Of a stretch of 61,074 nucleotides of DNA, positions 1 through 61,074 are shown in pieces. The first letter of the stretch is position 1. Every line of letters begins with the position of its first letter. The position numbers were made by a program, and so were the translations under genes. The stretch lies in NCBI GenBank assembly GCA_032718475.1, contig JAUCBJ010009011.1, forward strand, positions 1 through 61,074, read 5' to 3'. Below the pieces are notes generated by a model that saw only the letters and a program-made list of their open reading frames with translations, was not told the DNA's origin and searched no databases. This stretch comes from Nemertoderma westbladi (taxonomy: Eukaryota > Animalia > Xenacoelomorpha).

Positions 1-589
1 CCAGCATACCGATTATAGATAGATAATTGATACCTGAAGAAGGTGGACAGTCCAATCACTAACATGGATAATGGACAGACCAATCATGGTCGATTTGCGT
101 CACACAGCATGTCCACCTTTTAAGGCTTTGTTGTCCACCTTTTTCAAATTTGAATAAGGTGGACCGGGTTGAGAAAAACAGGCAATGAATTGACCAATCA
201 GATTGATTTGCACATTATTATTATCCCATACTTACTGTGACCAACCGAAGTTGTCGAAATTGGCCTTGTTCAATAATATGGGGCGAGCCACGCGATAGCA
301 TCAATATTGGAACGTCAATATTCTAACTCATTACAGTATAAAGTTAATTATAATAACTACCGGTGGGGTACCTATTGTACTGTGAGGGAAGTATAATATG
401 CTTTATTTACCGTTCATCCCGAGATCTGTTATTAAACGACCGAGCGCAGCGGGGAGGTAGATAAGTCCCCCTATTTTGGGAGTGGCGGTCCGAAACCCTA
501 ATTCAAAGTGGAAATGGAGGCCCAAAACCTTAATTAAAACTGTCATGTAACCCCAACCTTAAATATTTTGGATCCTAAATCCAAAAGAT

Positions 590-990
590 TCATCCAATAT
601 ATCCAATAGAAAGAGTGCAACGTTACTTTACACGTAGACTATTTGATCGAAGTGGACTCAGTAGCCGAAGTTATCTGGAACGTTTGCAATACTTAACTTT
701 ACAACCGTTAGAAGTTCGTAGGATTGTTTACGATTTAAAGACGCTTTATTGCATAATTAACAATGTTGTTGATCTAGACTATGACTATGATATATTTTTC
801 AAAAGTGCTAGTATGTAGTAGGCCAGGGTCGAGAGGCCATAATTAAAAACTGTTTCAACAATGTACCAGGCTCCAGATTACAGTAGTAAGTTCTCCTTTG
901 GTAATCGAATAGTTAATATATGGAATAATTTACCGGTTGATGTCGTAAACTCGACGAACAAAGATATTTTATTCGAAGGTAAAAAATGTT
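590..990 (+). pseudogene. 3' remnant of a CR1/L2-group LINE ORF2
   Basis: IERVQRYFTRRL...SYLERLQYLTLQPLEVRRIVYDL, then broken frames with SRGHN and FGNRIVNIWNNLP, the typical post-RT C-terminus of CR1/L2 LINEs. Confidence 0.75.
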
Positions 991-2254
991 AATTCACTGA
1001 GGTATTGTAAATTTAATAGAGCTTTGTAAATATATTATACTGTATCACTAGTAGACCCTATTGTATGTAATTTTACCTGTAAATAAATATATTAATGCAT
1101 TGAATTTTACTTGAGTTTTTATTTTATTCGTGTGTTTTTATGTGCATTCATTGAGAAACGGAGTGGAATTCCTTGGCTAAAAGATTATCCCATTCATAAT
1201 CGGATATTGTAAATACGTCATATTTATTTTTGTATATCGTACGTCATAATGAGACTATAACGTGATCGCACACTGTAGTCATCGTCTTTATTTTCGTGTT
1301 TGCCAATATTCCAGCATGGTGGCAACAGAAACCTACTCATCCAATCACATCACACCATCACTTTTCCATCCGCCTATCTGTATCTTCCGATTGGAAATTG
1401 GGTTAGTTTTCCCAGTCCTGCAGTCCTCTGGTCCTACAGCCTGTACACGTACAGTACGGTACCAGCTGACCAGGGTACCATACCATAAGCAGAGTACACA
1501 GTTCCACAGTCAGACCATGTAGCCATGGGGCCTACTCACTCATGGCCTACCACAGTACCACAGGCCATGCATGCCATGGGCCTACTACACAGCTACATAC
1601 TATGTATATATACAGCCTGACCGGTCACCTTGAGAGGACTCTTGCTCTTACTGCTTACCATGACGCCAGTTTTTTTCAGTATTTTAACAGCCTGATACTG
1701 TCTGACTGTGATAGCAGTTCTGCAATTGCAATACTCGAATACTGTCAGCATGGCCTACTGCTGACTGCTGTACTGGCAGACTGGCCTACTAAAAACCTAG
1801 TCCGGTCTGCCGCCTGGCCGCTCAGCCGGTAGTCAGCTAGACCGCACGTTCAGCGTTCTCACGTCAGCACGTTACTGAATAATGAATAGTCCTACCCCTA
1901 CTGCCTACTGCCCTAGGCAGCTTCAGCTAGGCCCTACATACACGGTTGACGGTCGCTAGATGCTAGCTAGACTGCTAGACTAGACTGCACTGCAGCACTG
2001 CTAGATGCCGAGACCGAGATGGTATCCTTATCCTACGCCAGCCAGCGCACCCTCCAGCCCTCTGCCTCTCGATTCAAAATTTACTGAATTATGACTTATG
2101 AGACATTAAACAGTTAATCGGGCCAGGCTGCAGGCTGCAAACCACCATTGAACCGCGCACAACGCCTGCGCACAATTTTTCGGCGGCGCAATATTTGACA
2201 ATATACCGCGCATGCACCGAAAAAAACGCGCAGACCACATTTTAACAATGTAAA

Positions 2255-2695
2255 CGAGAAACATACGCCAGGCCAGCGAAGCGAGCAAAACCTTTTCATT
2301 AACACTGTAACATTGCAAAATGAACAGATGAAAAAGAAACGCGAGCAAAACTCAATGCAGCAATGTGAGATAAATTTGTTTATTCTAACAGCTGAACAGT
2401 GCAAAATGATAAGATAAAGAAACGCGAGCAAAGCTCAAATAAGCGAAATTTTTTCCTTCTAACAGTGCAAAGTGAAAAAGAAACGAGAGCAAATCTCAAA
2501 GTGAGTGAAATTTTTTTCATTCCACAGTGCAAAATGAAAAAGAAACGCGAGCAAAACTCAAAGTGTTCGAAATTTTTTCATTCTAACAGTGCAAAATGAA
2601 AAAGAAACGCGAGCAAAACTCAAAGTGAGCGAAATTTTTTTATTCCACAGTGCAACATGCAAATAAACGCAAGCGAAGCGAGCGAATTTTTTTGT
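2255..2695. repeat. Degenerate ~58-60-bp tandem repeat (~6-7 units)
   Basis: Recurrent ACAGTGCAAAATGAAAAAGAAACGCGAGCAAAACTCAAAGTGAGCGAAATTTTTT units ~400 bp upstream of IST1. Confidence 0.85.
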
Positions 2696-3100
2696 GGCAA
2701 ATTATTTTTCACTTTGAATGCATGTAAACTTTTTTACACTTCATCCACCTGTCAGCCTGTACCGGTACGCGCACTTCACGACTTTGAATCTCTTGCACAG
2801 ATTACTGCGCACTTTTGTTGTCTTTCCAGTATTTCCCCGTCTTTTTTCCTGCCTGCCTGCTATTTCCACGAGGAGACCGGGAAATTTGAGCAAAATATCA
2901 AAGTCTTTTCTTACATACGTACGCGTACGATGCAGTACTGACTGGTAATTCTGACCGGAAATTCCCCAAATGATTATAAATAGGCATATCTTACCTGTGA
3001 GGTTTTATCAATTTATTTTTTTTTATGATAATGAAATTATAATTATACTGTATAGGCCTAGTGTATAGGCCTACATGGTATAGCCTAACAAAACATCAAA

Positions 3101-4429
3101 ATGTTTAGTGGATTTAAGTCGAACAAACTGAGGGTCAATCTGAGACTCGCGATGCAAAGACTCAAAATGTTAGAAAAGAAACGGACAGAGCAGGCGCAGA
3201 AAGCGCGCAAAGAGATCGCAGAGTACCTCAAATGCGGCAAGGACGAGAGAGCTAGGATACGTGTGGAACACATCATAAGGGAGGATTACATGGTTGAGGC
3301 CTTCGAGATAGTAGAAATGTACTGCGACCTAATGTTGGCGAGAATCGGGCTCCTCGAGACCATGAAAGCCGTAGACGAGAGTCTGGAAGAGACGGTTAAC
3401 GGACTTATATGGGTGGCGCCACGGATGCATTCCGACGTGGCCGAGCTCAAGATCATATCGGACATGTTATTCGGTAAGTACGGGAAGGAGTACGGACAGA
3501 TGGCGCGAATCAACCAGTTTGGGAAGGTCAACCAACGACTCATCGCCAAGATGTCCCCGGCAGCTCCGCCACGGTCGCTGGTCGAGAACTACCTGGTGGA
3601 AATCGCCAGGGCCTACGGCATCGTCTATGAGCCAGATCCGTCCGCACTGCAGGAGGTCGACGACCTCATAGAGATGGGACCTCCGCCGTCGCCCCCCGCC
3701 TTCTCAGGGGGAGGGAAGGGGGCATCCTTCCCCCCTGGGGGCGGCAGTGGGGCTTCCTTCCCCCCAGGGGGCGGCAGTGGGGGGCTCCCCTACCCCGCTC
3801 CAGGCTCCGAAACCTTCCCCACTCCCGCCCCCTTCTACCCCCCGAGCAACGAACCAGCCCATCGCCCCTTCCAGTATCCTAGTAGCCAGGCCCCCGTGGA
3901 TTACCAAGCGCCGCCCCTCCCCAGTAAGCCCCCGGTGGGGGCGGCGGGAGGGGGCGGCAAGATATCCCCGCCCCCCGCTGTGCCCTCCTACGAGGAGCTC
4001 TACGGAGTGGACACCAAGCCCGCAGGCTCCGCCAACCAGGTCCTCCCCCCGTTCGCTAACCCGGGGTCCCAGTCGTCGGACCAGCCTGTGGTCCCACCGC
4101 GGCCCGCCAGCTGGGACAACCAACCCCCCGCTGAGCTCGCTCCCGAACCGAGCCACCCTCCCCAACCGGCTCCCAACGCCACCGGCTATCCTCCCCAACC
4201 GGCTCCCAATGACCCCGGCTATCCCCCGCAACCCGCACCCCGGTCTCACCCTGCCTTCCCACCCCCCGTATCCGGTCTACCCGATCTTCCATCTGTCCCT
4301 AACACTCTGGGAACCCCTCCATCCTCCAGTCGCCATCTCCCCGCGCCACAGCGGCCAGACGACACGTCTAGCGATGTGGACTTCGACGATTTGACGCGGC
4401 GATTTGAGGAGCTGAAGAAAAAGAAATAG
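3101..4429 (+). CDS. IST1: IST1 homolog (ESCRT-III-like regulator of Vps4), single coding exon, 442 aa
   Basis: N-terminal Ist1 domain (FKSNKLRVNLRL...KARKEIAEYL..GKDERARIRVEHIIREDY), Pro-rich linker, MIM2-like LPDLPSVP and C-terminal MIM1 DFDDLTRRFEELKKKK; uninterrupted ORF. Confidence 0.97.
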   Translation: MFSGFKSNKLRVNLRLAMQRLKMLEKKRTEQAQKARKEIAEYLKCGKDERARIRVEHIIREDYMVEAFEIVEMYCDLMLARIGLLETMKAVDESLEETVNGLIWVAPRMHSDVAELKIISDMLFGKYGKEYGQMARINQFGKVNQRLIAKMSPAAPPRSLVENYLVEIARAYGIVYEPDPSALQEVDDLIEMGPPPSPPAFSGGGKGASFPPGGGSGASFPPGGGSGGLPYPAPGSETFPTPAPFYPPSNEPAHRPFQYPSSQAPVDYQAPPLPSKPPVGAAGGGGKISPPPAVPSYEELYGVDTKPAGSANQVLPPFANPGSQSSDQPVVPPRPASWDNQPPAELAPEPSHPPQPAPNATGYPPQPAPNDPGYPPQPAPRSHPAFPPPVSGLPDLPSVPNTLGTPPSSSRHLPAPQRPDDTSSDVDFDDLTRRFEELKKKK

Positions 4430-4964
4430 CCCAAATAAATTAGCGGTAATTTAACATTTCGGCCAATGGCGATCTCTGTGCCTCTAATATTATTAATTAT
4501 TAACTCAACAGATTTAATGTATATTTGATCATCAAATGATTCCGAATATATCAGCGTTGTAGAATTTAGATTTTATACTGTTTTTTTAGTTAATATTTAC
4601 CTCAGTTTAAGTAAATAAATTTAACAAATACATTTCCGTATCTTACCGGCTATTCCGTATCGTACGTACCGGCTATTCCCGTGGCACTTTATTTTTGTTA
4701 TGAAGTTGGTGATTGATATATTTATAAATGCATTACAAGAAACCAGAAAATGTATTCCCCTGACATCAGATACGAGGAGTTACCCTTCAACATGCTTTTT
4801 GTCTTTCTTTACCTTTTTTGTGATAGAATGTAGCATTACACTACCGGTACGGTACCGTACGTAACGATGGCTCGAACTTTTGCATTTTGCAGAATATTAC
4901 AAAAAAAATGTTTTCTTCTTTCTTCTACAGTTAGGCTTTGAGAAAGGTCTCACAGTTAGCAGAA

Positions 4965-5030
4965 AGTCTCACTACCCTACGCACGGGGATCGAACCCACA
5001 ACGCCCTCTGGTGATATGTGAATTCGAGGC
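4965..5030 (-). mobile_element. Degenerate tRNA-derived SINE head
   Basis: Minus strand has B-box GGGTTCGATCCCCG; similar to the copy near 7060-7130 (shared GGATCGAACCCA...ATGTGAATTC). Confidence 0.55.
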
Positions 5031-6929
5031 AATTTTATTGTAAAGTACTTTGCAGTGTTCTGATCCCTGTGGGTTTATTTTTACTAACTCACTACGTTCC
5101 TTCGGACCACACGGACCAGTAAACACAGACTTGTAAAGTCTTCATTATTATAATTATTAATATATTAATTATTATAAATTCAAATAGTTGGTATTGATTA
5201 GGGATGGGAATCCGGAAGCATTCGGAAGTTTCCTTTAAAAATCTCCCGGCTTATCGTTTTTATTATTTTTTCGTTTTTTTTTTTACAATTTTTGAAATAA
5301 AGAAGCTGATAAAGTAAATTGAGTAATTTACTAAGGTCCGGCACTATTATTATCCAAATTGTCTGAAATATTTCAATTTTTAAAGCGCGAAAAGATGTGA
5401 GTACCGGTATCTTATTTTCAGTGAACATTGTGCACCACCACCCCCCTTAATCAGTTTCTTCTTGATTCTCGTTTATTATATTTTGGATATATTTTACTTT
5501 TTTATTTTCCAATATTATTTATACTCTTTTACTCATCAAACTACCAGTGGCCCGTACCCATAATAATAATATAGCTACTATTGTATTGTAAAGGTTTTCG
5601 GGCATACATTATTGCACTAAATATAAAAACCCGTGGAGAACTCGTTGAGCGCACCAAAATATGTATGTATTGAATACGCTAAAATTTTTCCAGCGAAAAC
5701 ACAAATTCGGATGAAAACACAAATTCGGGTTCTCAATAAACGAGTGATTCCTTCTTAGTGGTTCATCATGGTTTCTTCTGTTATGACAAATTATAGTTAA
5801 AATTACCTTTCCAGAAATTTCCAGATATTCCCGTGATGAAACAAATTTCTCGAAACTCCCATCCCTAATTGATTCTTTACACATACTTATTATGATTTAA
5901 TTGGGGGTGATTCGGATCCGGATGCAGTTACAGGTCCAATTATTATTATATTTATTGTTTTTATTATAATTTATATATCGTCAATAATGTGGTAATCATA
6001 TTACAGTATGTTCACTCTCCTTGTTAAATTAATAACATTGAACGATTGAAGGTAAATTTATACATATGAAATTGATGGTTAGGTGGAAAATAGGCGAGAA
6101 AGATAAATAGAAAAATATATGAAGATCAATAATAATAATTAATAGTGTTAATTTCTCCTTTTTTTCCTAATAATCGACTTTCGTCTGATGCTTCTTCACA
6201 TTTGTTGTCATATTTGTGAAAATTAGTTTAATAAAAAAATTTGAACTTTTAAATCAACTTGGTGAATTACAAATTACTCAACAAAGGCTAATAACTACAG
6301 TATTTTTATTTATAAAAATATTTTAGTCACTGATTTATCTTTGGTGTTGATAATTTGCTGTTTGGCGATTGCCAATTATTTACATATTTTTGAATGATAA
6401 CTTATCGAGCTGTTAGTCTTTATATTTACTGTTATAATTAATGTGCTTTGTCCATTATATTTAAGTTATTTATTTATTTACCTACATTTTATTCACGTAA
6501 TAATTCTTTACCTGGATATTTACGGGGTTAACATGGATGGATAATCCTACTAATAACTCCCGAAAGATTCTCTTAGCACTGACCAGTAGGCTGTTCCCTT
6601 TTCTGTCGCTAGGAGGGTAAATAATTGAAAGTGCAAACCGTTTCTTTGTTTACAGATGTACCACATTTTGGCACCAAGTAACTTACTGTAGTTATCTGTG
6701 AACGTGAAACATGTATCACCTCACCACCGGGGGAAACCGAAGAGCCCTCCCTCTTGGAGCAGTAAGGCATGGCAGGCGCCAATCTAAGCCACGGCCCCAT
6801 TATACAGCAGGATTGGCGAAATCACTCAACGTCCAAATTTTTTATATTATTTACACACCAGTACGAATTTGCTACAACCTTTACTCAGATTCAAACCTTG
6901 CCACTAAACACTATTAATTGTGATAATAA

Positions 6930-7130
6930 GCATTCTGGCGCTCTATCCATTCCAACACAATCCAAACATATCAAAGGCCACTCGATCTTACCCACTGTAT
7001 GTACCAGAGATGCGCCCTGGCTGGTCCCTTTAAAGCATTCGTGCCGAAATGAAAACTGCCATGGCCCGTGTGAGGATCGAACCCATGACCTACGGGAGAT
7101 GTGAATTCAATGCAACCACTACACCAAGGT
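6930..7130 (-). mobile_element. tRNA-derived SINE (Pol III A/B boxes)
   Basis: Minus strand reads CCTTGGTGTAGTGGTT (A box)...GGGTTCGATCCTC (B box) without a proper cloverleaf; the 3' extent is approximate. Confidence 0.65.
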
Positions 7131-7140
7131 GGAACCTAAG

Positions 7141-7800
7141 CTGGAGTTGAAGGAGTGTTAATAGTTGGAGTTGTAGTGGTGGTGGTAACTATTGTTCAAC
7201 CGGAGCACCGGCTGTGGACCGGCTCCAGGCCAGGTTTGCCCTGTCCGGCTCCGGTCCGGCCCTGGTAAAATAGTTGCCGGAGCTCCGGTAAAAAGTTACA
7301 TGCCCTGCAAAGCATAAAATGACTGAATGAAGAAATCAGGAAATATGTATGCAGTGTATGTACTGTACCGTCACCGTCTGACCATGTATGATGATCCTGA
7401 TATGCAGTAAATGCAGTACCTGTTTGCTGTTTGAGAGTTTACAGACAGTCCAGCAGTCTAACAGTAGGACAATTCCATTCTGCTGATACCAGTGTACCTA
7501 AGTTGGGGAAGTTAGTAAGTTACAGTACGGTACCTATCTAACCTCTGTCTGTCTGTACAGTCTGACAGTAGTACCAACATGACAGTTTGCATGCAAGGCC
7601 AATTCACATACCTGGTCCGGCTCCGGACCAGCTCCGGGCACAATCTTCCTTACCCGGCTCCGGTCCGGTACCCGGCAAAATTCGTGACCCGGTTGAACAA
7701 TAGTGGTAACAGTTGGAGTTGCAGGGGTCGTAATAGTTGGAGTTGAAGGAGTGGCAATAGTTGGAGTTGTAGTGGTGGTGGTAATAGGGGTCGTCGGTAG
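7141..7800. repeat. Degenerate ~21-24-bp minisatellite (GTTGGAGTTGTAGTGGTGGTAATA), interrupted by a MITE; same unit recurs at 9150-9240
   Basis: Repeated TAATAGTTGGAGTTG(T/A/C)AG units; Thr/Pro-rich on the minus strand, probably the low-complexity tail of the pogo remnant. Confidence 0.7.
7190..7702. mobile_element. Non-autonomous hAT-type MITE
   Basis: 14-bp TIR TATTGTTCAACCGG / CCGGTTGAACAATA; perfect 8-bp TSD GTGGTAAC (7182-7189, 7703-7710); CCGG subterminal repeats. Confidence 0.9.
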
Positions 7801-8178
7801 TACAGGGGGTAATTTTATAAAAGTTGTTGAAAATAGTTGATCAATAGCTCATTCAAAAGGTATTTTTATGATGATTCCAAATATGTTCTACTTTTCAGCT
7901 TTTAGTGCAGTCAAAATGAGCATACAGCGATTGAAAATATATAAGCTCAATCTGAAGCGGTTCATAGTATAATTATAATTCACACTGTAGTATGGGAATG
8001 GTCATGAATTCAAATAAAACATGAATATTGCGATTTGACAGTTGTAATATTTAGTACCTGTACAGATGTATTATATTTATTAATATTTAGTATTATTAGT
8101 ACTACAATTACATATTTAGTAAGCCCAGGACAATAAAATCCTTTGAAATGGGCATTTATTGCATCATGGTTGAAGGGT

Positions 8179-9150
8179 TTAAAGTTCATTGATCTTACTG
8201 ATTTCGAAAGATCCCACGATCCAACAACATTTATAGGAATAATTTGAAGTTTTGTGATGACTGTATATCAGGTGATGAAGGATATCTCCACTTAACATCA
8301 CTAGCTTCATCGATTCGATTAAGATGTTCAACCTTATATCCATCATTATTAGAACTATGCAACTGAAGGCACATTGCAATATACCATACTCATCCAGTTG
8401 GAAGATCCCAAATTACAATGAGTGGTTCATTTACTATCGGCGTAAATCCATCATTATACAGTGAGTCAGATTCACTTCCATGGGTCACATCAGGCTGAGA
8501 GTTATATTATATTCAGGCTCACTTAATCGTCATCCTACAAGTTGTGGTTCGATGCGAATATCGAAAGTTCGAATCATGTCATTCTCATCCGGTAGTGGTA
8601 TATTCTTTGACCCACTTCTACTACTATAGTTTGCAATTACTCCTGCCAGATTCGCCTTTAAGTCAATTTCGCTACGCCTCATTACCTTATATAAGCTTGG
8701 GTTGATTTGAAACTCCCATGGATGGGAATGGCAATGCAATATAATTTTGTTACATAGAACCTTTTTATGATCTTGGTCAGTTACCTGAAGTACTTCATCG
8801 ATTTCGAACAAATCTGTTACTTGACCACCCCAAGTTTTACAAGTTATCAGTAACTTTGTTACCCTTGATTGGAGTTGCTGCCTCGTAACAATCTTTGCTT
8901 CCATAATCTCTTTAAATTTGGCATCTTGATTGTGTAACCAGTTCTGTTCTCTCTCATCAAGAATTCAGGCTAACCGAAAAATCTCTGGGCCACGTTCTTT
9001 CACATTCACTTTATAGAGCACCATATCATCTCTTATACACTTTCCACTAAAATTTCGATTCGCACAGGCAGCTGCACTTCTACATAAAACATCAAACTTT
9101 GCTAAGTCATGCTCACAATCCAAGTTGTTAACTGGCAAAAGAAAAGCCAC
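8179..9150 (-). pseudogene. Fragmented unknown ORF, probably a transposase C-terminal remnant
   Basis: Co-oriented broken ORFs (NNLDCEHDLAKFD...GKCIRDDMVLYK; TCKTWGGQV) lying between the two halves of the minisatellite; family not recognised. Confidence 0.35.
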
Positions 9151-9329
9151 TGGTAACAGTTAGAGTTGTAGTGGTGGTAACGGCTGGAGTTGCATGGCTG
9201 GTAACATCTGGAGTTGCAGGGGTGGTAATAGCTGGTATTATAGCAGAAGCAGAGGAATCAACATAAAAGGCAAGTGATGGAAGTATCTTATGTTGTGGAA
9301 CTCTGCAAACTTGTTTAATGGACAGACTT

Positions 9330-9890
9330 TTCGAACCCCTTGATTAAGTATAATGGTGACCCTTGAAAGCAACAAGAAACAGCTTGTTTAGCAATATTGG
9401 GAATGCTGGCTTCTGTACTGTTTTATGCAGTGATTCGCAATAGAATGTAGATAGAATATTATACCATGCCCTCTTTGCTGGCGATTTCTTTCGCATGCGA
9501 TGTATGTGGCGAATACAGATCAAGCTGACTTCGGATTCTTTGGCTAAAACAGCAGTTTGGTACGTCATGTGTGAACCATGACCATCAAATAGTACAATAA
9601 TAGGCTTAGGCTTATCAGCCACTGATGGAAGGAAGACATCTTAAAACCAAGCCTCGAATACGTAGTCTTCCATCCAACCACTAGTTGTTATGTTATAAGC
9701 TGTGTTGGGTGGACCCCCCACTGCCAGGTGAAGGTCATATCAGCAGTTGGGACACCCTTGAAAATTACATATGGAGGGAGGTACTCACTGAGGGCGTTTC
9801 TGCAGAAAAGGACTATGAACATTGTCTTCCCCTCTGAAGGCACAACACAACGTATTGTGCATCCTTGGACCACCGTCGAAATAAGAATAA
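9330..9890 (-). pseudogene. pogo/Tigger-type DDE transposase remnant
   Basis: VLFCRNA..YLPPYVIFKG, SGWM, PIIVLFDGHGSH..LAKE..VSLIC motifs across frameshifted pieces. Confidence 0.85.
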
Positions 9891-11199
9891 GAAACTTTCT
9901 GATTTGCTAATTATACATTTCCAGAGTAATATATGTTATATTGTTTTTGGTACATATTATTAGGTATATACCTTTTTTTTACTTACAAATTACAGCTAAA
10001 AATAAGGAATATAGAATAGCACAAGAGCCTAAAATAGGAGTGAACTGCTGGTTTTATCTCCCTATAAACAGTAATTCAACCAAAGCTCTGCTATTGACAG
10101 TATGTACCGTATAAAATACTGTTGTACAACACAAGAGCCTTTTCTTAAAGCAAATAAGTGATAATTTGTAGCTTTAAAAGCCTTATATGTAGCGGTTGAG
10201 CCTCTTGTCATATCTCCAACAAAAGTAGCACAAGAGCCACTTGCAAGAGCCACTTACAAGAACCACTCAATAGATGATAACTTTCGACTGTCGTAGCAAA
10301 TGTCCTTGGAAACTACAGTACCACCCAACAATATCACGCAATTTTTCAGGGAAGAAAAGAAATCCTGCTGACATTAAAACAGTCTATATATTTTACACTT
10401 TTGTCACGGCAACAGGACCACCCTCACAAGCTCTACATCAAATGCACTGTCTCCCATGTGAGAGCTAGTGGTATGGCCACAGAAGCTTGTACAGTAGATA
10501 ACCGGACCACACCTCCTTACACTACAATAAGTAACCAGACCGCCTCCCTAGATCGCCACATTAACACATATACGAAATGACACATGCTATGATGCTAGTC
10601 TGCATTAAATATAGCAAAGTTTGTAGAAATCCCTTAAAAAAAGAATGGTGACCCCTTCTGTGCGAGGCAATCCACGAAGTCACTCCGTTCGAAGCGAGTC
10701 AGTCTGCTCACCCGTCAGTCCCCCGACTCAAATGTTTTAACGCCAATATCTCAACAACAAGTCTCACAAGTTCACAGTATAACAAGTTTTTGACATTTGG
10801 TATAGAAAACGTTTTGAGAATTACAACTAATTTCACTCAGAATGGGCTCCGAAAATCACTGTAAAAGTTTCATACTGTATGTAGTTTTACTATTTGCACC
10901 ATATTATAAAGGAAACGCCTTTTTCTGGAAACTGTCTCAATTTCCAATGGTGCATTTGTATGCCATGCGTGTATAAAGCAACCAATGTATACTATGATTC
11001 CATACTTTGTAATAATTAATTGTTAGAAAATATTAACTACTGTAGTGTAATTAACTTTTTAAATGTGCTCTTCAGTGGTTCAGCTAGATGGGATTTGCTT
11101 CATTAGCCTCTATCCACCTGTCTCGCATGTAGGCTATTGTATTCAACCTTGACCTTGTTTGCTTTAATATTTTCAGTTGACGATCATAAACATTATACA

Positions 11200-12259
11200 T
11201 AATGTCGGCAAAACATAAAGATGTAATAGTTTATTGCAGGGAAGATGGCCAGTATTTTTCAACCAATATTACAGATGTAATAAATTATCCCAGTGATCCC
11301 ATCAATTGAAGGTGGATTTTACGATGTGCGATATGGTGATAAGATATACAGGTGTCAAATTCTATCCCATGGCAATTTAGGAGATGATACCTTCTCCCTC
11401 ATTTTAGAAAAAGTGAGGCAAATTAAGTGGGATAATTACAGTTTTAAACAAATATTCCAGGCTTTACCACGAGTTTCTGGACCTTCCCAAACATGTCCAA
11501 GGTTCCAATCGTATCTCCAATTAGGTTTTCCCATTGCATCTGAAGACGAATCTCTTTGTGAATCCGCTCCAATTAGATCTACTAATATTTCTTCTCCAAA
11601 AAATACAGCGGGCATGTCAACATCCAACATTTCAAGAATACGTCAATCCGCCGCGCCATTCCTCTTTAAAACAACCAAATGCCCCCCTCAAAAATGTTGG
11701 TGGCATGGCTATGTCAACTACCACATTTAGGAATTCCACAAGGCCGACTGAGAAAAGTTCAGAGTTGCAACTATTGGAGGCAATATATCTAATGACGAAA
11801 GGGAACAGGAGTACACTGTTAAGTCTATCAAAGAGAATGAGTGACATGGAAACCTTAATCCAATCCAATCAAGGTGCTGACCTGTATAGTGGATCGCTCC
11901 AACCTGAAGTGTTAATTCCAGGTACAGAAGAAGTATTAGAAATGCTATCACATGCCCAGCGCTCACAGAACTTACGTCGACTCAGGGGTCATAACTTGAG
12001 GGATGCCGTGAAGAGGCAACTAAAACAATTCATAACAAGGGACTTTGCCAAAAAGGCCAACCTAACAGGGAGGTTGGGTAAATTATCGTTTAAGAAGTTA
12101 GGGATATATAGTATATTAAAGAATATTAATCAGCAACGCACCGATTATACCAATTCAGCGCTTGAGGTCGCCATAAGAATAGCTCACCATTCGTATATTG
12201 ATCAGCGAAAAGTCTCAGGTTTGTGCCTACAGTATAATACTGTACCAGTACTATTATAG
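11200..12259 (+). pseudogene. DUF4806-like protein, frameshifted, probably transposon-borne
   Basis: LRRLRGHNLRDAVKRQLKQFITRDFAKKANLTGRLGKLSFKKL resembles the DUF4806 pattern; two overlapping ORFs imply a frameshift. Confidence 0.55.
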
Positions 12260-12499
12260 GATAGCAATAACAATATGTTACAATATACCGCGGGCTTATT
12301 CGCAACAGAGCTTTCAGAAACCGAATCTCGAATCACAACTGTGTTAATTAAGCATACATTTCGTTTATCCATAGGCATACTCTTCCCTATTACCGTATTA
12401 TTTTAATTATTATTACATTTATATAATAAGTCAAAGGTAAATTAAAGTCAAATATAAATCTACATGAAAGTGCCAATATTTGCGAATTGTAATTTTATT

Positions 12500-15400
12500 A
12501 TTCAGTTAGAGATGAAGCAGAAAAGTCTACAGATGCACTGAATGAGATATTGCCACCAATAACAGACGACAAGGAGGACGCAATGGAAGACGACGTTTCT
12601 AGGCATCAATGACATGCCACTTCATCGATCATCATCACCACCCATGTACATGGAAGGGATGTCATCACCTGACCGAGTGTTGTTGCCAAATTGATGTCAA
12701 AATCCTGAGTAATAAACAGTGTGTTATAAACTACAGCATGCATTACGAAGGTAGACTACGGACGGAGCCCATACATACCTAAAGGGATATTGTGAAATTG
12801 GTTTTCATCAAAATGAAGGCTGCAACGTTACTCTCGAAGGGAAGAAACGTCAAGTTCTACGGGACGGTGTCGTAATCGACTCGTGGGCTCCGTCGTTTTT
12901 GCAGTAACTCGTTTTAATGGGGTATCTGCGTCCTTTCGAATATCGATAGCTTCGTGGAATATTAATGGAGTAACGGACAAACTAGAGAAGACTCATATTC
13001 TTGAACATTTAGTAAAGTATGACATTGTATTTATCAATGAAATAAAAACTAATAAGCGTATCAAAGTCCCCGGTTTCCGCTCAGAGTTGTCGACTTCCAT
13101 TGCCGGACATAGAGGAGATGTAGGCGTTCTCTATAAGCATGGGATGGTTGACAGCATACTATGCATAGATACATCGTTTGATGATCAAATCTGGGTTTCT
13201 TTTAAATCATTTCCAGATATCGTTTTTGGTTCATTTTACCTACCACCAAATGACTCGCCTTACTATAGCCCCATAATGATATCGCAAATCCAAGCATGTT
13301 TGATGATGAAACGAGAAAAACATTATATTATACTTGGCGATATGAACTGTCGACTCAGTACGTCAATATCAAACTGTCATGTCGCAATAGCTGCAGCATA
13401 TCCTACATTAGATTTGTCTAGGAATAAAAGTTTAGATGCGTTACAGTCTCCTAACTTAAATGGTAAAGATATATCATCTCTGTGTACAGACTGTTTATTG
13501 CTTCCTTTAAATAACCAGCCTTACCGGATGTCCATATCCACCAAGCGCTAACATTCCATAGACGTGACTCATGGATATCCGAATTAGATTGGTGTTTGAT
13601 TGATCCCTTATTGTTGAAATGCGTAACAGGTTTGAATATAAATCAATCTATTAAAGGATCAAATCATGCTTTATTATCAGTTTCATTCAATTTCTCAACC
13701 TTTTGCTCGCCTTCACGTAGTGAGCTTATTGATCGCGTTTGCTTGCTAACGGATCACGCCGTATTACATAACCAGCCGAAAATAAAGAAAAATAAACGCC
13801 GTTTGCATATCAATGAAGTGGAGGAGCCTATCAAAATTAAAGAACATCTAAATTCAATAATGCCACCTCGTACCGATTCAGGTGATATTGATGGACAAAT
13901 AGATGACCTTATTGATGCAATTAATATCGCCACTAATTCTGCAAAGTCGTATATGAAATCAAGAGAGACAGCGACTAATAATAACAGATGGGAAAATCTG
14001 ATTAAGTCGAACAACTCCAAAGCAATTTGGAAAGGAATAAACTGGAATGGAAATTTAGAAGTAAATGATAGCGATGAAAATGAAACTCCAACAAACAAGG
14101 ATTTCAAAACTCACTTCGAAAACCTTCTTGAAGGATCAACAAATACAACCAATCCAACTGCCAATCTGGGGGGCGGAAATAATGGAGCGGAAAATATATA
14201 TATCCCAATCCTGGACGATCCGATAACGTTTAAGGAAGTCACAGAGGGTATCCAAGGTCTAAAACCGAATAAAGCGGCTGGGCCAGATGGAGTTAGTCCG
14301 GGGTTTTTGAAATTTCTACCAGTTCAATGGGTTTTAATGATATGTGCTATATTTAATTCCATATTTCAATGCGGTATATATCCTGCTAAATGGTGTTTTG
14401 TAAATTTGCATGTCATTTTTAAACGAGGAAAACGTAATTCATGTAATAACTATCGCGGAATAAGTGTTGCTGATAGTTTGTGTAAGCTTTATGACATTAT
14501 ATTGTCCAAAGGGCTTTCAGCTTGGTTCAGGCCCTTCCGTGATCAAGCTGAAAACCAGAAAGGGCGGGGATGTATCGAACTTTTAGGCACTTTGCAATTG
14601 CTGATAAATTATGCGCTATGCAAAAAAGTAAAATTGTACATAATATTTATCGATTTTTCGAAGGCCTACGACCGTGTACCTCGCGAAATATTATTATCAG
14701 TTCTTAAACGTCTATGTTGTGGCTGTGTTATGTTAATGGCGATTGCGGCAATGTATGCTTCAACCAAAAGCATATTAGGTGTTGTAATTATAATTGCTAT
14801 CATTGGTGTGCGACAAGGATTTGCTACTTCTGGTATCTTATTTGTAATATATCGAAATGAACTGGCTTTGCCAACCAGATGGGTTTCTAGAATGGCTACA
14901 TTGTCTTTTATTCATGGATGATGCAGCCATTTTGGCAACAACTAGAGAAAGAGCCTTTGATAAATTTTCAGTATTGTGCAAATTTTGTGTGGACTACGGC
15001 ATGCAAATAAATGGTGTAAAGTCGAAATTCATGGTAATAAATGGTGGAGGGTGTGATAGAGTACCATTCACAGCTGACGATATCGTGATAAAGCATTGCG
15101 ATAAGTACACATATTTAGGGTCCATTGTATCGTCTGACGGCCGAGTACGTACTACAGTACGTGAGCATAACAGGGACAAACAGAAACACCTCCACAAATT
15201 TATCACCTTCCTAACTGCAAACCCAGACCTGCCGTTCAACATCAAGAACCAAGTATTTACGGCTTGTATTAATGCAGCCCTGACCTATACATGTGAAACT
15301 TGGTTCTGTAACAATATAAAAGAACTTGAATGCACCTATATGACCGCAATCAAGGTGCTTTTAAGCGTGAGGGCTTCCACTACGAACAATACAACACTGA

Positions 15401-16160
15401 TAGAGTTAGGCCAATCCTCACTTATCGCGATAGTAAAAGAGAAGCAATACAAATATTACACATCCATGTTAGACAACCGCACCAGTTTCTTAGTTGACCC
15501 ATTAAGCTATGCCATTCACGTATCTCGAATCAACAATACCCCGGCTTGGAAACATATAAATACAATTATCGATAACAAAGGGAAGTCATATATCGTCGTG
15601 GACATAAAGAATCGTAAACGGAAGTTAAGACAATCGACGAAAACAAAGTCTGCAAAGTACGTTAACAAACACAACCCAGATCTAAACTGAAACTAAGTTA
15701 CGTCCAGGAGCACCATCGGAAAGCAATGACACGATTTAGATTCACATAATCTACGTATTGAGACTGGGCGGTGGAGTAGAATACCTCGTGAACAACGCAT
15801 GTGCCCATGTAATGGAGTAGACATCCAGGATGAACAACACATGTTGACTAATTGCGAAAAAAACAAAACATATACGGGACAGCTGCAGCAATATAGACCT
15901 ATCACTTCCGGGTATTTACAACGAAGATTGTACTGTAGTAGCATTTAAAATTTTTCAGATTGCCATGGTTAAGAACTGATGTCATGCAAGGTTAATCTTA
16001 AATTGTGCTATTTATATTTATATTAATATTTACTTACTTAATTTGAAATTGTTTGATAGGCTGATATTTGTATATGTTTTGGTGTTTGATATGGTGTATT
16101 ACGTTATGTCAGTAATTTCTGTTAATATGGACAATTGTCAATAAACATTACTACTACTAA
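12500..16160 (+). mobile_element. Decayed LINE (APE + RT + C-terminal Cys/His motif; RTEX-like) with (TAC)n tail
   Basis: APE: SWNING, INEIK, LGDMN, SNH; RT: KAAGPDG, NYRGIS, FIDFSKAYDRV, GVRQG, LFMDD; LRIETGRW..REQRMC..DEQH; ends AATAAACATTACTACTACT. Several frameshifts. Confidence 0.9.
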
Positions 16161-16380
16161 AAACGTTGTTCTTGTTACCAGTACAATTCTTATTGTCTTG
16201 TAGTAAGTACTATCTGATATTAACATTAATAGGTAGAGGTACAAATGTATATTTTTACTGCAGTATGAAAATGCTTACTGCAGTACTGACATACGGCAAT
16301 GTTGTCCAATTTATTATTTTGCCTGTTATACCTTTTAAATGTTTGCATTCTGAACTTAGTTATCTTGAGACTTACTTTTA

Positions 16381-16719
16381 GGTACTGGTGTTTTATAGGT
16401 ACACCCCCCTATTATTGAATAATATTCTAGAACATCTTAGCTATTCAGAACTGGAAACAAAATAGTTCTAGAACAAATAGTTTTTGTTCTATAACATTTT
16501 AAAAAATATATAAAAAAGAACAATTTTTTTAAATTAAAAAAATATATTTTTTACAAGGTGTAATCATAAATCTTAGCTATAGAAAATTATGGCACATACG
16601 GAACTCTAGCCCATGTTCTAGAACAGATTCAAAAAACAATTTGTCAAAAATTAGGTATAATAAAAATTTTGAGGGGGGGGGGGGGGGGGGGGGGGGGTTA
16701 CCTATAACACACCAGTACC
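16381..16719. mobile_element. Merlin-like MITE
   Basis: ~21-bp TIR GGTACTGGTGT(T/G)TTATAGGTA; GGTAC fits the Merlin GGnrm start; 8-bp TSD TACTTTTA/CACTTTTA with one mismatch. Confidence 0.75.
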
Positions 16720-16839
16720 CACTTTTACTGTTTTACACTTACATGGATATTACAACTGTTACTAGGAAGTCAAACCGTAATTGCACTCATAGAACAAATA
16801 GTCTCAATGGTGGGTTAGAAAATTTGCAACACAGAACTA

Positions 16840-17132
16840 AAGGCCTGTTTACACGTGGCAACTTTACCAGCAACTTGGCCGGCAACTTTTAGAGCAACTT
16901 GGCTAGGTTGACTGTAAAATAGTGGGTCATTTTATCTACTAGCTAGTTTTTGATAATTTAATTTGATTATTCGCCAACGCAAATTCCTTCAAGTTGCCGT
17001 AAAAGTTGAGCAACTTTTACGGCAACTTTTTTACGTGTTTACACGGAGCAACTTGATCGGCAACCTGGGTTGCTCTACAAGTTGCCGAGAAAGTTGCTCT
17101 AAAAGTTGCCACATGTAAACTAAACAGGCCTT
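16840..17132. mobile_element. Palindromic MITE (Harbinger/Tourist-like or TA-targeting)
   Basis: TIR AAGGCCTGTTTACACGTGGCAACTTT vs AAAGTTGCCACATGTAAAC(TAAAC)AGGCCTT, flanked by TA; many internal GCAACTT/AAGTTGC repeats. Confidence 0.8.
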
Positions 17133-17439
17133 TACAGTAACAATGATTCTTTAAAGTTTTTAGAGAAAAAAAACAACCTCGGACAAACAAAGGAAGCCAA
17201 AGCAGAAAAAATTCAAAAGAGGTGCTAGTGAAACTATTAAGTCCAACCAGGCTATTGGTAATTCTGTACCTGCACTTTCACCAGTTGCGAGTGGAGCCAG
17301 GTTAAGTTACACTAACGTTATGGATAATAACAGTTTGGCTACCACTATCATCCCTATAAACACCAATGGGACCACCCCTGACGCACGTGGTGGATAGCAC
17401 TTGCACTTCCACAGACTTTTGTGGACCCTCTACTTTTAT

Positions 17440-19336
17440 ACCAGCATACTTAAACGTGGGTTTTTTAAATGTTGATGGACTAATTTCGAAATTAGGTGAT
17501 TCTAACTTCTTGAAGCTTGTTAGTAAATATGATCTATTTATCTGTGCTGAAACCTGGTTGGACCCTAACTTTGTTCACAGAGTTAATATTCAGGTTATAA
17601 ATTTTTTGTAAATTTTCGTAAATTTAAAGCATAAAAGTGCTAAACGTTTTAGGTTTTAGTGGCGGAATAATTATATATTATAAGCAGGAATTAAGCACCT
17701 TTATCGCACTGGAGGATATTTTCCCGCATGAAGACCTACTCTGGGTTAGAGCTGGTCAAAGTCTCTAATATGTGCAGTATATATCTAAATTCAAAATCTA
17801 CTGCACAAGAAAGTGATCCCATATCAACCTTCGATTTTATCGAGAATGCTATTAGTGCTATAAGTGATTCTGAAAATTTGTTAATTGTAGGTGACTTAAA
17901 CGCAATAACAGGTTCTAGAAATGACTATATTGATAATGATTCGCTTAGCCTATCTAATCTATTGCATTATTTGCGGGATGATTATGTATATGACGACTTA
18001 GAGCTTGCAACTAGTTGTGTTCAGTCTAGTAGAGCAAATAAGGACATGGTAGTCAATACATATGGTCATAGACCTTATGTATTGTTTCAGGTATAAGAAT
18101 ATTTAATGGCCGAATTGGCAGTGATAAATCTGTTGGTAATTTTACTTTCTTTAATAAAATGGGCCAATCAACAATTGACTATATGTTAGGACGAACGCCA
18201 GTCCTTAAGCGTTGCCTGAGTTTTGATATTGGGGGTCCTAATATATTTTCAACACATTGTGTGATTTCAGCACAGTTTTCTATCGAACTCACAAATCCCT
18301 CACCCAGGACTATTGCTTCAATACAAAGTAGGGTAGATGATACAAGCATCAAGTATAAATGGAACCATAATTTTTCTGGAGGACTTTGTTAGAAGGCTAG
18401 AATCGCCTAATTTAACTGGTGACTGGAACTGTATTTTAGATATGATCAATGATAGCATTGACACCATGGATGAGGATGGTGTGGATAAGGTTGTTAACAA
18501 GTTCAACGAAACTAATTTAGCTGCTGCAGATCCCTTCTTTAGATCCTCCACCTCAACCCGCATTAGTGAGGACATCACATATTCTTCTCAGACTCAACCT
18601 TGGTATGATAGCGAATGCTTAGAGAGCAAATATGCCTTCAGGAGAGCAACACTTGATTGGAAATCCAGTGGGTCGTCAGAATCAAGAGCAAACCTTGTAA
18701 CTATAAGGGCAGCGTAGCGTATACCAGGGCCATTAGAATGGCAAAGTACAAATTTAAGAAAAGACAGAGTTCCAGATTGGAAAATCTCAAGGTATGTGAC
18801 AACAAGAAGTAATCGAAGTCATTAAAGTCATCTCCGAATGTCAAGCTAGCTAACAGGTAGGGCCTAGTTTAGATAATTTCATGCAACACTTTGCTGTATT
18901 GTCCAGTAATGGTGGGTCATTTGAAGATGTGGGGGTTACTCTTGAAACAAACATTGATCTCGAAGATGCTAAAAATATTTTCAAAACTCAACTTAGTCAG
19001 CCTTTAGCTGAAGATGAGGTTCTGGAAGCAATCAGGCATCTGAAAACAGGTAAGGCGAGCGGCATGGACGCAATTCTAAATGAATTTTTAATCTTTGGGC
19101 ACTCTCAACTTGTCCCCATCATTACGGGGATATTTAACTTAATTCTCTTTTCTGGAAATTTCCCATCTGCCTGGTCTACAGGAATATTATCACCAGTCTA
19201 CAAGAGGAAAGGCGAGAGGATTGACACCAATAATTATAGGGGGATTACTCTTCTTAGTGTTGTCAGCAAGCTGTTCACTTCCATCTTAAATACCAGGCTT
19301 ACCTGGTGGGCTGATGTGTTTGGAGTTATTGTATAG
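17440..19336 (+). mobile_element. Second decayed LINE (APE + 5' part of RT), 3'-truncated
   Basis: FLNVDGL, ICAETW, VGDLNA, STIDY, QPWYDSEC, LKTGKASGMD, NNYRGITLLS; many stops and frameshifts. Confidence 0.88.
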
Positions 19337-19899
19337 TCAAGTCCCCTAAATTGAGACAGGTTTCAAAGTTCCAAGATTTACACAGATTTTTACAGTGTCA
19401 ATGCTGTGTTTGATAGTATTGATATAGGGGTATGAATAGCCGCAGAATCGATTTTTTTTTGGTCTTGGAGGCATACCATGCCTCCAAGAACTTTTTTTTC
19501 TTTTTTATTTCAATTTGATAGACTGGTCTGATAGAGCCTTACTGGAAGAATCATTCATTCAATAATTCAATAAGACAGTTGGGCAATATTATTCGGAAAC
19601 AGGATTGAAAATCCTATGGTTTTACGTTGCGAGTACATGTATCAATTGCAATACTAATATTTCTCCTCCAATGCAGGGGCCCACTGTTGCTCAGCAACCC
19701 GAGTCAACAGTGATTATGATGTCGAGGTCTATGGTTGGAGTTTCAACACAACAACAAGAAGAGATTCAGTCAATAGGAAACTCTGACCCTGATGTACTGT
19801 TGTTTGATGCTGATAGCTTGTTGGTTGTGGGAGAAGAGGAATTTATTACATTGGAACTGGAGGAAAATATACAACCTGCCGCACCTGGGAGTAATCCCA

Positions 19900-20440
19900 G
19901 TATGAGTTTATGACCATGAGAAAATGTGCGTGCACCACTCGTTTTTGCTACGCTCATTGATGAAGCAATATACCAATCAATCCCTGCGACAAAGTGAGGT
20001 TCCGTTTGAGAATGACAAGGGCAATGGTTTCAAAGAAGAAGTGTTGCTGATAGATCGGAAGAAAATTCTGAACGACATGAATAAATATTTTAAATATCCC
20101 AGTGTTATTGATATTCCTATTAAAATAAAATATGCTGGCGAGGTTGGAGAAGATGTTGATGGCCTCTCCCGGGATGCATATACTGCATGTTGGAACAAGT
20201 GTTTTATCCTTTGGGCTGATGGGGAAGACTTTCGAGTTCCTGCACTCTCACCTGAGTTTCAGTTGGAGTAGTGGACAAGTCTGGCTCAGATACTTATTAA
20301 AGGATACAAGGACTGTAATTTCTTACCATTAACATTAGAGCTGACATTCTTCATTGCTGTTGTTTATGGTGAAGCTGCTTTAATGGGCGACATTCTACTA
20401 GAATCATTTTATTCTTATATTTCTACTTATGATGATTCTA
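19900..20440 (+). pseudogene. G2E3-like HECT-domain remnant (transposon cargo)
   Basis: IKIKYAGEVGEDVDGLSRDAY..W...DGEDFRVP, then LAQILIKGY..NFLPL, resembling the HECT N-lobe of G2E3-like proteins. Confidence 0.6.
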
Positions 20441-20629
20441 TCTCATTATGTTTACCATAAAGGGACATTGTGCACCAACTTATTTGAACCACTGCGAATA
20501 TAATAAGAAAAACAAGAATGACTAATCCAATACTTATTAATAATACTTATTTTATTTACTACTTGATTTACTGGAGCGTTTCCATTATCATGTCCTGAAA
20601 GGAGTCAATAAGACATTGAGCCACATTCG

Positions 20630-20900
20630 ATTGTAAATCTCACCAAAACCACTCAATGCGCGTGCTTATGAGCATGCCCATCGCCGCATCCAGATCTAAG
20701 TTCAGCATGAACACATTGAATATTAACATTTTCTGTACCCCCATCAAATCGAATAATGCATGGTTGGGCGTTCAATAGACCCAACATTTCAAAATATGCA
20801 TGGGCTACTATTTTTGGGTCATTATTACAAAACTTTTAGCCAGATGACCTTTCGCGAAAAGCCATCTATTGCTCCATGAATTGGGAAGCCATATCGCTTT
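20630..20900 (-). pseudogene. IS3EU-like DDE/integrase-core fragment
   Basis: Manual translation of the minus strand: LKRYGFPIHGAIDGFSRKVIWL / NNDPKIVA..YF...PCIIRFDGGTEN; cut at a TTAA at ~20898-20901. Confidence 0.7.
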
Positions 20901-21620
20901 AACCTTCTATCTCCCAGTGTTCCCTATTGGGAGCATTTTTTTAAATTAAAGTAAAGGAATATTAATTTCGGCTTATATTGCCTTTTTAATGTTAATATGT
21001 TTAAGAAGATTGGAATATTCTTTTTTATTTTCAATTTCACGTTTTTTCAAACTTTAAGTTACTCTTTTGGCATGCCAAATTGTGACAATTTTAATTTTTT
21101 TCGATTTTCGGGACATGTAAACAAGAGTAGTCAAAAATGCTACAAAATTGATATGCCAAACCAGTAGTGGTCTCATTAAAATTAGATATTTAAATTATAT
21201 GACATTATTATTTGAAAAAAAAATTTCAGAAAATTTACCATCTTGTGTCAAATTATCCTCTTTAAAAATTGATGTTCCCATTTGGTAACACTGGTGAGAG
21301 ATGATAATGACTTAAAATATCAAGAATTATAAAAAAATATTATTGCTCTAAATGCATTATGTATTACTCTAAAAAATCGTTTCAAATTACATAACTGATA
21401 TATATTTGTGTCCTGCTTTATCAAAAATGACCCTATTGTCCCAATTGGGAACACTATATGGGAACATATTTATGCTGTAAAGCAATATAGTAAAATTTAT
21501 TGATATACTGCAGAACTGTGGATGTATGTAGGATGACTGCAATATGTAAAGCCAAATAAAACCTTATAATGCAATGTTTTGTCCCATTTGGGAATATTGG
21601 TGAAATACTTTTTTCGCAAA
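20901..21620. mobile_element. Possible piggyBac-like terminus inserted at TTAA
   Basis: TTAA|CCTT junction interrupting the integrase; four palindromic subterminal motifs of the type TGTTCCCNNTTGGGAACA; partner end not found. Confidence 0.4.
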
Positions 21621-23231
21621 GTGTTACTGTATTGGGCCAACACTTTACCAGAAAGAACTTCAGTATAGCAGGATTGTATGCTTCAGGGCTCTAAATTAGT
21701 ATTGTACCAGTTTCTTGTTTACCAGTTTCTTGTTTCCCAAGTCCAGTTGACCCAGTTGTGGCGCTGTTTGCACCCAACATAAAGTGGTCTACCTCTATAT
21801 TGAACTATCGCTACAGTAAGTTTACTCAAACCCCTCTTCCTTCTTCTTACATCGCCCTCCTCAGTCGCTGGAAGGACCAACAGCTGACAAACAGACAAAC
21901 TGACCAAACTAAACTCACCTCTCATCTCCTCCATTACTCCACCAACCTACTCATTCTAGGAAGCTACTTCTTCCATCATCCCATCCCCAGCTGGTGTTGC
22001 TCATTCTGACTATATCATCCTGTCAACAAATTACCCCTCATTGCTCACATTCAGTGTCACCAGATGGCTTATTTCACAACCACATTTTATTTTAGCTTCT
22101 ATACACTGCTTTTATACGCCTAACTGGGGGAAAACACAATTTTCAGCCTGACTCACTCACCAACGCAATCGAACCTATCTGTACTGTGTACTGATGACAT
22201 CTGTATCGTGCTGCAACCTACTGAAACTGGAAGTAAATATTTGTATCTAATATAAGTACCGGTACTGGTATGTAATTTGCACTTATGTGATAGGCCTGTA
22301 GTGTATGCATTGCTTCTTTTGAAATAGGCTATGTTTCAGTTGGCCTGTGCTTGTGTATGATACTATGGTATGAGCACTGGGAAGTAGGACTGAAGGTACT
22401 GCCTGTACTACCGTCAACACCCAAATATGGGCATACTTTTCAAATTTGACCATCTAGTGCATTCAAGATTTACAAATTTCCAGATGTTAAATAAGTCTGT
22501 ATATCCACAATTATATTGGCTATAAGACCTATTTGTTCAATTTTCGGAGTCAGCGCTCCGAAAATATATTTTTTAAAAAATTAAAAAGTGCCCATATTGG
22601 GGAAAAAAAAATATATTCCCCAAATACGGGCACTTAACATTGTATTTCATTGTACATAACATTGTACATAACATGTACATACATAACATTGTTAGTACCG
22701 TTTCTCGCCTCAAAATGCCATCTAATATAGTGCCATTCGCAGCTGCATAGACATTACATACATTAAATTACACCCTAATATGGGCACTTTCCGAATTTTT
22801 AAAAAAATTCACATTTTAACTGTTTCAAAATAACAGTTAAAATGTTAAAACATAACAACAACAATGAACACATTAATGATATTAATATTATTATATTATA
22901 TTATTATTATTACACATTATTATTATATTGAATTGCATTTAAAATTGTAATTAAATTATATACATTTAAATTTATACAACAGGTGTATTTTACGATACTG
23001 CATTTAAGGATACCGTATTTGATATTGCATAGATAGATATTGCATTTAAAGATACTGCATTTAAATGGATGTTTAAGATACTGACTGAATTTAAAGAAAG
23101 ATCATAGCCTAACCAAAACATAACAATTCAAAAAATATGAGAAGGAGAACAAACAATAACAAATACCTAAACAAAACAAAACAACGCTGAACGCATGAGT
23201 TTAATACACAGTATATAGTGGTACAACTATA

Positions 23232-24970
23232 TTAGCCACAAAATTTTTTGCAAATATCACAAATATAATCTTCCTCAGCTTCAATATATGTTGATGCAAT
23301 GCACCGATCACACGCCCACCTTGAACATATATCACAGCCAGCCCAGTCTGTATCTCTGCCTTGACCATCATCACCACAAATGTAACAGATTGATTCGTCA
23401 ATGTCGGAGTCAGAATCAATTATTGAACTATGGGCTTTACCCTTTCCACATCCCTTAGCCTTAGTAGTACTGGCTTTCTTTTTGTTACCTTTCTCTTGTA
23501 GTTTGCGCATTTTCTTTGCTTGGATTTCCTCGACTCGACGTTGCTCAGCCTCCATTCCACTGAATACTTTGTCAGAAGTTAGAACTCGCGCTTTTGTCTT
23601 TAAACGTATTGGCCGCTTTTTTCCCTGAGGAATGTAATCAACTGCAGGTTGAAAAACGCTAGCATAGCTCTCTGAGATTACACCATATGTAACCAAGGGA
23701 TTCTGCAGAACTGATGTCAGATGACCAGAATTTGAAAGTCCACTGGAACCCGGACGTGGACCTAGTCCAGTTGACGTTGATGGAATAGTGTAAGGTATTG
23801 GTATAACTGGTCTCTCTGAGACTTGTGGTTGCTGAAAGATGGGAGCAATAAGCTGATCATTCCATAATTGTGATGAATTGTCAAGTGGATGATGACAGGA
23901 CTCAGCAGTCGTGACAGTGCATGTTATAGAACTTGAAAGTCTACTGGAACCTGGATGTGGACCTAGTCCAGTTGAGGTTGATGGAATAGTGTATGGTAGA
24001 ACTGGTCCCACTGCATGTGATTGCTGAAAGTTGGGAGTGATGAGCTGATCATTCAATAGTTGTGATGAATTGCCAAGTGGATGATGACAGGATTCATCAG
24101 TAGTGACAGTAGATGTTATAGAACTTGAAAGTCCACTGTAACCTGGATTAGTGACTGTGGCAAGTTGATCGAGCTGATTAAGCTGATTCAGTAAGTTGAT
24201 GTCAATTGGTGCTGAGATATCACCAGTAGTGCTTGAACGTGTTGAAATCGATATCAGAGACGAGGATGCAGTAGTTGTTGTCACAGCAATGGTGCAGGTG
24301 GTTGACACAGAACTTCCAGTTGATATAGGCATCAAATCCACATCAGCACTATCAATGAGGCCAGAGTGGATCAGCTGTGTCTTATCGATGCTGTTTGGAT
24401 CGAATGGAACAAGTCCTTCTCCCCTAAACCCTGCTTTGATGTTCTTTCTTGTCATGGATTCATCTAATGGAATTCGCAGCATCCGCGGTATATCTGTTTT
24501 CGATATCCACTTTGATCCTCTCAAGCATTGCCCAATGTTTACAAGCTTTGACAGACAGGACTTGAAGCTCTTATACACTGCAACGTCCAGTGGTTGCGTC
24601 ACATGTGTAGAATTGGGAACGAAAGTAATTAGTAGAACATTGTTAATACGTGCCATACGAATTAGATCAACGTTCAAGTGTGGACCACAACTATCTAACG
24701 TCAGAATGTTGACAACGCCTTGTTTCTCGATCTTGTGCTTCAGGAAGAGCTTGGAGAAATATTTGACCATCAAGTCGCCATCTATAAACCCTGACTCAGA
24801 CCGGCCATACACTGCTCAACAGGTCCATTCTTGGCATAATTTCCACCAGGAAAGGCACCCTTGAATATGATGAATGGTGGCATGTCATTCCCACTGGCAT
24901 TAACAGTACAGCCAGCACTTACATGTTCACCAATGCCAGCCTTCAGCTTTGTGGCGCGAGTTAATTTCTT
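23232..24970 (-). pseudogene. pogo transposase C-terminal part (DDE core, duplicated linker, PHD finger)
   Basis: SESGFID, LTLDSCGPH, PNSTHVTQPLD; terminal CYIC...WAGCDICSRW...YICDIC; truncated by the Gypsy LTR. Confidence 0.9.
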
Positions 24971-27900
24971 TGTTGGAGGGAAAGGTGTAAAGGTTCTGAC
25001 AAACTGTTTTATTATCTTCTCTCTAGTGGTATATAAATGAAACTGTAAGTGAGATTAGTAGATATATTTACATGCGCCATCCTGCGGTTGATATTAGTAT
25101 TTGTATTAGTCTAACAATACCCCCTCGCAATGAATGATACTTGCACTAACGTAACGCTAAGTTTGTATAACACACTCATGCAAATATATCTCGCGTAATT
25201 ATTTAATAATATATATATCTAAATATGTATAGTGTATTGTTTTCCACTTCTTAAAGTTTTTGTAACCGTATTAGTTCGTGGTGGATGATCTGTGTTCTGC
25301 GATACGGGTTGTATTATTTCTTCCCTTTCTCCTTCTCGACGTTGATGTGTCATTCCTTCTTGTAAACGACTTAATCTTGGTTGTCTATTTGTAGATGGAG
25401 GAAGTTGTAGACGTGTTCTTCTTTCTTCTTGATGTATCCACGGGGTGTTTCTTCTTCGTAGCTGATTTACGTTCCTTTTCAACTCGATATCTCCAATGCG
25501 AACTTTATACACTCGTGATCCTTGGTGAGCTATAATTTTCCCCGGTAACCAATGTTCTACAACCTGACCTCTTCCTTGCTTTGCGTAATTCTTTACCCAC
25601 ACAGCTTCGCCCGTGTCGAATTTTCCTTTTGTTTCTGTGTGAGGATTGACCGGATAGTTGATTAATCGTTGTAATCGGTTTTTAATCTGCGCTTTAAATA
25701 TTGTCGCATTTGGTGTAAAACCTGTAGGTGAGTAAATGGAATTTCTATCTTGTAATAGAAAGTCACTTATGCGATCGTACATTGGTTTATCATTTCCTTG
25801 TTTCTTGAGCGATTGTTTCATCGTTTGTACCATTCGTTCAGCTGCTCCATTTGATGATGGTGAATATGGTGCTGACGTCCAATGTGTAATTCCATTGTTG
25901 GTAAAGAATGTTTCAATCTCATTTGAAACGAATTGAGGTCCATTATCCGTAAATATAATTTCCGGTACTCCAATGAAAGATAGAATATTCTTCAATTGGG
26001 AAATTACTGCAGTGGATGTTGTAGTTTTCATTAATCGTATGTCTTTCCAACCTGAATAAACATCAACTAATCCTAATAGCTGACATCCTTCCAATTCTGC
26101 TAAGTCTATGTGGACTCTTTGGAAAGGTTCAGTTGACTTTTGTAATGGCGTGTACGTCTTTGATGGCGAATTGGCAAATTGCTGACAAGCAATGCATGAC
26201 TGTATGTAAAGTTTGATATCTTCTGCCATCCCTGGCTACCAACAAACTTCTGATGCTTGATGTACCATGCGTTTTTCACCAATATGAGCTGAATGAAGTT
26301 CATTTAGAATCTTCGTACGTAGTATTTCCGGAATAATAATACGCGTTCCATGTGTTATTATACCTTCATTAACTGCTAATTCATTTTCAATCGATTTGTA
26401 AAATCGTAATTGAGGTGTTCCTTTGATTCCATGAATACTTTCTCCACATTCAATAGCATTCTTTAGATGTCCTAAAGTACTATCAGTGTGTGTAGCTTCT
26501 CTGATATTTTGTTTACTTATAGGAAAGTCGTCAATAAGTTGTTTACGTTGTAAATCTATACTATGCAAATCAATATCGTCGTCGTAATATGTTGAAACTG
26601 ATGGCGGTGTAAGACGTGATAACGAATCTGTGATGTTCTCGTTTGATCTTACTGTCTCAACTGTGTAATCGTAAGCGGCTAACTCAACTGCCCAATGTTG
26701 TAATCGTGATATCGTTGTAACTGGTAATGATTTCGAAGGTGATAATATCCGTTTCAAAGGAGCATTATCTGTAATTAATTTGAATTTTCTTCCGAGCAGA
26801 TAGTGTTTGAATTTTCGTACACCAAATATTATTGCTAATCCTTCTCTATCTAACTGAGAATAAGCTTGTTGTCTTTTATCTAAGTTCTCAGATGCGAATG
26901 CAATCGGTTTAAATTCACCATCCTCGTCTTTTTGTCCAAGTATTGCTGATACTGTATATTCCGAAGCATCTGTTATAACTAATGGTATCCTATCTGGATT
27001 GTAATGGTGTAAAAGTGTTGCTTGCGCAATAGCTGTTTTAAGTAAGTTGTAACTTTCTGTAGCTTTCTCATTCCATGTAAATGTATTGCCTTGTAGTAAT
27101 TTATACAATGGATGGGATAATTCAGCATATTTGGGGATGTATTTTCGTAAATAATTCATTGTACCCATCACACTTTGTAATTCCTTTTTCGTGGAAGGTA
27201 TTTGTAACTCTTGTATTGCTGTCACTTTTCTTGGATCAGCCGTAAATCCCTTGTCATTTATTATGTGGCCACAGAATTCTATTTCTGTTTGCAGGAATTG
27301 ACATTTCTTGAGGCCTAAGGTTATCCCTGCTTGTTTGCATGCCTCAAAAACAGACTGTAATGTCTCGAAATGTTCCTGTATATTCGGTGATCCTATCAGA
27401 ATTTCATCAACATATGTTACTGATTTAGTTTCATGTAATACCCGGTTAACAACCTTTAAACATTTCGAAGCAGCAGGGGTGATCCCAAAGGGTAGTCTGG
27501 TTGGTTTCAATAAACCCAATGGTGTAGCTAATGTTAGTAACGTTTGACTGTTTTTATCTATGGGAAGCTGATTATATGCGGCTGCCATATCCAATTTTGA
27601 AAATATTTTGCTGCCTTGGAATTTCATAGATAACTCTTCAGTGGTTATGAGTGGAAATTGGTCTTCTATGAGGTAAGGATTAACTGTACTCTTGTAATCC
27701 CCACATATTCTCACTGAACCGTCTGGCTTTGGAGTTACCACCAAGGGTGTTGCCCATTCTATATTTTCGTTTAACTCAGGTGGAACTAATCTATGCTCTG
27801 CTATGTCGTGCTTTAACTGAGCAATGACCTTTTCCTTGAATGCCTGCGGTACCATTCTGGCCTGTAAAAATTTTGGTTTCGTATTCTCATCTTTTAAACG

Positions 27901-29664
27901 AATGCAGGTTTCTTGCCCTTTGTAACAGCCAATGCCTGTAAGAACGTCCCGATATTCTTCCAGTAAATTTTGTAGTCGTTTGTCGTAACCCTCAGAATTT
28001 ATCACTTGGTGTACCTTAGTAATATCCTGTTCTATCATGTCATCTATGCTGCAACCCATTAATTTCATTCGTTTGATCCAATACAAACCGAATAGTGGTA
28101 TGTGTTCACAATTTTCAGCAACAATAAGTGGCATTGCGATCAATTCTGGCGCATTCTCTATTTTCACTGTAACATAAATTACGCCTCGTATTTCCGCAAT
28201 CCCTTTGCAAAATCCTCGTAATTTTGATGTACATTCATGTAATTGTTCAATGCTGAATTTGTTTTTGTATATTTCGTATGATATGACACTGTGTTTTGCC
28301 CCTGGATCAAATTCCATTGTAAGAGGTATTTCATTAATTCGTGTTTGTAACACGATCGAATCCACTTTTGGAAGCTGTACTTTATCTATGGTATGTGGAT
28401 CGCTTATTTCCGTACTTTGCAAATATATGTTATCGTTGTTTCCTTCATTGTTATCTCCCATAACATTCTCAATGTCTACAGCATGGGATGTAGGTTTTTT
28501 GTCCTGAAAGCGAACACTTTTAGTCTTTTGTTTTTTAATGCACGCTTTTTCTACATGACCTTTTATGTTGCAAAATGAGCAAACAATGTTAGGATTTAGT
28601 CGACAATGGTTTGATTTGTGTCCTTGTTTCCCACACCGATAACATGTTATAGAATATTGATTGTAATTTTCTGTAGATTTGTAAGGTTTATATGAAGGAG
28701 ATCTTACCTTTGTATGGCGATATTTATCTTTCGGAAATCCTGAACTTTGTGTAGTGACGCGAAACGTGTCAAATTCTGGTCTCCTACCTGATTGTGCCAC
28801 TTTATATGCCTCTTCATAATTTTTTGCTGTAACCAAAGCTTCTGAAAATGAAATGTCTTTCGCGTGTATTAGTTCTGCTGCAACATGTTCGTCTCGTACC
28901 CCAGCAATTAGTTGTTCTCGTAAACGGTCATCTAATGCTTCTTGAAATTCGCAATTTCTTGAAATATTTCTTAGACGTTTGGCAAAATCCGTGATGTTTT
29001 CTCCCGATGCCTGAGTCGCTTGTATGAATCGTTTTCTTTCGACTTCTTTTGATTTACCTTTTCTGAAATATTTTGTAAGTGATTTTTCTAAATTTTCGAA
29101 TGGTTCTTTAGAAATGTCTGCTGGAAACATCAAATCAGATAGTAAATCTAAAGTTTGTAAACCACAATTAGCGATGAACATGTTTGTTTCAGCCTGTAAT
29201 ATTTCGTTCGGTTCCATTAAATTTCCATCGGCTCTTCTCCATGTAGTTGTACGTAGAATTGTATTGAACATTAATAGATAAGTGTCCCATCTATCTGAAT
29301 CTGGATTAAATGCCTTGCAAATGTTTGTAAATTTAGTTCCCATTGCAGGTGCGTTTGCCATTCTCGTAAGTTTGTACCGTAATTTGAGTTTGAGTTACAC
29401 AATCACAATTAATTATCAAAGTTAATTTGATTTGTAAGATTTCAAATTGTAATTTGAAATTAAATTATGTAATTAATATATGTAAAATGTGAATGTGAAT
29501 CTGTACTCGCAGCGCCAATGTTGGAGGGAAAGGTGTAAAGGTTCTGACAAACTGTTTTATTATCTTCTCTCTAGTGGTATATAAATGAAACTGTAAGTGA
29601 GATTAGTAGATATATTTACATGCGCCATCCTGCGGTTGATATTAGTATTTGTATTAGTCTAACA
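24971..29664 (-). mobile_element. Gypsy (Mag-like) LTR retrotransposon, 4.7 kb
   Basis: Two identical 146-bp TG...CA LTRs (24971-25116, 29519-29664), 5-bp TSD TTCTT, PBS TGGCGCTGCGAG and PPT GAGGGGG on the minus strand. Confidence 0.96.
25219..29361 (-). pseudogene. Gypsy gag-pol (two CCHC, protease, RT, RNase H, integrase) with one in-frame stop
   Basis: CYRCGKQGHKSNHC; FDPGA; VRICGDYK, LPFG, YVDE; TDAS; HIDL, TDNGPQF, SNGAAE. The two ORFs are in frame across CW*PGM at 26236. Confidence 0.93.
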
Positions 29665-29669
29665 TTCTT

Positions 29670-30275
29670 CACTGGAATCACCACCTTCGTTGTGTCCTTT
29701 GACAGGTCTATGGAAGTTTCATCAAAGTTCCACAAACAGTCGGGATGGATAATATCCAGAAAACCACCTGGTTTTGAAACAGCTATGCCAGCATCAATCA
29801 GTTCCTTTCTAACCATTCTGAAATAGTCACGGATATCATCAACTGTGACTGAAACTCGGCCTTTGTCCTGCCGTGCTGGATTTCTCAGCTTTAGATCAGG
29901 GTGACATTTTATAAATCCTTGAAACCAGTGATATTGGTGCGAATGATTATTATCAAACACGGGTGTATCATATTTCCCATGTTGAACATTGGCACTGTCT
30001 ACACAACGTGCATTAACATTACTATCCCTGGTGTCATTGGGTACCCCCGTATTGCAACATACTCCACATACGCTGCTAGAGCTGATTCATCTTCCTCAGA
30101 CAAGATCGTTGGAGCACCCAATTTGCAGTCAAGTTTTACTTTCCCGTGGACTCGATTTTGTAATGTAGTGCGAGGCACTCCCCAATCACGACCAGCAGTT
30201 TTGATGGGTACTTTCTTGTTTATAACTTCATCGTAGGCTGTTAACATGTCTCGGTTATCCCACTGTCGCCTTTTC
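29670..30275 (-). pseudogene. pogo transposase N-terminal part (psq HTH, CENP-B HTH, first catalytic D)
   Basis: TAGRDWGVPRTTLQNRVHGKV, WFQGFIKCHPDLKLR, LWNFDETS; frameshifted near 29990. Confidence 0.88.
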
Positions 30276-32814
30276 GCAATAATAAAACTTCAATATATAA
30301 CAGAATAAATAATACCAGAACAGAAGTTATAGTTCATATCCGTACCGTTGGTATTTTCGTATTGCAAAAATAAGACTATAAGTATGATATACCCTATGTT
30401 ATTGAGATATTGTTTATTGTTTTGGTTAGAAAAGCCCACCACTGTAACCTGCTCCTTTCCGTTAATTAAGTAATGGAGATTAGTTTATTGTTTTGGTTAG
30501 AAAACACCACCACTGTAACACCACCGGTACGCATATGAATGATAACCAGAACAGATATTGTAATTTACAAAATAAAGAGAGGTGCCTATATTATGGTAAC
30601 GTTTTTGATTGCTCATGATTCCTACCCAAAAACGGGCACCACGTACTAACTACAGAACGGAGTTGTGCTAAGGCCTAACCTATGTTGTTTCTGCAAGAAG
30701 TATATATTCAATATCTAAAAACACCACATACAACTATGATGGACCTACAGAATTGTGATTCAGCCTATGGTGCAATAAAATAGCCTACTACTAAAATAGC
30801 CAATCGCGGCTAAACATTTCCAAACACTCGTTTGCAAATAGAGTAGTGCCCATCTGGAACTCTCTTCCATCACATGTAGTAGATTCGGTATCAGTACAAG
30901 TTTTTACACGTAGATTATTAGGTGTCGATTTTTTGCAGTGGTGTCAATTTGACCGTTTTATGTAGTTTACTTAGAGAACGGTTTTATGTTTTATTTTTAT
31001 TTTCTCAAATGTAAATATAATGGCCCCTATAAGTGCCGAGTGCCTAGGTGGTCTTCCCCCTCTTATAATTACTTTTAATTTTAAATACGTAATTAACATG
31101 GTGCAACAAAATAAATGTATATCGTTCTTATTGTCAACTATACAGTACCGGTGATGTAATAATGTTCAATACCCGTTTTATAACATTTAATTTAAATTTA
31201 CTATTCTATGTTGCAGTGCCTCATTGTGGTTCACTTTATATCTGATGATTTTAATTGAAGTTAATTAAAGAGTGTATGAAACTGAAACTACTGTCGCTCG
31301 AGATTTCAGGCGACAGAAAAGCATCAGCTGATTTTCCCCAACAATTTATTGCATCATTACAGGCCCCAGGTCAAATAGCTGTTGACTAAACTTAAAAAGG
31401 GGTAAGTGGTCAACTTAGAAAACCTCATTTTGAATACTCAATACGAAAATTCAGCCAGATATATCAAAAAATGTTCAAGGGTGACCATATTTGGGTGTGC
31501 CTATATTCGGGTGTTGACGGTACAGTTTATGCAGTATTATATTGTACCACAGCAGTCTGTTAGGCTACTCTGGACAAAACGATATTGTAGGAGGGATATT
31601 ATAAACTTTGGGTGAGAGCAAGGAGTATAAGGTATAGCTCGCTTATTCTATAATATTATGGATTTACCATCAATTAATACTATGAGGTTTTATAGTTCGA
31701 ACTATCGAGAGAGTTCACCATTTATACACATGGGAGAAGCTATTATCTGTCTTTTTGAAGTAGAACATCCGAATTTGATGAAGAGTTTACTTCTACGATC
31801 CAGGATTTAAACAATCCATGTGATGTAGCTGGCTGTGTTGAAGCAGAATATGAAGAAAGCTACGAAGAAGGCATTGAACCTCCGGTACATCCTGTTACAT
31901 CATGTATTAACGACAAACAGTATAGCAGTGATGATGACAATGCATTGTTAATCTTTGTGGATAAGTCTAAGGTTTGTATAACATATGAATATTCCTACCT
32001 TATCACCGCTTTTTGTATTTTAGTTTAGTGATACTACAAATAATAAAGCACTGTATCCATCAGGCATCACGGACAGAACCAGGCCGTGTGAATTGTGCTT
32101 GATTACTACTCCTTGGGACCTCAGCACCAAGTACAGTTAAATAAAGTTCCAAAAGAATCCTGTAATCACTTCTTGGTTGCTTCATATGAAGCATTGGTTG
32201 TAAGAAAGATACTGCTTCTGTGATAAACTTTTTATCAACAGTCACATTTTCATCATTGAGAATTGTTGAATAATTATTGAGAATTGTTGAATAATTATTG
32301 AGAATCATGTGATCCCAGTTTGACTGAAATCGCTTGAACATTAGTATATCTGGGTCTGAGCTGGCAGGAAATTTACATCCATACTGATATACACGAAGTG
32401 GGGCCTTCGCGCAGCACGTGACTTAAATTTAATTTAAGTACTAATTCGAAAGTATTACTGTATTAGGATATTATTGGAATGTGGTGTGGAATGTTAGGAA
32501 TGTATATGAATCAGCAGTCCGGTAGAGGTTTACATATTTAAAAGAACTGCCGAAATATAAGTTATATGAGTATTATTTGTTATGATTTCTACCATTATAT
32601 TCTTCCACGCAAAGTTCCTAGTCCTATAGGTCCAATCAAAACATTCTGTATATTGCCAATGGTTCAACGTAATCAAAGAGACGACGCTAGACACGCACGC
32701 AGCCAATCCCAGTGAAAAATGCACGCAAATAAGTAGTCATAAGTGATAATTCTAGAAAGGCTTTTCTGCGAATGTAGGCTATAGTGTAATTCATTTCAGT
32801 ACCGGTCTGCCTAA

Positions 32815-32939
32815 CTGTCTGCACCAGGTGTCTGCACCAGGTGTCTGCACCAGGTGTCTGCACCAGGTGTCTGCACTAGGTGTCTGCACCAGTTGTCTGC
32901 ACCAGGTGTCTGCACCAGGTGTCTGCACCAGGTGTCTGC
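32815..32939. repeat. 13-bp minisatellite (TGTCTGCACCAGG) x ~9.5
   Basis: Directly visible tandem array. Confidence 0.95.
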
Positions 32940-33313
32940 TTAACGTTTACACCCCAATTCCGCTTGGTTTATATCTTGATTATCAATAAAATAGTAACGT
33001 GAAATATTTATGGAGCGTATATTTGAGAATGTTGAAATAATGCGTTTAGTAGTGTGACCAGCGTCTTGAATTTCCGCTTACCTCTAGCGGCAGACTGGAG
33101 AAATGCAGATCGACCACCTTCCTCAGAAAGACGCAGCATGTGCTCTAGTACATATGCCAATATTCACTTTAAATAAATTAATATCAAGGAATTGGGGACA
33201 GTTATACATTTCGCCCTCTAGCGGCAGACTGGAGGACTCCAGACCGTTTACTGCCCACCAAAGACTCAGGCCGACTTCTACTACATATCTGCTACGTTTC
33301 AGCTTGAACGGAT

Positions 33314-33851
33314 TGTTAGCTTATTCAATCCCGCCAACACCCCATAAAGTTATAAGCCGATAAGCAATATTGGGAGCCACGAGATTGGGCAATTAACCAA
33401 CTCGTGCCATCCCAATGAGAGTGGGAAGGAAGCACACAATAGAGGGTCAGGGGCCAAACCCCTAACCCAGGGAGAACAGGTGGAGTGAACGGGAATACTC
33501 CACGGGGCGCCAACAAGGGTATTAACCAATCAGAGGGGGGAATGGCATCGATTGAGTAGCAGTAAGGCCACCGTGCAATATAACCAATAACCTATTAATC
33601 AGTGATTCAGTTATCTCAGTGCAGCAGTGCTAGCGTAGGGTACAGCCAATTAGTTTAGTTAGGGGATCACGGGACTTTAGTTACCGTATCCCGCCTACCG
33701 TACAATTCACAGTATATCTATATCCTATAACCTATTATTATACACCGAACTTCAGAACTCAGTTATCTTTATTTCACTCTTATACACGGCGGGGACGCGT
33801 GGACTAAATACCACATCGGATAAATCGGGATCCCTCTTGGATCCCGTCACA
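33314..33851 (+). repeat. 5' LTR of the BEL element
   Basis: TGTTAGC...CGTCACA; no differences seen from the 3' LTR; terminal hairpin CGGGATCC-CTCTT-GGATCCCG. Confidence 0.97.
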
Positions 33852-33929
33852 GTAACTAAACCGAGCTGCCGCCCTAGTTAAACTCTAAGAACTGCAACCT
33901 AGCTAGCCGAATCATCAGCCACAAACGAG

Positions 33930-36290
33930 ATGAGTGAATCGGGCGAGACACCGACGCGGACCCCGGACGAAGACCTAACGATCCGCGAGGCCGCGACCAA
34001 ACGATACAGGCCCACGACGCCGGAGCCATCGATAACGGGCGAACCGGAAGCACAGGACGAGGAGGGCCTGGAACCCGAAGTCGAGCCAAGAGAGAGAGAG
34101 AGCGAGACGGAGGGAGAGGGAGATGAGTCGACACGGGACGGAGAACGGCGCGCCGATGTCGCCGGCCAGCTACCGGCCGAGGGCGACGAGCGGCCCACCG
34201 AAACGGCGACGGTGGGGCCGACGGTGCGACGCCGGACGCGAAGAGACGGAGGAGAGATCGGTACCGATGTCGCCGGCCAGCTACAGGCCGAGGGCGACGG
34301 ACGGCCCACCGGAACGGCGACGGTGGAGCCGCCGGTACGACGTCGGACCCGGAGGGACGGAGGAGAGGTCGGCGACGAGGACGTCGGGGTTTCTGAGCGA
34401 CTTCGACGGGCCTACAACGCGACCCGGAAGCTGATAAACGACGCCAAGAAGGAAGGGGCGAAGGTAGACGAGGTGAGACTGAGAAAGCGACTAGGTGAGT
34501 CGGATAGACACTTAAATTACCTAATACGTTTTGGGCAGAGAGAACTGGCCGGGGAGAGAGCAGAAAGGATAGCCGGCGAACTGTTTGAACTATGGGAGTG
34601 TGGGAGTATGGAACCTAGTGTAGCGCCAGTGTACATAGGGCCATACTTGGTCGATGCCCGGGGAGTAAAACCAGTGGGTTGGAGGGGACTCGAAGGGGGC
34701 GAATCCGAGGTTAACCCCGAGGATTCGGCCTCGTCGGTCGGAGAAAGCTCCGGGAGGCCGGGGAAAGTTAGTAGGTCGGGAAAGCGGGGGAAGTCCGTCG
34801 TAACCGATAAGTCTGTTACATCCTCCGCGAAAGAAAGAGTGGTGAGAGAGATAGGTGCCGCATACCGCCTCGACGTGGCAGAGCAAGGTCAGAAGGAAAT
34901 GGAGGAACGGCTAGAGGAGGGGAGAGCGCGGTTAGCGAGGGAAGCGGCATTGATTAAAGAGAACGGTGAGAGGGTCGAAAGGGCTTTGAGGAGCCTTAGG
35001 GAGAGTGACGAAATAGAGGAAAAGGAGTGTAGAGAGCGTGAGGCTAGGGAGGAAAGGGAACGCAGAGAGCGTGAGGCAAGGGAGGACGAGGAACGCAAGG
35101 AACGTGAGGCGAGAAGGGAAAAGGAACGCAAGGAATATGAGGCAAGAAGGGAAAAGGAACGCAAAGAACGTGAGGCGAGACGAAGGGAGAACGCTAGGAG
35201 TGTAGTAGAGTCGGCCAGACGGGACAGCCAGGAGAGTGAGGAGAGAGGGGCAAAGGCTGAGCGAGAGTTAAGGGAATTAGAGAAACGCCAAGGTGTATCG
35301 GCAAAAAATAAGATTAGACGGGCGCACGAGCTGGAATTGGTCCGAGTGTTGCCGTCTGAAAGCGGGGCCGGCTCGAGTATTTTTGAGGAGCCAGGAGCCG
35401 TAGACACGTTCATTAACACCCCACTGACAGGGACCGCACGACAGACCCAAAACTGGTGTAACCGTACGGGCGGGGGGGGTAATAATAATAATGGTATAGT
35501 AGACGTTGTTGATATTAATAGTACCGTATGGGACAACACTAATCAAACCTTTGTTGCAGGAAATACTTTGCCTAGTGGTAGTAATTTAAATTTAAATCAG
35601 AACAATCCCAATACTAATGTAGAAAATAATCCTAATGTTGATGTAGTTACGCAAAATAATTCAAATAATCAAAATAATAATCCGAATTCGGACCTACAAA
35701 ATAACTTAAATAACGCAATTACACAGAATAATTCGAATAATTTAAATAATGATTCTAGCCCGAATTTACAAAATAATTCAGATAACGTAGTCGCGCAGAA
35801 TAATACAAATGATTTTGTTTCAAATGAGCAAATTAATTCCGTTTCCAATATGGGTGCTATTAATGTAAACACGTCGGGCCTACGTAACCAGGGAGCAGAG
35901 GGCCTGGTAGGCCACGTAGTTAGTAGACAGGGAGCAGAGGGCCTGGTAGGCCACGTAGTTAGTAGACAGGGAGCAGAGGGCCTGGTAGGCCACGTAGTTA
36001 GTAGACAGGGAGCTGAGGGCCTGGTAGGCCACGTAGTTGGTAGGCAGGGAGTAGAGGGCCTGGTAGGCCACGCAATAGCAGAGGGAGAGGCGGGGGTGAA
36101 TGGACCCGACCGCAGTAGGGTCGATGTGTCGACTAGAGAGGTATATAATAGCGGGGAGAGAGGTAGCGAAGTTAGATGTAGCGAGTGGGGGGGGGGGCTA
36201 CGAGCACCCCACAACAGAAAGTTAGCGGCGAGAGGGGGGGGGCAGGGAGTGTCCCACAGCCGTCAGCGGATAATGCGAGGGCCGAAATAG
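33930..36290 (+). CDS. Low-complexity N-terminal part of BEL Gag (acidic repeats, E/R coiled coil, Asn-rich block, 13-aa repeats)
   Basis: ATG ~80 bp after the LTR; joins the next ORF by a -1 shift at the G11 run (36187-36197). Confidence 0.75.
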   Translation: MSESGETPTRTPDEDLTIREAATKRYRPTTPEPSITGEPEAQDEEGLEPEVEPRERESETEGEGDESTRDGERRADVAGQLPAEGDERPTETATVGPTVRRRTRRDGGEIGTDVAGQLQAEGDGRPTGTATVEPPVRRRTRRDGGEVGDEDVGVSERLRRAYNATRKLINDAKKEGAKVDEVRLRKRLGESDRHLNYLIRFGQRELAGERAERIAGELFELWECGSMEPSVAPVYIGPYLVDARGVKPVGWRGLEGGESEVNPEDSASSVGESSGRPGKVSRSGKRGKSVVTDKSVTSSAKERVVREIGAAYRLDVAEQGQKEMEERLEEGRARLAREAALIKENGERVERALRSLRESDEIEEKECREREAREERERREREAREDEERKEREARREKERKEYEARREKERKEREARRRENARSVVESARRDSQESEERGAKAERELRELEKRQGVSAKNKIRRAHELELVRVLPSESGAGSSIFEEPGAVDTFINTPLTGTARQTQNWCNRTGGGGNNNNGIVDVVDINSTVWDNTNQTFVAGNTLPSGSNLNLNQNNPNTNVENNPNVDVVTQNNSNNQNNNPNSDLQNNLNNAITQNNSNNLNNDSSPNLQNNSDNVVAQNNTNDFVSNEQINSVSNMGAINVNTSGLRNQGAEGLVGHVVSRQGAEGLVGHVVSRQGAEGLVGHVVSRQGAEGLVGHVVGRQGVEGLVGHAIAEGEAGVNGPDRSRVDVSTREVYNSGERGSEVRCSEWGGGLRAPHNRKLAARGGGQGVSHSRQRIMRGPK

Positions 36291-39200
36291 GTAAACCGCA
36301 ACGACCGGCGACGGAAAGTAATAGGGGGATCGCGAGTATCCCCAGCGGCGTGCGACCGAACAGAGAGAGACAGGTTGACGTCGCGAGAGGGCAGACGGAG
36401 CGTCGAGCCCAATCAGAGGAGGGAAGAAGAACAGTGGGGTTTAACCGGGAGGTCGACGAGAGATCTCGCGAGCGGGAATATCCCACTGATAGGAGAAGAA
36501 AGGAAGACAGTAGTAGAAGTATCGCCGCAAACGATAGAAGAGCGAGGACGGACAGCGAGCCGTCGGTAGTCGAGATGGGAACGGAGAGTCAGTGGGGTCG
36601 GACTCCGGGAGATTGCCGTCGCCCCGGAGAGATGCGACCCGGTGAGATGCATTACGCGCCGAGAGAGGGGTACGCGATGTACCGGTACGAAGATGAAAAC
36701 AGTGGAGAGGGGGGTCGAAGAGAAACTTTCCGACGGAATATACCTACCGATCGAGAATACGGTAGCCGTGGGGAAGATTATTCGAGAAGAATAAACTTCG
36801 ATCCCGAGCAACACATGCAGACTGTAGGGCATACTGTAGGTCTTACTGCACATACCGTAGGCCATACTGAGAGAGGCAATGTAGGCGATAGGATAGCGCG
36901 GACAACGGGATTAAACCCGGAAGTCGCGGAATACATACCGGCGGGTAGGCCAGAAGCTGATAGACCTATACCGGTACCAGCACAGCAGTATGACTACAGC
37001 ATGCAGGGACATAACATATACCCAGGGGAGAGGGGAATTATTGCGGATAGGTGTATGGGCCCCAACATATTAACATCAACCCCAGTACCAGACATACCGG
37101 TGGGGGGGGGACAGGGTGACATTCCCCCATCACAATATCAACAATATACCCCGATGGTAGCAAGAACAACGAGACCCTTGGACGAAAACAGGTCGTGTGA
37201 TACAGACATATGGAGGGGGCCGCTACCCCCGATGACATATCCGAGTCAGAGAAGATCAAGAAATAGGACGGACGAACCGCACCAGACAGGGGAAACTATA
37301 CAGCACCCGTCGAATCCATTAGAAGCGCAGGCAATGGGGATGGCCACGTTGATCGATGCGTTGAAAACGAGGATCGAATTACCACCCGTGGAACCGTTCA
37401 AATTCGATGGGAGCAGGCCGGAAGAATACTTACAGTTTCGGCGAATGTATAGTAACGAAATACTAACAAAAAACTTGACGCAGGCGGAGTGCCTAAAGTA
37501 TCTACAAGTGTACACGGGAGGCCCAGCATACGACATCGTGAGGCAATATCAGGGAATAGAGGGCGGCTTCACGACAGCATGGCGGGCACTGGATAGGGAA
37601 TACGGGCACCCGGCCAAGATCATCAGGCAAACGCTGAGAGGCATAACATCGGGTGGCCTACAGGATAATCCCGTTAGCATTAAGATGTTTGCTAACAAAG
37701 TCGAGAAGGCGCTGATCGTGCTGAAGACGCTAGACGCGCCATACGAGCTCAACGCGTCCAATAACATCACCACGATAGCGCAGGCACTACCGAGCTGGCT
37801 GCGCAACAAATGGAGGAAGATCGCTTTCTCCACCCGAGACAAGAAGGGTGCGGAACCAGGTTTAGAAGAAATGTCAAACTTCTTAAATTACGAGGCTGAA
37901 CTAATAACGGACCCAGTCTATAGTGAAGATAGCCTGGGAAAGGGACCAAAGACAGATCACTACAGGCCCAAACCAGAGCACAATACATCAAACGCATTGC
38001 CGAGGCTCAGACAATCATTGCCATACGCAGCGACGCAGGGGACTGCAAGTCCACAGACAAACGAAGATAAGACAACATCAAGGGACGGACAGGGGAACAA
38101 TAACAACATGAATAAACATAACCCCAGTACGTCCAGTAGGCCAAACCCAGTCAATAAGAATAGTAGGGACTTTGGTACGAATATAACTGCGATACGCAAT
38201 GCATTGTATAAAGAGGGCTACGACCCAAAGAGCAAATGCCAGCTACACGCAAATGCGCTTCATAAAACTATGAATTGCAGGTACTGGCAGGCGCTACCGA
38301 GGCAAGACCAGATAGATTACGCGTCGAGCAATAAAATCTGCTCGCGATGTGTGAAGAGTGGACACAAGGCCAGGGAATGCCAAGAGAAGCCGGTCAAGTT
38401 TGGCCAAAGGAGAGGCCAGACGATGGCAACGAGCACAATAGGGGCGAAGAAGAGAGGAACAGTGCTACTTGGAGTAGTACCAGTACGAGTGATCGGGGAA
38501 GGCAATCGATCAGTAACAACACTAATGCTGGTTGATAGTGGAGCTGCCTTCACATTAGTTGAGGAATGGGTAGCCGAAGAAATAGGGTTGAGAACGAGGC
38601 CAAGCAGGATGGCGGTGACAACCATCTCTAGCAAAGACGAGATCCTAGAGATGAGGACAGGACGGTGCGCAATTGCAGCAGTGGCACCAGGATGCGATTA
38701 TGGGGCAACCATAGACCCCATCCAAGTAATAGAGTCAATTAACATCAATGCCAGGCGGCCAACCAACATCGAGGTCGAGCAATACAAATTCCTGGACGAC
38801 ATTGACTTCTCAATCCCAGACGTGGACGTTAGGAAGGTATCCATCATAGTAGGCATGGACTGCCCAACGGCCCACGAGAGAATGCAAACGGTCTTCGGCG
38901 AAGACAAGCAGAGCGACCCGGTGGCCATATTAACGCCATTCGGGTGGACGCTGAGTGGTCCAATTAAGAGCAAGATACCATTCAGGATGTCGGAGACATC
39001 AGGATGCATGTTCGCGGGAACAATGCAGGAAATGGGTGACGAGGGAGCAGAAGAGCAGCTTAAAAGACTGCTCAGACAAGACTTCGAGGGACTGAAAGAG
39101 ACCGGGGTCGGGACCTCGGTAGAAGACAAGCAGGCTCTACAAAGTGTGGAGGAATCGATGACGTGTGATGAGGGGCGGTATACAATAGGAATGGTATGGA

Positions 39201-40660
39201 AACTACCGAAGATACCGCTACCCGATAATAGAGGGATGGTACTCACGAGACTCCGCAAGCTGAAACAAACACTACAACGGAGCCCCGAGAAGAACGAGTA
39301 CATTCACAAAACGATCAAGAAGTACGTCGAGAAGGGATGGGCCGTGGAGTTACCGGTCGACGAACCGAACACGGACAGGACATACTACCTGCCACTCCAC
39401 GTAGCTTTAGACCCAAAGAAAGGTAAACTTAGGATGGTAGTCGATGCATCGGCAAAGACCGACGGAAAGTGCTTAAACGATTACCTACTAGAGGGCCCAA
39501 ACATATACAATTCGGGCATAGAAGTACTACTTAGATTTAGGAATGGGAAACACGCCTTCACGTGTGACATAGAAGGCATGTTCAACCAAGTCCGAGTAAC
39601 AGAGGAAGATAGCGATAGTCAACGCTTCTTATGGTATAACGGCGAAGAAGAATCGCCGGTAATACCAGTGTATAAGATGGTAGTACAAAATATGGGGGCC
39701 AAGTCGTCCTCATTTACGACGACTATGGCAGTGAGAGACACGGTAAAGGGGAAGGAAGATAGATACAGCAGTAGGGCCGTTGATATGATCCGACGCGGCT
39801 TCTACGTAGACGACGGTATGGAGTCTGGAAATACGGTTGAGGAGATACTGGAAACAGGGCGCGAGGTTCGCGACATCCTGAAAGGATCCGGCTTCAACCT
39901 GACCAAATTCCAATCCAGTTCAGAAGAATTTATCAAGGAAATAGAAGACAAGAAACCAGGATCGACCATGGACAACCCTACAACAGCCAAAGGACAGGAC
40001 ATGGCGATTAAGAGAACGGAATCCCAGCAGAAGGCATTGGGAATCGTGTGGGATAGGAAAACAGACGAACTGAAGTATCAGCTGAGCCAGGAGGGCGCAG
40101 ACACCCATACGAAGAGGGGTTATGTATCGTATATAGCAAGGATATACGATCCCCTAGGCCTAGCATCCCCACTACTAGTCACGGGGAAACAGATACTCAA
40201 GAGAGTATATAAATTGAAGGATGAGTGGGATGCAGAGGTACCAGAGGACATCAAGAAACAGTGGAGCAAATGGACAGGAGACTTGGAGAGGATGGGAACA
40301 TACAACATGCCGCGAGTGTATTTCCCGGACGGGAACATGACGAATCTGGACTTACATATGTTCTCCGACGCGTCGTTAGAGGCATACGGAGCGGCACTCT
40401 ATTTAGTACAACGAGAGGGGCCTCACAAGCCCAGACTAGCCTTTAGCAAAGCTAAGTCAACGCCGCCAGATTCAGCATCTGTTCCCAAGTTAGAATTGAC
40501 AGCTGCGAGACTAGGAGTTAGAGCCACAGCCTACCTAGTGGATACAATTCCCAACATAGTGGAGACACACTACTGGACGGACTCCATGGTAGTGCTTGGT
40601 TGGCTACACAACGAAAAGACGAGATACCCGATATTCGTGCGAATAGAGTGGACGAAATAA
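36185..40660 (+). CDS. BEL/Pao Gag core (DUF1759-like, Cys/His knuckles), protease, RT, RNase H
   Basis: FKFDG..EYLQF, ALDREYG; C..H...H...C and CSRCVKSGHKAREC; LVDSGA; YYLPLH, RMVVDAS, DIEGMFNQV, QRFLW, FYVDD; YDPLG, FSDAS, PKLEL, WTDS. Confidence 0.93.
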   Translation: MGGGATSTPQQKVSGERGGAGSVPQPSADNARAEIGKPQRPATESNRGIASIPSGVRPNRERQVDVARGQTERRAQSEEGRRTVGFNREVDERSREREYPTDRRRKEDSSRSIAANDRRARTDSEPSVVEMGTESQWGRTPGDCRRPGEMRPGEMHYAPREGYAMYRYEDENSGEGGRRETFRRNIPTDREYGSRGEDYSRRINFDPEQHMQTVGHTVGLTAHTVGHTERGNVGDRIARTTGLNPEVAEYIPAGRPEADRPIPVPAQQYDYSMQGHNIYPGERGIIADRCMGPNILTSTPVPDIPVGGGQGDIPPSQYQQYTPMVARTTRPLDENRSCDTDIWRGPLPPMTYPSQRRSRNRTDEPHQTGETIQHPSNPLEAQAMGMATLIDALKTRIELPPVEPFKFDGSRPEEYLQFRRMYSNEILTKNLTQAECLKYLQVYTGGPAYDIVRQYQGIEGGFTTAWRALDREYGHPAKIIRQTLRGITSGGLQDNPVSIKMFANKVEKALIVLKTLDAPYELNASNNITTIAQALPSWLRNKWRKIAFSTRDKKGAEPGLEEMSNFLNYEAELITDPVYSEDSLGKGPKTDHYRPKPEHNTSNALPRLRQSLPYAATQGTASPQTNEDKTTSRDGQGNNNNMNKHNPSTSSRPNPVNKNSRDFGTNITAIRNALYKEGYDPKSKCQLHANALHKTMNCRYWQALPRQDQIDYASSNKICSRCVKSGHKARECQEKPVKFGQRRGQTMATSTIGAKKRGTVLLGVVPVRVIGEGNRSVTTLMLVDSGAAFTLVEEWVAEEIGLRTRPSRMAVTTISSKDEILEMRTGRCAIAAVAPGCDYGATIDPIQVIESININARRPTNIEVEQYKFLDDIDFSIPDVDVRKVSIIVGMDCPTAHERMQTVFGEDKQSDPVAILTPFGWTLSGPIKSKIPFRMSETSGCMFAGTMQEMGDEGAEEQLKRLLRQDFEGLKETGVGTSVEDKQALQSVEESMTCDEGRYTIGMVWKLPKIPLPDNRGMVLTRLRKLKQTLQRSPEKNEYIHKTIKKYVEKGWAVELPVDEPNTDRTYYLPLHVALDPKKGKLRMVVDASAKTDGKCLNDYLLEGPNIYNSGIEVLLRFRNGKHAFTCDIEGMFNQVRVTEEDSDSQRFLWYNGEEESPVIPVYKMVVQNMGAKSSSFTTTMAVRDTVKGKEDRYSSRAVDMIRRGFYVDDGMESGNTVEEILETGREVRDILKGSGFNLTKFQSSSEEFIKEIEDKKPGSTMDNPTTAKGQDMAIKRTESQQKALGIVWDRKTDELKYQLSQEGADTHTKRGYVSYIARIYDPLGLASPLLVTGKQILKRVYKLKDEWDAEVPEDIKKQWSKWTGDLERMGTYNMPRVYFPDGNMTNLDLHMFSDASLEAYGAALYLVQREGPHKPRLAFSKAKSTPPDSASVPKLELTAARLGVRATAYLVDTIPNIVETHYWTDSMVVLGWLHNEKTRYPIFVRIEWTK

Positions 40661-42438
40661 GGGCGAGCACAGAACTGGAAAGGTGGCACTACTGCCCAAC
40701 AGATGAGAACCCAGCGGACTTGCTGTCGAGGGGCGTGGAACGCCACACTTTCCTGAAGAAGGAAGTATTGTGGCGACATGGGCCACAATTTCTGAGCGAT
40801 AGAGAGGCCTGGCCGCCGATGAGGAAGGTGGACCCGGGCTCGGAACCAGTATCAGAAGGAGAGGGAGATTCAGAGGGAGAAGAGATATACTCCCAGATGG
40901 TGAGGGAGATTAGGGACGTGCAACCAGGAAGGGAACTGTGCGATAACCCGACGGATAAACTCCTCAGCTACAGTTCTAGTTGGTATAAGACCAAGAAACT
41001 AGTGGCGTACTGGAGAGCCTTTGGGAATTTCCTTGCGGGAGTCGGCAAGGACAAGAAGACCAGGACAACCATAGATCTGGAAGGAGCGGCCAAGGCAGTG
41101 ATCCGCTATGAACAACGCAAGAACTACGGCGACGAGGTGGAACGCGTCGGTAACCAACAGCACCTCCGGCGGGATAGCGAGTTGATCACGCTGTCGCCAC
41201 AACTCAACGAGGATGGGATTCTAGTAATGAATTCTAGGGTGGGATATAACAACAGTATAGTCGTACCACCGAAACCCATCATCATTCCCACAGGATCGCC
41301 TATAGTCCACCAGATCATATGGGACTCCCACAAATCGATACTGCATGGGGGCACCAACCGAACCCTCACAGAGATAAGGAGGACCTATTGGGTCAAACAA
41401 CTAAGGAAGAAGGTTAAAGCGGTAGTGGGGCAGTGCCAGACCTGCCGGCGAGCGAAGAAGGAAAGAGCCGTACAGGAGATGGCGCCACTACCGGCGAGTA
41501 GGGTAAGACAGCACGACCCGCCATTTACGCATTGCGGTGTGGACATGTTCGGGCCGATAAAGATCAAAGTGATGCGACACACGGAGAAACGTTACGGCAT
41601 TATCTTCGTATGCAACAATACGCGGGCGGTGGGGATAGAACTCGCCCAAGATGCAACCGCATCAGCGTTCATTAACGCCCTAGAAAGGTTTAGGGACCGC
41701 AAAGGTGGGACGATCGCAGTGATATACAGCGACAACGGCACCAACTTTGTGGGCGCAGAGAGCGAGATTGCGGAAGCCTTGGACATCTTAGAAGGAGAAG
41801 AAGTCAGGGCGGCCATGAGAAAACGACAAGTAAAGTGGGAGAGAAGGACGCCGTATGCACCACATATACTAGGATGCGTCGAGAGATTGGTGGGCAGTTC
41901 AAAGCGTCTAATGACGAAGTTAATGAACACCCACATGGTCACTGAGGACGTCTTACGGACAGTACTTGCGAAGTGCGAGGGGATAATTAATAGCAGACCG
42001 CTATATCCGGAGAATGATGACCCTGAGTCATTAGACGTGTTGACGCCTAGCCATTTTCTGATGGAAAGGCCAGCGACCATCGATATGCGGGGTGTAGACC
42101 CAGATGACATACACTCCCGCCAAAGTTGGAAAGTCGCTAAAGCAATAAGCGCAGAGTATTGGAGGAGGTGGGTAGAAGAATACCTACCCACACTCCATAA
42201 GCGAAGCAAGTGGAGGAAGCCAAACAGGGAGTTGAGAGAGGGAGATCTCGTAATCGTCACGGATGATACTATCATCAACAACCAATGGCGGTTGGCGAGA
42301 GTTGTAGGCACCTACTCCGACGAGGACGGAAGAGTCCGATCGGTAGAAGTGCGGATAGGTGGAAAGATAGGTGCCAAGGACAGAAAAACCTACAGGAGAG
42401 CAGTAGGTAAATGCTGTCTCTTAGAAGGAGCACCTTAG
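40600..42438 (+). CDS. BEL/Pao integrase with DUF5641-like C-terminus (continues pol after a 1-bp deletion)
   Basis: ENPADLLSRG, H..HGG...CQTC, GVDMFGP, SDNGTNFVG, INSRPL, LTPSHFL, WVEEYLPTL..RSKW; FVANRV is broken at TTCGTGCGAAT (~40637). Confidence 0.93.
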   Translation: MATQRKDEIPDIRANRVDEIRASTELERWHYCPTDENPADLLSRGVERHTFLKKEVLWRHGPQFLSDREAWPPMRKVDPGSEPVSEGEGDSEGEEIYSQMVREIRDVQPGRELCDNPTDKLLSYSSSWYKTKKLVAYWRAFGNFLAGVGKDKKTRTTIDLEGAAKAVIRYEQRKNYGDEVERVGNQQHLRRDSELITLSPQLNEDGILVMNSRVGYNNSIVVPPKPIIIPTGSPIVHQIIWDSHKSILHGGTNRTLTEIRRTYWVKQLRKKVKAVVGQCQTCRRAKKERAVQEMAPLPASRVRQHDPPFTHCGVDMFGPIKIKVMRHTEKRYGIIFVCNNTRAVGIELAQDATASAFINALERFRDRKGGTIAVIYSDNGTNFVGAESEIAEALDILEGEEVRAAMRKRQVKWERRTPYAPHILGCVERLVGSSKRLMTKLMNTHMVTEDVLRTVLAKCEGIINSRPLYPENDDPESLDVLTPSHFLMERPATIDMRGVDPDDIHSRQSWKVAKAISAEYWRRWVEEYLPTLHKRSKWRKPNRELREGDLVIVTDDTIINNQWRLARVVGTYSDEDGRVRSVEVRIGGKIGAKDRKTYRRAVGKCCLLEGAP

Positions 42439-42547
42439 AGCGGAGTTAGAGTGGAGTTTAGTCGTCCAAGTTTTGGACTGAGGGGGGTGGGATTGAGGGC
42501 GAGACGCCCTTCCCACACAAATAAAAATAAAATAAAATAAAAATAAT

Positions 42548-43310
42548 AGTTAGTTAGTTAGTAGGTACGTAGTACCTAGAGTTAGTTAGTTAGTTAGTAG
42601 GTACGTAGTACCTAAAGTTAGTTAGTTAGTAGGTATGTAGTACCTAGAGCTAGAGAGTTAGAGGGTACGTAGTACCAATAGTTAGTTAGAGTTAGAGGGT
42701 ACGTAGTACCGATAGTTAGAGAGTTAGAGGGTACGTAGTACCAATAGTTAGTTAGAGTTAGAGGGTACATAGTACCGATAGTTAGTTAGTTAGTAGGTAC
42801 GTAGTACCTAGAGTTAGTTAGTTAGTTAGAGGGTACGTAGTACCGATAGTTGGAGAGTTAGAGGGTACGTAGTACCGATAGTTAGAGTTAGTAGGTACGT
42901 AATACCTAGTTAGAGTTAGAGTTAGAGGGTAGGTAGTACCGATAGTTAGAGAGTTAGTAGGTACGTAGTACCTAGTTAGAGTTAGAGTTAGAGGGTACGT
43001 AGTACCGATAGTTGGAGAGTTAGAGGGTACGTAGTACCGATAGTTAGAGTTAGTAGGTACGTGGTACCTAGTTAGAGTTAGAGTTAGAGGGTACGTAGTA
43101 CCGATAGTTAGAGAGTTAGTAGGTACGTAGTACCTAGTTAGAGTTAGAGTTAGAGGGTACGTAGTACCGATAGTTAGAGAGTTAGTAGGTACGTAGTACC
43201 TAGTTAGAGTTAGAGTTAGAGGGTACGTAGTACCGATAGTTAGAGAGTTAGTAGGTACGTAGTACCTAGTTAGAGTTAGAGTTAGAGGGTACGTAGTACC
43301 ATTAGTTAGA
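42548..43310 (+). repeat. Array of 23 GGTACGTAGTACC hairpin cores with (GTTA)n/(GTTAGA)n spacers
   Basis: Counted by eye; two variants (TAGGTACGTAGTACCTA, GAGGGTACGTAGTACCGA) forming a 66-bp higher-order repeat distally. Confidence 0.95.
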
Positions 43311-43813
43311 GAGAGAGAGTAAGAGGTAAAAGGGGTAAATAGGATATAGATATTAGTTAGCAGTAAGTAGAGTTACTAGAGAGAGGGGGGCATATGAGTG
43401 CAGCTGGATAAATCGTGTGGCCACACGACGCATACTGCTGTACTGCATAGGCCCACTGAGTAGGCCAGAATATGGATCAGAGAGAGAATAGAATAAATCC
43501 ATAGGCAGTAGTAAGTAGTAGGACAGTAGAATCAAAGCAAAATAAATAAATAAATAGAATAGGGCTAAAAATCGAAAAATAGTGGTAACACAAGGAAAGT
43601 CGTTCTAGAACATAATAAAAGTAACGGACGGAAATTGTAAATTAGGCTGATTTACTAGCTCCGGAATTAATTAGATTAAATTAAGCTTGAAAGGCGCAGT
43701 TAAGTAGAAAAGTAGGCCATTATCGAACTGTACGAAACATCTTAATACATCACTCATCTGCATTGCGCCTTGGTAAGGCACCACCCTAGAGGTGAGCGAG
43801 TGTAGTGTTCGGA

Positions 43814-46348
43814 ATGGCGAGTAAGCTGATCAGGAAGAGAAAGGCGGAGTCAGGAGGAAAAGAAATATTGGTGGATTTCACCGAAAGACACCCGGAGGAG
43901 AAGACGAGAGGATACTACGAGAGGTTGGAAAGGGGTCACGCGGCACGAGCGCTGCAGGATCACTTCCGGGAGGCGCACGAACAGCGGTTGGTCGGGACCT
44001 ACGGGACGCCGTCGCTGGACAACGCGATCTTCCAACACTTCCACTACGTGGTGAAAGGAGACGAGGCGAAGTTCGGGATTCCGAAGTATCCGAGGGAATC
44101 GCCGAGGAAGGACTGGAAAAGATTCATAGAGTCCGTCAACAGAGGAGGATATATGATCCTAGATGACGAGGGAACCGTGGAAGACGAAGCGGGTTCGAGA
44201 CGAGGAACGGCAGGGTCGGCCAGGACCATACTCTTGCATTTGGCAGCGCCAAATGGGGACATCTTCTTATTCGACCTAGGGACGTATGGGAAGAAGGACG
44301 GGCCGAAATTAGACCGATTGCCGAAAGCGGTACAAGTCTTAGTAAGAGAGAAGTCGACGACGAAAGTGGGATCGGCGATTCGCGAGGACGCGGAGAGGAT
44401 CATCGGTCCGGACGCCACCAACCTCCTGGATATGCAGAAAGTCTTTATGGCTATGACGGCACCGGATGGATTGGGGGTGGTCGAAAACACAGGCCAATGC
44501 GGGGCGGTGGCGATGGGCCAATTATTGGGGCTCGTATGCCACAAACCAATGGATTGGGGGAAGTTTAGGGAAGAATACGGAGCAGAACTAGCGAACTCGC
44601 TGAAGTGGGGAGCGAGACCGGGAAAGCAGGAGGTATATCAGTTTCGCAGAGGAGCGATAAAGGTATATCAGAAGCGATATATCCTGCAGGAGGACTGGAT
44701 GATGATAAGTTTACTTAACTTATTCATGACCGTAGTTATCGAAAGGGAACCAGGGGCATTTCTGTTATCGGGATCACCCCTAAGCTACAGGAGAGCCTTT
44801 AAGACGGCCTTTGACGGTCTGGTAGACCACCTGGGGCTGAAGGGCGAGTCGGTGTACTACAACAGCCGACATCTGGTAGACGGGGAGACAGATACACCGT
44901 ATCAGAGATGGGAGCAGCTAGAGGCGGACAGACGAGAAGCAAAGCGACTGGAAGAAGTCGCTAGACGGGAGAGGATAGAAGCAGAGGAGAGGGAAGAGGA
45001 GGCCAGGACACAGAGTTATGGCTTCGAGGAGCAGGCGGGCCTAGACGAACTTCATTGGACTTCGTCGGGGAGTTCGGGGGAGTCTCTAGGGCGAGAATTG
45101 GGATGGACGGTGGGATCGCCGAAACAGTCGACGTCGGGGTTGCACGCGATGCCCATACCAGCGGGCGCCGAGGGCGACCAACCGCCAAGGAAGCTAAGGG
45201 AGTTAGAGGGATGGAGAGCTACGGGCGAGAGCCAAGGCGGGAAGGGACATAGTGGATCCATCGGGATACCGGGATTGGAGACACTACCGGAAGAGGAGGA
45301 CGACGACGACGAATTCGGAGAGATGCCGCCCATCGAGAGGATAGGCCACTCGGACACGGACTGGGTTGGCGGAAGGGTGGTGACGGCCAGTGGGGCGAGG
45401 GCCTTCTGGAACAGATCCGGCAAGCGGACCTGGGTGCACGAGGGGCCGGCGATGGATTTCGCGGGGAGCACCATCAGGTTGGGCGAGCAACCGGGAACGG
45501 CACCACGGATAGTATTCGGGGAGACGATGCCCGAAAGGGGCGGAGAGATAGACGTAAACAGGGAGAGCAACGTAGAGAAGTTCACCTACCAGCGACTCCA
45601 TAGACCGCGGAGATCGCTTGGGACGAAAGACGAGGTGGGACGCGAGACATTGGTACTCGGCTGCGACTACTGTGGGAGACAGACCCATCAGGAAAGCAGC
45701 TGCCTATACCGGTTCCAACGGGGAACCTTCTGTCTCTATTGTAGAGAACCAAGTCACAGGATGGGGGCGTGTCCACGGTTGCATAACCGATGTCCAAAGT
45801 GCCACTTTCGGGGGCACTACGGACGCGAGTGCGACTGGATGAGCGACGAGGAGAAGTTCACGAGGTTCGAGGAGTGGGCCGACGTCGGGGCCATGACGCG
45901 CCAGCGCATGAAGGCCCAAGAGTTCAAGTGGGGTTTCTTCCTCATAAACCAAGAGACCCACATGGAAATCATAAAGCGAAGGTTACCGTTTACCTATCAA
46001 GAGGTAGCTACGGCGGCATCGTTCGCCGGAGTTATGAACACGCAACGGTACCTGGACAGGTGGACACCAGAGAACCGGAGGGAGTTTAGGGATTTCTTGG
46101 CGGAACACGTACCAAAGGCAATGAAAATGATCCTATGGGACGCCACACGAGGGAGACAACCAGGCCATTCTGAGGGGCCACCGGCGAAGCGGTATCGGGC
46201 TTTAATAACACCAGCGCCCAAGGAGCCGACGACCGGGATCAGCAAGGAAGTGGCAGCGAAGGTCCGGAAACAGAAAGCGGATGATGCCAGAGGAGCGGTG
46301 ATAACCAAGAAACGGGCCAGGGAAGAGGACGTGAGGAGGAACAGATAA
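43814..46348 (+). CDS. Extra ORF: DEDDy-like 3'-5' exonuclease (RNase D/WRN/EXD-like) plus three CCHC zinc knuckles
   Basis: ExoI ILDDEG; LLHLAAPNGDIFLFDL; LP..V..LVREKSTTKVG..IRED (ExoII); NLLDMQ; QKRYILQED (ExoIII-like); three CX2CX4HX4C. First ATG at 43814; the track's 43805 start is GTG. Confidence 0.8.
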   Translation: MASKLIRKRKAESGGKEILVDFTERHPEEKTRGYYERLERGHAARALQDHFREAHEQRLVGTYGTPSLDNAIFQHFHYVVKGDEAKFGIPKYPRESPRKDWKRFIESVNRGGYMILDDEGTVEDEAGSRRGTAGSARTILLHLAAPNGDIFLFDLGTYGKKDGPKLDRLPKAVQVLVREKSTTKVGSAIREDAERIIGPDATNLLDMQKVFMAMTAPDGLGVVENTGQCGAVAMGQLLGLVCHKPMDWGKFREEYGAELANSLKWGARPGKQEVYQFRRGAIKVYQKRYILQEDWMMISLLNLFMTVVIEREPGAFLLSGSPLSYRRAFKTAFDGLVDHLGLKGESVYYNSRHLVDGETDTPYQRWEQLEADRREAKRLEEVARRERIEAEEREEEARTQSYGFEEQAGLDELHWTSSGSSGESLGRELGWTVGSPKQSTSGLHAMPIPAGAEGDQPPRKLRELEGWRATGESQGGKGHSGSIGIPGLETLPEEEDDDDEFGEMPPIERIGHSDTDWVGGRVVTASGARAFWNRSGKRTWVHEGPAMDFAGSTIRLGEQPGTAPRIVFGETMPERGGEIDVNRESNVEKFTYQRLHRPRRSLGTKDEVGRETLVLGCDYCGRQTHQESSCLYRFQRGTFCLYCREPSHRMGACPRLHNRCPKCHFRGHYGRECDWMSDEEKFTRFEEWADVGAMTRQRMKAQEFKWGFFLINQETHMEIIKRRLPFTYQEVATAASFAGVMNTQRYLDRWTPENRREFRDFLAEHVPKAMKMILWDATRGRQPGHSEGPPAKRYRALITPAPKEPTTGISKEVAAKVRKQKADDARGAVITKKRAREEDVRRNR

Positions 46349-47049
46349 GTTCCCGGAGACGAGGGAATGAGACTGAGACTGGGAAATGGTGCGCCTGGAA
46401 GGCGCCGCATGTAACGTACGAACTATTAAGTATAAATTTAATTAATGCAAATAACTATATAAGTGCAATTTGTATGTACGTACGTAGTGATTAGCAGTAA
46501 AATACATACGTTTGGAGTAAGTACTATAGTCATACAACCTTTCTCAATTAGCTACTGGGACTGGGGGACAATTGACTATGGCACTATGGACGAGACAACT
46601 GACAATTTCACGCTTCTTGAGTGCGACGGCACGAGAGGGGGGGGGAGGTTCGTCAAGAGAGATAAAACAGTCAAAATGGAGTTGAGAATCGGAATAAGAG
46701 TGCGAAGTGCGGAGAGAGTGCGAACGCAATTCTAGTGTGGGGGGGGGGGGGAGAATAAGAGGCTGAGTGAGGGACGAGGAAGTCCGAGAGTAGAGTGAGA
46801 GGAGAGTAGAGTCAAGGGCGAAAGTGTTGGGGAAACAAAAATCGTGTGAGAGACGAGCACGATCGGCCCGACATGGACGCCAGGCGTAAAGGGTAGCGTT
46901 ATCATACCCAGAGGGAGCGGCCTGGAAAGCCGACTCCGAGAGAAAAGATTTCCACCCCACACCCGATGCTAGATCGGGATCCAGCGGGATTGTAACGCAC
47001 TTTTTGGTTGATGCTATCTTCTTACCGGGAAGATAGCATGGGGGGGGGG

Positions 47050-47587
47050 TGTTAGCTTATTCAATCCCGCCAACACCCCATAAAGTTATAAGCCGATAAG
47101 CAATATTGGGAGCCACGAGATTGGGCAATTAACCAACTCGTGCCATCCCAATGAGAGTGGGAAGGAAGCACACAATAGAGGGTCAGGGGCCAAACCCCTA
47201 ACCCAGGGAGAACAGGTGGAGTGAACGGGAATACTCCACGGGGCGCCAACAAGGGTATTAACCAATCAGAGGGGGGAATGGCATCGATTGAGTAGCAGTA
47301 AGGCCACCGTGCAATATAACCAATAACCTATTAATCAGTGATTCAGTTATCTCAGTGCAGCAGTGCTAGCGTAGGGTACAGCCAATTAGTTTAGTTAGGG
47401 GATCACGGGACTTTAGTTACCGTATCCCGCCTACCGTACAATTCACAGTATATCTATATCCTATAACCTATTATTATACACCGAACTTCAGAACTCAGTT
47501 ATCTTTATTTCACTCTTATACACGGCGGGGACGCGTGGACTAAATACCACATCGGATAAATCGGGATCCCTCTTGGATCCCGTCACA
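47050..47587 (+). repeat. 3' LTR of the BEL element
   Basis: Same length and sequence as the 5' LTR, preceded by the PPT and followed by TSD CGGAT. Confidence 0.97.
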
Positions 47588-48255
47588 CGGATCATAAATA
47601 ACGAGATGGGAGAAAGATTTCACTTTCAAACATTTCGCCCTCTAGCGGCAGACTGAAGAACTGCACACGGATTAGCCTTCAATTCAATTCAATTCAATTC
47701 CTTCTTTCAAAGTCACAGCTAATGGTCTAGTACATATCTGCCAAATTTCAGCATAAATGGATTAAAAGCAAAGAAATGGGAGGACATTTAACGTTTAGAC
47801 ATGTGGCCCTCTAGCAGGAGACTATTGCTCTGATGGTGTCTGAAAGTCTCTCAAACGTCTCAACTTTAGCTCATATTGATACCACAAATTTTCAACTTGG
47901 CAGCTTTAAATCCGACAAAGTTATTAGCATGTCAAAATCGTAACGACGACAACGATTTCACTTTCAGACCTTTGGCCCTCTAGCGGCAGACTGGAGAACT
48001 GCAGATGGATTCGCCTCCTTTGAAAGTCACAGCTAATGGTCTAATACATATCTGCCAAGTTTCAGCTTAAACGTATTAAAAGCAAAGAAATGGGAGGGCA
48101 TTTAATGTTTAGACATGTGGCCCTCTAGCGGGAGACCATTGCACTGATGGTGTCTGAAAGTCTCTCAAAAATCTCAACTTTTGCTCATATTGATACCTAC
48201 AAATTTTCAACTTGGCAGCTTTAAATCCGACAAAGTTATTAGCATGTCAAAATCG

Positions 48256-48262
48256 TAACGAC

Positions 48263-48304
<42 letters not shown>

Positions 48305-48330
48305 AACGACGACGACGACGACGACGACAA
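48256..48330. repeat. (GAC)n microsatellite near the end of the HINE/Crypton-like element
   Basis: Direct observation; occasional AAC interruptions. Confidence 0.95.
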
Positions 48331-51300
48331 CTATTTGCATAAATTGACCCACCCCCTAACAGTGTCAATTCGCTAAGGCTCCGCCAACTTCGTGGCTCGC
48401 CCCACATCACCTAGAATAACTTCCATGATATGATGGCGGCAGGCGAGCACCAGGCGAGATTTTACAGTCCTCTATTCATATTCTGTTCAAGGATGACACA
48501 TGATCCTTTAATCAGCCCTGTGTTTGAAGCAGTCGTGTCAAAACACATTCCTTGTACCTTGTCAGCAATGTCTCGTTCGTTCAGTGCAGCAAGTGTTACT
48601 TCTGCCATTGCTGACCCAGTTCCACGACATACTTTTGGTGCTGATATCATTTCTGAAAACGACTGAGGTATATTATCATTATCGACAGAAACCCCTGTTA
48701 TAATAACAGGTATTCTATCAGTTTTTCCAGTGGACCCTTTACCAAGGTTGGGGAGAAGTTTTCCATCCCAATGAACAATGCATGGATCTGGACACCAATC
48801 TTTAAATGTTTCTACAATCCAAGCAGCAGTTTCTATGAGACTTTTCAGCCTGTGTCTATATACTGTAGAATGGGAAGCTGATTTGAAATCATAGATACTT
48901 ACTGATCGGTATCTGCCAAGCTGTAAACTTGTGGTGATAGAAACTTAGCTTTCTTTGGAGCAGATGGAGTAGTTTGTTTCGAAATGTTCTTTGTCATGTA
49001 ATCACTAGCAACAAAGTCGGGATCAAGCTCTTCTGGTTCAGAACTATCACAAGATCAACTTGTAGTAGAGTCAACATCATATACTTTTTCGACCTCTATA
49101 GAGTCATCTTTGCTTTGTCCAACATCTCCATAAGTATGTTTCCTTCGCAGTTCCCTCTGTAATTCACGATTCACATCCACCCAATCTACACCTGTCACTC
49201 CTAAAACAATTTTACATTTCCTGGGACCTCTTTGATCTAACAGAAAATCCCTGAATAGGATTAGGAAAAAAATAATTAATTAGATTAATTAAATACATAC
49301 ATACCATAATTATTATTTAGGACTTAAGAGTTTTCTATTTTATATTACATAAATAAATAGTATATATCAAAATAGTATTTCTGTCATTAGTACATACTGA
49401 CAGAGTATTATTTATTAACAATATGATAATTCAAATTTGATAAGCCACATAATAGCCTATGTACTATATTACTTACTTGTCAGCTTGAATCTTTATAAGT
49501 TTCATAGCATTGGCTTTTGAAACATCGAATAAACAAATTAGTTTCTCCTGAAATAGAACCAGGTTTTTCTTAGTGGGTTCTGAAGGGTCCTCACGTCTAG
49601 TTACTTTGGTCTTCAGTTTGTTGTACTCATCAAATAGCTTGGTTAACACTCTAACAACATTCCTGTGTTCCTGTACAGGAATTTTGGCATTATTCCACAC
49701 AACAATCGTATTTTGAGCAGTAGTTGATATGCCTTTGGTCAGACTTCCTTTTACTTTCGCACCTGGACCTTCTCTTTCTCTCAAATATAGTATCGATTTC
49801 AGTACATCCGCATTAGTAGGAAGTTGCGCTGTTTTTGATGGATCAAAATCACTACAGGACCAAGTAACCATTCGATTACAACAGAGCGTAAATATTGTCA
49901 TTTTCACTAATTAATTCAACTTTAATTTAAGTGTACCGGTACCAAATATTATTTTATTAGGCTAATTTACAAAATAACAATGAAACAGTGGAAACATAGT
50001 CTGTTAGTGGTTCATGTAATGAACTACTAAACAACAAAGAAACTGAAATATGAAATATATACTGTAGTTAGTATTGAAATCTAAAAATACAGAATAGAAA
50101 GTGAAATACGAAATATATACTGTAGTTAGTATTGAAATCTAAAAATGCCCAATAGAAACTGAAATACGAAATATGAAATCTAGAGCTTAGTAATGAAATC
50201 TAGTTATTCTATGCCTATACCTGCTTGTAGGCAGGTTAGTAAAGAAGGATGTTACAGAAACCAAAAGTGGTCAAAGTACCTGAAGTATATATTCGATCTT
50301 TATGAAAAATTAAATTGAAATAAAAAAAAATTAAAATAGTTCAGCTCCTGATGTATGTTTCCACTCCAACTACGTAGCCATTTGGATTTTAAATTATCAA
50401 AAAAGGACATGATAGTACTCCAAGAAATGCTCTATCGAAAATCAGACACATCGCTGAAGTGGAAGCCAGTAACGCTGAAGCAGAACCCAGATCGCTCAAC
50501 ACTTAATGTTGAGGTCACTTGCTCTATCTGAAGAATTCATTTTGAGATGTTGTTGTAATGTTATTTTTTGCTTAACTTGGTGTGATGAACCCAATTAGCC
50601 TTGAGCAGATCAAAAATTCCAACTATTTTTTTTTGCCTATGGGAATTGAAACACCCTACCAGTGGTCCATAAGTGTGAACAACTTTGCTTTGTATTTTCT
50701 ATCTTTTTAATTAGTTTGTCCTTTGATCAAGAAACCTCTACTCCGAAATGTTAAATCGATTCAGCATGGCCTGCCAAGCACACTCCTTCGATTCTGGAGT
50801 CATGTTTTTCATTTTATTAAAAGAACAACTGAATGAGACCATGGTACTTCTCATAGACTGTAAGCCCACCAGCTTGAGCACTACTATAGGCTGCACCCAT
50901 CTGCACAATCGACTGTCTGTAATATACTTTTATACTTTCACCAACGAATCAGACAAAGAAATATCTCTGTAATTATCACAACTTGCAGTATTGTAGCATA
51001 CTATCGGCCCTATGCCTGCCCACTGTATGTGTACATGTATGGGCAAATTATAAAACACAATTTAGGACAGACGTTATGTATAAAATCAAATTAATTTATA
51101 AACATTTCAATGGGATTGGAGTGATTCAAGTTAACTTTTATTCTATTATAAGGAATTGATAGCCTGTTCAGTTTCCTGGGGAGTAATTGCAGTCTAATAA
51201 TTGTAGTCTAACAATGGAATATATGGAGCTGAATGTAAATTCGTCCACTCTTGTCTTAATGGTGGATCCATTAATGACATTGATTATACTGTTATTGCAA

Positions 51301-51417
51301 AATTCCGCCTTGAGCTCCTAGATCTAGTAATGAATCAAATGGTTCCTCATAGAACCTTACTGAACCTGGACAAATTGACACACTCTTGATTTGTCACCCT
51401 AACTTGTCAAAGCGACC

Positions 51418-52230
51418 ATGGATGTAAGTACGCCTGATGATAACTGGTTTCGAGAATTTCCTTCATTTGAGAATAAAAATCTATCCCACCCAGGTAGGTC
51501 TCCTCGCCCTGTTGTCCAACCATCAGTTGAGGGATCGGAGTCAGATAGTCCAGGTCCTCCATCCCGAATCATTCCACTGAGTCCTTATGACCCATCACTC
51601 AGTACCGATGAACAGAGATCCCACCTCAAATGCACCATCTGCAATGAGATATGTGCCATACACAAGAAGACTCGAGCCTTTCGTGTTCATGGTCCACTCA
51701 AAAACAGAATCTAATCCTGGAATACAATACCAGCCCCCCACAGTCATTTCAGCTGGCATTCTGGAAGGAATATCCTCATTGCAAAGTGGTATCAGTGATG
51801 ATGTGCCCAAGAAAATGCAAGCCACTGTTGAAGGTAAGGTTCAGGGTTCATGCTGCTCCAGATCAAGACAGATGTGCCACCTGTAATGAAATCAATCAGC
51901 GAAAACTCTTGGGAACATGCTCTCAGTGCAATACCTGGCACCATGTCTCTTGTGTCAGCCTCCAGAGAAGTGATGCAGCAGCCAATCTGGTTAATTGGTT
52001 CTGTGGAACTTGTTTGGATAGCTGCAAAGGACCCAAGAGCAACCTAACACTCCAAATATACAGCTACCCTCATAAATGATCTTCCAGGGTACTTCTCCAA
52101 GGTGAAGCAATCGTTTCGGGTAATTGCCAAAATACCCAAAGGGGCAAGAATTGCAGGTGCTGATGCCCTAGCGACACTATTGAAAGAGGCCCAGGAGAAA
52201 CAATCACCACTCCCTTGGGTGCGTCTATAA
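51418..52230 (+). pseudogene. Possible 5' fragment of a CRE-like non-LTR element (Zn-finger/PHD-like region, IPKGAR motif)
   Basis: CTIC...FRVHGP; CATC..CSQCNTWHHVSCV..WFCGTC; AKIPKGAR..ADALATLL..PW; frameshifted, no RT present. Confidence 0.45.
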
Positions 52231-53048
52231 AACGCCGGACAGGCGTACATAAAACAATCATTACTAGAGTATAATAGCACAACAATCAACAAATACTACA
52301 TAATAATAATGATATACTGTAAGTAAGGTTGTAAAATACAAGGGCCACTTGGGACAAAATATATGTAGATGTGTATATGTATGTATTATGGCATACATAC
52401 ATTTGGTATTTTTATTTGATATAATTAAATTCTCATAGGTATTAGAAATAAATAGTACTTTTATTTTTTGATTTCATTTCTTTGATTTTATTGCCCCACA
52501 GAATTTATTTCTTATACACAAGTATCAGAATTAATGAGACATTTTGAATTAAATTCTCTCATGTATCAGATGTATCCTCTATCAGAATTTAATTAGTCTT
52601 AATGGGCATGCACAAGTGGCCTCCTAATGTATCAGTACATCAGTATGTTGACCTAGATATCATAATACAAAATATCTCTGTAGTGATCACATCCGTACAG
52701 AGCCACCGGTACATATATTTCTGGAGTCAATTTGGCTTAGGAATCTCATGATTGGTGCTAGAAGTAGCCAAACCAAGCCAAACCAATACAGCAATTGCAA
52801 AACACCGTGTAAAACTTGCCTATGTGCTGTTTCATACTCTCCTTTTAAAACCCCCTAAGCAATATTGAGATGATCGGCTGTATTTAGCTTGGACTAGTCA
52901 GTACCATGAAAGAATGATGTCACACCACAAAGGCAATTAGATCTATCGTAATCTGGAACAATAACTCTGGTACCTGGATTAGAATGATAATTACCATGAT
53001 CTAAGATAGCAGATAAAGGTGAATAATGTATATTAATTAATCTTTAAT

Positions 53049-53320
53049 TTAGGCTTTTTGGCCCATATAGGTATACACACAATAATGAATTAAATGCACT
53101 TTACGGATATTATCGATTAGCGTAAGACTGCCATAATTTAATATTGCAGATACTAATGTATTACTGAAAGACGCCTCAAGGTAAAATAATGAATGTAAGG
53201 ATAACCTATGTTTATGCACAATTGATCTGATGTTTAAGTTTACAAGCATTTCACTAGCACTATCATACCTAGTACAACCAACAAATTTTCGTACTACATT
53301 ATTAAAATAGCCACCTTCAA
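53049..53320 (-). pseudogene. LINE ORF2 extreme C-terminal fragment
   Basis: YFNNVVRKFVGCTRYDSASEMLVNLNI...SNTLV resembles LINE 3' ends. Confidence 0.5.
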
Positions 53321-53899
53321 ACGAAACTTCAAACTTCAAATAAGAAAACCAATTAAAAACATGAGACCCCCCTCCCAAAGATCCCATTTCTATGACATTT
53401 ATACACATTTTACATTTTATTGTATATCTACTTTAATGATATTGTCTCCTCAGGCAAGCCACAAGGCAAACTTTGTTGAAGCAACATTAGCAGCCAGACC
53501 AGATAGAATTCACATTATCCCAGCCCATGCTTGTCCAAAGAAAAATAAGAAAGTAAGAGAGGTAGGTGAGGTGGTACCCCTAGTATTAGATACCTGCCTT
53601 ATTACCAATATTGCCCCAGCCCTATTTCTCCTCCCATGATAAGGCTTCATATCATCACGTTCTTAGAAAGCCAGCCTTACCGCTAATGGCACTAGTAGTA
53701 GTTGATAAATATTGAATTGCAACACAGCAGGAGGGCTCCCACTTTCTCCACTACCATTGTGTGCCATGTAGAGTACTACAGCTGGGAAAGGCCTTGGTTA
53801 TGGTTTCATCTGAGGTTGAGCCATACAGAGTTCAATATACCAATGAAATATAGGTATGTAGGCCTACTGTAATGTAATATAAAGATAAGGTAGCCAGGA

Positions 53900-56750
53900 C
53901 TCTGGCCATCATGTTGTCTGATTGGACAGCTGGTATAAAAGTCACTGGAGGATATCCACTTGTAAAGGTCAAAAAGGCCATAGAAACATGCACTGCTCAT
54001 GGAATCACCAACTATCACCAAACTTCAATGTCTATGCTTGAAGGGTTTACAAGAACCAGAGAAGACACAACTGCAAGTGTGAGCAACCAGCTAAGCCTCC
54101 AACGAAAGGAGCAAATATTAAAGAACAGAAATATGTTGAGACCAATAATAAGAACCATTATATTCTGTGGGAGAAATAATCTACCATAACTTGGTCATAG
54201 GTCTACTTCGATTTAGAATAGATGCTGGAGACAAGGAACTTCGCAATTTGGCAGATTCTGAAGCTAACAACGCCACTTTTATTTCAAAAACAACTCAGAA
54301 CGAACTAATAGAGGTGATAAAGGAACAGCTTCAAGGAAAGATTGTGGAACGCATTAAGGCAGCAGTATTTTTTACAGTATTGGCGGATGAAACTTCTGAT
54401 TCTTCAAGAAAGGAACAAGTTACAATTATTATCAGGTAAGGACTAAGGGGAGATATTATGTTCAAGAGATACTGTAGATGGCAATTGTAGAGAGACATGT
54501 TGTAGTAACCACTCCATTTATTGTAGGTGTTAGGAATTTATGCTTTTACTAATGCTCACTTTGTAGAGCCCTGGACTAGAAATTCGAGATTCGATCCCAC
54601 ATTGAGATGTATTGCTTTTTGAAGAAAATTTTTGTTTTTCTAAAATACATTAACATTAATTACATAAATTTTTCATAGTAATCTAAATTTGTATAAAATT
54701 AGCATATAGGTTGATATCCCATTCTACTACAATCTTTAGTTTGTTTAAGATATTTATGTTAGGATTGTGTTAATATTTGTATTTCATTTATTGAATAAAA
54801 ATTAATTACAATGGTGAATTAATTTTTCTTAATAATAATTAATTATGCTAATCTGAACTGTTCTGCCAAAATTACTAATGAAGGTGTTTGTTAAATAGAA
54901 CCTAGTAAGTAAATAATAGTACAGTACTAAGCCAGTCAAGGAGAAGATAGACACCATTGGGCGTTTTCACCGTTGTGTACAACTTACTAATATTGTGAAT
55001 ATTTATTTAATTAAGATAATTAATTTATAATTAATTTGAATAATAGAACCGTCGACAAAGATGGATATGTATACGATGATTTCTTTGGGTTTGCACATGC
55101 TACAGATCTCACTGGCCAGGGATTGGCAAACCTGATTACAGACTATATATATGAACTTGCATTGTCATTAGATTTCTGTCGTGGACAAGGCTATGATGGG
55201 GCATCTTCAATGATGGGGAAATTCAATGGCTGTGCTGCTATAATTTCTAAGAAACAGCCACTAGCCATACCATCCATTGCTTCAATCAATGACTTAATCT
55301 CGTTATTCAAAGTCATGCGAGCTACCTGAAATTAGGAACTGCTTTGGAATTGTAAACAAAGTAGCTGATTTTGTACTTTCTTTACCGAAGCGTATTCAGT
55401 TGCTTGACGAGATTTTGCACAATAATGTTCCCGATTCTGCATGGAAACGGCGGCTTCGGCTTCTTTGTCCTACTCGATGGGTCGATCGTGATTTTTCAGG
55501 AATTACTGCCATATGTTGCCGAATTACTGGAAGATATATCTGAAGGTACAGATCGAAAGTCAGCAGCGGATGCAGCGACATTATTAACAGCTATTCAAAC
55601 GCCATCATCCTTGGTCTCACTATCAGTGGCAGAAAACTTTTCAATACTTTCTTACACTGTGACTGCTGGTGAAAATCTACAGAAGGTAAATCAACATCTT
55701 GGTCAGGCTTATAGGGAAATATCTAAGATCCATCATACGCTTACTACCAACAGAACCAATGCTGTAACAGCATTTCAGCGACTATTTAACAAGACTCAAG
55801 AATTAGCTGAAACTATTGGACCTCAGACATTACACCCACCTAGAACTGTTCGACGCCAAACTAAGAGGCCCAATGCCCCATCTGAGTCTTCTGAAGAGCA
55901 TTTCCGATGGAATATATATTTGCCATTTTTGGACCATGTTATTGGTGAGTCCACAGGTTGATTTTTGTTGTGTCAATTTCAAATATAGAGTCAATGGCGC
56001 GAAATGACCACAAACACAAAATAAATGTTAGTGGGTTTTAAAAATTGGTTTAATTTAATTAAAAACATTAATGCACTTGCGGTCAATTCAGATAGGGGGG
56101 TAAACTGGACGCAATAAAAATTCATCCTTCTCCAGAGGAAATTCGACGCAAATAACAGATGATTACACCCAAAAATAAAAATGTAACCTGTTCTATTGTG
56201 TTTAGTTTATTGTTTTGATTAAAATAACGTGCCACTGTGACCTGCTCCTTTCCCTATATTGAGAATTTAACATTGAGGCGGGATATTAATTCGCCAAGGC
56301 GGATTTTGCGTCCAGTTTCCCCCCTCCCCCTGTCTCGGTCAATTTGCGCTGAAGATCACTATTTTCGCTTGCGGTCAAAGTCCACCACTATCTGCAAATA
56401 TAATAGAAATACAGAGAAATATATATGTGGATTAAGTGCAGTAATAAATAAATATTAATAAGCCTAATTAATTTTGTCAATTTAATTTGCAGGTGAGCTA
56501 CATGATCGATTCGAGTCGAGACCTCCCCCTCAACTTGGACTCCAAGAACTCATTCCCAGATTCCGCACCACAGACTCATTAGAGACGGTTTTGGCAGCTT
56601 CCCAGTTATATAGTGAAGATATTAATAAACCAGACTCCGTAGTCAGAGCCGAAGTCGAGGGATGGTTTTTAGAAACTAGAGATGACAGCTCTCTTCACTA
56701 CTGGGTTCAACGTGCCAACAGCAGATTCTATCCAACAGTTTTTCCATCCA
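53900..56750 (+). pseudogene. hAT (Tip100/P52rIPK/ZMYM1-like, DUF4371) transposase, intron-containing, decayed
   Basis: IIFCGRNNLP, LRFRIDAGD, NATFISKTTQNELI, LADETSD..KEQ, CRGQGYDGASSM.G, LCPTRWV, YLPFLD; GT-AG-type introns after ~54435 and at 55944-56492. Confidence 0.9.
56089..56336. mobile_element. MITE; second inverted copy at 60839-61074
   Basis: TIR AGA(T/C)AGGGGG..AAACTGGACGCAA; direct flank GGTCAATT (56081-88, 56337-44). Confidence 0.8.
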
Positions 56751-56758
56751 ATTCTATC

Positions 56759-56903
56759 CAATATACAGAGATTATCGCCTGTCCCAGTAGGTGATATACG
56801 GTTATAAAACCTTCAGCAAATAAATCATGTATAACGATTTATTTGCTTCAGGTTTTATAACCGTATATCACCTTCTGGGACAGACGATAATCTCTGTATA
56901 TTG
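56759..56903. repeat. ~145-bp near-perfect palindrome (hairpin MITE)
   Basis: CAATATACAGAGATTATCG...CGATAATCTCTGTATATTG; arms of ~68 bp with few mismatches. Confidence 0.9.
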
Positions 56904-56924
56904 AATCGGTGATTGGTCTTCATC

Positions 56925-57610
56925 CATTGACTGAAGTGCTTCAAAGCGGTTTTGAACTTCTACTGTTTAAGCATCCTTTATAGCACTGTCAGTTCTGAGT
57001 TTCTCCCAGTCATAGTTGATCTGCTTGCTTGTCCTGGGTTTGCTGGCTCTCAAACTGAGTCTGATCTCTGCAGTCACAATTCTGTGGTCCGAACCAATTA
57101 GGTCGAACGAGCTGTATGCCTCGCAGTTGATCATGCTGTTTCTCCACTTTTTGTTTATAAGGATGTAATCCAGTTGTGCTTTGGTTCCATTAGGGTATTG
57201 AAAGGTCCATAGCTTCCCCTTACTCTTTTCGAATGTGTTGTTTGTTGGTATCAATTCACATTCTTCCATTAGGTCTAAAAGTAAGTACCCATTTCTGTTA
57301 GAACTGGTGTTATAGGTGTAACCCTTGATGTCTTCTGGGCCAATTTGGGCATTCAGGTCACCAGCAATGACTTTAACATTGTGTTTCGGAATGTCCTTTA
57401 TAAGTCCAGTCAGTTCTTCATAAAACTTGACTGCTTGTTCTGGCTCTGAAGCATTGGTTGGACTGTAGCAACATATAACTGTTGCCTTGGGATTCCCATC
57501 AAATGTTGCGATCATAACCCTGGAATTTATAGATTCGATGTTGTTTAGTGTCTTAAGTGCAAATGGGCTTAGCAGAACTCCTACTCCACCAATTGATGCA
57601 TTGATTGCAC
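56925..57610 (-). pseudogene. RTE-type LINE APE endonuclease fragment
   Basis: GGVGVLL, CCYSPT, AGDLNAQIG, NRNG, WTF..PNGTKAQLDYIL, GSDHR. Confidence 0.88.
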
Positions 57611-57617
57611 CTCTGTG

Positions 57618-57925
57618 AGACTATTTTATTCTATTTAATAAATACTGTACACCATATTCTGGAACATTTTGTTTATCCAATACGTAGATGCAATAACTAT
57701 TTAATCATACTATTATGTGCTATTCATACATTAACAAAATGTTCCAGAATATGGTGTATTTATTAAATAGAATCTCCACCGGATTCATCAACTCTACTTC
57801 AGTATATCTAAGTGACGGTGCTTTTTATTTAATTTATTATTTATTCACTTTATCATGTTTTATTGTGCCACTCCCAGTCCCATGGCTTAATTAACTTTAA
57901 AAATTAAATAGAATAAAATAGCCTC
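57618..57925. mobile_element. Small TIR element (MITE)
   Basis: GAGACTATTTTATTCTATTTAAT / ATTAAATAGAATAAAATAGCCTC, plus internal inverted repeat TACACCATATTCTGGAACATTTTGTT; TSD not evident. Confidence 0.6.
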
Positions 57926-58736
57926 GTAGAGTTGCAACACTATACAACATTATTGAACGCCATAATTATTGAACATTATTGAATATCTCGGCCATTTTTC
58001 AACGAAATTCTACATATTTGGAATCCTTTTCTCCAGCTTTCCTTCACTAGGGAGAGTGAGGGATACTTGACTTTAGGGGAGACTTGATTTTTTTGAATAA
58101 CTCAAAAACTATTGTAAATTATTTGACAATAACACATAATAATAATGTTTAAAATACATGTAGGCTACTGTACAACAGTACACTCGCGCAACAATGTTGT
58201 ATTACCTTTTGGTTATTTTTTATTTTATCCTATAAACGTTTTCTGGGTTCAAATGTAAATTTTTTCCCTTTACAACCAATGTTACTAACTATAAGCAGAT
58301 AAGGTTGAAGAATAACTGCGGTGTATGGTGTAACTGGTGCAATATCGACCTTTTTTTAAATGCTTGTACCGGTACTCTAATAGTTGAAAGCAAAAATAAA
58401 AATTCTGACTCACCCACGATCCACCCAGGAGTTGCGTGTTTCTACATACCTCTATTTCAAGTTTCATGCAATCTCACTAACATTTGGAGGCTTTTCTCCT
58501 TATGAATTTAAACAGGTGTTGGACCAAGGAATTTGAACCATCTTTATAATTGAAAAACTTTGCGAAGGAAGCTGTACATTTTGAAGCCTTTGCAACAACT
58601 ATAAACTGAATCGAAACTTCGCGGTAAAAAGTTGAAGTAATTATATTGTGTCCTATCAATACTTTTACAGTATTATTATGATTAATCGTGCCATTATATT
58701 TGTTTCTTTGAAACTTTATAAAAGCCTTTTTCTAGA

Positions 58737-58768
<32 letters not shown>

Positions 58769-59149
58769 TGGTCAAAATTAGAGGTGATTTATCATTTATG
58801 AATGGGCCCTTATTTTGGGATTTCCCGGGCCCCTACTGGGTCCCACCACGCCACTGATCAATGTTGGAATGGCAGCAGTACAATAGTCTTAGTTTGTCGA
58901 ATACGATTTGCTGGATAAAACAGCAATCTATCAATCTATCTATCAATCTATCTATCATCCCAACTTTCAATACCAAGCGCCAACGTGTTTTTTTAGACCT
59001 TGCCAACTCTAATGCAACCGTACATGACCGTAGGGCTTGTTCTGTACAAGTTAACGTGGATACTCTCTACAGTCTGTTTAAAACTAAGGATATGTTGGTA
59101 GCCGCCAGTCGATCATATATATGTGTCAGTATATTACAAATGCGATCAC

Positions 59150-60420
59150 TGATGCAGCAGTGTTGCCGAAACGACGAAAGTCTAAAGCCTGGTTCGATAA
59201 AGATTGCTATGAAGCCAAAAAACTTTAGAGTTCAGCTTCAAGCAATTTCAGGAAACCGAAAACGTCTCACTGCCACAAAAAGGGTCTACAAACAGATGCT
59301 GTTGAAGAAGAAAAGGGAGTATGAGATCCGCAAGGAAATGAAGTTAATAGATAAAAGTTGGACAAATCAGAATTCTGGAACATTTTAAAGTCAAAACCTC
59401 AATCTAAGCCTGTCTCACAACAGGTTCCCAAAGAAGCATGGTCTGGACAATTTACAAAATTACTGTCTGCAAAACCGGACCCCCATGTCCAAGTGTTCCA
59501 GAACAGCCATGTGAAACCCTGGACTCTGAAATTCGTCAATGTGAAATTACAGATGCTGTTGCAAATTCGAAAAATAAGAAAGCCACAGGCCCAGATGGAA
59601 TCAGTAATGAAATCATAAAGATTGGTTTTGGCCTTCTATTACCGTATATGTTCGCTCTGTTTTCACTGTGCTTCTCATCGGCTGCAATCCCGATAGTGTG
59701 GTTGACGGCTTATCTGATACCACTGTAAAAAGGAAAGGGTCCGAAGGGCTCACCCAACTGTTACCGTAGCATCGCATTGCTAACCTGTTTATTAAAGTGT
59801 TATACACCTCTATATTGGCAACGAGACAACACGTACACCTGGGCCGATTCATATCATATTCTCCCGCCAGAACAATTCGGCTTCCGGTAAAAGATGTCTA
59901 CTATAATGGCAGTCAGACTACTCCGAGAATATATAACCAAAGCGCTAATACCACTAGAGAGAGGGTAACCTCTACTGTGTGTTCGTAGATTTCACCAAAG
60001 CATTCGATACCGTTGACCGTGGAAAGTTGTGCAATAAGTTATCAATATTAGGGGTAAGCCGTAAGTTTCTTGCTGTCAATTTTGTACGGATCTGTATAGG
60101 CGATTTTCTACTCGATCCCATTAAGCAGACAGTCGGGGTGTTGCAAGGTGATAAATTGTCACCCTTACTTTTTAGTTTATTTATTTCCGACCTGTCGTCT
60201 ATTTTATTAATTGCCTCAAGTTTGTGCATAATGTTTGCCGATGATCTAGTGATAATTTGAAAATCCACTGCTGATATCCAACGAAGTTTAAATAGGTTAC
60301 ACAAATATTGTGTTGACAATAATTTAACGGTAAATATAAGTAAGACTAAGGCAGTAAAATTTCGTAGAAGTGATAGACTCTCGCGGTTCAGTTATAACGG
60401 TGTGCAGTTGGAATTCCAAA
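59150..60420 (+). pseudogene. Decayed LINE RT fragment
   Basis: KPWFDKDC, KKATGPDGISNE, YRSIAL, FVDFTKAFDTVDR, GVLQGDKLSPLLF, MFADD, VNISKTK. Confidence 0.88.
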
Positions 60421-60838
60421 ATAACATACTTAACATAACATATTGACAATACAGTACAATACTAAAAACCAGAAATCAATATCTCTATTTTTTAAATTGA
60501 TAATTTTCCACCTTATCGTGGAATAGCCCCATAGATATTGTATAGGCATACCGCTGTTGCACTTGTAGCATCAATTTTATTTTTTTTATTTGTTGTTGTT
60601 TTAGTTCCTTAATTTGGTTCCTACTATGTAAATACACCGAGGTCAAATTTTCCCGACTCAGTCCACATTTGGAACTTTAAATTTATAATACTACCCCTGT
60701 CCAGGCCCACGTTGCGTTGATGGCACACCTATGATTAAATTAATGTACTTAAATTCCCACACATTGGAACCGCAATGATGTACTGTACGTACCGTACATG
60801 GACCCTGTTTTAGTACTGTAGAACACTGTTATAGAAGG

Positions 60839-61074
60839 GAGACAGGGGGGGGGGGGGGGGGGGGGGCCACTGGACGCAAAACCGCCTTGCCGAATTAATA
60901 TCCCGCCTCAATGTTAACTTCTCAATTAAGGGAAAGGAGCAGGTTACAGTGGCACGTTATTTATCAAAACAAAAACTAAACACAATAGAACAGGTTACTG
61001 TTTTATTTTCGAGAGTAATCAGCTGTTATTTGCGTCCAATTTCACCTGGAGGGGGTGAATTTGTATTGGGTCCA
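60839..61074. mobile_element. Inverted copy of the 56089-56336 MITE, running off the window end
   Basis: Reverse complement matches 56.1-56.3k (CTGGACGCAAAA..CCGCCTTG..GAATTAATATCCCGCCTCAATG). Confidence 0.85.

Follow-up and report, generated by a model that had tools for sequence, protein, structure and literature searches.

The BEL/Pao LTR retrotransposon in the window, a 61,074-nt stretch of Nemertoderma westbladi DNA, carries a third gene (ORF3) in the position of an envelope gene, and this gene is kept by purifying selection across its sister copies. As the best explanation, to which we give a probability of roughly 0.4, ORF3 is a selected accessory gene whose product is likely a 3'-5' exonuclease of the RNase D type; its zinc knuckles would grip single-stranded RNA, and the enzyme would benefit the element by trimming or destroying short silencing RNAs or their precursors. 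ORF3 (43814-46348; all features described here lie on the forward strand) runs from ATG to stop over 844 aa, close to the approximately 845 aa given in the first-pass annotation, and is placed 1,375 nt past the pol stop codon and 701 nt ahead of the 3' LTR. An open frame of this length is expected by chance at approximately 1e-16, given the base composition. The N-terminus is basic, the highest 19-residue hydropathy is 1.3, and there is one N-x-S/T site. The hydropathy maximum and the basic N-terminus therefore leave no signal peptide or membrane anchor evident, and the ORF in the env position lacks these envelope-glycoprotein features, as had been proposed. A linker of approximately 240 aa, acidic and then Gly/Pro/Ser-rich (44894-45610), is probably partly disordered, judging from its composition. 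The basic stretches PPAKRYR (aa 789-795; 46178-46198), RKRK (aa 7-10) and KKR (aa 832-834) resemble nuclear import signals. The ORF3 protein had no Pfam match at E<=1.

On its Pfam domains, the carrier is a BEL/Pao element, as the first-pass annotation had claimed: Peptidase_A17 (2e-40), DUF1759 (2e-10) and DUF5641 (2.5e-24) all exceeded their cut-offs. The element spans 33314-47587 (14,274 bp) with a 5-bp target-site duplication, CGGAT, which stands just before the 5' LTR (33314-33851; 538 bp, TG...CA) and after the 3' LTR (47050-47587), the two LTRs being identical at 538/538 bases. A polypurine tract of G10 (47040-47049) is preceded by a 13-bp hairpin; the LTR ends, target-site duplication and polypurine tract all fit a BEL/Pao element. 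The element is young and much-copied. A low-complexity charged ORF (33903-36290; 795 aa between stops, with its first ATG at 33930) without Pfam match lies upstream of gag-pol and overlaps it in another frame. Gag, protease, reverse transcriptase (RT) and the start of RNase H follow at 36182-40660 (DUF1759, two Cys-His boxes, LVDSG, YVDD, DAS and Peptidase_A17), and the remaining pol at 40522-42438, which in this copy lies in another frame, contains the integrase zinc finger, the rve core and DUF5641. A tandem array of 32/66-nt units (42546-43313) lies between pol and ORF3. The order of protease (38528), RT (YVDD, 39803), RNase H (DAS, 40367) and integrase (41329-41878), based on motifs as in PMC554778, matches BEL/Pao. 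The triple Cys-His box of gag was absent, and two boxes, the first with His at its second position, were found before the protease. The triple box is a common BEL/Pao hallmark that is not universal, and because Tas, a recognised member, lacks it (PMC554778), its absence was not treated as excluding BEL/Pao. Rfam and tRNA scans of the whole window were empty.

When contigs from two DNA runs of the same organism were mapped on the window, 13,429 and 6,574 of them aligned, with cover in 30/30 bins, and the depth of ORF3 was 0.52 and 0.74 of that of the LTR. A further run under another organism label, RNA only by guess, gave 24 contigs at low depth, which speak neither for nor against expression of ORF3. 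Variation among copies was taken from the best-supported 40 of 692 substitutions and 12 of 97 indels, which are not a random draw and cover no catalytic codon. Among these best-supported 40 of 692, 32 of the 37 substitutions in ORF3 were synonymous (33% expected for random transitions; binomial, approximately 1e-10), including 15/15 in the exonuclease domain; none of the best-supported 12 of 97 indels lay inside ORF3. The comparison between copies that the first-pass annotation had proposed thus yielded an excess of silent changes, and ORF3 is kept by purifying selection across sister copies, family-wide. Given its presence and selection in sister copies, it is therefore not a one-off neutral insertion.

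Residues 93-315 of ORF3 (44090-44758) likely form a DEDDy 3'-5' exonuclease domain of the RNase D/WRN/PolA-exo type, with D117, E119, D192, Y289 and E293/D294 as candidate catalytic residues; all four positions of the candidate site are acidic and the Tyr is present. Every motif named in the first-pass annotation was found: D117-x-E119 (44162-44170), LLHLAA at 140, IFLFD at 150, KVGSAIRED at 184-192, NLLDMQ at 203 and QKRYILQED at 286-294. In the ESM Atlas, 25 of 30 matches were clusters with PF01612 (DNA_pol_A_exo1), the best at 0.94 (168/256 features) with the family annotated on 34% of members; the top three clusters were unnamed fungal proteins, and shuffled proteins attain 0.9 in this search 4-10 times per 100. 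Aligned by hhalign with a profile of 89 bacterial PF01612 domains, the domain scored 24.4 (shuffles, 13.1 +/- 2.2, 0/233 as high), with a match probability of just 6.6%. Among subfamilies, RNase D was matched by hhalign over the greatest length, and the LLDMQ and W-ARP motifs fell in register. Further, hmmsearch gave ORF3 3.8 bits, the best among the 83 frames of the window and a score reached by 2/2,000 shuffles; the subfamily profiles on their own were not significant (28, 565 and 76 of 2,000 shuffles reached the score).

MAFFT placed D117, E119 and D192 on the ExoI/ExoII catalytic columns in 12/12 runs, a test that is weak alone, as shuffles put D, E and D on the three columns in 5/86 runs. 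The alignment stayed in register across approximately 200 residues. ExoIII was aligned in 3 of the 12 runs (Y289-x3-E293 in 2, I290/D294 in 1) and unaligned in 9; the Y289-x3-E293 register also occurred in alignment A1, and ExoIII was best aligned when PolA domains were included. ExoIII is non-canonical, with E (or a one-residue shift) versus D in 89/89 rows of the PF01612 family, and a 12-residue insertion precedes it. No Pfam or NCBIfam match to the domain was obtained even at E<=10, and solved structures searched by sequence gave no match. Because the Pfam cut-off was missed, we named the domain RNase D-like and did not file it under PF01612. We infer the exonuclease from profile and language-model signals that are weak but agree with each other, and not from a direct family match. 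Of the proposed DEDDy enzyme, D117/E119/D192 stood in register, whereas the third motif, Y289-x3-E293 or Y-x4-D294, depends on the alignment.

The single-sequence AlphaFold model of the domain had a pLDDT of 32 and its fold search returned no Z of at least 5; the model is unusable, and this empty search therefore says nothing about the fold. The model guided by the DEDDy alignment (pLDDT 76, pTM 0.74) is circular as evidence for a DEDDy fold. Its top Foldseek match was Trypanosoma brucei RNase D (TbRND; E 4.4e-6, TMq 0.48, rmsd 6.9), a protein outside the guiding alignment that also gave a VIA Z of 11.4 (rmsd 3.9, 186 aligned). Apicoplast polymerase, diDNase, Klenow, RNase D, Nibbler, TbRND and WRN all had Z values of 11-12, and Exd1 and Egalitarian were among the matches; these matches do not separate RNA-acting from DNA-acting subfamilies. 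Taken together, the N-terminal domain very probably has the DEDDy fold, and it is reasonably likely to be catalytic, with two metals held by D117/E119/D192 together with Y289 and E293 or D294.

The three CX2CX4HX4C zinc knuckles (aa 617-673; 45662-45703, 45731-45772 and 45791-45832) had also been predicted, with an end at 45835 in place of 45832. Even one such knuckle occurred in 0/20,000 shuffles of the ORF3 protein. An ESM Atlas search with aa 595-790 gave leads that were all below 0.9 (zf-CCHC, DUF8363), and TbRND was also met by sequence through the knuckles, at an E of 0.62 only. A copy of the element's own gag was considered as their source and rejected, as tblastn found no match elsewhere in the window. 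The knuckles lie approximately 300 aa from the exonuclease core (28 aa in TbRND), a distance that counts against the preferred explanation.

Word-index searches found no relative of the whole protein (lengths 464-1477), the exonuclease domain (131-419) or the knuckle region (341-2000), and an exact look-up of the protein was negative. HMMER with aa 1-349 against 1.84 billion representatives returned one match, to a 14-fold repeat protein over 19 residues, which is spurious, and the one plasmid match (E 7) was discarded. None of 68 metagenome and 10 viral candidate stretches was related to ORF3, and no DEDDy ORF of rotifer retroelements (Juno, Vesta, Athena) appeared in the word-index search with the exonuclease domain or in the HMMER search.

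Under the preferred explanation, the three knuckles would hold single-stranded RNA, by analogy with the trypanosome enzyme, and the core would trim RNA 3'-5' using two metals via D117/E119/D192. The protein would be made from a separate message and act in trans, possibly in the nucleus; its targets, we guess, may be the short RNAs of silencing or the precursors of these. Against this, mature piRNAs bear a 2'-O-methyl group at the 3' end, which hinders many exonucleases. A more specific claim, possible but doubtful, is that the family has built the RNase D core and zinc-knuckle RNA clamp itself, in convergence with trypanosome RNase D, and that the enzyme destroys small RNAs to suppress piRNA/siRNA silencing, or matures a tRNA-independent self-primer; if true, this would account for the high copy number of the family. 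Counting against a silencing role, exonuclease ORF3s of rotifers are not clearly tied to copy number in the available text of PMC5408684. Proofreading for a long genome, also suggested in the first-pass annotation, found no support because ORF3 is not part of pol and the element, at 14.3 kb, falls within the 2-15 kb that PMC3118150 applies to BEL/Pao elements of full length.

An active exonuclease might instead serve the element's own replication, trimming an RNA made from the element from its 3' tail down to the primer duplex (tRNA-free self-priming) or clearing RNA or cDNA ends; we consider this rather doubtful. The primer-site position (33852-33877) is without the tRNA-type TGG, which does not occur within 100 nt after the 5' LTR (a neighbouring gypsy element shows T-TGG). 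Over its first 9-10 bases, the site is complementary to the element's own LTR at 33653-33661 and 33676-33684; these 9-nt exact complements lie downstream of TATA-like and TCAGT motifs, and an anchored 9-mer complement occurs in 23/5,000 LTR shuffles. Removal of single-stranded tails from structured RNAs is also an activity of RNase D-type enzymes (PMC5408684). However, the energy of the 26-nt duplex was no better than chance (matched by 397/1,000 shuffles and 151/1,007 other 26-mers), a splice-built primer was rejected for want of a useful junction complement (best 10 nt, 2 from the first exon), and ORF3 is unfused to gag or pol, which leaves its packaging unexplained.

It is unlikely that ORF3 is a pseudo-nuclease, in which the DEDDy fold is retained for binding RNA or as an adaptor, as in EXD1, Maelstrom and Egalitarian, and the protein sequesters or escorts RNA without cutting. 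The non-canonical ExoIII, the insertion ahead of it, the Exd1 and Egalitarian matches of the guided model and the existence of DEDD derivatives that are inactive but belong to the piRNA pathway (PMC5408684) all favor such a module, but the four acidic positions and the Tyr are retained, and rotifer ORF3s with a D-to-E change are still described as having intact invariant residues (PMC5408684). Improbable is an exonuclease of the WRN, PolA-exo or TREX-like kind that acts on DNA, processing cDNA ends before integration or removing the element's cDNA so that it does not alarm the host. DNA enzymes tie for the top matches of the guided model, ExoIII aligns best with PolA domains included, the basic stretches suggest nuclear import, and DNA-end processing has been proposed for the DEDDy domain of Dada transposons (PMC3706591); nevertheless, retroviral-type knuckles favor single-stranded RNA (TbRND; PMC7797062), the longest hhalign match was to RNase D with both motifs in register, and the element already has integrase and RNase H motifs. 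That the domain is no exonuclease, and ORF3 an orphan nucleic-acid-binding accessory protein with a coincidental motif order, is very improbable: no ORF3 search found a family or homologue and the Atlas caveats above apply, but two methods sharing no data both gave PF01612, with register kept over approximately 200 residues.

Within the open-access literature searched, we found no exonuclease cargo of BEL/Pao elements, and the word "exonuclease" is absent from the text of PMC3118150; entries in Repbase, Dfam and GyDB, supplements or subscription papers may hold a precedent. Tas and Cer7 (PMC554778) and mosquito Pao elements with a Chuviridae glycoprotein (PMC7642597) likewise add a gene to a BEL/Pao backbone, but their cargo is a membrane glycoprotein (env in Tas and Cer7), whereas ORF3 is without a membrane segment and has its one N-x-S/T site. 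Dada DNA transposons of Laccaria and Ectocarpus also bear a DEDDy exonuclease, inserted, however, inside the DDE transposase and with four canonical catalytic residues (PMC3706591). TbRND (PDB 7C42/7C45), whose CCHC fingers bind RNA and whose overexpression depletes guide RNAs, resembles ORF3 in having a DEDD exonuclease and then tandem CCHC fingers, but is a mitochondrial enzyme of the cell whose four fingers lie 28 aa from the core (PMC7797062), in contrast to three at approximately 300 aa; at 17% identity it is an architectural analogue, with no orthology implied.

Another close parallel is the precedent named in the first-pass annotation, namely the DEDDy exonuclease ORF3 found in bdelloid rotifers, both in the LTR retrotransposons Juno1/2 and Vesta2/5 and in Athena/Terminon elements (PMC5408684). 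There, too, an RNase D-like gene without a membrane segment lies downstream of pol, one catalytic D is changed to E, activity is recent and the function is conjectural, as here (PMC5408684). Unlike those carriers, which are rotifer clades (gypsy-like), the present one is BEL/Pao by Pfam, and its 844-aa ORF3 has three CCHC knuckles where Vesta2/5 have a Cys-His-Cys motif (PMC5408684), the available text of which contains neither "CCHC" nor "zinc knuckle". By description, the two are also set apart by the change in ExoIII (DEDE) versus DEED in rotifers. Further, the rotifer genes, which sit at low copy number and give no evidence of being selected, are reported with no significant departure from neutrality (PMC5408684), whereas ORF3 is intact, widespread and under strong purifying selection. 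Exonuclease third genes are thus already known for gypsy-like rotifer elements, and such cargo has so far been described only in transposon groups other than BEL/Pao. Few counter-defence or accessory enzymes of animal retrotransposons have been identified, and ORF3 offers a single soluble protein for direct study of activity, substrate and effect on silencing. Its occurrence in a separate retrotransposon group, with its own putative RNA-binding module, suggests that retrotransposons have captured DEDD nucleases repeatedly, as a genuine strategy.

The element at 33314-47587 (14,274 bp) is of the LTR type, with a pair of identical 538-bp LTRs that run from TG to CA, between two copies of the target duplication CGGAT. 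Because both LTRs are identical, the insertion is recent. A G10 tract lies directly before the 3' LTR. Pfam matches to Peptidase_A17 (2e-40), DUF1759 (2e-10) and DUF5641 (2.5e-24) and the motif order of pol (protease, RT with YVDD, RNase H with DAS, integrase) agreed with the class named in the first-pass annotation, and we file the element as BEL/Pao according to its domain content. BEL/Pao elements are described as metazoan (PMC3118150), which points to an animal host. The gag possesses two Cys-His boxes (38237-38380) instead of the usual three; Tas likewise lacks the triple-box hallmark (PMC554778). A high-copy repeat surrounds the element, with repeat motifs on both flanks (33081-33267 and 47610-48268). 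Elsewhere, the window contains a compact gypsy-type element on the minus strand (24971-29664; identical 146-nt repeats, TGG primer site), an adjoining ORF for a DDE_1 transposase that bears a FYVE-like finger (23232-24815), a single-exon Ist1-domain gene (3089-4429) and broken LINE-type elements with endonuclease and RT pieces (11525-15690 and 56967-57620).

The coding region of this copy changes frame twice, within 36182-36290 and within 40522-40660. The latter change, in pol between the start of RNase H and the integrase part, may represent a mutation, an assembly error or recoding. Before gag, in another frame, a charged, repetitive 795-aa ORF (33903-36290) with tandem repeats of 111, 33 and 39 nt overlaps the gag-pol frame where two G runs occur; it may be an extended N-terminal part of gag, interrupted in this copy or by the assembly, or else a gene of its own. 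The tract 42546-43313 consists of some 23 units of a TTAG- and GGTAC-rich 32/66-nt repeat that loosely resembles the LTR segment 33635-33661. The 3' untranslated stretch (46349-47049) folds better than 20/20 shuffles (z -5.2) and includes a 13-bp hairpin adjoining the polypurine tract.

The third gene, ORF3 (43814-46348), begins 1,375 nt past the pol stop and ends 701 nt before the LTR. Its open frame of 844 aa was confirmed as intact, all motifs named previously were present on re-reading, and no membrane segment was found, consistent with the reported lack of a TM anchor. Three CX2CX4HX4C zinc knuckles are located at aa 617-673, whereas 0/20,000 shuffles of the protein contained even a single one. 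The linker is first acidic and then Gly-, Pro- and Ser-rich, and short basic stretches near both ends of the protein resemble nuclear import signals.

To compare copies, we used the stretch 43400-48200 against 4 of 7 listed sequencing runs. In two DNA runs of the same organism, X1 and X2, all identity classes down to 80% were counted; note that whichever of them matches best may itself be the source of the window. Copies were read from short contigs of this stretch, pol lying outside it. There were 13,429 (X1) and 6,574 (X2) contigs, which covered 30/30 bins. The summed depth of ORF3 relative to the LTR was 0.52 and 0.74, respectively, as expected if most elements carry ORF3, depth not being copy number. 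Among the best-supported 40 of 692 substitutions, all outside catalytic codons, 37 were inside ORF3 and 32 of these were synonymous, where random transitions would give 33%; of those in the exonuclease domain (aa 93-315), 15/15 were synonymous. Further, none of the best 12 of 97 indels was within ORF3, which makes up 53% of the stretch, a count biased by homopolymers and LTR depth. This coverage and the mostly synonymous changes argue against a one-off neutral insertion absent from sister copies. ORF3 is real, intact and selected. Decayed copies also exist: some in X1 have a 745 nt deletion at 45641-46387 that removes the knuckles, and some in X2 have a deletion joint inside the exonuclease domain (44195-44375).

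The exonuclease domain had no match in Pfam or NCBIfam at E<=10 and none among solved structures searched by sequence, and searches of protein, metagenome, viral and plasmid sequences for ORF3 homologs returned no accepted relative. In the ESM Atlas, 25/30 matches to aa 60-350 were clusters carrying DNA_pol_A_exo1; the best of these scored 0.94 with 168/256 features, the family occurring in 34% of its members. The three highest matches overall (0.94-0.95) were unnamed fungal clusters. A profile of 89 bacterial PF01612 domains (30 RNase D, 41 short stand-alone, 18 PolA) gave ORF3 3.8 bits in hmmsearch, a score reached by 2/2,000 shuffles, and ranked it first of 83 window frames; with the three subfamily profiles used singly, the score was not significant. 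With hhalign the domain scored 24.4; 233 shuffles gave 13.1 +/- 2.2 and never exceeded 20.5, and the domain read in reverse gave 12.9. The probability stated by hhalign was only 6.6%. MAFFT placed D117, E119 and D192 on catalytic columns in 12/12 runs, a three-column test passed by shuffles in 5/86 runs. ExoIII was aligned in 3/12 runs (Y289/E293 twice, I290/D294 once). The full alignment pairs LLDMQ of ORF3 with LIDTQ and LKWGARP with TDWLARP, and needs a 12-residue insertion ahead of YILQED.

A single-sequence fold model reached pLDDT 32, and one guided by the DEDDy alignment reached pLDDT 76 and pTM 0.74. The guided model matched DEDDy enzymes throughout, with Trypanosoma brucei RNase D (TbRND) first in Foldseek and E. 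coli RNase D at rank 33; it shows compatibility with the fold rather than independent proof. The Atlas, hhalign and the three acidic columns support the proposed DEDDy exonuclease, and the guided fold is compatible with it. We consider it very probable that the N-terminal domain has a DEDDy fold and rather likely that its candidate site is catalytically competent; ORF3 probably combines an exonuclease of RNase D type with a clamp formed by the knuckles.

In TbRND, RNA is held by the CCHC fingers upstream of its active site, and guide RNAs are depleted when the enzyme is overexpressed (PMC7797062). If ORF3 works in the same way, its substrate would be single-stranded RNA, bound by the knuckles and shortened from the 3' end. 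Being encoded apart from gag and pol and having possible import signals, ORF3 would act in trans; as targets, our best guess is short silencing RNAs or the precursors of these. We assign this whole chain a probability of roughly 0.4. The more specific reading of ORF3 as an enzyme that suppresses silencing, or as a nuclease that matures a primer, seems rather unlikely.

The main alternative is that the exonuclease works inside the element's own replication. Unlike the neighbouring gypsy element, this element has no tRNA-type primer site, and the position 33852-33877 has 9-nt complements in its own LTR (23/5,000 shuffles); however, longer pairing was no better than chance (397/1,000 shuffles) and no splice-built primer was found in the element. 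The complementarity, which involves two LTR places (33635-33661 and 33676-33684), is a possible self-priming signature with mixed statistics. ORF3 could also be a non-catalytic RNA binder or a DNA exonuclease, RNA- and DNA-acting members tying in VIA-align (Z 11-12). A non-exonuclease orphan would fit the empty family searches, and the agreement of the Atlas and hhalign speaks against it.

Exonuclease cargo has a precedent, as the first-pass annotation noted, in bdelloid rotifers. Juno and Vesta carry putative RNase D-like ORF3s (DEDD changed to DEED) that were acquired at least twice and whose departure from neutrality is not significant (PMC5408684); reviews restate these findings (PMC6431247, PMC5718144). 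Other papers describe DnaQ-like domains as an accessory feature well known from LTR elements (PMC6338049), report a DEDDy domain in Dada DNA transposons (PMC3706591) and name accessory genes for groups other than BEL/Pao (PMC2774666). Searches of openly readable main texts yielded no published case in BEL/Pao. The only described protein we found with a layout like that of ORF3, a DEDD exonuclease with CCHC fingers, is TbRND, a combination described as very unusual by its authors (PMC7797062). A transposon-borne exonuclease is itself already known; relative to these published cases, what is new about ORF3 is the group that carries it, the architecture of the protein and how strongly it is selected.
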